From NCBI GenBank assembly GCA_965153455.1, contig OZ234493.1, forward strand, positions 12,080,213-12,144,212: a stretch of 64,000 bases of DNA. Direction: 5' to 3'. The notes under the pieces are model-generated. The model ran no database searches. It saw only the letters and a list, made by a program, of their open reading frames with translations, and was not told the DNA's origin. Shown one piece after another: positions 1-64,000 of this stretch. The position numbers were made by a program, and so were the translations under genes. The number at the start of each line of letters is the position of its first letter. Within the stretch, counting starts at the first letter, position 1. This stretch comes from Sphagnum compactum (Eukaryota).

Positions 1-423
1 GCACTAATGGCTGTTGGGCATTTTTAAAAAAAAATTTATGAATCATCTCCAACCAAGAGGTCAATTTTTAGATTTGCGAAAGGCCAAAACTTGAAAAAAT
101 AAATTAGAACAATTTTTTTTTTCCAAATTTCATATTAAATTTCAATATGTAGCCAATATTATTTATTTATTTATTTATATAAAAAAATTGGTTAAATTGT
201 CTTATAGATTATTTACCAATTTAACTACATCACAATATTTTTCAATAAAACATTGGTCTCATAATCCATTGTTATTATGTTATGTCACCACAATTCACTC
301 TTGTGCCATTGGCCTAGGTCAAAAATGGTCACCAACACAATTAGAAATCCACCCCAATGAATGAAGTGAGGCAACATGCACCCAAGGGGCTCAATTATTT
401 TTTCCTTCTAGAGATAAAAGAAA

Positions 424-431
424 GGGGGGGG

Positions 432-472
<41 letters not shown>
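424..472. repeat. G-run followed by (GA)n microsatellite
   Basis: Read directly; explains the spurious ERERER/LSLSLS ORFs at 357-636. Confidence 0.95.
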
Positions 473-476
<4 letters not shown>

Positions 477-2203
477 GGATTGTTTTGGAATTTGGTGTTC
501 TCAAATGTATTCCATATGGTTCTTTCATGTTCCCACCGAGTGCCCAATGGTAATTTATCATGTTTTGAATTTGTTCCTCAAATTCTCCCAATAGGTTCCT
601 AACAGGAGCACCCTTTATCCCATATATTTTGCTCAATGTCTTCCTCTTGTAATATACATAGGTAGCCCAAAAGAGAAAAGCTTACATTATGATTATTTAA
701 GGAGTGGCAAAAATTTGCTCACCACTTGTAGATCACTAGGTCATGTGGACAAGTCTATTTTTGGGGGTGATGGCCCACTCAAAGAGGTCCATCCCTAAAA
801 GGGGAAAAAAAAAAGAAAAAAAGGAAAAGGTCTTCACTATCCCCCTCCTTGCCTTCTTCCCCCCTCAACTCATTAATACTAATCAACAAACATAATCTCC
901 AATTCTCTTTAGGAGATGTTAAACACCCCCAATGAGCTCTATTCAAAATGCACTTGTTAGCAAAATAGTATTTAGCTTTGCCTAGAGTTGTGTGGTTCTA
1001 TCACAAGGTTTGATTAATTTGACCCTCCTTTTAAGCGAAAAAAAAAAAAATATGAAATAATTTTTTTAATGCCAAAAACTATGCTAATGGTTGGAATTTG
1101 TCCCTCTCTCTCTCTTGAGAAGGTGTTGGGTTCAAAGTCGTCAATTTGGGACATCATCGAAAAAGGCAAAATAAAAAAATAATTGTCACATGAGTAGCCT
1201 AGTGGAATTATATTAGGAGGTGTAGCCTATGATAATTAGGATGATTTTCAACATGTCAACTAACTTCATATTTTCACAAAAATTCATTTCACTATTTTGA
1301 GGATTATTTAACCGACCTTAAGGTAATAAGGTATGCATAGTGGGTCAACAAGCAATGGCACTTAGACAAAAGCCAACTTGATTGATTAGTAGTAACACAT
1401 GAGTGACTTGACTTGACTTATAATACAAGATCCTTTGTCATCTTTCCATTTTTGGGATGTGGGGGAAGCAAACCTTTTGTTGCTAAAAAGAAAGGAATTT
1501 AAAAACAATTAGCCTCTCAAAATGTCAATCTTGATAGGTAACTCTTTTCTTATACCCTCAAAATATGTTCTCTCGATATGTTGTCAATGTTTTTTTTGTT
1601 TTTTCCAATGTGTTCCTTATTTTTATGGTGTACATTATGCTTTGCTAAATGTTCCTTATGTTGTTCCCACGGTTCCCGTGCGTCCTCATGTTGTGTCCTA
1701 ATATGTAGCTTCACTTTGTATATCATATTACTCACCCAAGTCTCCTACTCTTCTAGCCTACATGATAGGTGAGTGAAATGGACAAGCTATATTGGGAATG
1801 TCCAAACTTTAGAAATTTCTCTCTTGAGAGAGTGTAAAAAAGATTCTAAACCTTTTTTCTTTTCTTAACCGACCGAATCAACAACACTCATCAACCCCAA
1901 AAAAAAAAAAAAAAAAGGAAAAAAAAGAAAAGAGACTTTGGATGCACCCACAACTAATTATAGACTCGGGGGCATTGTATCACTCTACTATTTTCCCCCC
2001 CTCCCCCTCCTCCCTCTAGAGTAAACCTATGCTAGTGTGCTTTTTGAACTCTCTTCGCAATGACAAAGTTTTTGCCAAGGTGCACAAACCCATCTTCTTC
2101 ACAATGTTGACATGTTGTCAAGAAGGGCTTCAAAGTCATGAAGGAAGGAAGGAAAGAATGGTGCAATTTGCTCACGAAACACATGAAAGAAAGTCCACCA
2201 CCT

Positions 2204-2486
2204 ATGCAAAAATATACCTAATCTTCAATAAAATCCTCTAAACGAAACCAAAAATCCTTCAAGATATAATACATAATAACTCTATTATAACTAATTTCAA
2301 GTTTCAACACAAGCCAAAATTATATCATCTTTCAAAAATCCTCATATAAAAATAAATAGACCTATTATTATTATTTATTATTATTATTATTAGTATTTAC
2401 CTAGGAGCCAAAAACCCTTAAGCTACTATACTCTATACTGAATCTAAACACAATATACCCTTGCCTACCAAGGCAAGGCCAATAAG
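2204..2486 (+). repeat. Dispersed AT-rich repeat family A, copy 1 (probable non-autonomous TE)
   Basis: Shares blocks such as CAAGTTTCAACACAAGCCA and TCAAAAATCCTCATATAA with copies at 30711-31077, 31808-32149 (inverted) and 56045-56207. Confidence 0.85.
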
Positions 2487-3132
2487 GGACCCCCGACACC
2501 ACCGGGTGCCAAGGGCATGTCCTATTTTTTGGTAAAGCCCTAGTCTGTAACCACAAGAAAAATTTCAAAAAATTTGTCTCGTTATACTTGGCGAGTATCC
2601 ATGGATAACCCACCAAGACAAATACCCTGGAAAAAAAAAATTGAAAAATTCGGTGAGGGTGAGTGTTTTTTTTTGAAATATGTAAATGCTCGCAATGGTG
2701 ACCATTACAATTTTTTGAAATGCCCATAGTGAGCGAGAATTTACGTTTTTCAAAAATGCTGGCCCTTTGCAAACACCAAAAAAAAAAAAAAAATTTAAAT
2801 TTCGTAACGCTACCTCTAATATACACTTATGAATTTTCACGTAGGTATTCCGTCTTGCAAAATTCATCATTTTTCCATAAAAAAGAATCAACCAAGTTTC
2901 GAAGAGGCCTCTTCGACGTATCGTTTTGTTCGTTCGATATAATTAAACCCAAGTACGGCATGGCCCAATGTATACCAACCGCAAACTCACTCACGGATCA
3001 GGATGACAACTACCGTCCCACCAATGCATGACATCTTGAGCTCCGAAAATAGTAAGCCCATGAGAAAAAGGCTATCTCCGGACATAGAAACATGAGAATC
3101 CCAAATCCCGCAAATCAAACACATGGGGTCCC
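2486..3132. mobile_element. Possible non-autonomous element (MITE-like)
   Basis: GC-richer block bounded by a short inverted pair, GGGACCCC (2486-2493) and GGGGTCCC (3125-3132). No convincing TSD. Confidence 0.25.
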
Positions 3133-6100
3133 CTCTCTATTTATTTTTTTTAAATTTAATTTTGCTTTGAGAGGACGAGGCCAAGGACAAGGAAGACCCC
3201 TTTTGTTCGCCCCAAAAAAAAATAGTTATGATTGTGGTGGTGAAGTACCTAACGGTTTTGGTGTTGTGACGATAATATATTTGTTAAAAAATAATAATTT
3301 ACTAAGTGTCTAGAGTTTTGCCGTTTTGCCCACATGATTTTTTAATGGCTATAGGTTTCCTTCTTTTTAGAATGTAACAAATAAAAAGTGTAAAAAAATA
3401 CACGAGGCCATGCCATGATATTTGCATTATTTATGTTTCGCCATATTTAAATAAAATTACACTTCAAATTACACCATTCATAAATATGTAGCACATTTTT
3501 TATATTACTTAAACAAACCCACTTAAAAAATTTGGAACTAAAACCAAAATTCTCACAAGCAATAATACCCAACAAATTAATTAGAATAAATATTTCAAGC
3601 AAATTAAGTATCTAATTATTTGCCTTATCTTATCTAATCCTAGAGTTTTAAGTTCTAGTTGTTTAAGCTAGGTCTAATTATTATTTTTAATTAGTAATTA
3701 CTTTTATAAGTGTGCTTGAAGATCACCTCTTTCTCTCCCCTTAATGTCCAAGCTACTTCTAATGCTACCATGTTGTAGACCCAATTGAATGTGTAATAAT
3801 TCCCTAAAGGGATAGCCCAATAAAACTTGAAGAATCAACACTTTGGGTAACAAATTTTAACAAAACTTAAGATCACCAAGCATAAATAAAATCATTTAAT
3901 ACCCTTTTTTTTTCTTTATTAAACCTTGTTAATTAGTGACATTAAACCTAGGAATCAACAAATCACCTTCCAAATTAAACAATGAATTTGGTGTCCTATG
4001 ATGCACATATTAATAGTGTTCCATTTTTACAATTTAAAAGGACATATTTCACCTATTATTATGTTTTAATATAAGATGGAAAATGGAACATTGTTTTGTA
4101 ATGGAAGAAATCATATATATATTCAAGAAAATGATTGGCATATTTTACCAGGCAATTAAAAATTATCAAATAAGAAAGGGTTTCATGAAAGTATAAAAAA
4201 AGGGGTTGCAAAATCCATTAGGCCAAAATTTGCTACATCATTGTGCATTAATTTGCAATTATATAATTTTGAACTTACTATTACCACAAACATGGTTAAG
4301 TATTGGTAATGATAAAATTGAAATTAATTATGCTTTTATCCAAAGCTAATAAATTATGTAATTCAAGTGTGGTCATACACACCTTATTTCGCAAACTTGG
4401 CTACTTTATAAAGTCTATGCTCTATACAAGTCCAAAACATAATAAGATGCTTTGATGCAACATTTTTTTCTTATTGGTGAAATTTCAGTTAAAAGTGAAA
4501 TTGAACATTAAAATGCAAAATGATATGATTTTTGGGATTTCCAATTGCTAGAATATTTTTTTAATCAAGAAAAATGGCTAGATTTTTATATTTGGTTCAA
4601 ATAGGTAGTAAGAAATATAGAAGGAGGATTTTTCATTTAAAAAATCATATCTAGTCTAGGGGGGAAACCATATGTATTTTTACCCTTAATGTACATGTGT
4701 CAAAGAAAATACTCTTTTGGGGGCTATTATGTGAGTGAACTTTAGTTTTTTCACCCTATTATCATCTCACCTTATTATCATCTAAATTTCTAATATCCAC
4801 ATATATATATTTAAAGCACCTAAAACTTAATTTAAATTCTCATTTGCTTTGAATTTTAGCATCATATATTTGTTTAATTTTTTAGTCTTAGTTGAAAGTG
4901 TGAAAATACATGTTCTCCATCCTTTTACTTGAACATATTAATATAAATACTTAAAGTCTCTTGTAAATGTGTTACAATTTTTTTTAAAAATGAAATACCT
5001 ATTTTTAATTCACACCATATATTAATTATATTTGAATTTTGAAAATAAACTTAATTTTATTGTAAAAGTAATGGAATTAGAAATTTTCCCACAACCAATC
5101 ATGATTTTCTTTTTCAAATTCCTCAGATAGGTCCACTAACTAGGATCCTCAACATCAATTAACATTAAATGGCAACATTCATCATTTTTATTTCGAAAAA
5201 TGGTCAAAAATATCTAGAAATCACAAAAATTCAAGATTTTTTCATTTGATCTGAAACAAATCATCAAGTTGCAAAATTTCACCCAAAAAAAACACTACAA
5301 CTAATATATGGGACCTTAAATTTTTGTTCACATGGTTTTCAAATTACAAAAAAAATATCACCCACCCATGTATCTAATTTATGACCAAATTTGATTAAAT
5401 TTTCCTATGGATAATTGCCATTTTGTTACATCGCAAAATTGATGAAAAAAACATGTTTTCATGCTCAACACCCCAAAGCCCATGATCATAAAAATGAAAA
5501 ACAATAGAAGGTGAAATGAACCTTTGTTCACTAATAATTGTAATATAAACTTCCATCATATAATTGAACACATTAAATTACTTTCGTCCTTGGAATCCTT
5601 TTGATTGCCATATTTTGAATTTATATTAGTGATTTTACATGAACATGAAAACCGACTATCATAGTAGAGGGGGAGCTTCAACACATGTTGGTCAAATAGT
5701 TAATTAGGTTTGAAGATTTTGTTTTGAAAAAAATATATATTTGCCAAACATTTCGAAAGATTTTTCTTTTTTAAAAAAATTTTTAAAAAAGAAATTTGAA
5801 ATTTGAAATTTTCAGCATTTCTAAAAATAATATAATTTGTGTTGAAGCCACCAAGGTATTACAATATTCAATTTTCACATTCTAAAATAATACAAATAAT
5901 CACGTTAAAAACTTGAAATTTGTTCAAGTACGAAAAAAATTTAGAGAGTTAAAAGCAAGGAAAAACAATTCATAGGTTATATAAATCAAATTTTTGGCCA
6001 TATTTCCCACATATCATCAATTAAAAGGTCATTAAGAACTAATGTAACTGGCTTCCTTTCTTCATTCCTACTAGTGGGTCCTTGTGTTTTGCTCAAATAT

Positions 6101-6611
6101 ATGAAACATCCTGAAAGGGTCACCCATCCCAATATTATTTTGGTCAAATTGGGCTTAAATTTAGAATTATAATGAAAAAAAATCAAAATTTTAAAGGCAT
6201 TATATATATACAAATCTTTTCAAGGCTCAAAGAGACATGACTTAAAAAAAAATTCCAATTGTGAAAAAAATCTAAAAACTATTTATGGAAAGATAAATAA
6301 AACTTATACAATGGGATTAATTTAACCTTACATTGAGTAATTCAAACTTAAGGTGAAAATTTTAATAATAAATTTAATTGACATGTAAATGATCGAGGAG
6401 AGTATTTTAATCTTCTAATTTCAATCAAGGGGTTGAACTAACCTTCTTATTCCACCCAAAAAAACTTGAAATCAAATCTCAAAAGTTCAAGATGTTTATA
6501 TTTCGAAGAATAAGATAACTCAAAACATTTACCCCTTCCTTAATCCTAATGACACATCACTTGCCAACTCATTTTTTGAGTTGTTCTTTTTTGTGTGTGT
6601 GAATGAGACAA

Positions 6612-6862
6612 AATTAGGGTTAGGGTTAGGAATGGACTAGTTTACATTTTTTAGTCCATTCCCATTATCACCTCAATGTCAATTTAGCTTATGCGTGTTC
6701 TTAGATATGACTTACAATGGTCAACCCCATTAAACAAATCACCAAAGATAGTTATGAATAGCTTGGGATATAATAATTGAGAGAAAAAATGCAACATGTT
6801 TTTCTAGTTAATTTACTAGTATTAAATATTTAAACTCTAACAAATTAGGGTTAGGGTTAGGA
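6612..6862 (+). repeat. Two copies of AATTAGGGTTAGGGTTAGGA (short interstitial telomere-like motif)
   Basis: Identical 20-mers at 6612-6631 and 6843-6862. Confidence 0.7.
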
Positions 6863-7482
6863 TAGATTGTGATATGCAAGCCTCAAGTTGACTATAAACC
6901 ATAAACCGCCAGTATCACAAATCTAAATATATTTCAGGAACAACATAGTCGGTTAAGAAACCTTCAACAAGCACAAGCACAACATACTCTTACTCCAAGA
7001 GTAAAACTTTTCATTGTCCTCTTTTTTCTAAGAGACCAACTTTGCATTGTTGGAATAAAGGACATTTGACCCTTAAGTTCCATGAGCCTCTTGGAGGCTT
7101 TTGGAACATTCCCAACACTCAAAATTGTAGAAAACTTTGAAATTCTAAAACTAGATTGCATCACAAAAATCAACAAAATGTTAGATTTGAAGTGAAGATC
7201 ATTGACAAGCTGCGACCCAAAAAATTTGAAAATTGAGGCTCAATGAGTTTTAGCACTTTGATTGGCATTATTAACACTTTGTTGATTGGCATCATCCGAG
7301 GACAAGCAAGTGTGGCACAAGTCAAAACCATACATTTCAATGTCAATTCACGACACCCAACACCTTCTTCCTCATTGTTGCATCCTATTGTGGACTACTA
7401 AAGAGCAAAGTCAAGCAACCATGCCCAAAAAACAACAACAACAACCCCAGCAAAAATCATGCACCTAAGTTATGACTTTACA

Positions 7483-7689
7483 CCACCTTGCCATTGCCCA
7501 AATGTACAAAAAGGAGTAGAAAATAATACACACAATCCAAACTTGAGTATATTATAATTTAGCCAACAAACCACCTTGCAATTGCCAAATGTACAAAAAG
7601 GAGTCGAAAATAATATATACACAAACTAAACTTGAGTATATTATAATTTAGCCAACAAACCACCTTGCAATTGCCAAAATTGTAACAAA
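7483..7689. repeat. Tandem repeat, ~88-89-bp unit, ~2.3 copies
   Basis: CCACCTTGC recurs at 7483, 7571 and 7660, with a shared AACTTGAGTATATTATAATTTAGCCAACAAAC. Confidence 0.9.
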
Positions 7690-9168
7690 CATGGTTGAAA
7701 AGTATAACACACAATTAAAACTTTGAGTACTATACGATAGCCAAATTTCAATGGATTAGTAGATTGACCCCTTCTTGGCCCCCATCTTCTATAGGTGCAA
7801 ACCATGGTGAAACTTAGCATCATATGGTTAATGGGCTCAATTGTACAATTGTTATACCATTCTTTAGTGCCTCCGTGACTACTATACTTTACCTTGTTGA
7901 AAAATCATTTTATTGGATTGTTTGAAAGGGTTAAGGAAGCGACCTAAACTAGGGTTTAACTAGGGTTTACCTTCGTTCAATATCTCTAATCGATGGCGTA
8001 CCCAAGCTATTGTTTGTCAATGGTCCAATTATCAAATACCCAGGATGATACCGCCTTTCCTTTGCCCCCGTTCTCCCCCTCTAGCCCACCTAACATCCAA
8101 CATCCATCCAAATGAGTGCTGGATTGGTTCTGAATCGGGTCTCAAGTTCATTCGCAAACCTATAAATAATACTATGGTAACCTAGTCCATTTGGCAAAGC
8201 TCTTTTGCTTGGGGGGTGCAAATGAACAAATCTCCGTATTTGATGGATATCCTCAAAAAATGATATCCGCCCAACAACGGTATATATATATAGGTCAAAT
8301 ATCAAAATTTCAATTTTTTCAATCCAACCCGAATATTAGTGTTCTTGAATATCCATCATTTATTTATTAATTGAATATCAGCAAATTCAGAGATCAAAAA
8401 TTCAAAATTTTATTTTACCAATTATGTTGGGTGCGAGTCTTTTTTTTTGGGGCAAATTTTTTTGCAAAAAGAAACAACCCTTTTTTTTAAAGGAAATATT
8501 TTGTCACAAATTTTTTTTTGGGGGCTAAAAAACATTCGCAAAAAATAAATAAATCAGAAATTCAATTTTTAAAAAAAGTATACCACAATCATAACTACTA
8601 CTCACTACAACTTTGAAAAGACCTCTGAAAAATGTGTCCCCCAAAATAGTCTAAAATTGTGTAAGGTTTGATATTGCCTGAGGTCATACTAGCCTGGAAG
8701 GGTTCTTGATACGAGTGTTGCTGACACCAGACAATAGTCCAAACCCTAGTCCAAACCTCAAAACAATAATTAATTAATTAATTACTTAAAATTAAAAAAG
8801 AAAGAAAGATCAAAGTTCAAACCTCAAAACACAAATAATAAATAAATAAATAGATATAAAAAGGAAAAAAAAGAAAGAAAGAAAAATGTATTCAAAGTTC
8901 AAACCCAAACAAATAACCAGGTAGGTTTTAGAAAACCTAAACCTAAACCTAAAATATGGGTGACATATAGAAAGGGTTACCACTACTTGTGAGAGCCTAG
9001 ATGAGGACCCTTTGCTAAAAGAGAACTTAGTAATAAGAACTACATCTACAAGCCACTAACTTAACCTCACCCAAGAGTTAGCTATTTGCGAGTTTATGGT
9101 AGCAAACATTGGAGACGTGGCCATGCCCACATCTTTCATAATTTTAGCAAATTAGGTCAGCCATATCC

Positions 9169-9169
9169 A

Positions 9170-9206
<37 letters not shown>

Positions 9207-9285
9207 AGATATATAAGGTTTATATATGTACATATATAAAGGTTGGAGGGAAAGGTAGGTAGGTAGGTAGGTAGGTAGGTAGGTA
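9169..9285. repeat. (ATAC)n and (TAGG)n microsatellites
   Basis: Read directly at ~9169-9197 and ~9253-9285. Confidence 0.9.
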
Positions 9286-10261
9286 TCACCTTATAGATGC
9301 TCTCTTCCCCCCAATCAATTGATAAAAGGAAGTGGGAAAGGAGAATAGTAATAGCTTATCAAGTTCCTTTCCATTATTTGGGTTTGAGTATAAAAAGTCT
9401 CCACATCATGATGATCTTGTAACAACACTATTTATTCTTTTTGCCAACAACAAAAGAAAAGGGGATTTTATTTTGTTTTTGTTGGCATGGAATTCAATGT
9501 TGCCCATCATCAATGTTTTCATATCTTTTTGTTTTTCATGTTTTCATAAGACAAATAGGTATTGGACTTCCATCCCTTGTGAGAATAGGGTAGACCGGCC
9601 CTTCACCAATTGCTTGCCTTTGCCTGAACATTTATTTATATCTTCATCATATGTGTTTCATTTTGAGTGATTTAAAATGTTATGAGAGTGCTACCTCAAG
9701 CTTTAAAATTCATCTTTGAAGTGCAAATAAAAAAGAATAATGAACCAAATAACAAGAAGAAAAACAAACCTTCCAACTTACAAAACGTGTTTTTTTTGTC
9801 TTTTTTTCCCTTCTCTTTGGACCCCTCTTATTTTCAAATCTCATAACTTTCTTATTTTTTAATTCATTTTAAACGATTTAAAGTGTTATAAGAGTGCCAA
9901 TTGAAGTTCTACAAATCGTCTTTAAAACTCTAATAACAACATAGCAACATACAAGGAATTTTTTGAGTGTTTGAGAATCAGCCTTTGATATGTCTTTCAT
10001 ACGTGCAACGTTTCTGCAATTTGAGTTTCGCAACTACTTCCATCTCATCTCATCCATTGTTCACTAGCACTAACCAGCGCATCATCCACTGGATGCCGAT
10101 TATGACTGAGTTATGGATGAAACTCATCCACAACTCAGTTAATATCCGGTTTCACCTTGGTAACACACTCTGTAAGAAATAAGTGATGTATATATAGGTA
10201 GTTATGTGAGGAAATAGATCTTGACTAGGTATGTAGAGGGTTTGTACAGAGATAAATACGG

Positions 10262-10416
10262 CTTTTTACTACCTATCTACTAAACAACCTGCTTTGGTGG
10301 GTTGTTAGTAGGTAGGTAGTAAAAAAAAAGCAACTGATCTAACCACCATGGTTAGCTAGGGGAACTCAAACCCAACTGAAATAGTTCATGACCACTTATC
10401 ATCCATCCTTCGTGGT
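10262..10416 (+). repeat. Dispersed double-hairpin repeat B, copy 1
   Basis: Collinear with 52939-53102. Contains a ~26-bp imperfect stem and the stem CTAACCA-cca-TGGTTAG. Confidence 0.85.
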
Positions 10417-10931
10417 AGGATATGCAAGTTTTTGCTCGGGGCTAATCAACAACCATCACATTGGGAGTTACATCTCATCCATGGTGGATGAAGATGCTCA
10501 TCCAATCAAGTACCCCAAGAGAAAATTTTGAAATTTAGTGTTGTATTAAGATGGTGCTTTTTAGGGTTAGAGTAGAAAAGGCTTATGTCCAAATATGTTT
10601 AGGTTTGCTTCAAGTATAATTGTATTAACCCTTTTTTTTTTTAAATTTAAAATCGGAGACCTTGATTTAGTCTAATCAGTGGATGTTTGTAATATTTAGA
10701 AATAATTTAAATAGATTTTGGGGATTTTTACCATGGTACCAATGTGGGTGCTCGTGAACGGGTTCAAGGCAAACTTGGCAAAACCCTTTAAAACTAACAC
10801 GTCTTTATTTTGGTAATGCCCCTTGCCCTTGTGCTTTAGCTTACACATATTTTTAAAAGTAAGAATAGGGCAATGAGCAACCTAAGCTAGATTTACCCCC
10901 AATTATTAACAACAATTTTTTTTTATAAATC

Positions 10932-11231
10932 ATCTAAAGTTTTCTCCAACCACCATTAAAGTGACAACATTTTTTGTCAAAAATTCATAAATTCACCCAA
11001 AGAGTCTTTGGGCCTGCTTTCAGCCTGTAACCCCTCTTTCAGTGGTATCTATGAAGTAAGGAAATTTTATTAAATCTCAGTATGAAATTGATCTAAAGTT
11101 TTCTCCAACCACCAGTAAAGTGACAACATTTTTTTGTCAAAAATCCATAAATTCACCCTGTCTTTGGGCCTGCTTTCAGCTTGTAACCCCTCTTTCAGTG
11201 GTATCTATGAAGTAAGGAAATTTTATTAAAT
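10932..11231. repeat. Direct tandem duplication of ~140 bp
   Basis: 10932-11075 and 11091-11231 are near-identical (ATCTAAAGTTTTCTCCAACCACC...GAAGTAAGGAAATTTT). Confidence 0.95.
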
Positions 11232-11244
11232 GGTTTTCTGAAAT

Positions 11245-11362
11245 CCCCCCCCCCCCCCCCCCCCCTTTCCCTCGTCTCAATGCGAATGTACTTTTTTGTA
11301 GGTTTTTGTACTTTAGCACCCAATTTTCTCCTTGCACATATGGGGGGGGGGGGGGGGGGGGG
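11245..11362. repeat. C21 and G21 homopolymers 76 nt apart
   Basis: C run 11245-11265 and G run 11342-11362, followed by (CA)n. Confidence 0.9.
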
Positions 11363-14300
11363 TACACACACACACACACACATATATATATGGTATGTTT
11401 GTGGTCCCACAGACAAGAAAACATGAAATTTTTAAGAAGCCCAGAAATTGAGGGAACTGGAATGGGCTTTGCTTGGGTTGGATCCCAATACCTACCATGC
11501 ACAAATGTGAATCTATCGACAAATTGCTAAAATATTTTTATTTTTATTTTCTAAAAAAATGTAAACTATTTAAAATGAATAAAATGCTTTCTTTAATGAA
11601 TTAAGCTGTTGAATTTTACAAAATTGAAAAATCAACATACTGATTTTCTTTTTATCTATATTCTTCATCTTACCCATGTAGGTAGCATTTCTTTACTCTT
11701 TTCTTTTCTTTAATGGGTGTGAGAAGTCCGTCTACTTCCCAAACAAGCCCAAAAATAATAGAGTTACTCAAAAGAAAGTTCTAATTCCTTGCCCCTTGTC
11801 CTCGGATTCGCTTGACCCAGCCCTCACAATGCAATGTTTGTGGGGAAGTGAGACTGGATGGACTCAACTCATCAAAGAAAGAATTGCAACAACCCTATGA
11901 ACAATTTGTTGCTTCCTCAAAACCTCCTCTTGTCTAAAGTTAACCAACCTTCCTTGTTATCCAATTGTGAGCTTGTTCTTGTTAACCCCATACCCAATAA
12001 TGGGGACATTAGTGCTTCAGCTTATGTGACTTGATGCTCAAAGCTCGTGTCCAATATGGATTGGATTAAAATTTAAATTTACATACGTATTAAAGTAAAG
12101 CGTCCATTTTGATCACAATGGGAAAATATAAAAGTTTGGGCCAATTTTAGACAAGAAACTTGAGGAAACAAACAACCTCCTTCCTTTAAACAAATTCCCA
12201 ATAATGGACAAAGAGATAGATGATTGTATCTATGTATGATGAAATCCTAATGCTCAATGCTTTCTTTCCATGATGGATTAAAGTAATGTATTTTTGAAAA
12301 ATACATATTTCAAAGGGCTTTCTTTATAAGCCAACCATCCCCCATTTTGTCTTCCCAAGAATGAAATTCAATGTGGTTGGTTTTTGGGTTTGGATAAGTC
12401 ATCACAAACACAAACATCCCAAATTAGTAACTACCCAACAACCCAAGAAGTTTGAACTTGGGTGATAATTCTCTCAAGAAGTTTGTGAGACTAGTCAATG
12501 ATGATTCGGGTCCTCCCTCAATTTCCAAATGGTTTAGTGATTAGCATTTTTTTTATTCTTCTTTGTTTTTCTAGTGGTGGCATGTGTACCCTTTTTTTAA
12601 GTGGCAAAACAATGGGCCCCTCTTGAGCTCAAGACTTTTTGGAACTAAGATGGTTTGTGGGAGCTTGAGCCATGTACGGGTGGATGGGTGTTTCCTTGCT
12701 ACAACAAAAGTCTCGAGTAATTTACGCGTTTGTGTTGCCAAATTGTGCCTTGCTTTCTCACTCGTGACTTTGCTAATTTAAGGTGGCCAATTTTAATTTT
12801 ATTATTAAAATTTTTAACAATTTTTTATGAAATTTTTATGTTAAGCTAAAAATTAACTTAACATTAAGCTATCAGCCATTTAGCATTGGGTGCCACCTAG
12901 GATGCCACCTAGATTTTTTTTTCATTTAACACTGACTTAACATCAAGTGTGAATGCACTTTTTGCAATCTACACTTACTCTGAGTAACATTTGTCATTTG
13001 TGCCAACCAAGAAAAAGTGTAGGGTAAAAACCCGAGGGGATTCTGAGCGCTCGTCTGCATTTAAACGATGTGGGGGCATTTCCGAACAACTTCTATCTCA
13101 CACAAGGCATTATTAAATAACTTGAATTTATAAAATATATGTACGGTGAATATAAATACATAATTCCCATGAATTGGTTGTTGGGTGACAATTATAACTT
13201 AATTAATTTTACTTGAATAGGAATATGTCTATTTTTAAAAATTCAAGATATGCATCATGTTAAGGGTAGAATTGTATTATAATAATCAAATGGACTTGGA
13301 TGCATGGGAATAGTGAATAGGAGTTGTAATGTTTTAATTCTACACAAGCTAAACAAAAAAGAGATTTAGTAAAAATAGAAATGGATAGTAGTGGAGGATG
13401 ATTAGGGAAGATTAGGACTTATTGAGGATAAATTCAAATGAGTTTAAAGCATAAGAATTGAAGGGATTTAAGATGTTTTGGAGTTTTTTTTGGTTGTTTT
13501 TGGGACACAAAATAGAGAGCATATTAATTTTTAGAGTTTAGATAATAATTTTGATGAAGTTATTTCAATATGTTTTCTTTTAGTTTCTTCATTGTTTTTG
13601 TTTTTTTTTCATTATATATATATAATTATTTTTTGAAAAAATCTGTTTTAATATGAGAAGTGAAACTGTTGCAGAATTGTTGGAGATTTAGAACTATGTA
13701 GACTCACACTTGCTATGAAAAAGTGTTGATTTGTAGTCTAGATTATGTATTTTGTTCATGAACAGATGATTAGGTGACTGAAATTTAACACGCTAAAAGA
13801 ATGAAATTTTAATTTTAATAAATTTTTAAAACATTACAATTTACCACATTAATATTAATCCCTAGTATTAGAATTTTTAAAAACATATATACATAACATA
13901 TGAATTAAATATTTTAAAAGTATTAATTGTTAATAAGTTCAATTAGTAAGTTAGTAAATGAATTAATAATTTTAAAAAATAGAGGAATGTGAAGTGAACA
14001 TGGAGGAACATGAAAATAAAGGATCCCTCCACACCATTGACAATTGAATAATTTTGGAACAAACTTACATTTTATATGGGTATTTTTGTTTTGTCACCTC
14101 CCAATTCTTTAGTTGAACAATATGCTATATATATATATATATGGTAGGTCAAAAAGATATTGTTTTATCATGTGATCCTATCATCTTTGGTTGCAATATC
14201 CTCATCATTTCTCACAACTTCAACTTCAAAAACTAAACTTAAAATTTTAAAATAAATATATAAAAAATCAAAACTTAACGCAAAAATTGAATATGAATCT

Positions 14301-15013
14301 AGAATAGTTTAAATATGTGTACATATTACAAAAAAAGTAAGTAATAATAAGGTGGGGAAAGAAGTTGTTCTTCACGTAATATTCCTAAACAATTCTTTAC
14401 TTGATGTATGTAATATAAAATATTAACTCTTAGTGTCCACCCTAGGTGATGAGAACAACCAATCGATGCTTTGGAATAGGCCTTTAACCGAGCTTGTTAT
14501 CACCCAATGGAATAATGACTTGCCCTATTGGGCTTGTTGCATTCCTAAGTGGAATGAGGCCATTCCATAATACAACTCAGATTTAATAGAGTTTATTTCA
14601 CAATTTTCAAAGCTAAGGTGTGAAAGATATTGATTTTTGAGTGGATTTTGTTGCTACAAATTCAAACAAATTGCAAAAATTGGGTTTGAAAGGAAAAATC
14701 AGTTGAGCCGTCAATTATGTGTTCACATTGCTGAAGAATTTAGAAATTTTCATTTATGAAAATGTGAAAAATAAGGAATGTGTTCACACTTGGGACAACG
14801 ACAAAAGCTAAACTAGTACCAAATGATATTGGAATTTTGGTAGTGGCTTGTTGTAAGTTCCAATTGCACTTGTTTCATTAATTTTTGTCTTTCCTCACCT
14901 TGCAACCAAGCACCTCCCTCAAATGACAATATGTAAAATAATGCATGTTTTTCAAGAACAACCCAACACACATGACCTTCACACCCAATGAATTTGAATC
15001 ATAAACATCTTGA

Positions 15014-15652
15014 AGTTTGAATTTGGCAAATGGCATTTGGGTACTATTATGGGTTTGTAGTTTGAATTTGGCAAATGGCATTTGGTACTATCATGAGTTT
15101 TTTGTAGTTTGAATTTGGCAAATGGCATTTGGGTACTATCATGGGTTTATAGTTTGAATTTGGCAAATGGCATTTGGGTACTATCATGGGTTTGTAGTTT
15201 GAATTTGGCAAATGGCATTTGGGTACTATTATGGGTTTGTAGTTTGAATTTGGCAAATGGCATTTGGTACTATCATGAGTTTTTTGTAGTTTGAATTTGG
15301 CAAATGGCATTTGGGTACTATCATGGGTTTGTAGTTTGAATTTGGCAAATGGCATTTGGGTACTATTATGGGTTTATAGTTTGAATTTGGCAAATGGCAT
15401 TTGGTACTACCATGAGTTTTTTGTAGTTTGAATTTGGCAAATGGCATTTGGGTACTACCATGGGTTTGTAGTTTGAATTTGGCAAATGGCATTTGGGTAC
15501 TATCATGGGTAAGTTTGTAGTTTGAATTTGGCAAATGGCATTTGGGTACTATTATGGGTTTGTAGTTTGAATTTGGCAAATGGCATTTGGGTACTATCAT
15601 GGGTTTGTAGTTTGAATTAGGCAAATGGCATTTGGGCATTATCATGGGTTTG
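15014..15652. repeat. Minisatellite, 45-bp unit (variants 47 and 49 bp), 14 copies
   Basis: The GAATTTGGCAAATGGCATTT core starts at 15019, 15064, 15111, 15156, 15201, 15246, 15293, 15338, 15383, 15430, 15475, 15524, 15569 and 15614. Confidence 0.98.
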
Positions 15653-16712
15653 TGATAGAGGCAAGAAATTTATTTTTTTTAAATAGTAGGTTTTTTGGGC
15701 CAAGAACTTATGATAGTCTCTTTTAAGACTTGAGGAGCAAATAATAAATAGGTAGTCTTCAAGATGAGTGAGATTCCCAAGGAGTAGGCTTTTAGGAAGA
15801 GAAGATGGTGATGATGCCTTACCCCAAGGGGTCAAGCAGCACAAATTGAGGGGGCTGTCCAAAACAGACCCTTCTCCCTTTTTACTCACAAAAATACAAG
15901 TGTAAATGATTAGGATTCAAGCTCCAAATTTGGGCCAAAAGAATCTGACATTTATGAAGCAAAATCAATCCACTTTTGGACTTTTCTCTTGATTTATATT
16001 CCTAAGCTTAGCACTTACTTTTTTTATGCACTAGTGAGACTTTGAAAATTTTAGAAATGAAGACCTATCAAAGGGGATCAAAATAACAACCAATGACATA
16101 AAACACTTCCAACGGTTACACAAAGCATATCTAATAAGGAGATGGGTGGGAAGAAATTCGAAGGAGCATCTAGCTTAGAAGAGGTCGTCTTCCAAGAAAC
16201 AATTGCTCATCTCAATATGGTAACAACTTGAATTCTTTGTAGAGCCATTAACACTCTTGACCTACAAAATGGACGTCACCTCAATAGAGGGAATTGTTAG
16301 AAACCTTGGTTGACCATGCCATGTTAATACATCAATGAAAATTTTCCTTATTATAGTTATGAATATCCCTCCAAGAAAAAAGGAATGATATTACATATTA
16401 AGAGTGCCAAGACTTTGCATCTACTTACTTGTAAGCATAATATCCCTCTTTCATTATAAACTATAGACGATTAGGTTTAAAAACCTTCCCCATCCTATGC
16501 CTTGTGATCTACATATGTTTAGTGTAAGCTAACCCCCAAAGGACGGGGCATTCTCCAAGCAAGTGCTCAACTTAGGTGGATTGGCGAGTGAGCCATGGGG
16601 AATCTATTTCAAGAACACCTTGCTTCAAGGGCATTTCCATGCATAAATCATTGGCAGAATTTTATTTTATTTTTATTTATTTCCATGATACCTATTGAGC
16701 ATCACAACCTTG

Positions 16713-17331
16713 TCCAAAACAAGGTTGAACAAAACCAAGCTATCCATAGTCTATTCCTTTGATCATGACATTAAAGCTTTCTCCAAAACAATCTTGAATG
16801 AAACTACACTTTCCATAGTCTATTCCTATAATCATGAAATCAAATCTTGCTCCAAAACAATCTTGAACAAAACCAAGCTTTCCATAGTCTATTCCTATGA
16901 TCATGACATTAAAGCTTTCTCCAAAACAATCTTGAACGAAACCAACCTTTCCATAGTCGATTCCTATGATCATGACATTAAAGCTTTCTCCCAAAACAAT
17001 CTTGAAGGAAACCACACTTTCCATAGTCTATTCCTATGATCATGACATTAAAGCTTTCTCCGAAACAATCTTGAATGAAACCACACTTTCCATAGTCTAT
17101 TCCTTCGATCATGACATTAAAGCTTTCTCCGAAACAATCTTGAATGAAACCACACTTTCCATAGTCTATTCCTCTATGATCATGACGTTGAAGCTTTCTC
17201 CGAAACAATCTTGAATGAAACCACACTTTCCATAGTCTATTCCTATGATCATGACACTAAAGCTTTCTCCAAAACAATCTTAAATGAAACCACACTTTCC
17301 ATAGTCTATTCCTCTATGATCATGACATTAA
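16713..17331. repeat. Minisatellite, 69-bp unit, 9 copies
   Basis: CCATAGTC recurs at 16744, 16813, 16882, 16951, 17021, 17090, 17159, 17230 and 17299. Confidence 0.97.
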
Positions 17332-18577
17332 CACCTGAACCAATATACTTCACATTTGACTGGGAACTGCCAAAATCATAGATCAAATAACCAAGAACTA
17401 AGAACCAGGAAAAGTTCTCATCCAGAGTAACTGGAACACGAACCTCCTTATTCACATGTCCGAAACCAGAACCAGAACCAAAAGCAATTCCAATTTATTT
17501 TACAAAACTGGAACCAAAGATTCCTCTCAAACGAAAGAACAATGGTATAGCACTATGCACAAACTCAACAACCCTACCTTGCATGACAATCTACTTCTTT
17601 CCACAACTATTTAACATTGGTTTATCTAAATCTATATCACATCTCCATCCATTACCTCCCGATGGTTATTTTTCAAACAAACACAGCCTCAAAAGATTTA
17701 GCACCCAACAATGCACAACCTCATCCATAACGCATTCCCCAAGAAAAGATTGCACTAGGCCCTTGGGTGTGTCCTAGGGCATAAGGAAAAAGTTGGAATG
17801 GCTTTAGTCAAAGTGTATATGTACATGTATACATATACATACACACATCAAAAGGCAACTTTGATTGCACGCTACTCTAAACAGTGAAATGGGCCTACAA
17901 ACTACATTCAAAAGGAGTCAATTTCCACCCATACAAGGAACCATACACACAAGCTACTCACAAGCTTCTGTTTTTTTCTATCCTTGGTTTGGTTAGTGGG
18001 GTTCATGCACATCTAACATCAAACAAGATATGTTACCAAATATTTTGTGGGTAGGATTGTTTAGAAATGCCAGCAAAACCCAGTAATCAATTGTCTTGTC
18101 CAACCAAACGCACTTTGGGTTGATTGATATGACAAATGACTTTTCATACAGGAGCCATATTCTAAGAGATAGAATACTAAAGTGAAAATTGACCATTGGC
18201 AACACAACCAATAGCTTCACTTTTGCACCACCTCCAGATTTGGGTTCAAGTGCTATTGGACATCTCAGAACCAGCCCCTCCAAATCTGTTCACACATATG
18301 ATCATATTCTAGTACTATCCACAAAATCACACTTGTGTTTTTCAAGAGTGTTGAAATCACTGAACTGACAACCTCAAAATCCATGTAACAGCGAAAGGTA
18401 AGTGTCATCATCCTCACTGAGAAATAATCACTATGCACCCCATTTAACATATTTCTCTTGGTCCCACTGGAATGACCTTGCGAGCTCTATAAAAGGGGGT
18501 TTTGAGGCTATGGCCGGGTTAATACGAGTTGGTCAAAATTGGAAAAGACAGTTCAGACCTTGTCGTTGATACCTGAA

Positions 18578-21199
18578 TTATAATTCCCCTTCTGCCCTGC
18601 AAAACATAAGGAGAAAACACCCAAAACCATGTGTCAATGTCCAAACTAAGTCAGCAGATCCACAAGATGACATGAATGTGTGTTGATATCACATTATGCA
18701 ATGGGAACTCAAACCACATTTGGATCATTTGTCTTGAGGCCTGTTGAAATTCCCGATCATGTTATGCTGCAGAAACTCAAACCACATTCAAATCATATGT
18801 CTTAAGAGGAAGGTCTTGCATACCGAAGATCTTCTACTGTTGACTGTAGCTTCTTTGAATCTGCTCCACTGAACTTGGATACAACTTTTCCTCCTCTATG
18901 AAAGAGGAAGGTTGGCTGATATGCACAACAATGAAAAGAAACCACAACCTTAGACCGGTTCCCCACTTGCAGCAGTACCCTTCATTAGCTGAAATCCAAG
19001 TACAGATGAAATAAGCTCTATTCAAGTTCTTACAGGCAAGGCATACAGCTACTACATAAACCACACCAAATGTGAGGAGGCAGAGACAATATACCACAGC
19101 ACTGATACCAGCAGCATCAACTGTCTTTTGCAGCTCGGGCTGAAACAAAGAACAAACTGCAATGTCTTATTCCAGAAGTTTGAAGATGGTTTAAATTTCT
19201 CAAAAATACATTTGCAGATGACTCCTTGTCTCTCATCTTGTACAAGAAGCTGTACATAATGTCACAGGTGTTTCAAATAATCTTTTCTTGAGCTAGAGTT
19301 TGATAGATGTATGTATCCAATATGAGTAGAAACCCAACTCTGAAGATCCTTGCCCTTAACTCAAAATTGAGAAGCAACCCATGGCAATGTTTTTTGAGAT
19401 AAGGAAATCAGCCAAGAAGATTCGTACCTCATCTAAATCAACTTTCAAAAACCTGACATCATTGTACTGACCACTCAGTCTGTCCACTTCTGGCGATATA
19501 TGCCTGCCTGATGTAAACCAAAAACTCAATACATGAGTTGTCAATCACCCATAAGTTTCTCATTTCCAGAACTCACAGACAACCTCATCAACTGCTTTCC
19601 AGACAGGATTTTGACTGTATGCTGTGAAATTAGAAACCCCTTTCCTAAAACCTCGAGAAAGAAACAGGTCAGCAACAGTTCAGAAACTTAACCAAAAATG
19701 GGAAACAAAAGGAGGCAGAGCTCAGATTGATTCAAGATGTAGGGTGAAAGAGAAAACAAAAACATAATGGCCACAACTTTGAAGGACATTGCACAAGGAG
19801 ACAGTCATGGGCATCAACCTTGAAGGACAATGTTGAACAATGAGACAGTAATGACCACAATTTTCAAGGAAATGAAACAAGGAGACAGTCATGGGCAACA
19901 ACCTTGCAGGACATTGTTGAACAAGAAGACAGTCATGGACGAAAACCTTGGAGGACATCGTTGAACAAGGAGACAGTCATGGTGACAACCTTCAAGGGCA
20001 TTTGAACAAGCAAGACAGTCATGGGTGACAACCTTGAAGGACATTGAACAAGGGAGACAGTCAGTACAGCGAGCTATGCCTAAAGCTTCCAGCGACTGTT
20101 CTAGTGCCACATAACAGTTCCATGATACCATGGGGAACAAGGGGTGAAGAAGAAGAAGACATACAAGGACCACACCACTTGGCCGTGAAGTATGTCACTG
20201 CGAGCTTCTTGTCATCTGCACAAACCCAGCATCAGTTGATAGAAAGAAAACTTCTTTACATTCAAGGTTGGTTGTTGAAAGCCCTAAATCTCTGACCCTA
20301 AATCTCTGGACTATTGATTCGGGTTGTCCATCAAAACTGCGATGTGTGTCAAAAAGCTTGCATCTGACACACCTTGCAGTAAAAAACAAGATGAAGAAGA
20401 ATAAGAAGATTGATGTCCCTGAAAACATCAGTAGGGGAAATCATTTCACAGCTCCGGATCAAAACCCTAAAATCGCTGACACAGAATTCCTTCTTCACTG
20501 ATCCAAAAACCAAATCCTGTTTTTTGTTGAAGAATGTGAAGAAAAAACAACCATCATCATCATGGTGCTTTCACAAATTGTTGCACAGCAAACCAACAGC
20601 CCTCTACAGCAGCCCCCATTGAGAGGTTTGTAAGTAAGGAAGTACCTTTCGCCTCCTTTAGCAAGGTGTCATACTGCAAGGACGAGTTGACTGCCACAAC
20701 TCCAGTAGATTGTGCTGCAATCTCCCAACAAACAAATTCAGCAGCCATACACACACAGAGACAGACACCTTCGCATGCACGCTCTCGTCTTCTTCATGAT
20801 CTCCTTCTCCTTCTCCTTCAAGACAAGGGAAGATGAAGACGAAGATAATCTTCTTGAGAAGAGAAGAAGAAGATCATCATCATCATTCTCATCTTCTTCT
20901 TCTTCTCCTTCTGCTTTACATGCAAGAGGTATTGGATTTATGTACGTACCTGCTTCTGCTGCAAAGAATCGGCTGGAATGCCAAGAAGGAGTCCTGTTGC
21001 TTGCTGAGAAACCGCGGAACAGAAGAATCCCGGAATCTGAAGAAGAAGCAGGAGGGGACGACGACGACGACGACGAGGGGAGCGGGGAAGATGTAGCTAC
21101 TGCACGAACGGTTGCAGCCATCCCCGAGCCACGAGTGAGAGAAATAAGTCCAGAAGGACGGCGCAGGATGTGCAGAGCTCCTCTTCTGGCAGCAGCCAT
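18578..21199 (-). CDS. TRXo: Thioredoxin o-type (mitochondrial-targeted), 7 exons, 201 aa
   Basis: Exons 21199-20950, 20714-20646, 20215-20165, 19507-19428, 19139-19095, 18915-18824 and 18596-18578, all GT-AG and frame-compatible (606 nt). Mature part reads ...KKLAVTYFTAKWCGPCRHISPEVDRLSGQYNDVRFLKVDLDEPELQKTVDAAGISAVPTFLFHRGGKVVSKFSGADSKKLQSTVEDLRAEGEL. The ~85-aa N-terminus is R/S/A-rich and acid-poor, like a mitochondrial presequence; YFTAxWCGPCRxISP is typical of plant Trx o. The last exon is less certain (read-through stop at 18802). Confidence 0.92.
19765..20062. repeat. Degenerate minisatellite (~41-44-bp unit, ~7 copies) in TRXo intron 3
   Basis: GACAGT core recurs near 19800, 19844, 19885, 19928, 19972, 20014 and 20056; unit AACAAGGAGACAGTCATGGGCAACAACCTTGAAGGACATTGTTG. 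Confidence 0.9.
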
Positions 21200-21761
21200 A
21201 TCTTCTTCTACTCGGCGGAAGGAAAAGCTTCGCGCGAAATCTGGACAAAAACGCAGATTCTTCTCTTGTATGACTCCGCACTGACAAGCGGCTTGAAGAA
21301 CGAACACACCTAAGTCATGAGAGACGGAGAGATTGCAGTCGAAGCTTGAAAGAAGAGGTGCATACGAAAGATCTCTTGACGACCTCCACGCCGATAGCAG
21401 CAGCGATTTCTTTCGATCGTTCTCTCTCCTCCCTCCTAAAGCACGCTCTTCGCGCATGCAGTCGAACGGGCACCGCGATCTAATGGTGCAGTGCAGAGGA
21501 GGAGCATCATCGCGCTTGGACGATCGACCCGATTGCGGACGAAGAAGACGTTGCCGGACAGACATCGATCGTCGGTCGTGTGTTTGTGCGCGCGCGCGCG
21601 CTTGTTGGCTCGCTTTCTTTTTCCCGTGGACTGGGAAGCCAGCCTCCAGGTTCTTCCCCCCGCTCCTGGCAATACCAGATACGCTCTTTCTGTTGCAGCG
21701 GAAGCTCGCTCTGGTTTTATGACATCGGCCACGACAAGAAGAGAGCGAGCGAGCGAAAGAG

Positions 21762-21794
<33 letters not shown>

Positions 21795-21838
21795 TCGGAG
21801 CAACCGCAGCAGCTGCAGATTTCTCGTACTGGTATGGT
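21200..21838. promoter_or_regulatory. GC-rich bidirectional promoter and 5' UTR region between TRXo and the F-box gene
   Basis: 639 nt between divergent ATGs; a CpG-rich island in an AT-rich window, with (CG)n at ~21587-21601 and (GA)n at ~21767-21793. Confidence 0.7.
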
Positions 21839-23138
21839 ATGGCAGCTGAAAGAAGGAGAGGAGGAGGAGGTGCAGCAGACACAAGAACTCGGGACGGATT
21901 GCAGCAGCAGGAGGAGGAGCAACGGTGCGTGGCGTTGCAATTGCCTCGTGACATGAGCAGACGCATCTTCTCGCAACTGGATTGCCGTGACCTCATGCAT
22001 TGCTCCCTTGTTTGCAAGTAAGTCTCTCTGTGTGTTGTTGCTCTTCTTCTTCTTCTTCTTCTTCTTCTTCGGCCTCCAAAATCCCTCGCCTCAAAACAAG
22101 AGTACAACAAGCAGGAAGTAAGCAGGAAAACAGAACAAGCTTTTGTCTCTCGCTTTGTAGCAGTCACGTCTGATGGTATTGCTTCCATGGCCATGTTTGG
22201 GAATTTCCTTCATCTCTTGTTGGAGGCTGGAGCCTGACAGTGTTTTGTTGTTTTTTCCCATGAATATATATATGCAATCTGCATGCACAACTTCTTCATC
22301 TTCTTCTCCAAAGATAGATAGAGAAATTCATGCCTGCCTGCCTGCCTGCCTGCCTGCCTGCCACTTCTGGTTTGATTGATTGCTTGCTGATACTGCCACT
22401 GCTGAGTTTTGAACCATCTGGCACATACATTTGGTCAGGGTTTTACAGAGCTTTGTGAACACTTTTTTGTGGGCAAAATGCTTTACAAAGTTTCTCAGAT
22501 TGTCGGATTTTGGAGTAAGCTTGATCTCCCCATCCGTCCATCATCTTGAGAGAGAAGCAAAGTCCTGTGAATTCACTATAGATATACAGACTATCCATTT
22601 ACAGCCTTGCTGATCCACCCTTCTGACAGATAATACAGCTTCTTGTGCTTGGTTGTACACACAAGAATGATAGTTTCACATGTATAGTACATGTGATCTC
22701 ATGTGATCTGAAGAAGAGTGACAAATGTCTGCAGAAATGAATCAAGAAAAAAATGCAGTTCCAACCGACCACAGTGTAATTGGAATTGTGTGTAGACTTG
22801 CATGAATGAAATCCTTGAGCCCTGTTTGTATGACTGATTGACTGACTGACATCTCCATTTGAAAACAAGCTGGTGAAAGAACAGGAGCGCAGCTGACTCT
22901 CTCTTGAGAAACAGTATTGTTGTGTGGATGGATTACATAATGGGGTGTTACATCCTGCGGGTTGGATTTTTTTTTTTGGTGTGTGGGAAGGCAATGGTGC
23001 AATGAGTCTGCAGAACTGAGAGAGGGATGGCGAGAAGAATGTTGGGCCGAGAAAAGTGTGCGAGGTCTCTTAGTGAATCGAGACAACAAGCGTGCACGTC
23101 CCCTCTACGATGCATACCTTGCTGGGAGTCCAGACTAA
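21839..23138 (+). CDS. Small F-box protein, 2 exons, 108 aa
   Basis: Exon 1 21839-22017 (donor AA|GTAAGT); exon 2 22991-23138 (acceptor after a poly-T tract, GAAG|G). The join gives the F-box LQLPRDMSRRIFSQLDCRDLMHCSLVCKQW, then CNESAELREGWREECWAEKSVRGLLVNRDNKRARPLYDAYLAGSPD*. An in-frame upstream ATG at 21719 is an alternative start. Confidence 0.85.
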
Positions 23139-25735
23139 GTCATACCAAGTTGCTGCTAGACCTAAAGCTGCTTCACTCATGTGCTATCCAGGCAAAAGAT
23201 GCTGGGAAACTCCAAACCCTTTGTTTTGTTGAAGATCTTAGTATCAGCTGGGACAGCCAAAAAAACAGGGAAACAAAAAAAAACAAAGAAAGCCTGATGT
23301 AGACGTTTGACCTAGATTTGGATCAACTGCCTACAACCTGTTTCATGTGCAGACATGCTGAGGCATTTGTATCTGGACACCCTCATGGTTGGTTGCTTGA
23401 TTGGTTCACACCCTATTCACCAGTTGGGTTGCAACAGTTGCTGTGAGTACCATGCTGCAGTAGCAGTAACTGCAAATGGCTGTGAAGGGCACCATCGATA
23501 GGAGAGGATCACCAAAGTCCTTGTTATAGATGGGAAGTTGGAATGAAGTTAGATGGTGGCATTACTGTCACCAAGTAGTAGTGTTTCACCCTCAAAAGCG
23601 CTTCTCTTGATCAGTGGGACTGAAATGGAATACCTGGATGGCTGTCGTTGGCATTCCAGGGCATTTGATGAAACTTGGGGGTGAAGGTGCTTTGTCTCTG
23701 AACACTATGATCCCGCAATGGTAAGGACCAAATTGGTCTTATTTTATGGACATTATGTTGACCACACTGTACATTCTTGTGATGTGAATGAAACAAATGC
23801 TAATCAGCATATCAGTCTGTTGTGTTGTATCCTCTGTAAGAGATGATTTTATTGTCTGTAAGCTCCTCAATTACATGTTGCAGAATGACTGACAAACTGT
23901 TAAGTTGTGGTTTTGCGCAGATAGAACTGTGACAAGAAGAAGATTGGAACCTATTTTCTGTTGGTCAAATGTTAAACTCTTTTCTTGGTGTTCATCCAGG
24001 GTGCAATTTTTAGTATAGATTCTGAAAGGCAACCATGTCCACATATGTTATACAAATCTGCCTGCAAAAACTTTGACTTGGGTCTTTTGTCGATGCTGCT
24101 TTAGTACAGAGAAGCATGCAGGCAAATGACGCTCCCACATTTAGTCTGATTCTGGAATCTGTCTTGGTAATTTTGTTAAATATTTATGCAACTAAGGATG
24201 TGATTCTGTGCACAGGTGCAAAGGATAAATTAAGTGAGCACCCATGCTTGCAAATTTCAAAGCTTTATTCAACTATTTAAACTATCATGTGATGAAATCT
24301 TCGATTTCTTTGTCGTATTAGGTGTGGCAAGAGTTTAGTTCTCATGGGTTGAGATCCCAGTTCAGTTGGTTCTGAAAATTGCTGGACTTTTAACAGTGAG
24401 GTCCAAGAATGAATGGAATAAACAGAAGCCAAGGAGAAGGGGAGACAAGATGCGCAAACACATATTGTGGTCTGCAGGAGGAGTTTTGCAATCATCCAAC
24501 TCCTCTCCAATTTTATGGCGGGGTAAGCTTTTATCCCCACATGTATCAGCCGTTTTTGCTTTTTGTCTTCGCCCAAACATATCCCACCTCCACTTAACAT
24601 TTCATATAGTTGTTAATTTTTTTGCACTTGTGAACAAATGTTCACTTTCTTTTTTTCCCTTCGCTTGGGTGAAGTGCTAACAATAACTAGTGGAATTTTT
24701 CATTTATTTATCACCTATTTTTTTTCAGTTTTCGAATGGTTTTACTCTATAGTTATATGTTTGTCAAAATAATTTGATATCAAGTTTTGTAGTCATAAAC
24801 TTTTTCCAAGTAAATATAGGGTTTTGTCACTCTCTAAGTTTCTTTTAGTTATGTTGTTAGTATAATAGGCCTTCAAGTTGGAAAAAAGATTGTAATATTT
24901 TTGTTCTTTGATTTATATGAAAATGTTTAGAGAATGTGGCTTTTGAAAGAAAGATCAAAAACATGTATTGAACTTTTGACAACGATCCAAAAGATGATAC
25001 AAACTTGACTACCTTCATTGTAACTAGTATGGCCTATGCCGTTGGCCCAAGCGTGAACCCATTACTAAATAGGGAAACTCAACATGTGAACATCGTTTTG
25101 CAATGTATGTATCAATTTTTTGAACACCCAAATATGAGAGGAATTCATGCTTGAATTGAATGATAAGCTTCAAGTGTTACCACGTCAACACCAAAGGCAC
25201 AGTCCAATTCCTTCGAAATTTTCAGCTACGATTTAATTTAGTTTTCAGTGAAGAAACCATTCCATATTCAAAGAACTTTTGCACCGCAAGTCCAAACGCT
25301 CATGGAACCAATCCCATGCACCCCTCCTCGTTGAGAGCTTTCCAAAGACACCAAGAACATGATCTGAGGCATCCCGGTTTGGTGGATCTCATAACTACAA
25401 AACAAAACCAAAAAAAACTACCTTCCTTCATAGATAGATAGATGTATTAGATAATGAAAGTTTTACCATTATCAACAATCAATTTCTCGTTTCCATTTGT
25501 GAAGTAAGACAATGGAAACCCTTGAAAACTTGAAAACCTTGAAACCTTGATTTTCCATTTGAGTGGAAAACTTTGGAGTGTGTCCGAAATCATCAAAAGA
25601 AATAGAGAAAGATGATGCAACATATACAATTTCACCATTCACCCTTCTCAACATTCATCCCTCCAAAACTTCTTGTCTCCTGAGATCTTACCTTAAACAT
25701 AACACTCGTTTCAAAAAAGTGAACTTCATTTCAAG

Positions 25736-25827
25736 TCAAGAATCATGGTCCTCTACCGTCGATTATTTTATCGCATTTTTATTTCAAGAATCATGGTCCT
25801 CTACCATTGATCGTTTTATCGCATTTT
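25736..25827. repeat. 48-bp tandem duplication
   Basis: TCAAGAATCATGGTCCTCTACC...TTTTATCGCATTTT at 25736 and 25784. Confidence 0.9.
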
Positions 25828-28800
25828 GGTATTACAGGTGAATTCAACTATTAGCAATAGATTTTGATGGTATATAATTTGTAAAAGAGGAGCATGACAT
25901 GTGACATTCATTGAAAATTTCCGTCGTGAATATGAATAGATCAAGCAAGCTTTTATTTCAAACCATTATGTAAATATGATCTTATTCAAAAAAATTAGAA
26001 TTATAATCACGAAGATCGATACTTGTGGATATGCCTTATACAATTGTAATAATAGTAACTAATGATGTTTGAAGGCAAACCTATTTACATTTAAACAATC
26101 ATATTACCGATGCAACAATGTCACCTACAGGAAATGTATTTTGGTCCATCTTTTTCTTCTTTTTTTCCTTTTTTTGTTTGTAATTATAATGTTTAATCTA
26201 TAATTGATTTACTTTAAACATTTGTAAAACTATCAATAAATTGTCAACTTTAAATCATGAGCTAATTCATAGCTAGGGTATTATTTTAGGGACAAAGGAC
26301 TTCAAGATTTTTTTTTCATTATTTATCAAACATAAAATTTATGAGGAGCAAATTTAAATGAGAAAAATTGAATAGTCCAAAATAAGATCATTTCTATCCT
26401 GGTGGTGGTTTTTCACATGCATGCATAGGTATTTGTGCATCAATGTTTTGATTCCAAAATTAAAATGGAATAAATGATTAAATAAACTTCTATAGGTAAC
26501 TTGACCATTTTATGGATGTAAAAACCCTCCACATTTAACTTGCATTTGGGGCTACAATTTCTAAACCCATTGAATACAAGCAACCAATGAAATGGCCCAA
26601 ATACCCTAATAGTCGAAAAGATGGTTCATTGGTGAACACCTTCCAACCAATAATCGTTCAATGATATATTAAAATTGAACAACAAGCTTTTAAAACTTGT
26701 GATTGGGGTTTTTTCACCTTCCATTTAGAGATGTCATTTTATGTTCGTTAATGGGCTTCAAAACTCCCTTATGTTTCCCCTCTTCATTTCATCTTTGTGT
26801 GTTGGTAATGGGTAATCATTCATCACATTCCTCAATTTTTCATTTTTAGAAGGGCATATTATGCCTATGCACTAGTGTTGTGTGGTTCTTCCTTTTTAAG
26901 AAAACCTATGGTCCCAATTTTGACATTGTACAAGTTATTTGCAAGCTTTCAAATTGAGCTTGATTCTTTCAATTTCTAAATCTTATGGCTCTAGTTCTAG
27001 CATAGTTTTTCAAATTCAAGAACCTTTACGCTTGGTTCAAAAACCAAGTCCAATTCCATATATACACACTACACATTACCCATCTAATGCTAAAAATTGT
27101 ATGGATACAACGTTTTACAACAAATTAAAATAGAATTTTATAGGTGTAGAGTTTTTTAACTAGTTAAAATAATTATAAAATTTGACATACCTAACAACTT
27201 TTCAAAAAAATCAAATGATTTTATGTACAAGAATGTTTTCTCATGATTCCGATTTTGGTTCTAGATTTAGCAAAATAATAGTTCATGCTTTGATTCTTAT
27301 GCCAAAAACAACAAAAGGGTGCTAACTAGAGTTTGAATCACAAGAATCTAGACTTGAACCCCTAGATTTAACCCTCCAAACTAGATATTCTCACAACATT
27401 GCTATGCACGAAGTGTTTTTTATTGTAAGTGAAATTCTTTGAAACAAAATCCATGTCATTTGGTAAAAGGAGGGATTTTTTTGCATATGAAGTTTTGCAT
27501 GTCTAACTATGAAATGCATTTTAGTTTGCACATCAATATACATGTTCACAAGATGTTGAACTATTTTTTTCGAAACCCGCCCCCCCCAACTTTGGGAGAT
27601 CGTATTTTGCTCATTTTAAACCCCAAGATAAGTTTATAAATAACAATAGGGGTCCCAAGTCCAGGGCTACCTAAACCCTTTGAAACTCTAGGATTTAAAA
27701 ATGATGGGAGAGTGAACACATTCTCTCTCCAAGTTTAAATGTTCATTCATTGACTTATTACCCTATGTTGGTATATATGAAAACTTGGGGCCGACACTTG
27801 CACAATTTATGACATACGATTTGATCAAAGCTTAAAATGTCACAAGTCATAAACATGAGAAAAAATGAAAATTTACCTTCACACTATTTTGGGTGTGTCC
27901 AATTTTCACATAATTATTTTGTGATGGGGAAAAAAACTTTGGGTGTGTTTTGAGGGGAATTTCACATCGTGGCAACCCCCAAAAACATCTCTTGCAAATT
28001 GTACAAATGGTTTATTAGGGAAAAAATCCACAAAGGTCGTTATATTTTGAAGAAAGAAAGGTCAAAAGTTGATGTCATTGCATCCTTGGCAATCACTACA
28101 ACATTGCAAGATTCTTTACAAAATCTACTTTCCTTTCTAACCTCTTGCCCCATTTTGTTCATTCCCCTCTTTTGGAGGATGGTCAATTCATGACTTGACC
28201 AAAAAAAAATTAACCCATGTAATAGGTAATATGTACCCATAATCTATAAACAAATTTTTTCCAATTCAAAATTATTTAGTCCACATTCAATATTTATTTA
28301 ATCCTAATTCAAATTTTGCTTGATCATAGCTCAAATTCCCCCTTTTATTATTTCCCAAATATTGCTTGCTTAGTCATACTCAAGTTTTTTTGTTTAGTCT
28401 TATTCCAAATTTGGCTTAATCATAGTTCAAATTTTCCTTTTCCCTAATTCAAAGTTGCACATTCAAGTATGTTATCTTGAAATTTTAGGTTTTCAAAGAC
28501 AAAGTTGAAATTTGTTGGGCACTAGTTGTTGATTCGAAAAACAAACAAAACACAACCCCATTAGTTGTGGTAGAAAATTTTCAAAAATGATAAAAGGCTT
28601 TGCAATATGGGGCAAGGACTCCAAGGAGGGGAGGAAGGAATGGAGTGAGATCTAATGAACCTATGAATAGACCCATGGTTGGATCTTGACCAACAAATGT
28701 CAAATCTAACCACCACCCCCCTTGCTCCTTTGCTACATTTCTTTGTGTTTTGCTTTCTTTGTTATTTCTTTGTTCCTTTCTGGCCAATTTTGATTGAACA

Positions 28801-30273
28801 TTTTAGGGTTAGTTTAGGTGGTTTGGGTATGGGTTGCCATTGTTAGTTTTGAATTCAGTTATTTACTTTATGCTACTTGATAATGGTCCATGATTCTCTC
28901 TTTCCTTCCCTTTACTAGATTTATTTTGTTTCCTTTTCAAAAAAATTGTGTGTCTAACACCTTCTTATGTACCAAAATAGGTTGAATTATGTGTAACCAA
29001 ATTGTGGGTTCATGTATTCTCCCAATCCATTGGAATTCATTTGTGTTGAAGTTTTTAAGTTTAGGGCAGTTCAGTATATTGGGTTGCTTCATCTCCTTTG
29101 TCACTTGAATAGTAAAGGAGGTGTAAAACACCAATTATTATTACAAAAAAAATAAATTTGTGAGGTTTCATAGTGACATCAACATTTGTCTAAGCTAGTG
29201 TTTCCTCATTGTAATTATTTTTTTCTTCATATATTTGTGGTATTTGATCATGGTTTGATGTTGTTGTTTATGGCCATGAAACCTCGTAAGTTGAAATGTT
29301 GCATCATTATCTTCAATTAGTTGGACTTGGGTTGTAGAAGAAATGTGGCCTCTATTGTTTGGATGTTGAAACCAAACGTCACCCCCGTGATACCCATTAT
29401 CAAGCATTAATTAAAGTTCAATCAAATTTTGTGTTGTGGTTCGTGTTTACTTTTTGGTCAAGATGGAAAACTAAGAATGGAATTTTATGTGTTAAATCTT
29501 ACTTATTGGGGCATTGACAATGGCAACGTATTCTCATATGAAGTGACCCCTTGGAGAACGGGTGTTTCAATGTAGTGCTCCAAACCGCAAGTATGTTAAA
29601 TCTCAAGATATCGCCAATTTACACCCAAAACATTTGTGACTAGATGATATACTTAAGGGATTGGACTCAAGTGTATTTGGCATCATTATATGTATGTGCA
29701 AGATGGATGTTTCAGTGCGGTTAGCTAGCATTATGGAAATTGTAATATGAAGCATACAATAATTTGTAAAGAAAAGTTTACACAAATGCACAATCCATTT
29801 GAAGCAATATAATTTTTGAGTTGTCATAAATTAGGGTTGAATCATGGTGTGCATATTGAATTAAAGTAGATGTTGAATTATGATTCTTCTATCATGTGAT
29901 GAGGGTGGAAAATGTCATTTTGCCAAATGACAATGTCCCCCCGATCCCTCATCACATGATAGAACATTTGTCTTAGATCCAATGAAAGAAATGCACACCT
30001 TCACATTTGTTATGTCGATCTTGAAACAATGCTTCTTCATATGCGGAAGAAATGCATTTTGAAGTATCACAACCACTAAGAAATCACCATGAGCAAGTAG
30101 ATTCAATGTTTTTATTTAATAAAAATAATGTGCATTAGGCCATCACCTAATAATCTATTGATGTCATCTCCTAAGAGTTTTTGTTGATTGATCATGGATG
30201 GAGAAACGTTATTGACCCCCCCAAAGAAGATGGGTTTAGTTGGATACAATTCTAGTTGGAGAATTTTGGGAAA

Positions 30274-31722
30274 ATGCGGGGCCAACAACAAACTAAAAAC
30301 ACTACTACTCGTAGTGTGGTTGCCTTTTACACTCCCCAAACAAGCCCGGGTTCTCACCACTTATTGGATCGAGATTATCGAACTAGCTACACATCGTCGC
30401 TACCATATGTTCAAGAAAGTTGGGAAACTCCTCCTAGTGTCTCTCATGACTTTCTAGCGGCGAACATTGTGAGGGATGAAGATTGGGATGTGCGTGCTCA
30501 TAACAAGTAAGCTCAACACATTATTGTTCCAATTTTCATGTCTAAATATGCATGGTGGCTTTTTTTTTCTTTTTTTTTAAAAACAAAATACTTGTGATTG
30601 CTTTTAATTAAAGCAATTTATTTAGTCATGAACAATGCCTTGGCTCAACCAAATTCCAAGGTCAAATGTGAATAATGATTATTTATGTCTCTTGACCTAA
30701 GTTCAACAATGGGTGCGTCACACTAAATTCCAAGGTTGCCATTTACATTTTAAAAAAAAAGGTATCTTGAGGCAAAAGATGAATTATGAAAACTCAAAAT
30801 ATTTCACCGTGCAAAAATATAATCTTCAAAATAGTCTTCTAAAATAAAGAAACCAAAATCCTTCAAGATATTATTATAACTCTATTATAACTAAAAATCT
30901 CAAGTTTCAACACAAGCCAAAATATCATCATCTTTCAAAAATCCTCATATAATAAAAATAGACCTATTATTATTATTATTACATAGGGGCCTATAAAAAA
31001 TCCCTTAAGCGATTGAGTATACTCTATAATGAATCTAAACACAAAAATCCTTTTGCCTTGGTAGCTAGCAAGGCCAATAATAATTAATTAATTCATACAT
31101 TTTCAGATTTCTATTTTACATACAAAAAAAAGGGAAAAACACTTCCAATTGCAAATTGCAGGCGCGTTAATGTATCGGAGTACATTACAGGGGAAGCGGT
31201 GGTTGTGCGATGCAATCAACACAAGTGGTTATTTGGCACGATCAAAAGGCTTTCAGCGCGAGGGGTGCGAGTATGGGTGGGCGACGCCCAACTAATGGTG
31301 AATGTTCCGATGGAATTATTGCAAACACATTTGTTAAAGATGTCGGTGTTCCTAGAGCTCACTTCGCTACCACCACAATCGAAGAAGCCTATGTTGAGAA
31401 TGGCAAGGATGGATGAATTAGGTCCAATGGATGAATTAGGACGAGCTTTGGTCCAATGTGTGCGGCCTGCACATCTCTCACATCGTCAACTTTACCAAAT
31501 GATGGGAAACAACAACAACAACCATATTTGTGTTATTTGCAGGTATTATTTAACTCATAAAATTAAGTGTTAATCATCATTTCATTAAATGAGTTGTGTT
31601 TTCTAACAATTGCAACCATCATCATCTTAATTTTAATTCCTTTCTTAAATTAATTAATGACCAATAAATTGAAAAAAAAATTCCAACTCTTCCTTAATTA
31701 ATGATGGACAATAAAATTGTAG

Positions 31723-31759
<37 letters not shown>

Positions 31760-33299
31760 CTCTCTCTCTCTCTCCATTCCTAAATATAATTTGCATCCAT
31801 ATCATTTTTGGCCTTTCCTTGGTAGGTAAGGATATTGTGTTTAAATTCATTAAAAATTATATAGTAGCTTAATGGATTTTTATAGGCCCCTATGTATATA
31901 TAATAGGTCTATATTTATATGAGGATTTTTGAAAGATGATATTCTGGCTTGTGTTGAAACTTGAGATTATTAGTTATAAAATTATAGTATTTTGAAGGAT
32001 TTTGGTTTTTTTTTAATTTTTTTTTAAAGGATTTTTGAAAGATTATATTTTTGCATGGTGAAATAGTTGAGTTTCCATATTTCTTCTTTTGCCTTAAGAT
32101 TATTTTTTTCATGTAAATGGCAAGGCCACAATAATAATGTGACACACCCCTTTGTATTGGGTTTTTCTTCCAGAGAGCAATTGCCACCAAAAGATGTAAT
32201 AAGCCCATGGGGATGTCTTCACCTCTGTCATTTGACATGCCTTCAAGAATCCCAAGCACATCATAATTTAACCTCAAATTGCCCTTTATGTGAGGAGAAT
32301 GTTGCAACCCACCAGCTCTTGGTTCCAAAGTCTCAAATCCCAACAACATCAGCCCCTACCAACATAAGTATTTTGGAACCTTGTGTTGAGCTTCCAAAAG
32401 AAGGTCCATGCACATACATGTGGAGATCTATCCAAGGCATGAGCTCCCTACCCATAGCTTGTCCCTCTTGCCATCAATCCTTGCCAAATAATAACATGGT
32501 GATGCCAACTACTACTACGTCACAAGGGGCATTGGGTCCTATGCCTTTGGAGCTAAAGGTTAATGCTCGATTCAAGGGCGATCGTGTTAGTAGCTTGATC
32601 TTGTATAGCTCTCCTTCAAGCTCCATTGATCCAAAAAATTTGGACCATGCGAACCCAACTTTCATACCCCAAGAAGGTGATGTTGTGGGTACTATTGTTG
32701 TATATAGTTCACCATCGGACCTTGCTCCTCAACCAATTTCTTTGCCTGTCAGGTTTCCCCTTGCCTCTCTCATTGACACATAACCCTTTGTTGTGATCAA
32801 AGATGTCATTAACTAAGTAGGCAATTAACCTACTTGGGTTTCACACATCAAGGAAACTTGGGTATTATTAAATGGGCAAACATTTTGTGTTTTGGTTTTC
32901 AGATTGCAAGCAATTGAAGAAGTCCCAAAGATTTTGTTACAATCATCATCATCAAACATAGATGATCTCAAGGGAAGAAGAGGACACCAAGGCATGGAAA
33001 AGGGTAGTCTATTTAACAAAGAATTAGAGGCATCCAAAATTGGACCATTCTTGCCACAACCTACTTTTGTGAACCATTTCCCTATGTTTTCAAACCTTGC
33101 CCAAAATGCTTCATCTTCCACAAGAATTTTTGCTAAAATGAATGGGGAAGATGTAAGTACATTAGAAAATTCAAATGAATTGGCTCCTGTTTGGGTAACC
33201 GTCATCAAAGATGGGCAAGATGCAAGAAATGTTTTGATTGGCAAAAAGGAGTTGGAGCAATTTGTGAAAGTGAAAGAGCTTGAATTCACACACAATTGA
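30274..33299 (+). CDS. Putative RING-H2 E3-ligase-like protein with an N-proximal Tudor/SH3-like segment, 4 exons, 529 aa
   Basis: Exons 30274-30506 (AA|GTAAGC), 31162-31542 (TTGCAG|G ... AG|GTATTA), 32174-32752 (TTCTTCCAG|A ... AG|GTTTCC) and 32903-33299 (GTTTTCAG|A). Three phase-2 GT-AG introns join four separately open frames into 1590 nt with no internal stop. The exon 2/3 join creates CVIC-x14-CLH-LCH-LTC-x13-CPLC, matching the RING-H2 consensus. The start ATG is uncertain and upstream exons are possible. Confidence 0.8.
30711..31077 (+). repeat. Repeat family A, copy 2 (intron 1 of the RING gene; left arm of the inverted repeat)
   Basis: Runs from GGGTGCGTCACA to AAGGCCAA and aligns along its length with the reverse complement of 31808-32149. 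Confidence 0.9.
31808..32149 (-). repeat. Repeat family A, copy 3, inverted (intron 2 of the RING gene; right arm of the inverted repeat)
   Basis: Reverse complement shares identical blocks AATCTCAAGTTTCAACACAAGCCA, ATCTTTCAAAAATCCTCATATAA, TACATAGGGGCCTATAAAAA and TTGCCATTTACAT with 30711-31077. Confidence 0.9.
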
Positions 33300-34597
33300 A
33301 TTGGTATTGATTTTTGTTCATATGGCAATTTTGTTAAATATTGGTTGTTAGTGTAAATCATTAACACTTTCTATCGAGTTTCATTCTCAAGGTCTGTAGG
33401 ATTCTTTCAATTTTCTATTGCACTTTTCATTGCTAATCTTTGACATGGGTTTGTGTTGTGGATGTGTTGTGATTGGTTGGCCACAAACTTAAAAATAAAA
33501 TGAATATTTTCAATATATGAAAAGTTGCAAAGTTTGTTTATGTTGACTCTTGTGATTCTTGCCACAACTCTGGACATTCTTCTTGACAAGTGCATTGGTA
33601 GAAAGCTTTGTGCACCCAAGTCTCATCCTAACCTCAATTTGCCATAGTCTTGTGTTACCCAAAATTTTGGCAGAGCAAATTGAGTTACTATGTTAAATGT
33701 CATTCCCTGCTTAAGAATACTATTTGTGGTCCACACATCATGTGAAAGAATAATCAACCATGATTTGTTTAACTAACCTCTTGCCACTATTTATGATAAC
33801 TTTAAAAGTCCAAATCCTTAGCAAAATTTTATTGCAAATCACCCTTCACACTAACTCCCATAATTAATGTTGGTGTGCAACAACACAACAAATTGTTTGA
33901 ACACTCCTATGTCCCACAAAATTTTGGAAAAGAGTCAAAAGCTTGAGGTTAATACATTTTTTTTTTAAATCCATCCATTCCAAAGGAGAAGGAAGTTAGA
34001 AGAGAAAGAAGAGAAAGGCTCACAATTAGGGGGGAATGTCCATCCATTCCAAAACCATTCCAAATCCGAAGGAGGTTGAAGGGGGGGAGGAGAAAAAAAA
34101 AAGGGTCCATGCCCCATTCCAAAGGACTAAGAGGTTGAAAGGAGAAATTTTTTGGGGTCAAATTGATGGAAAGGAGGAAAAGGTTGGAAAAGAAATAAGC
34201 AATTATTCACCCATTCCACAAGAGGAGGTTGGCAAAAATGTGAGCAAAAATTATAAGGAGAAATGATAAGTTTGTAAGTATGTTTGTGTACAAGTGGTAA
34301 AGCCCAAAGCAAGGGCATTACCAAAATAAGGGCATGCGCAAGGTGATAGTCAAATGCAAGCCCAATTTCAATGATGCCATTGTCTTTGGGCTTTATTTGG
34401 CTTGAAAATAAACCCATTGAAGTAAAGGAACAAAATGGAATTGCTTATTCAAAAAACAAAATGTGCCTCCTCTCCTTTGAGAATTTTTTTTGTTTTATAA
34501 TGTTACTTCCAAATACACTAATTTTTTTCTAGGAGGTATTTATGTAAAGGGAGAAAGTAGAACTGTAGGTAGGTACAAAGTCCTCATATACATAAAT

Positions 34598-36020
34598 ACC
34601 CTCACCTACCATGTGTACGATCCTGTCTACTGTCATGTGATGGTGATTATCATTTGCGACATGCAATCTAAAGACACAAGTGTTCAATGTGTCTTATGGT
34701 GAAAATTGAACAAGGTGATGTCGAAAAAAATGTTATTAATACAAACTTCAAGGGTTTCATGGCCAACAATGTTCAAGCCAATTTGAACGCAATACGAAAC
34801 ATGTATGATAATGGGGATCCCAATGAACCCATGGTCAATAGGGAGGGAACATGTTACTTCCATTAGACTCAATCTATGGACATACACACAAAACAACAAA
34901 TCAAACTAGAGATGTGTGAACAACACAAAACCTTATGTTATGAATATAAAAATGCCACCTCATTGGAAGAAACAAATGTTCACTATGTAACTGTTTAGTG
35001 TTGGTGGTATTCCTCGAGGGCTACAAATGTAGCTAGGCTTCAAAAGTTGAAAAATTGGTTCAGTTTCTAACACATTCATGTCAAACAATGGGGAGGCTTT
35101 ATGATACATATAATTTTCCCATCCCTCCTTCGCATTTTCCATCCCATCATGTTTTCATGGCTTGGTTACAATATGTTAGAATTAATTTAAAATGACGTTA
35201 ACAAACATATATTATGTTTTATAGAAATTCATTTTGAAGAAACTTGCAAACATGCCCACCTAGAAACCTCTCAAAAACAATGCATAACATATGGCTTCAA
35301 TAATTAAAAAAAAGGGGAGCTTCCTTGTACACTACAACTTTTGATGATCTTATATTTGAATTTTCAAGCCAACAATATTGTACTACCATTTTAAGAAGGG
35401 TGGTTCATTGGGTCAAGGGCTTAATAAAGTGAACCTCTTTTGCGTAAAGAAACTCAATCTAATGACCATGAGCGACTTGCAAACACAATTCTGAAACATG
35501 CATCAAGCTCATCTTTCACAACTAAAATCACACACATGGAAGGGGACAAGATCTTTGGCTTTTATGAATGAAAGCCAAACTTGTTCGAAAATCAGAAAGG
35601 GATTCACATAAGTAGGATTGTGTCAATTTTTCTTGCCCACATGTCAACACCCAAACATGAAGATTGGATGTGAAAATTGAGCAGCCTTCCTTTAGCGTTG
35701 ATTAGTATGAAGTTGTGGATATCATCGATGGAGGTGTTGAGGTCTTGGAAGTTATGTGTAAAAATGGAATGTGGCATATAAATTGATGTCCCCCTACAAT
35801 GTACATACAATGTTTAACATTGCAAAAAACCTACCAACCATGCATTCTTTCACCATAAGGATAAATACAAAGTTGACTGAATGACATGAATCATTACATG
35901 AAGGGTACAAAACATAAGTACGCATTGATAGACCAACGGTTCTATCTATTTGGCATGTGCAAAAAAAGACCAATCTCTCACAAGATGAAGTGAAATCTCT
36001 TGAAGAAAAAGGTTTTGTTT
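34598..36020 (+). mobile_element. Decayed Mutator-like (MULE) transposase remnant
   Basis: Translation across stops and frameshifts gives HVYDPVYCHVMVIIICDMQSKD, FKGFMANNVQANLNAIRNMYDNGDP...TCYFH* (MULE CxxH position), WWYSS...QWGGFM and TNLSQDEVKSLEEKGF. Confidence 0.65.
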
Positions 36021-36879
36021 TCAATAAATGACAATCTTTCTTTCCTCAAAATCTATTCGGTGGGGAAAATTTCATTCCAATAAATCAACCAATAGATGCA
36101 ATGTCATGGCTCACAACACAAAATGCGAAGGTTGTTTAACACACACTGCCATTTATGATGTCAAAACAACATTACAATCGGTGGGAGGCTAATCAGCTTC
36201 TTATACCAATTTTCAACCCACCATTGGAGGTTTTTACTATTAGATATGGATGAATATACAAGATTTTATGTGGTGAAATTTCAAGCAAGAGGCAATATGA
36301 AATTAGTTTCATTATTTGCATTTGCATGTATATTGCGACTAGGATTTCAAGTTTATTGGGGAAACAAGGACATGGGTCTCATGTAAACACATGTACTATG
36401 TATTATAACATGTCATGTTTTGTGGGTAGTTTGGAGATTTCATTCATTTCCTGAATTGGAGTTGTGATGAAATTTGTCAATTGTTGGTTTGTTTTGTAGT
36501 TTCTACATAGGTAGGAATAATAATAAAAAAATGACACCAAAAATTGTAAAATATATATTTTCCATTGTAACATTTAAAATGATGCAATGTGTTTCGCTCC
36601 AAGGCCAAAAATTGTGCCAATTGGTACTATTTTGATTTAGTATGTTTTGATCTGTTAAAGGATTAAATTATATAATGTTGATTCATAAATTTGATAGGTA
36701 TGAATCATGTTTCATTATGTGAAAAATCACACATCAAATTGAATGTGTTAATTAAATGTTCACTAATAATGCACAACACCATATGGGGTGGTTTAATCAC
36801 TTCCTCCTATTATTATTATTAAACAAAGTTAAAAGAATATTATTTATGTAATTAGAATGCTCCATTGATGCAAATGGAA

Positions 36880-38390
36880 AAAAATTGGCATGTAGACAAG
36901 ATATTTTATATACGTGGCAAGAATATTCCAAAAAGATTTTCTTGCATTCACAATAATGAACTTCACATGCTCACTTGGTAGCTACATTATTTCAAATATT
37001 ACGGAGTTTATCCAAACATTCAATAGATTCAAAACAACATTCCATATTTAAGCAAATATCAACACAATTAAACCACAAATGTTTATGAACACCTTTAAAG
37101 GATTGAAACATGCCACATTTATTCTATAAAAACAAGGAAATAATTGTTCATAATGACTTTAATATTATTTTTAAAAGTTGAATTTTTATCATTGAAGTTA
37201 AACATGTTCATCATTTAATACTCTCCATACATAATTTTACTAAACAATTTGAAAATGAAATCGTACATATACACGTCAAATAGAGCATGTTTATTGAGCT
37301 AAATTGCAAAGAATTATGCAAACAATGATGGACTTGTACATGGAATTTCAATGTTTTATTCTAACAGAGTTTGTGAACAAAAAACCATAAACTTAATTTA
37401 CACACATTCATTTTTGAATACAAACAATGGAATTCAACCAAAACAAACACCCATAGAAGTTATTGTTAAAGAAATAAGATTCTAGACAAATGCCATACCC
37501 ATTTCATGATTATAATTTTCAATTTAGTTGGCTATTACTTTAATGATTCATCAAGCCCAAGGGTTATTGTTAAATGAAATGTCACTTGACCCTACCTTTA
37601 TCACCAAAACATGGACTTGCCTCTACAACCCTTTCTCATGTCCATACAAAAGAAAATTGAATCCCTTAACCTTCTACAAAATTCAAAATATCCATGCCCA
37701 TGAATTTGTCACCTCGTGATTGAAAGAAATAGTTCATCGTTATTGGAGACCATTTCTTCCAACATTAAAAGGACAGCTTCACTTTTGCATTATCATTCAA
37801 ACCCTTGACATTTATTTGTTGAATTGACACTAGTAGGATGTTTACAATGTAATTTGTGAACATACCACAAATCATAATACTATGTCTTCAAGAAACAAGA
37901 ATTGAGCCATACATCACCCTGGTAAACAAAAAAAATAATGTATCAAACCTTTAGGAACACACAATCACGCATAAGTATAATTAACTTTTTATTCAAGGAA
38001 AACAATTAAACATGTTGGTTTGGAATTTATTGTAGTTACTTTTAATACTAACATTAAGAAAGCCATATAAATAAATTTTCCATATATATATATATATATA
38101 TATGTTACATTTCATGAATATAGCACCAACTTCATGTCCCCCAATTGTTTTAGGTGATTTCAACATTGGCATGTAAACAACCCTAATGTGGTTAGCGTAA
38201 TTTTCGACTACTACAACTTTTTAAATTTATGACCACATTGAACATGTCAAACATTGTACTCATATTTGCATAATAAAGAATGTTTCATTATTTGATCATA
38301 CAAGGACAAATGTCTCAACTTTTGAATTGTTTACAAGCACATATTAGAAGCATACAAACCAAATTATCATAAACCATTATATATTCCATG
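36880..38390 (+). mobile_element. Decayed Helitron remnant: PIF1-like helicase followed by an APE-like endonuclease (Helentron-type)
   Basis: Motifs in the expected order. Helicase: PHLFYKNKEIIVHN (~37113), NYANNDGLVHG (37312), LAITLMIHQAQGLLL then HGLASTTLSHV (37528-37640, helicase motifs V/VI). Endonuclease: ILCLQET (37877), IVLGDFNI (38144), SLFDH (38285), YHKPLY (~38365). Many stops and frameshifts. Confidence 0.75.
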
Positions 38391-41300
38391 ATATATTGCA
38401 CTCAAGTTCCTTAATAATATGCTTGTGTTCAATTAGAAACAATATTTTGTTGTCATTTACCCACCAAAAAATTGTCATATATCACACTTGAATATATTTT
38501 TCTACTAATTGTAATCATTAAATGACATAGCCATCCCATTATTCCATGTATCTTGTTCATGAAGAAACTAAAACAAATAAATACATATGTGTACTTAATT
38601 ACACCAAAAATAATGAAACCCCACCTCCCACAACCTATATAACATTATTACTAAAATCAACTAATATTAACCTTAACCTTCATTCGTAATAAGCCCAACA
38701 CAATATCAAATAATACACTAAAAGAATTAGTATGAATGAAATTAGCTTTGGGTTTTTGTGTGCTCCATAAATTTTCAATATTGCGTAATGAACCCAACTT
38801 ATTGCATGCCAAAAATAAATTCACATTCATATGTAGAAAAGATAACCAAAAATGTTTTTGACAACTCTCTAACCATCATAGAAATTAATCCTACAAATGT
38901 AGCCATTGTTATTTTAATGGTTTCATGTATGTTAAGCAGTATTCTAGTTTTAATTTTTTTAACTTCTTGGCTAAAAAAATGTTTTAGAATGTTTATTAAC
39001 TTAAACACATTTATGTGAAATATTTTAAATTAATCTTCTTTTAAGTCTTGGAATACAAGTACAGCAATATGTGTGTCAACAATAATTTAGCATCTTCCTT
39101 ATTATGTTTACTACCTTTTGTTCCTTGGTTGAAAAATTCATTGCAATCATCCACGTAATCCTTACCAAGCACAAGAATAGTCATGTAGCTAGTAGCAAAC
39201 CAAATTCTAACACAAGCAATAACTAGCAACAAAACTCGAAGGTCAATGAAGATATGGCATGTAAATACCACTTGTCTTGCAAGATTAGAAACCACCTAAC
39301 ATAAACAACTTGCTTCAAACAACACTGTTATGGCCTATGTGAATAAATTATATGGGTCATTCATCACTTTATTTTAATAGTGGTAGGTGTCTCCATAGAG
39401 AACCTCCACATAAATATCAACTAATGTATAAACAAGTGGTTCTTTAAATGAGTCCAACTTTGGATGTTCCAAATTGGACCAATTCATAAGAAATTAGAAA
39501 CAACTTGGTAGTGTTTGGGAACCCAACATGCAAATAACACTTCAAAGTTAACACCACCACTTCAAAAAGTTTTGATAAAAATCACTTGATGGGATTCTCA
39601 TCTGATTCTGAATTGAATTGAAGCTTGTGCCAAACAAAAAAATCTAGGGAATTAAACATTGATTACACCTCAACCATGAACTTCTTTAGAACATCTCACT
39701 TTTGATCTTCATAAACTATGGGCTAGTTCATGGCTTTTGTCATTGATCATTCTATACACATCAATTGTAAGGCCAAATGAAACCCCACTTTCATAAGTAC
39801 TTCAACTTATCAAACATGAAAAGCCATTGACCATTTTCACCATTCAACAACAAAAACCCTTGGTTCAACATATCCATGGCAATTGCTTGCATTAAAAACC
39901 AATTCTTTGTTTGCATGAATGACATTGTTTGCGTAATCATCTTCACATGTAAAACCTACTAATTACTTAAATTAATGTCCATCAAAGTGGATGTGTGGTA
40001 CCATAGTTTCATTAGTTCATTAATGATAGACGAACATTGCTAAAAACTAGCTCAAGGAAGATGCAAAGTTTGTATAGGTTGATAGAAAATTATAGTTAAA
40101 AGCTCAAATGTGTAACAAGCATTGAGGGGACCAAATTAGGTTTTTGCAAAGACACAACGACATTAAAAGATACGAACTCTTGAATATGCATATCATCATG
40201 TTCTCAACATCCAAATATGCAAACTTATTGTTCTTGGGTTCTACTTTCTTGGTGTTGATTGCAAGTTCTCTTTTTTCCAATTGAGCTCCACCTTTCCATT
40301 TTCTTATGCATAGTTAACAAAAATAATAGCATCTTGCAATTGTCCCTTTATACCTTACTAAGAAATAAGGTCTTGATAACATGGAATAAAGCAATTTCCT
40401 CTTTCTCAAGATCTTTACAACTTTACATGGATAGACAAACCATTAAGGTTGGAAGGACTTGCAATGGATAACTAAATATGAAAACAAAGGACCAAGGACA
40501 TGAAAGATATAAGCCATGCCAACAAAATTGAAATTGATTTCTAATTGACATGTATTACAAAAGATTTTATAGTCATTACAAGAATGCCCATGAATATGTG
40601 CAAGAAATGAAAATGCCAAGAAAGTTGAATTGAATATACTCACAAAAGAAATGTTTAGGTGTAGGAGTTGTTAGGCAAATTGTAAGAACCCAAATTGATA
40701 ACAAGGTCCAAGGGGTTGATCTAAGTAAGTATAACCTAGACTCCAAAAACAAACCAACACAACTTTTATAACATTGAATAGCTCACCCTGCAACACCAAC
40801 CACATAATATTCAAGAATTGAAAGAAGTTGTGATTATGAATTTTTTTACAAATCCTTCTAAGATCCCGACACACGTAGGCTCCAACAATAGTCATCATCT
40901 TTTTACACATCATGTATCCCTCCTACAAAATATTGTTTTCACACACATGACATTCCTCTTATTTTGCAATCTTTCCTAATTCAAATATATGTCTTACCTA
41001 TAAAGAGTAAACACATGGATGATGCCTAAACGCACTTTGATCATGCCAAAAATAAACAAGGAAAAAAAAAGTGGGCAATACTTTTGACCTACTTGCAATA
41101 AGGACCTATACTAGTTGATTTAACATCCTCATGACCCATAGCAAGAAATCATTGATTTAGTCATGAGGAGATCCATTGGCTATTATTTGTGTGCCTTCAA
41201 AAGAAAGCCTACACCAACCTTTTTTTTACTATGAAATTTTGCCAAAATTTGAAATAAAAAAATGATTTTGGAACCTTTTAGTTGCCAAAAGAGAGAAAAA

Positions 41301-44300
41301 GGTTTTAATTGCTAGATTCATATATTTGGTTTTCATCAACTACTAAAAATATATAGAAAGATGATTAAAAATTTGTACTTTATTTTTGGTTTGTGGCCAA
41401 ATTTGGCTAAATCTCCATAGGGCTGATCACCATTTCTTCTACATGTTGCTATAGACGATTGCCACTAGTTTGGCTATTAAAAAAATCCTAAAAGTCTGCA
41501 CATAGTCATTTCATGTGTAGTTATTTGATTAAAAAAGAAGTGATCAAATGGGGTTTTTTTTTTTTCCTGAAAACTTGATGTGAGGATTTGAAGAATATTT
41601 GAAAATCATCAAAATCTCCAAATATAATTGATGTTTCTTTCCCCAAACATGATAGGTATTAGATACAAATGTTTGAATTTTTTGAACAAAAGGTGATTTT
41701 GGTTGCCATTAAGGTTTAGGGTTATCAATTGAAATGAAAACATTTTTTATATTATAATGATATTCAAATTGACATGAAGGAGCATTGAACCAATAATCTA
41801 GGTTTTGTCACAACAAATTGTCCTATAACTTCATTAAAAAAAAACAAATTCAAATAAATGTTTTAAACAAATCACTACTATGTTTTTTCACACATTACTC
41901 AAATTTCAATGCAATGAAATTATGTTTATAACCAAGAATAAGGATGGAAATGTAGCTATTTAAAATCTCAAAGTCTAAATGCTAATAATCACCCTTAAAG
42001 ATCACTAGAACCTTAACAATGTTGTGGTTGAATCATATATACACAATCGCATTTCCAACATACTTTCTCATAAATAGGTCTTTTGGGCACAAGACACCAC
42101 TTGCAACCTCAAAAGAAAACCATATTTTACACATTCTATAAAACACTTCAAAACGTTTAACAAGGTCCCTATAATCCAACACATGTAAACACATTATAAG
42201 TTGCAAATTTGATCACATTTAACAACCCACGTAAGCACAAGAAAACACATCCAACCTCAAATCCAAAAAGATGACCACACACATAACTAACTTTAAATGA
42301 TCCAAGTGACAATCTCACACATTCATGTAGAATCCTATAGTTCTACAAAACATTGTAATTAAAAAAGGGAAAATGCATAAGTGAACTTCTTGTCCTATAG
42401 CAATTGAATGCAATTCAATGTAATTAACACCCTAACCTTCATCACTCACAATAGGCCATCTCATGTGATTGCACAAAACACATCCTTAGAAGCAAACTCC
42501 TTCCTTGGCAATGCCTTCCATACATTACAACCTTAAACATGTAGCTTAAAAATTCATAACCTTTGCCAACAATACAACACATGGCCACCACCCAAGCCAA
42601 ATGTGTGCAAGAAGTCGAATAGAAAGAAGACCTACACATGAAAATCCAATCGCATTATAAACATTCAATCCATCGATTAGTGAGTACTAGAAAGAAACCC
42701 AATCAAATGTGGTGGTTTTTAGAACCTCACAACACCTAATCCAACAAAAAAGGATTGAAAAAGCTTCCAATAATTATTCATGTGTTCTTTTCACTCTCTT
42801 TATTGTACACTTTAGGACTACCTCCCTTGACAATATTTCAAAAACTCAATAACCCAATAACCTTCCTTGGACACCTTGAATGTTTGTCCACAAGGCCAAT
42901 ATCAACCTCTCACAAGCAACATTTTAATAGATTGATCGTGTTTAAAACACACAACATAATGAAGTTGGGAAGTTATGATCCTAGCCAAAACTCAACAAGG
43001 AGGCCACAACTAAATAAGAACAAAAAACTAGAGAAAACAGAAAAGAAAATTCAAGATTTTTAAAAAAAAATGGAGGACATAGAAAAGATTTGTTTGGATG
43101 TCATAGAAAAGATATTTGCCCAAAAGTTTAACAAGTAGGCAACTACATGGATGTAATCATGCTAATATGTTCCAAAACAATTGGAAGCGACGTTATTTAA
43201 TATTTAATATTTTGAAGTGGTAATTTAAGTTGGTGTTGAAATTTTTGGATTTACTTATATAAAAAAATTCATAATATATTGTGGGAACATATGAATAGAT
43301 TTGAAATAAATTTAATGAATAAAAAATACCCAAAAACATTTAAAAATAGTTGTAACCATTTTTTTGCAATAGTTTTGTTGCTTAAAGGAGATGTAAAATG
43401 GTTTGAAAATATTTGAAAATGAAATATTTTTGGCAATTATCTTGGTATAATTCTCAACATAATAGTATAATTTTATTTTTCAGAATTTCCTAGAATAAGC
43501 ACAAATTAAGCAATCACTTAAGGGGGTGTTTCTAGTTCATTATATTGTGCTTGGACCCACATACAAACAAAACACTAGAAGTGAAAAAACCTCAAGTAAA
43601 AGGGGGGAAAATGGAAATACACATAGAGCACTTAGAGGATAACTTTATGGAAGCCAAAAGGAACCAAGCAAAACCTAGAGAGCATGTAATGCAAGTGTGA
43701 AAAAAATGTAAAAACATTAGAGTAAATAGAACAATGTGGATGAGGAAAGCTCAAATAAAAATAATAGAATTATGGAAAGGTGAAAGCTTTAAAGGGCAAG
43801 AAGAAAACAACAAAAAAAAATAAGCTTAAACCCCAAAGACTTAGAACCACACGAAAAAAAATTCAGGTCCATCATGTGTAAGGTTCATCCTATGAAAACA
43901 TTTGTATATTGGTTTGAAATTGATCCCCAATTCTTGAATCTGCAAGATATTTAGGTTTGGTTCCTAAATTGGATCTAATAAAGGAGGGTACATTTTGATC
44001 CAATTCCCAATAATTGGAACTAAAATCGTCAATTCTCACATTCCCATAGAAATATTTGCACAACAGTGGTAGTAACCCATGAATTTGATGTTGTGAGATC
44101 GTTCTTTGTAAGCACCTCCTTGAATTAACATCAAACCTTAAATCTTATATGATTTTGAACATTATAAAAGATTGCAAATGAGTGCATGAAACCATCGTTT
44201 AAGGTTTAATGTTTCATATTTGTTTGTTTTATTGAGAAAATAAGTAATGGATGCCCATGCCTTCATCTTTATGCCCAAGTTTTACAACCCAATAAAGGTA

Positions 44301-47300
44301 TGTTCATGTATTCCTTATTGTGGGAAATTGAAACATAAATGGTTTGTTGCATTTTTTTACATATTAGAGAATTGACCATTTACATACAACAAATTTTGAA
44401 TCATACCAAACTTAAAGAACATCTCCATCAACGCCCTAAAAAAGTTGATGAGCCCCCAAGGGCTTGTCACAAGGTATCGGGGTAAATTTTTCGATATAGT
44501 GCATTATGAAAAACTTGAAAGTTTTAAATGTGATTCTTAGCTCACACATTGGGATCAAAGGGGCATGCAATAGCTTTGGGATGGGACTAAAATGAATTCA
44601 ATATGTTCAACTTCATGTGAAGGCAATTTGCACCAACCAAGAAAGAAAATGGTTAATGCAAATTAGAACCAACATGGTGCATAGACGACCCATGAACAAT
44701 TCACATTCACAAGACAATGCATTCTGGACTTGGGAGGATTCATCACTTTTCTTTCCTACAATATGCTCAATGATTTGTGGCATGGATTGCATTAAAGTGG
44801 TAAGATTTCCCAAGATTCCAAAATGGGAGTCGGGTGCAATCACACTAACGTGTACACAAGCAATTGTAACCAATGCTTGGTTTTGTGTATTTAACATTTT
44901 AGAATCAAATAAATAATTCCAAAAGGAATTGCTTTCACATAATTTTATTTTCAATGTATTGTTATACATACTTTACAAGTTTGAAATCAATCTAATGAAT
45001 GAAAAATATCCAAAAGCACTTTGAAAACATTGTAACCAATGTTTTAAAGCAATAAAAGGACTTGTAAATGGATTTGAATGTTTTTGACAATGACATATTT
45101 TTAGCAAATGTTTTATGTAAACCATAACATAATAGTGTGATGAAATTTTTTAAGATTTTAAAAGATTTTTTTAAAGACTTTTGTCTGAAATATTCCAAAA
45201 ATATTTTAAAATAAACCCCCAATAAGTAGTCACCCAAGGGGGCATGTGTGGTTCATGATATCATGTTTGCACCTAGTCCCAAAAATTCCAAATTTCACCA
45301 AGTATGTAATTTTGCAAATTCATAATTCATGCATATAAACTTTGATTCAAAAAAAATCAAGGGAAAAAAAATAGCCTTGAACAAAGGTTTACAACTTTAT
45401 ATCATATGTTTTAATCAAATGTCATTTAACAACTTTTTGGACCTTTTAATGGACAAGAATCAAACTACAAGTTTAATTCTCAACCATTCTTTTGGCTGTA
45501 ACTTGTGTTCTAGATCTTCAAATAGGGAATGCTACCCCACTTTGGATATTCCACTTTTCAAAAGCCTAATTTGGACAAGGTTTTGTGCCTTGAACCTTAT
45601 TCCAAATCTTAAAAACACCATGGGATTCCAATTCCCACGTTTGAATCCACATGGGAGTGTTGGGACTCACTTTCTTTCATTTTTTCACAATTGTATGAGT
45701 GCTTGAATCCTAAGGCACTATTTCAGCCCACTTCCCTTCCCATGCTTTAACTTTGGTCACAAGCTTTAGGGTCACAAATTACAATAGGTCTCATACTTAT
45801 TTTGACTCCACTTGGAAGCATTCAACTTCCTTCATCTTAGGAAGAACACTTGCCCCTCCTAGGAATTGGTCACACACCTAAATTAAGTCATGACATTCTC
45901 ATTCACTTAAAACAAACATCAATGTTCTCATTGACATTATAGGACTTTTTTTAAAGCCCCATGATTGATTTCCATGCAATTGAAAGCCAAGCTTTCAATT
46001 TTGTTTTCAACTCAAGGCTTCACACTCTTTCATGTTTCATCACAACCTCAAAACAAGGTTGTGACAAAAATATTTCAAAATGAATTATAGTCATAGTGTA
46101 TGCCAATTTTGGTTAATAGATTGGCATTGGCCAAGTATGCTTACACATGATCTAATGCCTACAAAAGCAATTACATCTTGCAGAATATAATAATTGTTCT
46201 TAATTGACCAAATAGAATGATCGGTCTAGGTGGTTTTATTTAAATAGTCTCCCACCTTTTATTGTTTTAGTTTTCATGTTTAAGGGTGGGGTTTGGGAAG
46301 CAATTAATACAAGCAATCTTGGATGTGAAAAATATTGTTGGAAACCCCAAAAAAAGTGTATGTAAAGCTTTTTAAGAGTTCTACAAGTCTACCATTAACC
46401 CCTAAATGTTGACCATGAATGCTTGGAAACCAAAAATGATCTTTGTTTGAATTTTTCAATGAATGTAGTAGGCAATTTTTGCATTTTTTCCAAATTTTTT
46501 TTGACCATTTGGACTATGGTCATAGGCTCCAAATGTCATGCTAACAAGGGAAGTCCATGTCAAATTTATAGGGTTTTGATTGAAATAAGGCCTACAATGG
46601 CCTCTTTTGTAAGAGTGAGGAGGGTAATGATTTCTATCTAAAGGATAATATGAACCAATCTTGGGAAGGACAATCTAAAAAATGGTTGTAATTAAATATG
46701 GGAGGGTGGGGTGGGGCAACACTTATTATAGTTAATCCACTTTCAATTGATTAATTTTTTTGTTTCATGTTTTAGTGAGGACATTTAAAAAAAATTCATA
46801 GTCATAACAACTATATTGAGATTTGACTAAACATTTAGGGGTTAACACCAATGTTGTCAAGTTCACATTCATATTATGGGTTATTTTTTGGGATATATGG
46901 TCTAGAGGTTCACAATTTTGTTCAAATTGAATTTGGATCTAGACCACGAAACCAAACGTTTTCTTGAAATTAACACTTGAACTTGGAACAAGTAGTTTCG
47001 TTTTAAAAAAATTATGTTATATGGTTTCTTTTAGAAGTACAAGGTTTTTAAAAGTGCAACAACCAAGCCCTATTTATAGGTTGTGACAATTCAACTTTTG
47101 GGCCACCTTATGGGATAATACTCCATAGTGGTGTTGTGTGCATTTGGCATCACCAAACCAAAAAAGAAAGATGATGTGTAACTTAGACTCAAGGAACTAC
47201 CATTGATTTAGTGATTTAATGTTATGTGGCTACCAATTCACATATTCCACCCTTTTATGAACAAGTTGAAAATTCATGGTGCAGCTCTCCCAAAAAAAAA

Positions 47301-47899
47301 CTCAAAATATTAGGCCTTCAACTCCTTTCCCCCCCCCACCTCAAAAGGATTATATATATATACCTACTACCTTGTATCATTGGATGTTAGGATTTTTTTT
47401 TCATGATTGTATTGGTCCCCAATTTTCTTTTACACTATTAACCCATATCATGATCATGGGTACCTATTTAGCCAAGTAATTACCGTGTAATAATCGACCC
47501 AATTTGACATTAATTAAAATTTTGAAGTTTTTGATACATACTTGGTAACTATGTTGAAAGTTATTGAAACCTTTTTTTCGTAATAGATGACATACATTAA
47601 ATCCGAATATGGGTACAAATGTAAAAACCTTTATTTACTCCTTATTATTATTTTTACGGGTATCCAAGTGCTCCATCATTGTTTCATGCGAACTTTCATC
47701 CAATTGACGAAATTCCCAAAACCATCATCCATTTGATGAAATACCATTCTTAGGTGCATGCATTCATTGACTCAGGCCAAACGGATGGCTCCAATGTTTG
47801 ATGCAACTCCTTAAAAAAAAAGATATTACATGGTCATACAATTTTATGCTTACACCCTCGTCACACTCAGTAATGATTTCGGCCACTATTTCATGTAAG

Positions 47900-50800
47900 C
47901 AAGTTAAGGCTCAATCCATGGGGGTGGATGAACCTTCGGGCACATTGACATTGTCACAACGACCATCCTCATCTGTGGTCGCAAACCCCCCAATGTCAAC
48001 AATGTTGATTTCATCAACTTGATATTGGTTGTAATTCTCATCGTTGGACGCACCATCATCTAATTACGAATATGATCAATTGGCAAACATGGATTTCAAA
48101 CCATCACGATGAATCCCAAAATAAATGTCATAATACTCAATGATATTTTATGATGTAAGGTCGATACAAATTAGTAGAATAATAATTTGATGTTTGCAAA
48201 ATTTGCTTCACAATGCCCAGTCGCGAATGCAACTTGCATACTTGGTGAAGGGGGAACGAATCTTGTAAATAACATTAGGATGTTGTTGGTTTTGCACCCA
48301 CCACAAATTGTCACCATCGTCCACCTCAAAAGTAGGTGGGATCACATTAGTGGGTGGGATCCAGCTAGTTTTATCAATACTTATTACCACAAGTCGCACC
48401 ATGACCTTGTTATAAATAAACCCTTGCCTTTTCATCTTGGCTTGGTGCATATAATGTTGTGCCATTGTCATGGTTAGCCTCCACATTTACAATTGATGCA
48501 ACGCCCTTTCAAACCTTTAGTTTCAAGAGAAACCAACATTTTAGAGCTTCATGATAAGACTCTACGCTAACTTGTGTGTCTTGATTAGAGTGATTAGAAT
48601 TGGGATTCATCAAAACGCAACCATTCAAAGTTATGCATGGACATGCACAACATATTTAGAACCTATCATGTAATTTGAGCATGTGTGAAAAATCAACATG
48701 CAACTTGTAATGCATCCATAGCAAAAATGTTTTAAAACATGCCATACTTGGAAGGGAGTAAATCACTTACTAAGTTGGCAATAATAGGCCCAAAAGTATC
48801 TTGTCCAAACAACACCGGATTGTAGGTTATCAAAACTTTCCATCATGATCTCCCTCCCATGTGCCTTGAAAGATTCAATGGTTTCATTTAGGTTGATGGA
48901 CATGAACATCACCATGTGGAGGTGACCAAGTAATGCATGCCTCACTTTTGGATCCTTGATTTTCTCCATGGAACGCAAGCGCCATACTTTCAACACATGC
49001 CATGCAGAAAAAAATGGGATAAAATTTCAACTCCACACAATCCTGCCATGGTACACCCAACACTAATGTGCTTACCATGAACAATAAATATGTTACACAA
49101 TCCCCACATTAACGTAATATAGAAACATAAGATAATGCAACAAAAAATAAAAAGACAATGTACAACCTACCCCAATGTTCAGGTTCTTGCGAAGCATCAT
49201 CCACAATGAAACACAATGGTTTCCAATGTGGCATATACGAGAAGGGCTTTATCCGTAGGGCACCCAACCATTCCACCAAATTTTCCCATGTTTGCTAATT
49301 CGGATGATCCAAGCAACTAACATTTTTGTGTGATGAAAATCGAACACCATCAATGTGAATAGGTGGTACTTCACATCATTGGTGCCAAACATGACATCCA
49401 TAGAAATACCCATGTTGTGACCAAATTGGAGCATGGCCTGAAGCTGTGTTTAGTGTTTAGATCCTTATGGTGAATGGGACATAAATCCCATTCACCTCAC
49501 TTACATCTTGGAAATAAAAAACATCATCCGGATGAGCACAAACCCATGATTAAATTAAAAATGTTGAGTTTTTGTGCAAACACCAAGTGCACCTCTTGTG
49601 CTTTCGATCCAAGTAAGTGATATCTTGGAGTTTTAAGAAATCATCCCAAGTCATTTGTTCATTCGCACCTTTGCCTACCAAATTTCCTTGTGTTTATCAT
49701 AGATTTGTTTCATGGTGTATCCCACCCTAATTAGGTCCATATAAAATCTTTCAACTTGTGGGACATGCGTGGAACATATGTTGATATCCATGATGTGGAC
49801 CTTGGGTCACATGCACTATGAGAAGGATCTCCATTGACTTGAATGTGAGTCTAATGGTAAAATGTGTCACAGATGCTAAGACCATGGAGTTCATTCATTT
49901 GAATGTTCATCCATTATTTGTAATGAACTTGTACCTAACTCATAATTTAGTTTCAATTCATTTTTAGATAACTTTTAGTTAAAATTTATTTCATTTCTAA
50001 TTAACTTTTAATCACTACAACAAAAGGTGTCCTTGTACGCCAAGTGATTTCATTGGATTGTGAATGAATTCAATGGTTGTAGTGAACGAGTACCAGTGAA
50101 GAAGCAGTGAATTCACCGGTTTAGTGAATGAGAATTAATAAATTGCACCCACATTTTGTAGTAGTGAATTAATTTTTGATTAATTTTAGTTCATTCTTAG
50201 TTAAGTTTTAATCCATTTTTAGTTGAGTCTTTTTGCTCATAGTTTACACATGGGTACACATGAGTGAAAATAGGCCCCATGTAGGTTGGACGTTTCTTGA
50301 TAAACTTTTTTGAGCAAGGTGCCGAATGGGTATAAATATAAATAAAATTCCTATTACCTTTAGTTTGTTCAACACCAATTTTGGGTACATTTTCTTGTCA
50401 TAACCTTGTTTTGTTTTTGTTTCTTCCTTGCAAAAAATTATGTTGAATTTTTGTTTCGCACGTGTCATGTCCTTGTGTTTGTTTTTGTTGTTTCACAATA
50501 AAAATTTGGGATTAGGCTTGTTATTGTTTTCATCTTGATTTAGGAAATCATGTAGATTTGGTTGTTTTTGACCGTGTGACAAAAGGCGATTTGCACCACA
50601 TTGGCCATGTGTAAAGCCTTTTGATGAAAAAATGGGCCAAACAACCATGCTTGATTGACCTCATGTGGTTGGGGTTTTCATAATGGTCCTTCAGCCCATA
50701 ACCACATTCATACTTACAAAACATAATTTCCATTGAATAAAATCAAAAGACATGAGAACGATTAACCCTAGTTTGTAAAAATGACCAATGGAAAAGATTT

Positions 50801-51100
50801 ATAAGTTGTTAAACCATACCAAGTATGTCCAAGGTGATTATTTATTGTCAAAATTTTCACATCTTGTTGAGGGGACATTTTTTTGTATGTTCCATTCCAC
50901 CGAAATTTGCATATCCCCTTGTTCATCCTACAAAAACTCAGAAACACGGGCATGGGGGATGTATGTAGTTTGAATTGCCACCTTGTTTTAGCCTTCATGT
51001 TTAAACCCATCTTTCCACACCATGCCAACATTCGAGAAAGGTGATTTTGTCGAGTTTTGGATGTGAATGGATTGGGATAATGAAATTCGCCCCATGCTTG
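47900..51100 (-). mobile_element. Decayed intron-containing MULE transposase with SWIM finger remnant
   Basis: Minus-strand fragments in order: N-terminal region (50768-51031), C...SIKHGCLAHF (50548-50733), ISMDVMFGTNDVKYHLFTLMVFD...VAWII (49249-49434, MULE DDE core), helical region (48763-48996), and SCIRDWAL*SKFCKH (~48190-48240, degenerate SWIM). AT-rich intron-like gaps lie between them. Confidence 0.8.
50013..50166. mobile_element. 154-bp non-autonomous CACTA element with TSD
   Basis: Left end CACTACAACAAAAGGTG; reverse complement of right end CACTACTACAAAATGTG; 3-bp TSD AAT at 50010-50012 and 50167-50169; internal GTGAA repeats. Confidence 0.88.
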
Positions 51101-52938
51101 GAATTGCTAAAGAAATAACCATGTAATAGAAATCCCCAAATTGTGAAAAATTGATGAAATACCCTCACATGTTTACAAATTGTAGTAACCTTAATCAACA
51201 AAACTCTCAAACCCTATAAATGAACCTTACCGTAACACATAAACAAGTGATAGTTCACAAATGGTAAAAAAAACCACGCATTTATTTTATGGCCATCTAG
51301 ACTTATGCTAAAAAAAAATCCTTATTTTCCTAAATACAATCAATTCAATATATGTAGGGTTTTCAATCAAAATGTGCAATACCCACATGCAATAATAGTA
51401 ACACATTGACCATGGGACTTCTTTGCCCGAATGTGGTATGTTTTTGCAAATTGATATTTCGATGACCATCCATATCCAAGGGGGAGCAAAATACCTTAAG
51501 TGAAAGTTTTTTAGAAAAAAAAAGAAAGGAGTTTATTAAGAGAGGATATTGTATCGTTGATGTTAAAGGGTGATGCCATTGATGCTCAATGGGGTTTTGG
51601 CCTTGAATGAAAACACATTCATGGATAGATCAACATGAATGTCACTAAAAAAAAAAACATTAAACCTTAAATAATTCCAATGGTGGATGTTATGAACCAT
51701 GATAATTCTAATCAATCAAGTACACATGACCTAAAAAATAAATTACATAACCACTATTGAAGACAAAATATTTTAACCTCAAGCCTAAATAGATAAACAT
51801 GGATATCATTAAGCAAATAAACATTAAGCCTTAAACCTTAAATAATTAAAATGGTAAATGCCAAACACCCTAATAATTATATGATCATTTACACATGCCC
51901 AAAAATTATAACCACAAATTAAACCCTAATTTGGAGCCCTAACTAAATGAAACAAACAAATGAGTGGAAGCCATGGTGTGTGTTTTACTTGTTCGTTTGG
52001 TTTATTAACGTGAGCGTTTCTCCACTCTCCTTGAAAGAGAAAATAAAAATGAATGTGTCTTGTGGCATACATGTGCAAATGCCAATTTTCTCCCAAAATC
52101 CATATTAGGTTTACTTTGAATGAGGTTTAAAAGGTGCAAAAAGTCATAAAAATTTGTTGTCTCCATAACCCAAAATTATAAAACCCTAGTGTTAAATAAC
52201 ATAAATAATTATAAAAACATAATATTGTTAAATCTAATCCACATTGCTTAAGTACATCATTAAACAAGCAAATCAAATTATTCAATCTAGGCTTAATTGT
52301 TTCATGAACCTGAGTACAACATCCATTGAATGTGCTTAAACTAAACTAAAGCTCCATATTCCTTAGACATATGCGTTGGATTTGCAATACCCCCATCAAG
52401 GAAAACACTTTCAGAGCACAACATGTAATACCTTCATTGGGAGGTTTCACATATTGTGGATTTTCAAAAGTTTGTGCAACATCCTTAAAACACACTAAAA
52501 CATCATGTTTAAAACCAATGTCTATTTGCAATACCCTTAAATAGGTGGTGACAGATACATTTAATTGTGCCTTTTGTTATTTGTTTGAGTGAACAATATC
52601 AAGCTCCATGCAATACCTTCATTTGATTCTTTCCTCATTGTTTTCGACTGTTGGGGGTCTATTGGAATAGCAACTAGGTAAGTAGGTGTAGCCATGTAGG
52701 TGGGGTTTTGTAAGTACCTACCTAAAGTGTCGGTAGGTAGGTAGGAAGGGCAGGTAGGTAGATAAATAGATGGGTGGGCATGAGAGTAACACATCTTAAA
52801 TTTATAGGTGAGTAGGTAGATAGGGAATAGTATACTCTTAATTTAAATATATAGGTGAGTAGGTCTCATGAATAGGTAGGTAGGTAAGTAGAAAATAGGT
52901 AACTACTAACTAAGTAGATGGTTTATACATATGTAAGG

Positions 52939-53102
52939 GCTTTTTTTACTACCTACCTACCTACTTACTAACAACCTGCTTGTGGGTTGTTAGTAGGTAT
53001 GTAGAGAAAAAAAGGCAAGTGAGCTAACCAGCATGGTTAGCTAGGGAACTGAAACCCAACAGAAAACTGTTTCCTGACCATTTATCATTCATCCTTCATG
53101 GT
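52939..53102 (+). repeat. Dispersed double-hairpin repeat B, copy 2
   Basis: Collinear with 10262-10416; second stem AGCTAACCA-gca-TGGTTAGCT; preceded by (TAGG)-rich sequence from ~52670. Confidence 0.85.
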
Positions 53103-56044
53103 GCACTGGTGGGTGCTGGTTCACTATGGCCCTAGCTATCCTTACATGAAGGAAATGGGTGTTACAAGAGAGATTTATATAAACTCTGTTTGTTTGATGG
53201 GACTTATTTTGGTTGAAAGATCTCTCTTCTGTTGCAAGGACAGGGACTATCCTATTGGATTCAACTTTTGGAAAGTTTTATGTTATCGAAACCAGCTTTT
53301 GGTGAAACCAGCTTTTGGTGAAAGTGTTTAGACTGTTTGGATTGGAACGGATTGTTTTGGTGTTCAGAGTGTGGACACAGTAGGCAGATGTACAACATCT
53401 TATCTATTGGCACGACCAACATGTTTGTGACAACATGATAACAGCGACACCCAACAACTCCCCAAAATTCTTCCCCGTGTTGGTTCACATGCCAGAGGTC
53501 TTAACAACAAAAATTCTCTTCTTCTTCTTCTTTCAATACACTTTTATGAAAAAGGAGGAAAAATGTTGAGTTGGAGCTGACAGCACAAATTATTTTCCTT
53601 TGCTTTTTTATCTATAAGCCTATTATTACTGATGAATGAATTACAGTGTTGTTATAGCTTTATCTGCTTCCAGCTCAAAAGGTATGACACTTGCTTCTTC
53701 ATGCAACCAGCTCTTCTCAAATTTGAGACAATCCACTGAGTCACACAGGACAGCTCCACAATTTATCTTCACCCAAATTTAGCTTGCACGAAGCAGCAGC
53801 AGAATCACGTGAACAAATTGAAGTATTCACTGCCCAGAAAATCTTACTGGGCAACCAACCAGCAATGATATAATCTGATAATTTTCCGAGTAGGCAAGGA
53901 GTTAGTAGTTAGTTCTTCACCCAAGTTTAGTGGTACGACATTGCAACAGTTTCTACCTGACTTCAAAATAATTTTTTATAACGAAAATTGAAACACATTC
54001 TGAGCTTTAACATCCAACAGCAACAAAAAAAAGTTATGTTTTAAAAAAATTTAATAAAAAAATTTACTTATCTGCTCTCATTAAAAAAAACTTTCAACAA
54101 AAAGTAAGTTCTTTCCTTGTAGGCATTTATTAAGGGTTACAGCCCTTTCCATTAACTACAGGGCCCGAGACAAAGTGAGATGAGTTGGAATTGATGCTGT
54201 GAAATTGTTTTTGATAAATTTCTTTTTGGGGGTTCAATAGCTACATTTTGAGGGAAGATTCAGATGGGTATCTTGTGTCGTTTACTCTTGAATAGCATGT
54301 AGCTACTTACAGCCAGCCAGCAAGCAAGCAAGCATATTCTTAAAAGTTGCAGGTGGTTTGTCAGGGAGTATCTTCTCCTTCAATAATTGACAATATTTCA
54401 ATTGGCTTTAAACTCACATCTGTTGCTTGTTTCGTTTCCAGTTTTGGAGTGTGCAAGATCTTTTACACTGAAAAGCAATCATATGGGGTCGGCATAAAAG
54501 TCCCCAGCAAAAAAATTAGCAGCCAGCCAGCCCCATGCCTAACTTGGAATGCAATTTCCCTGGAACATGTTTTTGTCTTTTTTTTGCTTGGGAGCTTTAT
54601 GAACTATATATATATATATATATATAATTAGACAACAACAAGTTGTTGCAACCCAACTCAACTTAAGTTGTTGTCGTCTAATTATTATATATAGCATATG
54701 GAAAACACATGTATTTTCAGCTCCTCCCTCAGACACTTGTTTTTGGTGGGTTCATGCTCACAATTGACAACCACCCATCAAGCCAGCCAGTTGGGTCCAG
54801 ACTCCAGTGTTGGATCTGTATATAGGCATATGTTAGTATCAACTATATATCAACACCAAGACTGATTTGGTACTGAATTTTGGCTAAAATCAATCCCAAA
54901 CAAAACAACATTGCTCATCTCATGACCTAATTGCACACTTGTCTAGTTCAAGGTCTTGGCACATTGAAGACATCTCTCCTCAAGCCCCCTTCCTCAAACC
55001 CTCACTTAGTCGACACCTATATGACTCAAATTAGGAGTCGAACCCAGCCCAACATTTAGACTCACAACTTTGTCCACCACAAGAAGGATGGGGCTCCATG
55101 ATGATCTGGATTTGGGCCCAGACTAGACGACGAATCCTGAGGGTGGGTTTGCCTAGAAGAAGGGCATGTCATTTCCCTTGTCACACACTTGGTACATTTG
55201 GAAAACACTTGACGAGGAGCAAGGATCCATTTGCGCACTTAGTACTTACTATTTTGGAAAGCCCTCAATCAGTAGGAATGCATTGAGGTGGTTTCATAGT
55301 GTATAATAAAGAGTTATTGAATCAAAATTTTCATTGAAAAATCAACAAATCTTCAAATTTCAAATTCAATTAGTTAGATAATGAGTTTACACTTATTAAC
55401 TTGGGCCAACAATTAGTATTGTATAATTGAAGGGGAAGCTTCATTCTTCCTTTACTATATGTAATTTAGCCTGGGAGAGGCTCTTGGTTATGGCAGCTCT
55501 GACTTGTGTGCCTACTGATACCTTCAAAGAAGAAAAGAAAAAACAAACAAACAAAACAAAACAAAACAGTTGCTGAATTTGGTGGGTGCTCCCAAGTCAA
55601 GCTGAGATTGTGTGCATTGTGCTTCCTTGTCCTATTTTGAGGTCATGGGTGTTTTTGTAAGGTAATCTTTAGACTTTTTGAGGCCAGTTGCTCAGTTGTG
55701 CTTTTTAAAAAGAAATATTTATTAAATGATTAATTTTTTAAAATAAGAAATAAAATTTTTAAATAATAATAAAAATATTCTAAATGTTTAATTAATTATT
55801 TTCTTCTGTGTGTTAATTTTTAAAAAAATAATATAATTAGACTCTTTCTGGAATGAGACCCGATACCTTGAACCTAAAAAAAAAAAAAAGCTTAGTCTGA
55901 CTCAGACAACCAGAATGTAACATGCTCTCTTACTTACGTAACTCTCTTATTTATTATAATATTAGTTATTAATAGAGTTATAATAATATTATTAATTAAG
56001 AGAGTTATGCTCTCTTATTATTATATTTTTTGCTCTCTTATTTA

Positions 56045-56207
56045 CAAGATATTATTATAACTCTATTATAACTAATCTCAAGTTTCAACACAAGCCAAAA
56101 TATCATCATCTCTCAAAAATCCTCATATAATAAAAATAGACCTATTATTATTATTATTATTATTACCAATTGGCCATGAAATCCCTGAAGCTAATATACT
56201 CTATAAT
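56045..56207 (+). repeat. Repeat family A, copy 4 (truncated)
   Basis: CAAGATATTATTATAACTCTATTATAACTAATCTCAAGTTTCAACACAAGCC... matches 30864 onward. Confidence 0.9.
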
Positions 56208-56451
56208 GGTACTTTCATTTTTTTAATAGCCAAAAAAATTTGGTCCTAGTCCATCAAAAAAAAGTTCATCTAGGTACTTACCTCAACTTGCCTTTTACTA
56301 AAATAATAATAATTTAATAATATGGGGCGAGAGTGGCCAGTTTCCGCATACTGATAGGGTATCAAATGCGTAACTGGGAATGAAAATTTTACAAAAAGGA
56401 AATAAACTGGGACCGAAACATGCTTTCCACCAATTTTGGTGGTAAACTGAA

Positions 56452-56873
56452 TAGAGTTATCCGTAAAGTCAGGCGATTACGGGGCGAGAATGGCCAGTTT
56501 CGGCATACTAATAGGGTATAAAATGCGTAACTGGGAATGAAAATTTTACAAAAAGGAAATAAACTGGGACCGAAACTAGTTTTTCCACCAATTTTGGTGG
56601 TAAACTGAGTTTCATCCCGTGTTTCCTTTTGCGTAAGCTCCCCTACTGCACTGCTGCTGCTCCATATATTTTCACTGCTCCTACCTGTACAACTACTGTA
56701 ATTGCTCCCGAACCAACCTTGTGCATTAAATGCTGAGTTTCACCATTTCATTACCCAGATTGAATGAATTTTCCTTACTTTGCGGATACCACTGAAAAAA
56801 TAGGGGATTGGGGCCGAAAGCAAGCAGAGGAAATAGAGGGTGAAAACAGAGGGTGACTTTATGGATAACTCTA
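56452..56873. mobile_element. MITE with 20-bp terminal inverted repeats
   Basis: TAGAGTTATCCGTAAAGTCA (56452-56471) versus TGACTTTATGGATAACTCTA (56854-56873), 19/20 complementary. The outer TA may be a TA target duplication. Confidence 0.75.
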
Positions 56874-58955
56874 ATGTTAGGTTCTGAAAACTAACTAGCA
56901 CTGGACCTCAAAACCAAATTCTCGGCTCCATGTATGTGAGTAACTAGACCCGGAACTGCTCTAATTTAAATTTCTAGGACCAAATTTTTTTGGCTATTGA
57001 AAAAATGAAAATAAAATAATATAGAATGAAGTAAAACTTATAGAAGGATGATTTAAAGATTTGTGCTTAGCTATATTTGGTTTATAACCAAGTTTGGCTA
57101 AATCTTTGAAGGGATGATTGCCATTTTTGGCTACAAACAAAAAAAAGTTCCTAAAAACAAAACACTGCTATGAAAGTGTGTGTGAGTTCATTATGTTTGG
57201 GGAACTTCATGGGAACACATCCCATCTTAATTATTGCTAGTTTGAACAACCCACCCACCCACCCAAACATGATGAACCTTGGGTGGCCAACAAAACTCAT
57301 ACTACCTTATTACTACTTTGGCAGCTTCGACACTAATTATATTATTTTCAAAAATGTTGAAAATTCCGAAAATATTATTTTTTCTTCAATTTTATTTTAC
57401 TTTATTTTTGGATAGAAACTATTGGGTCTTCAAGAATATTTTTTATTTTCAAAATGAGAATTTCCAAATTAATTAATTATTTAATTATTTGATCACCATG
57501 TGTTGATTATATTGGTCGCTTGTTCTTCCAACCGTGTGTCTTGTGTTGCTAACTTACATTAACGCCACGGCCCATATTTTCTCCAAATTTATAATTTAAA
57601 AAAAATCTAGACTTTGTGTTGGTATGCATCCTTATTTACGAGGGCAACTTTTCTCCAAATATTTTATTTTTTAAAAAAAAATTCTAGATTGTGTGCTAGT
57701 ACATATATACTATTTACAAGGGCTATTCGCCGCGGCTCCAATTTCTACACATTACTCCAAACAAAATCAAATGCCATTTCGGATGCACTTGCTTGTTTGA
57801 CCCACTATTAAAATTCCTTCTCTCCAACGGGCGTCATCATATACATCAGATGCGGAACCTCCCCTCCCACATATACGATTGATTTTATTTATTTATTTAT
57901 TTATTCGCACCGTGGAGTTTGGTTTCATCCATAAAATTAATGAAAATATATGTTGTATGTAATTTTTATTTTTTTATTTTAATTTTTATTGATCTAAGGA
58001 AAATAACCTTCTACATATGATGCAAAATGCATGATAAGAATATTTTTAAATGAATATTCTACTCCACGTACATGTACATGTATGCTTCACACGGAAATTT
58101 GGATTTGTTTTACACCAATGCCAATCCATTGGAATTTTGGCACATGTAAAGTTCAACCTTTTTCCATGAATATAGAAATATTTGATACGCGTGTCTTATT
58201 GTGTGTCTAGGTGCAAATTTTTGTGGTAATTATTGTAGCCACAATAACAATTTTGAAAATAATGCACAATGCATATATATATATTTACTATTTTTTTTTT
58301 ACTACTTTCTTTTGTCACAATTGTTGTGACCCCTTAACCACATTGAGCTCACAATAGCCTTATGTGTGATAGTGTTTTACGAAGCCTAAACAAAGGGGCA
58401 AATTGTGGGAGAATCAAATTACTTATATTCAAGAACATAATTCTCAATTGTATGCTTGTCACACAATTTTCTTAGTTTCATTTTACACTTATAAATACAA
58501 TTATGAAAAAAAAATCTTGTCCAATGAGATAATATTTAGATTTTGCATGTTTTAATCCAACATGTTTTTTGTTTTTTTTTTCAAGCTATAAGCTCCCAAC
58601 ATTTTAACACCAAGTGTTTGAACTTTGAAAAATATTCCCAAAAGGGTATGGAAGGAATTTCAAGGATTTGTCATTTGGATGTAATAATACCCCCCATGGG
58701 AATGTACAAAAGTAGTATATATGTTAAAGGATGATTGATCATAGTTCCTTGTAAAAAGGTCTTTTTGGCTCAAGTTGCTCCTTGGTAAATATATGATGAA
58801 TTTGGTGAAAATTGCATTGAATTCTTCTACAACTACAACAATGTTTTCAAAAAGAATAAAATCGCATCTTACTTGAACATTAGCCATGTTGTTGGATAAT
58901 TAATCTTATAATTTAATTATCCCAACTTATCACAAAATGAGCAACAATAGTGTAT

Positions 58956-59195
58956 TGTAATGCCTAGGCTGGTTAGTAATCAATTAATTAATTTTGAAAT
59001 TGCCAAAAATTCTGAAAAATATTTTCCTGCCACGCCGAAAAATCTAAAAGAATATATCAAAGCACATAAGGCTTCATTATTTAGTATAATGCTGAAATGT
59101 GAAAATATTATTATTTTTTCTTGCTGAAAGAAAGTAAATGACAAATATGTATATATTATTAGGCACCTTGGTGCCAAACCAGCCCAGGTACTACA
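58956..59195. mobile_element. Putative ~240-bp MITE
   Basis: TGTAATGCCTAGGCTGGTT (58956-58974) versus AACCAGCCCAGGTACTACA (59177-59195), 16/19 complementary; palindrome GGCACCTTGGTGCC just inside the right end. Confidence 0.5.
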
Positions 59196-61514
59196 TAAGT
59201 ATGAAAATCGGACACAATTTCATCTAACATTAACAATAGCCACGTAGTGCCCGAAATTCATTTTAAAGAAAACCAATAGTCACTAGAAGAGAACGTGGTT
59301 TTTCTCACACAAAAGGCCATGGCTTGTAGCACATGTGTGAGGTAAACATTGTGGTTTCATCCATTACAATAGGGGTTGTTTATTTTGACATGTATTACAT
59401 AAATATTAAAAATTTAACATTAAGTTATGACAAATATCACACTATTTATTTATTTTGGGCACAAATGAGAGAATTCATATTACAAAATTGTTAAGAACAT
59501 TCTTAAAAACCTAAAATTTTTGAGACTTTTACAAATAGGGAGCTCATTATCAAGTCCTCTTCACATTGTAGGCTTGGAAAGCGTGAAGTCAATTCCAAAT
59601 TTGAAAATGTTGTTTTTCATGCCTCATTTTTGTGACACTTTTGTTATAATTGTCCAACTTTGATGGTGAGTCATGTTTGAAAAATAATTATGTTTTGAGC
59701 TTTACTACTAAAAAAATGGCCATTTGTGTGGCATCTTGAAATGGTGAAAGCCCATTTATGATATATCATTATCATTGGCTATTCCATTTGGTATAGAGTA
59801 TTATCAAAAACCCTTGGTCCTTGACATTATTGTCAAAACTAGGGTTCAAGGGCCTTGAGTTTTGAGAATATTCTTAAAACCCCAGGTCCCCTTTCAAAGC
59901 CATGGGGGCCTTTAGTCATGTCAATATTCCCATGATCGAAAGTTGAGCATCATGCAATCAAGGTTTTCCAAAACATTCTTATGGCACAGGTTGAATGGGT
60001 TGGAAATTTGGAACATGAAAATTATTTCAAAACACCATACCCTCTAACTCCTTGCCAAAAGTAGAATTGCCTTAATTCAAACAATTTGACCCCAAATATG
60101 TGTAGAATTAATCCTTAAATGGCATGGTATTAAGTTTATCATAAAAATGGTTAGCCCTACTACCATTTACATATAATCTGGTTTTAATCATTGATTAAAT
60201 TGCATCCAAAGCTCATTAACCTTAATCATTTGGTCATATAATCAAGGAATAATTTACTAAGCATCTAAAGTTGATTAGTCGTAATCACGGTTACACATAC
60301 TTAGGGGACCATTGTTGATGAATTCACATCCACAACAAGATGGATTATAACACTTTCAGACACAGTGTGATGTTTATAACGTGCAATCAAAGAGAAAATC
60401 AACGACTGCTTAATGCATGGCCCCAATGAATTCAACATTTTTCATGCAATTAACTTACACACAACCAACATTAATTTATGCCTTATTACTTGTCATCAAA
60501 AAAATTTCATGCAAACATTTCACACACAACTTCATCAACAATTTGATCATAGATTACTCACATTCTTTTCATAATTTACACACATTCTTTTCACAAGTTA
60601 ACACCACAACAATAAAATTTCATCCATTTTAGGTGCATATTACATCACTTTTGAATTGTGTGCGAAAATTTGAAAAGATGAATAAAATAATGCAAGAAAA
60701 TCAAATGTGGAACTTACAACTTGTTACACAACAAGACAATGATGAATATGCAAACATGACACATGATGAAGTTGAATCATTAAACAACAAATTTGATTGC
60801 CATGAATCAAATTACATAACTAACTAGCAAGATGCATAAGGCAAACAATCTATTCCTCCTATGAATGACCTTGTCCAACTACCACTAACTTGTATTTCAA
60901 ATGTTTTGCCCAAGTTAAATCCTAGGTCAATTTTAAGTTATTTACATCCTCTAAACACCCTTCCCACAACACCATGTTATTATGTATTTGGTGATGAAAA
61001 TGCAACACCCATTTGTAGCTGCAATGAGAGTGCACACATGAAATCGATGCATCACAAATCAATCTTGCAACATTAACCAACCATTGATCTATTTGCTCAA
61101 AACCTACCATGTTGAGCTTCAAATGCTTTAGAACATGCAACTAGAAGCAATGGTGATGCAACATTTTGAAATTTGACACCAACACATGGGATGTCAATTG
61201 ACATTGCATTTCAAAATCCAACTCAAAGGACATTGTGGATTCCCGCTTCTCACAATCCATCACGCAAGAAATTAGTGGATCTTGCTTCTCATAGTTCGTC
61301 ACCTAGGGCTAAGGAATGCACGAACAATGTTTAAGGAAGTAATGGCAATCCCACCACACAATCACATTCGAAGCAAAAAAACATAAGGAAAAATGGGAAT
61401 TGGGACAACATTTCCTTGAAGTTGGCAATGGAAAGCGTTGAAGTGAGCGACAACTTATAGACTGATGTTCGGAGGTGGGGCGTGTTTACATCACTCCACA
61501 AACATGTGTATGCA

Positions 61515-62040
61515 AAAAGAAAGAAAACTACATTAATGGAGTATGTGAAAAAAAATAGTTGATTGGGCATCCAATCACATTGACACAACTACAATTGAAA
61601 GTTGTAGAGATTACCTAGGAAAGAGCGTCTCCTTTCAATAACAACATACCTAGGTGGGGGTGGTTATGATGGTTTAAAAAGCGAAATCTTGACCTATCGT
61701 TGCAAGTCGTTCAAGGTTTGGAAATAGGGCATGTGAAAGCTTTGTGCCCAACCAATGTAGAAAGTCTATACAAAAACTTATTTGAAGCTTATGAAGCACA
61801 CATGTACCCACCATCATAGATTTGGAATTATGATGAATCTGGTGCCCAAGCCAGTTGAAATGGAAGCAACTTGGTTCTAGCATGAATCGACTCACAAACA
61901 ATGCATTCAATCACGCCAAATGAATGTGAACGGTTGTCCATGTTATCATGCATCAATGCATCCAATGTAACGTTCCCAAATTTTTACATTTTTAGAGGTA
62001 ACTGTTTCCAATAAAACTTCATTGCCAAATGTGAATTAAG
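61515..62040 (+). mobile_element. Decayed pogo/Tigger-like (CENP-B HTH + DDE_1) transposase remnant
   Basis: GHPITLTQLQLKVVEIT, GWL*WFKKRN (CENP-B-type HTH), IWNYDESG (61820-61843) and LSMLSCINA...PNFYIFRG, with in-frame stops. Confidence 0.8.
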
Positions 62041-62059
62041 TGTGTTGACAGTTTGTTGT

Positions 62060-62760
62060 AACTTGAGAATACAAATTTGAATAGCTTCATCAACAACCTT
62101 TATGAAAATTGTGTACTATTGTGTTATCAAATATCAATCTTCTTTGGATGTTGTTGCCACATTTTTTATCAAGACCATAACACATTGGCCTCCATTGTAT
62201 GCTTCAAGAAAATATTTATATTATGTGCCTAAAATTATTGCTAAAAGGAAGAACATCTTGGTCAAATTCACCTTTTCCATTTGTAATCAATAACTATTTT
62301 TCACCTTTGCTATTTCATTTTTCCCTTACATCAACAATAATGACAACAAAGTAGCAAAACTCCAATTTTGAAAAGAATTTTTGAATTTTCTAATGAAATC
62401 CATGTGGAAAACATGTGAACCAATTCAAGTTCAAAAGCAATGATTGGTGATACAATGGTTGTAAATTCAATTACAATGACAACATGCATGCCACCTTTTT
62501 CAAATCCCCTTTGGATTTTAATTTAATGTCGAAAATTTTCACCTTCATAGACATGTTTTTTGGCAAATATTGTTCATGCATATCTATATGAGGTGATTTG
62601 ACCTTGAAAGTGATTATGGTCAGAGTTGCCTTATCCAACAAATCACAATGTAAATATGCATAACTTTGATCTTCCATGCTTTTATTTGTAATTCAATAAA
62701 AGGTGCCAACCTATTGAACATGTTTGCCTCAAATGCAACATTTCTAACTTCAAAATCCAA
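62060..62760 (-). pseudogene. Possible decayed OB-fold/RPA-like gene (as carried by plant Helitrons)
   Basis: Fragments LHCDLLDKATLTIITFKVKSPHIDMHEQYL...VKIFDIKLKSK and LLITNGKGEFDQDVL show an OB-fold-like beta pattern; interrupted by stops. Confidence 0.3.
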
Positions 62761-64000
62761 ATCATCCACCACAATAATTAATCAATTATTTTTCACTAGA
62801 ACAACCATTGTGCAAGAAAAAACTTATCAAAATGAATTTGATAACCAACAAACAAAGTAGCAGAAAAATGGGATTTAACAAACACACACTTGAAAAAACT
62901 CAAGCTTGCAAAAAAATCGATACATAATGAAAAGCTTATGTTAAGCACAATGTTCATGCTAGTTAAAAAGAAAGATAATAAACATACAATGTAATATTTA
63001 GTATGGAACAAATAAACTTGATTGAAACCCTAAACCTTTTATTAATGTTCTTTGACTTTAACTTATTTTGACTATAGGTTGACTGCAAATTAACAATTAA
63101 AAATCACATTCATGGTTCGACAGTTAAATTATGGTCCAATAATGAACAATATATTCTACAAATTTTAATTATGCAACTCATGGGTACATCAAAACCCTCT
63201 ATATTCTATTTAGACCAACGACCCAATAAATAGAGTAAGCCTTTTTAGAAAGATAAGTAATGGGCCATGTTAAACGAAGAGGGCTTTAATAAATATGCAA
63301 GATATTTAATGAAAGCAAACCATACATACATTGTGTTTATGTACAACATTGCAATTATCAAGTTGGACCCACCATAATATAATCCTTAAAAATGCTCTTT
63401 TCCAAACCATACTTACACTCCAAGCACACGGCTCTTGCTTAGTATCTTAAACTAGCATAATTAAACAAGATGGATGGTCCAACCAAATTCAACAAAAAAA
63501 AATACTTTTCTGCTTTGATGAAGACCAAGTTCATACCATGATTGCATAATAGTTTAAAAACTATTAAATGTGTGCAACCAAAAATTTTAAGAAATATTGG
63601 TTGCACCCTTTTTGAGTTTTTCATGCTTCTAATTGTCGCAACTTGGATTTGAGATACAACATCTTAACCTTAAACTTTTTTACATTGTTTAAACCATTCT
63701 TTTCATTTTCACTTCAATATATATTTATTTGGTAAACATATAAGTATGTATATATATATAAATATGTATCGGTAAACATCAACTTTTTGATCATTTGCAT
63801 GAAAATTTTAGTCCTACAAACAATTGAAATTGAATTGTTTTTCAATTTCTGGTTAAATGTATTCAATGTTTGATTTCAAATAAGATTTTAATTAAATTTT
63901 TTTTTGAAATTAATCTTTTTGTGTTGAAGTTTTGCCATGTTTGGTGCCCCCAAAAAATGACATATTAATTTTTTAAAGAAAAATCTTGCGAAAATATCCT

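What the first reader, a model, noticed from the sequence alone, without database searches (positions are those of the whole stretch)
30711..32149. Stop-free, phase-symmetric coding exon clamped by long intronic inverted repeats: candidate circRNA with an endless ORF, or an exon-skipping switch
Seen: exon 2 of the RING gene (31162-31542) is 381 nt (127 codons), lies between two phase-2 introns and has no stop in frame. A ~350-bp repeat in intron 1 (30711-31077) ends 84 nt before the acceptor. Its inverted copy in intron 2 (31808-32149) ends only 24 nt before the exon 3 acceptor, so it covers the expected branch-point zone. Known: inverted repeats in flanking introns (e.g. Alu pairs in mammals) promote back-splicing and exon skipping. 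Inference: back-splicing would join ...TGC AG|G CGC... in frame, giving a circle with no stop that could be translated by rolling circle into repeats of the Tudor-like segment. Skipping would instead give an in-frame protein lacking that segment and the first CxxC of the RING, so probably ligase-dead. The duplex could also be a siRNA source.
Basis: partly seen in the sequence, partly recalled or inferred. Interest (0 to 1): 0.82.

Follow-up and report, generated by a model that had tools for sequence, protein, structure and literature searches.

The report
Inverted transposon copies flanking a coding exon
Two old, oppositely oriented copies of a very abundant small repeat sit in the introns on either side of one exon of a conserved plant RING-finger gene; they could pair in the RNA, but nothing shows that they make a circular RNA or a splicing switch.

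Summary
A four-exon gene (30274-33299, +) has three GT..AG introns, all phase 2. Exon 2 (31162-31542) is 381 nt and open in frame. It lies between two inverted copies of a ~350-bp repeat that are 78-84% alike. Predicted duplex gain is -230 kcal/mol, against -18.5 +/- 3.9 for shuffles.

The arms belong to a dispersed, very high-copy repeat family. The gene is real: it has a Selaginella homologue, and exon 2 gives dN/dS of about 0.2. Three collinear metagenome loci and a second organism's contigs hold both arms at the same places, so the insertions are old.

The arms show no sign of selection for pairing. They diverge about as fast as nearby intron sequence (0.09-0.14 against 0.04-0.13). Own-genome pairing is no better than cross-genome pairing. 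53 columns lose pairing, against 3 that look compensatory.

The one poly(A) RNA run laid (12% read) put no read on any exon. So back-splice and skip junctions could not be tested.

The "endless ORF" follows for any internal coding exon whose length is a multiple of three. My verdict is an ordinary intronic transposon pair that makes a candidate for circularisation. The idea is untested and of low interest.

The parts
30274..30506 (+). Exon 1 (ATG at 30274; ends with 2 bases of a codon, donor CAA|GTAAGC)
   Evidence: No Pfam hit. Orthologous ORF kept in L002 and L003.
30507..31161 (+). Intron 1, 655 nt, phase 2, GT..AG; holds arm 1
30711..31077 (+). Arm 1: a copy of a dispersed high-copy repeat of about 350 bp, ending 84 nt before the exon 2 acceptor
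   Evidence: Summed word depth about 1.1-1.3e5 against about 40 for flanking single-copy sequence. Orthologous copies in L002, L003 and L001.
31162..31542 (+). Exon 2, 381 nt, open in frame. It encodes a small beta-barrel (Tudor-like by weak fold match), a variable linker, a conserved LVQCVRPAHLSHRQL motif and the first CxxC of the RING-H2 pattern.
   Evidence: (dN/dS 0.18-0.23). 53% identical to the S. moellendorffii protein P0001.
31543..32173 (+). Intron 2, 631 nt, phase 2, GT..AG. It holds a (CA)n(CT)n microsatellite and arm 2. It is absent from the distant relative L004.
31808..32151 (-). Arm 2: an inverted copy of the same repeat family, ending 22-24 nt before the exon 3 acceptor
   Evidence: Orthologous copies in L002, L003, L001 and L005. 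A relative's ORF call, P0008, reads through it.
32174..32752 (+). Exon 3, 579 nt (also a multiple of three), carrying the rest of the RING-H2 pattern (C-x-H-x2-H-x2-C-x13-C-x2-C)
   Evidence: Only sub-threshold RING hits in Pfam.
32903..33299 (+). Exon 4 with the TGA stop

Best explanation
Two copies of an abundant, short, AT-rich non-autonomous repeat inserted long ago, in opposite orientations, into introns 1 and 2 of a conserved gene. The gene encodes a Tudor-like barrel followed by a RING-H2-type finger.

The copies are neutral passengers. They have been inherited by several related genomes and are decaying at about the intronic background rate. Arm 2 now supplies most of the 3' part of intron 2.

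The pair can form a long imperfect duplex in the pre-mRNA that would loop out exon 2, so occasional back-splicing or skipping is mechanistically possible. There is no evidence that either occurs or has been selected.

Shown: the anatomy, the repeat family, conservation of the gene, and the age and decay of the arms. Inferred: neutrality and lack of function.
For: **The arms belong to a repeat family.**
- There are 4 copies in the 64-kb window. Arm 1 is closer to the copy at 56045-56208 (85.6% over 174 columns) than to arm 2 (78.7%).
- Summed word depth on the arms is about 1e5-2e5, against about 35-45 on flanking single-copy sequence, in DNA runs of three organism labels.

**The insertions are old.**
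- L002, L003 and L001 hold both arms and L005 holds arm 2, all collinear with the window.
- Contigs of organism B break inside both arms at the same places.

**The arms are not selected for pairing.**
- Divergence between the window and L002/L003 is 0.092-0.139 in the arms and 0.038-0.133 in non-repeat intron sequence.
- The paired fraction of the window's own arms is 0.825. The window's arm 1 with the arm 2 of L002 or L003 gives 0.855 and 0.884.
- Of 299 usable columns, 228 are invariant, 3 look compensatory, 12 keep pairing through G-U, 53 lose pairing in at least one genome and 3 are never paired.

**The gene is functional.**
- Exon 2 dN/dS is 0.18-0.23. Frames and 3n lengths are kept (366, 375 and 381 nt) and the splice sites are conserved.
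- A Selaginella homologue exists.
Against: - The pair is rare locally. It is the only long inverted pair within 3 kb in the 64-kb window apart from one 54-nt pair.
- My rough estimate of the chance per exon is about 1.6e-4. This is an inference from the density.
- The duplex is very stable in silico, and duplexes of 30-40 nt are reported to suffice for circularisation in animal systems (passage in PMC9860190).
- Both arms are retained in every close relative seen (4 of 4 loci that cover them). This is compatible with retention by selection, although also with simple shared ancestry.
- No total-RNA, RNase R or small-RNA data were available, so function is not excluded.
Confidence: 0.68

Rival explanations
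1. The inverted pair brings the exon 2 splice sites together and drives back-splicing, giving a 381-nt exonic circle at a biologically meaningful level. The circle may or may not be translated.
For: - Arms lie in both flanking introns, 84 nt and 265 nt from the exon.
- 287 predicted intermolecular pairs and a gain of -230 kcal/mol.
- No competing copy lies inside the same transcription unit; the other copies are at 2205 and 56045.
- The circle would be open in frame and has 9 in-frame Met codons.
- Maize circRNAs are associated with reverse-complementary transposon pairs (passage in PMC9860190; abstract of 10.1101/100578).
Against: - No RNA read lies on the exons in the one run laid.
- There is no co-evolution of the arms, and the window's pair is the most decayed.
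- In most plants surveyed, very few exonic circRNAs have complementary flanking introns (passages in PMC9860190).
- The open circular frame is a trivial property of exons of 3n length.
- No internal ribosome entry site is known here.
Confidence: 0.12
2. The duplex loops out exon 2 and promotes its skipping. This gives an in-frame 402-aa isoform that lacks the Tudor-like barrel and the first CxxC, so it would work as a regulated ligase-dead switch.
For: - The skip is in frame.
- Arm 2 reaches to 22-24 nt from the exon 3 acceptor, so the branch-point region is derived from the repeat.
Against: - No skip joint was seen, but no reads lay on the gene at all.
- Exon 2 is under purifying selection.
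- The relative L004 has exons 2 and 3 fused, so it cannot skip exon 2 alone, yet it keeps the same protein layout.
Confidence: 0.07
3. The transcribed hairpin is processed into small RNAs that silence this gene, or other copies of the repeat, through RNA-directed methylation.
For: - A long, near-continuous duplex is predicted.
- Depth is zero on the exons in the poly(A) run.
- Divergence in the stretch from arm 1 to arm 2 is about 10%, against about 4% in the flanks.
Against: - The extra substitutions in the centre are rich in transversions (56 transitions, 84 transversions, against 48 and 23 in the flanks). That is not the C-to-T excess expected from methylation.
- The gene's coding sequence is conserved, so it must be expressed somewhere.
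- No small-RNA data are available.
Confidence: 0.08
4. The gene model is not real, or is a pseudogene, so the exon-clamp reading is moot.
For: - Zero RNA reads on the exons.
- No Pfam family above cut-off on any exon.
- dN/dS of exons 3 and 4 is fairly high, 0.51-0.88.
Against: - The 1590-nt spliced ORF is intact with canonical sites.
- Frames are kept in all orthologous loci, with 3n indels only.
- Exon 2 dN/dS is 0.18-0.23.
- Conserved blocks are shared with a 455-aa Selaginella protein along its whole length.
Confidence: 0.04

Closest known systems
Exons flanked by reverse-complementary intronic repeats that promote back-splicing: inverted Alu pairs in mammals, LINE1-like reverse-complementary pairs (LLERCPs) in maize
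   Same: - Two copies of one dispersed repeat family lie in opposite orientation in the introns on either side of an internal exon.
- A strong duplex is predicted across the exon.
- The concept is described in PMC9860190 (passages read), 10.1101/100578 and PMC8516420 (abstract starts only).
   Different: - No back-splice junction has been observed here.
- The arms are old and 15-22% diverged, whereas PMC8516420 (abstract start only) links circRNAs to evolutionarily young elements.
- The plant lineage is one in which the review says flanking complementarity explains few circRNAs.
Rolling-circle translation of circular RNAs with an 'infinite' ORF (PMC4639774; title and abstract start seen)
   Same: A circle of exon 2 would have 127 codons, no stop and in-frame AUGs.
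   Different: - The published case used engineered circles.
- Here the circle itself is hypothetical, and no internal entry site or peptide evidence exists.
Non-autonomous short plant transposons (MITE-like or SINE-like elements) in gene introns
   Same: - About 350 bp long and AT-rich, with very high summed word depth.
- Copies are dispersed and lie in genic regions.
- An internal (ATT)n run and a short palindrome (CCTTGCC..GGCAAGG) lie near one end.
   Different: - I could define no clear terminal inverted repeats or target-site duplication from the 4 window copies and the orthologues.
- No empty site was found.
- Rfam gave no tRNA-like or other match on the arms.
- The class is unresolved.
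RING-H2 zinc-finger E3 ligases with an N-terminal Tudor/royal-family reader domain
   Same: - The C-x2-C-x14-C-x-H-x2-H-x2-C-x13-C-x2-C spacing can be read from exons 2 and 3. The consensus itself is recalled, not taken from a tool.
- The homologue is named 'RING-type domain-containing protein' by UniRef.
- The best fold matches of residues about 10-60 are Tudor domains of Pcl, PHF19 and PHF1.
   Different: - Pfam zf-RING_2 stays below its cut-off: 19.4 and 14.3 bits on homologues, against 27.3.
- The fold matches are weak (E 0.017 or worse) and rest on a model of mean pLDDT 53.6.
- No activity has been tested.

Membership tests
circRNA-prone exon with reverse-complementary flanking introns | Inverted copies of a repeat in the upstream and the downstream intron | tested here: met
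   arms at 30711-31077 (+) and 31808-32151 (-), 78-84% alike.
circRNA-prone exon with reverse-complementary flanking introns | Arms predicted to pair with each other rather than fold locally | tested here: met
   the MFE fold pairs the arms; gain of -230.3 kcal/mol against -18.5 +/- 3.9 in 30 shuffles, with 287 intermolecular pairs.
circRNA-prone exon with reverse-complementary flanking introns | Back-splice junction reads (31542->31162), or skip reads (30506->32174) | tested here: inconclusive
   neither joint is listed, but the one RNA run (poly(A), 12% read) had depth 0 on all exons, so nothing could be seen.
circRNA-prone exon with reverse-complementary flanking introns | Pairing maintained by selection (compensatory change, or slower decay than neutral sequence) | tested here: not met
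   3 compensatory-looking columns against 53 that lose pairing, of 299. Own-genome pairing is 0.825 against cross-genome 0.855 and 0.884; arm divergence is 0.092-0.139, within or above the intron background.
RING-H2 finger | Eight-ligand Cys/His spacing C-x2-C-x(9-39)-C-x(1-3)-H-x(2-3)-H-x2-C-x(4-48)-C-x2-C (consensus recalled) | tested here: met
   Read directly across the exon 2/3 junction. The same pattern is contiguous in L004 and P0001.
RING-H2 finger | Pfam zf-RING_2 (PF13639) at or above the gathering score | tested here: not met
   P0001 scores 19.4 bits and L004 14.3 bits, against a cut-off of 27.3; the window's exon 3 alone scores 11.6 bits.
Tudor / royal-family barrel | Five-stranded SH3-like barrel resembling solved Tudor domains | tested here: inconclusive
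   residues 1-60 have block-mean pLDDT of 67-82 and the rest is below 50; the top hits are the Pcl, PHF19 and PHF1 Tudor domains, with E 0.017-0.04, TMt 0.63-0.76 and rmsd 1.7-2.0 over 55-58 columns. No hit has E of 0.001 or better.
Tudor / royal-family barrel | Sequence-profile match and an aromatic cage | tested here: not met
   no Tudor-type Pfam family matched exon 2; the only hit was TubC_N at E 0.085. The aromatic cage was not examined.
MITE | Terminal inverted repeats and a target-site duplication | tested here: inconclusive
   a 9-nt motif (GGCCTTGCC / GGCAAGGCC) recurs inverted near both ends, but homology between copies extends beyond it. No target-site duplication or empty site was found.
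MITE | Short, non-coding, high copy number, dispersed | tested here: met
   The tool warns that summed word depth is not a copy number; 3382 contig pieces of X1 were laid, mostly on the arms.
SINE | A pol III head related to tRNA, 5S or 7SL | tested here: not met
   no Rfam match at E up to 1 in 30000-33500.

The most novel reading that the evidence does not exclude
An ancient inverted transposon pair, kept in at least four related genomes, clamps the Tudor-like exon of a RING-H2 gene in an early-diverging land plant. It drives a 381-nt exonic circle whose stop-free frame is translated round and round into concatenated Tudor-like units. In parallel, it titrates production of the full-length ligase.
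Probability: 0.03. Interest if true: 0.75.

Novelty: new member of a known kind. Interest (0 to 1): 0.2.

Why it matters
If the pair did drive circularisation, it would be a clean natural test case outside seed plants. The exon is small, the arms lie close to it, there are no competing copies in the gene, and a natural control exists in a relative that lacks intron 2 and both arms. That would bear on the open question of whether intron pairing matters for plant circRNAs at all.

As it stands, this is an ordinary consequence of a very abundant repeat landing twice in one gene. The data favour neutral decay of both arms.

Tried and rejected
- **Whole genome.** None is held for this window, so I could make no genome-wide count of similar exon clamps.
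- **RNA holders.** The look-up of sequencing runs listed no RNA holder. The small unlaid shares (0.16-0.18) in other runs were not used as evidence.
- **RNA run X22.** No exon reads, so junctions were untestable.
- **The 31018/31901 'opposite strands' joint.** It has 34 reads in X22, but it also stands in contigs of all three DNA runs. I read it as other genomic copies of the repeat split by the aligner at the variable (ATT)n/(TA)n run, not as an RNA event.
- **Rfam.** Nothing on 30000-33500.
- **Pack-MITE or foldback element that captured exon 2.** Rejected. The exon 2 segment is contiguous with the RING in Selaginella and in L004, and the RING is split across exons 2 and 3.
- **Intron 2 created by the repeat insertion.** Not supported. 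Arm 2 covers only 344 of 631 nt.
- **Methylation-driven mutation between the arms.** Not supported by the substitution spectrum.
- **Earlier findings of this scan.** Nothing by place or by sequence.
- **Second homologue search.** The search with the L004 ORF found only one unnamed near-identical protein.
- **Paper supplements.** Not consulted.
Full report
**1. What is there**

Reading 29800-33400 and its stop-to-stop frames gives a four-exon gene on the + strand.
- Exon 1 is 30274-30506, exon 2 is 31162-31542, exon 3 is 32174-32752 and exon 4 is 32903-33299.
- A script confirmed a 1590-nt spliced ORF of 529 codons plus a stop.
- The three introns are 655, 631 and 150 nt. All are GT..AG and all are phase 2.
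- Exon 2 is 381 nt. Closed on itself it reads 127 codons with no stop and holds 9 in-frame Met codons. The other two frames have 3 and 8 stops.
- Dropping exon 2 leaves an in-frame 402-aa product.

It carries little weight, though. Exon 3 (579 nt) is equally symmetric, and any internal coding exon of 3n length gives an "endless" frame when circularised.

**2. The arms**

- The repeat finder reported five collinear inverted segments between 30755-30956 and 31935-32109.
- Aligning 30690-31100 with the reverse complement of 31790-32175 gives 84% mean column identity from about 30711 to 31077 and from 32151 back to 31808.
- blastn gives 78.7% over 324 columns.
- Arm 1 ends 84 nt before the exon 2 acceptor. 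Arm 2 starts 265 nt after the exon 2 donor and ends 22-24 nt before exon 3.
- The minimum-free-energy fold of 30700-32175 pairs the arms along nearly their whole length.
- Cofolding the two arms gives 287 intermolecular pairs and a gain of -230.3 kcal/mol over the self-folds. Thirty shuffles of arm 2 gave -18.5 +/- 3.9. The longest exact complementary run is 26 nt.
- In the whole 64-kb window the only other inverted pair of 40 nt or more within 3 kb is a 54-nt pair at 56196/56974.

**3. What the arms are**

They are members of a dispersed repeat family.
- The window holds two further partial copies, at 2205-2485 and 56045-56208. Arm 1 is more like the latter (85.6% over 174 columns) than like arm 2 (alignment). 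This argues for two independent insertions rather than a local inverted duplication.
- I laid the contigs of three DNA runs, labelled organisms A, B and D, on 30100-33500. Summed word depth was about 1e5-2e5 on the arms and about 35-45 on the flanking single-copy sequence. In X1, 3382 contig pieces were laid, mostly on the arms. The tool warns that summed depth is not a copy number. I take it only as evidence of very many copies.
- The family is AT-rich. It has an internal (ATT)n run and a short palindrome (CCTTGCC..GGCAAGG) near one end.
- I could not define terminal inverted repeats, a target-site duplication or an empty site.
- Rfam found nothing in 30000-33500 at E up to 1.

The class (MITE-like or SINE-like) stays open.

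**4. The gene is real and conserved**

- The exon 2 translation finds a 455-aa Selaginella moellendorffii protein, named "RING-type domain-containing protein" by its source, at 53% identity over 84% of the query.
- Conserved blocks run through the barrel, an LVQCVRPAHLSHRQL motif, the RING and a C-terminal block.
- The Cys/His spacing is C-x2-C-x14-C-x-H-x2-H-x2-C-x13-C-x2-C, split by intron 2 after the first CxxC. It fits the RING-H2 consensus, which I recall rather than take from a tool.
- Pfam zf-RING_2 stays below its cut-off of 27.3 bits: 19.4 on the Selaginella protein, 14.3 on L004 and 11.6 on the window's exon 3 alone.
- An AlphaFold model of exon 2, built from a 5-row alignment, has mean pLDDT 53.6. 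Block means are 67-82 for residues 1-60 and under 50 beyond.
- The best Foldseek PDB matches of that barrel are Tudor domains of Pcl, PHF19 and PHF1, with E 0.017-0.04, TMt 0.63-0.76 and rmsd 1.7-2.0 A over 55-58 columns. No match reaches E of 0.001.

"Tudor-like" is therefore a fair but weakly supported label.

**5. Relatives: the arms are old**

A scan of metagenome contigs with exon 2 returned five loci.
- L002 is collinear with window 29500-33999 (87% over 4642 columns). L003 and L001 are collinear over the parts they cover, and L005 from the end of exon 2 onward.
- All of them carry the arms at the same positions: 3 of 3 loci that span both arms, and 4 of 4 that span arm 2.
- Contigs of organism B also run into both arms from the single-copy sides and stop there, at 30826, 31023, 31714 and 32071.
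- An ORF call in a public protein cluster (P0008) reads through the arm 2 sequence into exon 3 in a relative.
- Orthologous arms are 91-93% (arm 1) and 86-98% (arm 2) identical. Arm 1 against arm 2 is 78-85% in any combination.

So both insertions predate the split of these genomes.

**6. Is pairing selected? The data say no**

- Jukes-Cantor divergence between the window and L002/L003 is 0.092 for arm 1 and 0.096-0.139 for arm 2. Non-repeat intron pieces give 0.038-0.133.
- The paired fraction (Watson-Crick plus G-U) of the window's own two arms is 0.825. That is lower than the window's arm 1 with the arm 2 of L002 (0.855) or L003 (0.884). L002 and L003 show no own-genome advantage either.
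- Of 299 columns usable in three genomes, 228 are invariant, 3 look compensatory, 12 keep pairing through G-U, 53 lose pairing in at least one genome and 3 are never paired.
- By contrast, exon 2 is constrained. dN/dS is 0.18-0.23, all indels are multiples of three (exon lengths 366, 375 and 381), and the acceptor and donor are conserved.
- The partial list of organism B variants gives 10 synonymous and 6 non-synonymous changes in exon 2.

**7. RNA**

- No indexed RNA run holds the stretch.
- One poly(A) RNA-seq run with the same species label (X22) was laid. About 12% of it was read, 11.9 million records.
- 177 reads were laid, all on the arms. None was 99% or more alike; 25 were 95-99% and 152 were 90-95% alike. 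Depth was 0 on all four exons and on the unique intron parts.
- These reads therefore come from other copies of the repeat.
- No back-splice or skip joint was listed. With no coverage of the gene, that says nothing either way, and poly(A) selection would remove circles.
- The one frequent "joint" (31018/31901, opposite strands, 34 reads) also stands in DNA contigs of all three DNA runs. It reflects other genomic copies.

**8. How unusual is the arrangement?**

This is my own rough inference.
- With 4 copies per 64 kb and pre-insertion introns of about 290 nt each, the chance that both introns flanking a given exon hold a copy in opposite orientation is about 1.6e-4.
- That is rare per exon. 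A genome with about 1e5 internal exons and thousands of copies should still hold a dozen or so by chance.
- It should hold more if the element prefers genes. I could not count them because no genome is held.

**9. Comparison with what is known**

- The architecture is the classical one for intron-pairing-driven circularisation. In animal systems short inverted repeats of 30-40 nt suffice (passages of the review PMC9860190).
- The same review reports that in rice, Arabidopsis, soybean, bamboo, grapevine and poplar only a small minority of exonic circRNAs have complementary flanking introns. Maize LINE1-like reverse-complementary pairs are the main exception (abstract of 10.1101/100578).
- Rolling-circle translation of stop-free circles has been shown with engineered RNAs (PMC4639774, title and abstract start only).

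Nothing here goes beyond a new, untested instance of this known kind.

**10. Verdict**

The interpretation cannot be tested with the available RNA, and the comparative evidence favours two old, neutrally decaying transposon copies in the introns of a functional gene.
- Confidence is about 0.68 for the passenger reading and about 0.12 for meaningful back-splicing.
- It is about 0.07 for a skipping switch and about 0.08 for a small-RNA or silencing role.
- Interest is 0.2.

Noticed in passing
L004:455-1330 (compare window 31543-32173): In a more distant relative (62% aa identity in exon 2, visibly more GC-rich), the sequences matching exons 2 and 3 are one continuous ORF. Intron 2 is absent and no arms are present. 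The positions of introns 1 and 3 look conserved (...ACGAG|G and TGCAG|GTAC). Whether the intron was lost there or gained here could not be decided without an outgroup gene structure.
   Followed up: partly
window 30700-32200 against 30100-30700 and 32200-33400: Divergence from the orthologous loci is about 10% in the stretch from arm 1 to arm 2, including exon 2 (dS 0.25-0.32). It is about 4% in the flanks (exon 3/4 dS 0.03-0.08). The excess is rich in transversions (56 transitions, 84 transversions, against 48 and 23). Organism B shows the same trend more mildly. Part of it comes from a replaced low-complexity linker, and the rest is unexplained.
   Followed up: partly
window 29887-29968: A hairpin with a 19-bp perfect stem and an inner 8-bp stem lies about 300 nt upstream of the ATG. 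MFE is -42.5 kcal/mol for the 116-nt stretch folded (29870-29985), z = -6.1 against 200 shuffles. It is also present in L002 and L003. It may be a small foldback element or a hairpin-RNA precursor.
   Followed up: partly
window 31416-31445 and 31510-31524 (exon 2): The linker of exon 2 is unstable. ELGPMDELG in the window is replaced by Gly/Cys-rich runs of different length in L002 and L003, and the Asn run (NNNNN) varies from 2 to 5 residues. All changes are in frame.
   Followed up: yes
window 31724-31775: A compound microsatellite lies in intron 2 just upstream of arm 2: (CA)16.5, followed by a (CT) run seen in the sequence. Reads and contigs are cut there.
   Followed up: no
window 2205-2485, 56045-56208 and 56196-56249 / 56974-57027: Two further partial copies of the arm family are present. 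Next to the second one lies a separate 54-nt inverted pair, 87% complementary and 724 nt apart. This may be another element nested there.
   Followed up: no
proteins P0002, P0008, P0010 (relatives of window 31900-32783): Public protein collections hold prokaryote-style ORF calls from relatives that start inside arm 2 or intron 2 and run into exon 3. Part of each such 'protein' is translated transposon or intron sequence.
   Followed up: yes

Follow-up and report, generated by a model that had tools for sequence, protein, structure and literature searches.

A four-exon Sphagnum compactum gene of an uncharacterised green-lineage family joins a predicted SH3-like barrel to a RING-H2 finger

A spliced gene of four exons was confirmed in a 64,000-nucleotide stretch of Sphagnum compactum DNA (contig OZ234493.1, positions 12,080,213 to 12,144,212 of the forward strand), hereafter the window, to which all coordinates refer. 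It is likely that this real, selectively maintained and single-copy gene, which belongs to an uncharacterised family of the green lineage, encodes a single-chain E3 ubiquitin ligase, in which a RING-H2 finger would recruit the ubiquitin-charged E2 and a barrel would recognise the substrate or another ligand. The protein is probably a RING E3 whose recognition module is new; its ligase activity, the ligand of its barrel and its expression are what we infer from the sequence.

The identity of a RING ligase lies in what the parts outside its RING recognise, and in this family the RING-H2 finger is joined to a barrel whose fold class is used by chromatin readers and by RNA-polymerase-associated factors. 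There is no Pfam model for the barrel, for the VRPAHLSHRQLY segment or for the C-terminal motif described below. If seed plants lack the family, it would represent a regulatory module of early land plants that has since been lost. The gene also illustrates how raw sequence can yield genes of this type, for whose validation a comparison with metagenomic host contigs is sufficient.

Structure of the spliced gene

The first-pass annotation had proposed that four open reading frames join in frame through three phase-2 GT-AG introns, and this was borne out in the window, where the spliced exons amount to 1590 nt, that is, 529 codons followed by TGA, with zero internal stops. On the forward strand, exon 1 (30274..30506, 233 nt) begins with the ATG, seven codons downstream of an in-frame stop, and is followed by intron 1 (30507..31161, 655 nt), exon 2 (31162..31542, 381 nt), intron 2 (31543..32173, 631 nt), exon 3 (32174..32752, 579 nt), intron 3 (32753..32902, 150 nt) and exon 4 (32903..33299, 397 nt including the TGA). 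The intron acceptors are preceded by pyrimidine-rich tracts, and the GC content is 0.37-0.46 in the exons, 0.27-0.37 in the introns and 0.343 in the window. Intron 1 contains one copy of a very abundant repeat (30736-31052), and intron 2 contains an inverted copy of it (31828-32123) together with a (CA)16(CT)9 microsatellite (31724-31774). No paralogue of the gene was found by tblastn in the 64-kb window. An open reading frame on the reverse strand (32825-33370) overlaps exon 4 and is taken as a shadow of its coding frame.

In each of the four exons there is a motif that is also kept in distant relatives. Exon 1 encodes FYTPQTSP (30325-30348), which aligns with the FP-x-SP-type motifs of relatives, within an N-terminus that is variable and probably disordered. 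Exon 2 encodes, in this order, the SH3-like barrel (31190-31339), a linker with an 18-nt duplication (31409/31427; 16/18 bases identical), the motif VRPAHLSHRQLY (31460-31495), an (AAC)5 run (31508-31522) and the first C-x2-C of the RING (31529-31540). The other six RING-H2 ligands (to 32291) are placed in exon 3, together with a low-complexity region, an (ACT)3 run at 32508 and the remnant of a second C-x-C...C-P-x-C knuckle (32406-32474), in which the second cysteine has been replaced. Finally, exon 4 encodes a disordered region as well as WVTVIKDGQD (33192-33221), the conserved motif of the C-terminus. The in-exon repeats that had been listed earlier, namely the duplication, the AAC run and the ACT run, are thus all present.

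The RING-H2 regular expression matched residues 201-244 of the spliced product (C-x2-C-x14-C-x-H-x2-H-x2-C-x13-C-x2-C), giving eight C3H2C3 zinc ligands with canonical spacing, split by intron 2 into the first pair and the remaining six. It had been claimed that this finger forms only across the exon 2/3 joint and that such an arrangement is unlikely by chance. The claim holds, by comparison with relatives and not by arithmetic: the gene model is beyond chance because the exon motifs are kept in distant relatives, because the orthologues retain frame and splice sites, and because the joint is contiguous in a more distant copy (L004). Intron 2 is missing from that copy, in which the barrel, a VRPAHLSHRQLY-type motif, the RING and the second knuckle are encoded in one uninterrupted open frame, with the second-to-third cysteine spacing of 14 residues seen in the window.

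Selective constraint and expression

Ten related loci were retrieved with a 7-row protein alignment as query. L002, L003, L005 and L006 were collinear with the window over 10-30 kb, and these syntenic copies come from two related lineages. All four exons are present in L002, with 6/6 splice sites kept and a spliced frame of 524 codons plus stop, and the start codon and exon 1 donor are kept in both L002 and L003. In the assemblies of the relatives, read depth over the gene was 35-47, as for a single-copy sequence, versus 1e4-1e5 on the intron repeats. L007-L010 were dropped as GC-rich (0.65-0.72) and weakly matching (E 6e-5 to 8e-4); none of 12 family proteins matched them by tblastn at 1e-4.

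Judged by these comparisons, the gene is selectively maintained. Indels relative to L002 were multiples of three in 12/12 cases in exons versus 11/42 in introns (Fisher p 3.9e-6), and the same pattern was observed for L006 (7/7 versus 6/17, p 0.005). The whole-gene dN/dS against L002 was 0.42 (33 synonymous and 51 non-synonymous differences, binomial p 3.1e-4), that of exons 1-2 against L003 was 0.17 (p 2.3e-7) and that against L006 was 0.50 (p 0.03), while exon 2 taken separately gave 0.15-0.25 against its orthologues, its synonymous divergence being elevated. Disrupted orthologues had been named in the first-pass annotation as the mark of a pseudogene; those checked here were intact in frame and splice sites.

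Junction support from RNA-seq, the check that had been suggested for the splicing, was not obtained from the material available, which consisted of one polyA run (X22) labelled as this species; of that run, about 12% was read (1.8 billion letters). In this portion, exon depth was 0 in 4/4 exons and there were no splice joints; the 680 placed reads all lay on the two intron repeats, and not one was at least 99% alike. These zero counts would suit a gene that is silent or becoming a pseudogene in Sphagnum compactum, its open frame being a relic of recent constraint, as would the dN/dS of 0.63-1.08 in exon 4 (based on few substitutions), the degenerate second knuckle, an aromatic residue missing from both the window and L002 behind the sixth RING ligand, and a nucleotide identity to L002 that is no higher in exons 1-2 (90-91%) than in introns (88-93%). 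Nevertheless, such a relic is very improbable, given that the frame is intact over 529 codons in the window and 524 in L002 with all splice sites kept, that every exon indel scored against L002 preserves the frame and that three comparisons put dN/dS significantly below 1. Furthermore, with one library read to about 12%, a stage- or tissue-restricted transcript would escape detection. A maintained gene is the reading followed below.

Read coverage was also inspected in the contigs of two further organisms, with depth 0 at exon 2 in organism C and almost none at exons 1-2 in organism E. These holes are uninformative, since a gap in coverage is no proof and no part of the gene is more divergent than exon 2.

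An uncharacterised family of the green lineage

With exon 2 as query, phmmer searched 1.84 billion representatives and found 19 proteins with E<=1e-3, of which 10 also passed E<=1e-10. What these relatives have in common is the barrel and the VRPAHLSHRQLY motif, accompanied variably by the RING-H2 and by a WVTVIKDGQD-like C-terminal motif. The RING-H2 pattern was found in six of the 19 (P0007, P0009, P0011, P0014, P0015 and P0016), as well as in the window, L002 and L004, and the C-terminal motif in seven. The family is an uncharacterised one of the green lineage, with members in Selaginella, in moss-associated contigs and in a EukProt record; its modules run in the order of a proline/serine-rich N-terminal motif, SH3-like barrel, VRPAHLSHRQLY, RING-H2, second knuckle and C-terminal motif. 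The second small cysteine knuckle is degenerate in the lineage of the window.

Two relatives are named records. P0007 is SELMODRAFT_407694, a hypothetical protein of 455 aa from Selaginella moellendorffii (UniRef name 'RING-type domain-containing protein'), with 56% identity to the window over exon 2 (E 5.9e-25). P0009 is the EukProt record SM000047S16895, of 624 aa, with 40% identity over the same exon (E 5.1e-15). Both present the module order of the window, namely barrel, VRPAHLSHRQL motif, RING-H2 and C-terminal W-x-[ST]-[VI]-I, but differ from it in their N-termini and low-complexity linkers, and in P0009 the second C-x-C...C-P-x-C knuckle is intact, unlike that of the window. The first-pass annotation had supposed that the architecture may be lineage-specific, which these two records contradict; since the family spans the EukProt record, a lycophyte and Sphagnum compactum, it is old. 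Its other suggestion, that the architecture lies outside known families, agrees with what was seen, in that Pfam does not describe it.

A word-index search restricted to longer proteins gave 0/1326 candidates at E<=1e-3 with exon 3, and with the Selaginella protein it returned only that protein itself, or itself and P0009; for this reason, the taxonomic range of the family rests on the two named records. In titles and abstract openings, no description was found of the family, the barrel, the VRPAHLSHRQLY segment or the C-terminal motif. Nothing was found in the literature on SELMODRAFT_407694 or SM000047S16895, neither of which has a described function.

The RING-H2 finger and its putative catalytic role

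The RING-H2 that had been read from the joined exons is real, in that its eight-ligand pattern is a conserved feature of the family. A search of the PDB with the family alignment A1 (hmmsearch) retrieved 8i3x (5.6e-4), AT5G66160 (1.1e-3) and Arkadia (3.4e-3), next AMFR, RLIM and RNF165, the RING matches spanning E 5.6e-4 to 0.6, with ribosomal L32 zinc ribbons also appearing from E 0.039. A model of the contiguous L004 RING (pLDDT 88-94) aligned to chain 8adl_A of the SEA complex with Z 6.2 and rmsd 2.4 A over 48 residues at 27% identity, the aligned part of that chain being, as we take it, a RING. Scores against the Pfam model zf-RING_2 (PF13639) were lower than its gathering cut-off of 27.3 bits in all scanned sequences, from 11.6 bits (E 0.35) for exon 3 alone and 14.8 bits (E 0.034) for the L004 RING to 22.1 bits for the best homologue, P0016.

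In RING fingers, the E2 is contacted by a hydrophobic residue after Cys1, an aromatic after Cys6 and a proline before Cys7, and a basic linchpin follows Cys8. The window retains an Ile after Cys1 and the Pro before the last cysteine pair. The aromatic five positions after the sixth ligand, present in most relatives, is missing in the window and L002, and in the lineage of the window a Glu follows the last RING cysteine; an Arg or Lys at this place occurs in no family member. Compared with RING-H2 E3 ligases such as Arkadia/RNF165, RLIM, AMFR, AT5G66160 and EL5, the C3H2C3 pattern and spacing are the same, but the window lacks the basic residue after the last cysteine, the scanned sequences of the family score below the Pfam cut-off, and those ligases have neither the barrel nor the VRPAHLSHRQLY segment nor the C-terminal motif.

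These features bear on whether the finger is catalytic at all. It could instead be a zinc module without catalysis, with the barrel, the VRPAHLSHRQLY segment and the C-terminal motif forming the core of an adaptor or scaffold. The long relatives P0008, P0013, P0018 and P0023, in which there is no RING pattern, suggest that the family core may work without a RING, and two of them (P0013 and P0023) keep the barrel, a VRPAHLSHRQLY-type motif and the C-terminal motif; the missing linchpin and the uniformly low Pfam scores point the same way. However, faulty gene models may account for the rows without a RING, the eight ligands and their spacing have been kept from the EukProt homologue via Selaginella to this gene, the hydrophobic residue and the proline at the E2-contact positions are conserved, and the family profile matches active RING-H2 ligases in the PDB. 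A purely structural finger is thus regarded as quite unlikely, and a RING that would engage an E2 is preferred.

Fold and candidate ligands of the barrel

Exon 2 had been assigned a Tudor/Agenet/KOW barrel, an assignment that stood for the fold and not for the family. In the AlphaFold2 model of exon 2, the fold check proposed at the time, residues 10-60 (pLDDT 93-97) form a helix and five strands (12-16, 22-30, 34-39, 44-49 and 57-59), as expected for an SH3-like barrel, and the model of the L004 homologue contains the same five-stranded barrel (pLDDT 90-96). The nearest structures in VIA-align were PWWP (Z 8.2), MBT (7.6), FXR1 Tudor (7.3), SAWADEE (7.3), Sgf29 (7.2) and Agenet (7.0) domains; after the best Z of 8.2, values ran from 7.6 to 6.1 in 49 further rows, which is no higher than the typical best score of 7-8 for small domains without a clear match. 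Most rows listed in both VIA searches were SH3-like barrels by title. With Foldseek, the barrel matched the PHF19 and PHF1 Tudor domains (TM by target 0.71-0.74, rmsd 1.8-2.2 A), the best E being 0.016 and none reaching 1e-3. Among Pfam families, Tudor, Agenet, PWWP, MBT and KOW gave no match on exon 2 at E<=10, where TubC_N was the sole match (0.085), and no family covered the barrel of 10 homologues at E<=0.1. The segment is modelled as an SH3-like barrel of the Tudor/PWWP/MBT kind, at modest structural scores. RNase II winged-helix clusters were also returned for exon 2 by the ESM Atlas and were rejected, their best value of 0.86 lying below the trust level.

The ligand of such a barrel could be a methylated histone or something else. 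The reader role considered in the first-pass annotation gained no support from the profile scans, the modest structural scores or the conserved aromatics. Only two barrel aromatics are conserved across the family, both Trp, where an aromatic cage for a methylated ligand has three to four such residues, and a basic patch is formed by the conserved R, C, N/S and K of the strand 1-2 loop together with one Trp; the best rows include an ssDNA-bound PWWP (Z 8.2), the Spt5 KOW (Foldseek E 0.016), CarD, the UvrD C-terminal domain and Hfq. On this reading, the barrel would bind nucleic acid or a non-methylated peptide, as KOW, PWWP-DNA, CarD or Sm-like domains do, and not methylated histones. This is considered somewhat unlikely, as both VIA searches gave mostly readers of the Tudor, MBT, chromo-barrel, SAWADEE or Agenet type and the two invariant tryptophans appear to be placed at Tudor cage-residue positions; a common fold, in any case, does not settle the ligand. 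In its boldest form, the preferred reading of a barrel-guided ligase would make the protein a mark- or nucleic-acid-directed ubiquitin ligase comparable to UHRF1, of independent origin, with a two-Trp pocket and possibly absent from seed plants, which we hold to be unlikely.

Likeness to known reader proteins

UHRF1 and UHRF2 consist of a tandem Tudor, PHD, SRA and RING, and RNF17/Qin of a RING with Tudor domains. These animal proteins bear a Tudor-type reader and a RING ligase on one polypeptide, a pairing that the gene in the window would share, but they differ in the order and number of domains, the window having neither SRA nor PHD, and no sequence relation was detectable. The Tudor-PHD of UHRF1/UHRF2 appeared only in weak rows (Foldseek E 0.07-0.09; VIA Z 6.6). 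A complex prediction between exon 2 residues 1-120 and the last 47 residues, run without alignments or controls, gave no verdict (score 0.00).

The Polycomb-like proteins PHF1, PHF19 and MTF2 present an N-terminal Tudor followed by PHD fingers and, as in the window, a Tudor-type barrel precedes a cross-brace zinc finger. Their finger is a PHD and not a RING-H2, and is devoid of ligase activity; their identity to the window is 15-21%, which does not amount to sequence similarity, and their Tudor has a four-residue aromatic cage that the window barrel matches by at most two tryptophans. They gave the best Foldseek rows both for the two-domain model (PHF1, E 8.9e-3) and for the barrel alone, and PHF19 led the Atlas search, with a TM of 0.43 by query over 119 aligned residues.

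Gene structure and assembly of the RING-H2 finger

The first-pass annotation had proposed that four open frames on the + strand were spliced through phase-2 GT-AG introns and that a RING-H2 finger was assembled over the exon 2/exon 3 junction, and both claims were borne out when the exons were rebuilt by script from the window sequence, of which positions 29800-33800 were inspected. Once joined, exon 1 (30274-30506), exon 2 (31162-31542, 381 nt), exon 3 (32174-32752) and exon 4 (32903-33299) comprised 1590 nt, and the scripted translation yielded 529 residues whose sole stop was the terminal one. All three introns were GT-AG and phase 2, an in-frame stop was found seven codons upstream of the ATG, and the G+C content was 0.37-0.46 in exons vs. 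0.27-0.37 in introns and 0.343 in the window. In the spliced product, residues 201-244 matched the RING-H2 pattern C-x2-C-x14-C-x-H-x2-H-x2-C-x13-C-x2-C, in which the first two cysteines came from exon 2 and the remaining ligands from exon 3. The repeats described within the exons, namely an 18-nt duplication (16 of 18 bases identical), (AAC)5 and an (ACT)3 run, were all found in the sequence.

The exon 2/3 join was independently validated by L004, a distant homologue from metagenome contigs with 62% identity to the window over exon 2, since the barrel, the complete RING-H2, the conserved motif between them and a second knuckle all lay in one unbroken frame (L004 395-1357), and the second and third RING cysteines were separated by 14 residues, as in the spliced window product. 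Two short ORF-type relatives, P0006 and P0017, stop directly past the first C-x2-C, which would fit an intron at the equivalent position in other relatives. L004 was devoid of intron 2, the RING-splitting intron of the window gene; its record has 1706 bp, and this absence is compatible with both intron loss and a transcript-derived contig.

It was also observed that intron 2 harbored a compound microsatellite at 31724-31774, (CA)16.5 followed by (CT)9.5, and that an open frame of 181 codons on the - strand (32825-33370), antisense to exon 4, can be taken as a by-product of the + strand coding frame.

Protein family and module order

Searching 1.84 billion representatives with the translated exon 2 as phmmer query retrieved 19 proteins at E<=1e-3, of which 10 were at E<=1e-10; a word-index protein search with exon 3 returned no matches. 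When the window product was aligned with its L002 counterpart, L004 and nine long relatives, and the motifs were tabulated, the order of the modules proved constant. Ahead of the barrel lies a variable N-terminus, which often contains an FP-x-SP-type motif and in the window carries FYTPQTSP; the barrel itself has the signature G-E-x-V-x-V-R-C-N-x-x-K-W ... V-R-V-W-V ... V-N-V-P-x-x-L-x-x-T-H-L. These are followed by the VRPAHLSHRQLY segment, predicted by the models as two short strands immediately before the RING, and by the RING-H2 itself, whose pattern was found in six of the 19 relatives besides the window, L002 and L004. Next come a second C-x-C...C-P-x-C knuckle (in P0009, P0014, P0015, P0016 and L004), a long low-complexity stretch and a C-terminal motif present in 7/19 relatives, the window version of which reads WVTVIKDGQD. 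The second knuckle is intact in L004 and degenerate in the window and L002, its second cysteine being replaced. All four window exons thus carry something conserved, and the VRPAHLSHRQLY segment and the C-terminal motif are co-conserved, putatively accessory elements.

The taxonomic range of the family was given by two records with names and by contigs whose samples were labelled 'moss metagenome'. The named records were P0007, which corresponds to SELMODRAFT_407694, a hypothetical protein of Selaginella moellendorffii (in UniRef, a RING-type domain-containing protein), and P0009, the EukProt record SM000047S16895.

Fold of the barrel

The AlphaFold2 model of exon 2, built with a 20-row alignment, had a mean pLDDT of 78.6, and its residues 10-60 (93-97) formed five strands and a short helix; the L004 model presented the same barrel at pLDDT 90-96. 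Foldseek of the exon 2 model against the PDB found nothing at E<=1e-3. Its best values were obtained for Spt5 KOW (0.016), followed by the Tudor domains of PHF1, PHF19 and MTF2 (0.03-0.05; TM by target 0.63-0.74, rmsd 1.8-2.2 A), and the best list also included PWWP and SND1 Tudor. VIA-align over 48,161 representatives placed PWWP 6kco (Z 8.2), an MBT repeat (7.6), FXR1 Tudor and SAWADEE (both 7.3) at the top, a Z of 7-8 being what a model lacking any clear match usually reaches at best; Sgf29 (7.2), TDRD3 Tudor (7.1) and Agenet (7.0) came next, CarD, KOW and myosin SH3-like domains were also present, and the L004 model produced the same list. These models supported an SH3-like fold class, nearest to the 'Royal' reader domains. 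The Pfam Tudor, Agenet, PWWP, MBT and KOW models did not match exon 2 or its homologues, and of the Tudor-type barrel formerly assigned to exon 2 the SH3-like fold held, without the family match; Tudor/Royal membership would apply at the level of the fold only.

Conserved aromatic residues occupied only two barrel positions, both tryptophan, which we take to be two of the four Tudor cage positions, the other two being Cys and Leu/Met here. Methyl-mark reading by the barrel is putative, and with its basic R-C-N-x-x-K-W loop the barrel would be equally suited to an acidic peptide or to nucleic acid. A barrel binding nucleic acid or a peptide instead of a methyl mark is a minority reading, though one to be kept in mind, and it is compatible with a ligase role.

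The RING and the proposed ligase

The evidence on the window RING comprised the ligand pattern, exon-by-exon scans and the contiguous L004 homologue. Pfam returned only half-RING matches for exon 3 alone (zf-RING_2, E 0.35) and E 0.034 for the contiguous L004 RING, and the best score among the homologues, 22.1 bits, did not reach the RING cut-off of 27.3 bits. The family profile matched the solved RING-H2 ligases 8i3x (5.6e-4), AT5G66160 (1.1e-3) and Arkadia (3.4e-3), as well as AMFR, RLIM, RNF165, RNF13 and EL5; ribosomal L32 zinc ribbons were also matched, from E 0.039. RING-H2 membership was observed in ligand pattern and profile similarity, below the Pfam cut-off. In the L004 model, the RING part (pLDDT 88-94) aligned with 8adl_A, a SEA complex chain, at Z 6.2 and rmsd 2.4 A over 48 residues with 27% identity, the aligned part of this chain presumably being a RING. 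In the ESM Atlas, the Selaginella barrel-to-RING part was nearest to a RING cluster (0.92) and, by structure, to PHF19 (TM 0.43 by query).

The reading we consider probable is that of a single-chain RING-H2 E3 ubiquitin ligase in which target selection would fall to the N-terminal barrel; the ligase step alone is graded lower than this statement as a whole, and the activity is putative. That the RING is non-catalytic and that the barrel forms the working core together with the C-terminal motif was judged unlikely. The RING pattern was absent from four long relatives (P0008, P0013, P0018 and P0023), of which P0013 and P0023 retained the barrel as well as the C-terminal motif. Among RING positions that we assume to have functional meaning, conservation was seen for the hydrophobic residue that follows the first cysteine and for the proline ahead of the last pair; the window lineage lacked the aromatic residue that comes after the sixth ligand, and no family member presented a basic residue after the last cysteine.

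The protein would probably work in the manner of RING-H2 ligases, with a recognition domain of the Tudor type. Its nearest architectural analogues are PHF1, PHF19 and MTF2, which have a Tudor followed by a cross-brace finger, although their finger is a PHD and they are not ligases, and UHRF1/2 and RNF17/Qin, in which a single chain combines Tudor domains with a RING; the window protein has no sequence relation to any of these. The gene itself is not new, as members are already in databases as hypothetical proteins. A full-text literature search, at the level of listings, found no description of this family, SELMODRAFT_407694 or SM000047S16895, and the domain combination and its three unnamed conserved elements appear undescribed.

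Orthologous loci, selection and expression

Scanning metagenome contigs with a 7-row alignment of the closest relatives revealed ten loci, of which six (L001-L006) were kept; L007-L010, GC-rich and weak, were dropped, tblastn with 12 family proteins giving no matches there. L002, L003, L005 and L006 were collinear with the window over 10-30 kb and are therefore orthologous loci. Pairwise differences grouped L001, L002 and L005, with L003 and L006 as a second lineage and L004 distant. The comparison with related genomes suggested by the first-pass annotation favored a maintained gene. L002 had four of four exons, all splice sites and a spliced frame open over 524 codons. Indels in multiples of three accounted for 12/12 in exons vs. 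11/42 in introns against L002 (Fisher p 3.9e-6), and for 7/7 vs. 6/17 against L006 (p 0.005); in L003, one indel was split by the aligner into 6, 1, 6 and 7 bases, and tblastn showed a continuous exon frame. By the Nei-Gojobori method, dN/dS was 0.42 against L002 (synonymous excess p 3.1e-4), 0.17 against L003 (exons 1-2 only, p 2.3e-7) and 0.50 against L006 (p 0.03), with its minimum in exon 2 (0.06-0.32) and its maximum in exon 4 (0.63-1.08, few substitutions).

The RNA data consisted of one polyA run (X22, same species label), about 12% of which was read, and within this portion the junction support looked for was missing: exons 1-4 had depth 0 and no splice joints. The result speaks against appreciable expression in the sample examined, and stage- or tissue-limited expression remains compatible with it. 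A gene silent or decaying in Sphagnum compactum would account for the empty exons and sits poorly with the open orthologous frames; it was considered the most improbable of the alternatives. All 680 mapped reads fell on two intron repeats, none at >=99% identity, and since their identity was below 95% they derive from other repeat copies.

These ~300-bp repeats lie in intron 1 (30736-31052, +) and intron 2 (31828-32123, -), with further copies at 2205-2485 and 56045-56208. The intronic copies, in opposite orientation and 78.7% identical over 324 bp, flank exon 2, whose skipping would keep the frame, and both insertions are common to the window and the orthologous loci; such an inverted pair might influence exon 2 splicing through skipping or back-splicing. 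The summed contig depth of the repeat was 1e4-3e5 in four related assemblies vs. 35-47 on exons, and contigs of three related organisms covered parts of the locus at this single-copy depth of 35-47, with 1e4-1e5 on the intron repeats. Exon 2 dS against the orthologues (0.24-0.31) was several-fold above that of exons 3 and 4 (0.03-0.07; L002 Fisher p 7.5e-6), and among the introns divergence was greatest in intron 2 (88%). The high dS could reflect gene conversion, old haplotypes or a locally heterogeneous mutation rate between the inverted repeats.

Genomic neighborhood

Downstream of the gene, the L002 and L005 alignments skip about 9.8 kb of the window (35135-44967), for which these two loci have no equivalent, and the L006 alignment runs on through 35878-42441; as judged from these alignments, this segment is a lineage-specific insertion or deletion. 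Upstream, an open frame at 21440-22018 (+) has an F-box at its end (Pfam F-box-like, E 1e-6, 28.8 bits, above the cut-off), within a GC-rich stretch at about 20700-22200 where conservation relative to the orthologous loci is highest (94%). This frame is probably the first exon of a neighboring F-box gene, which would place a second ubiquitin-system gene about 8 kb upstream of the barrel/RING gene.
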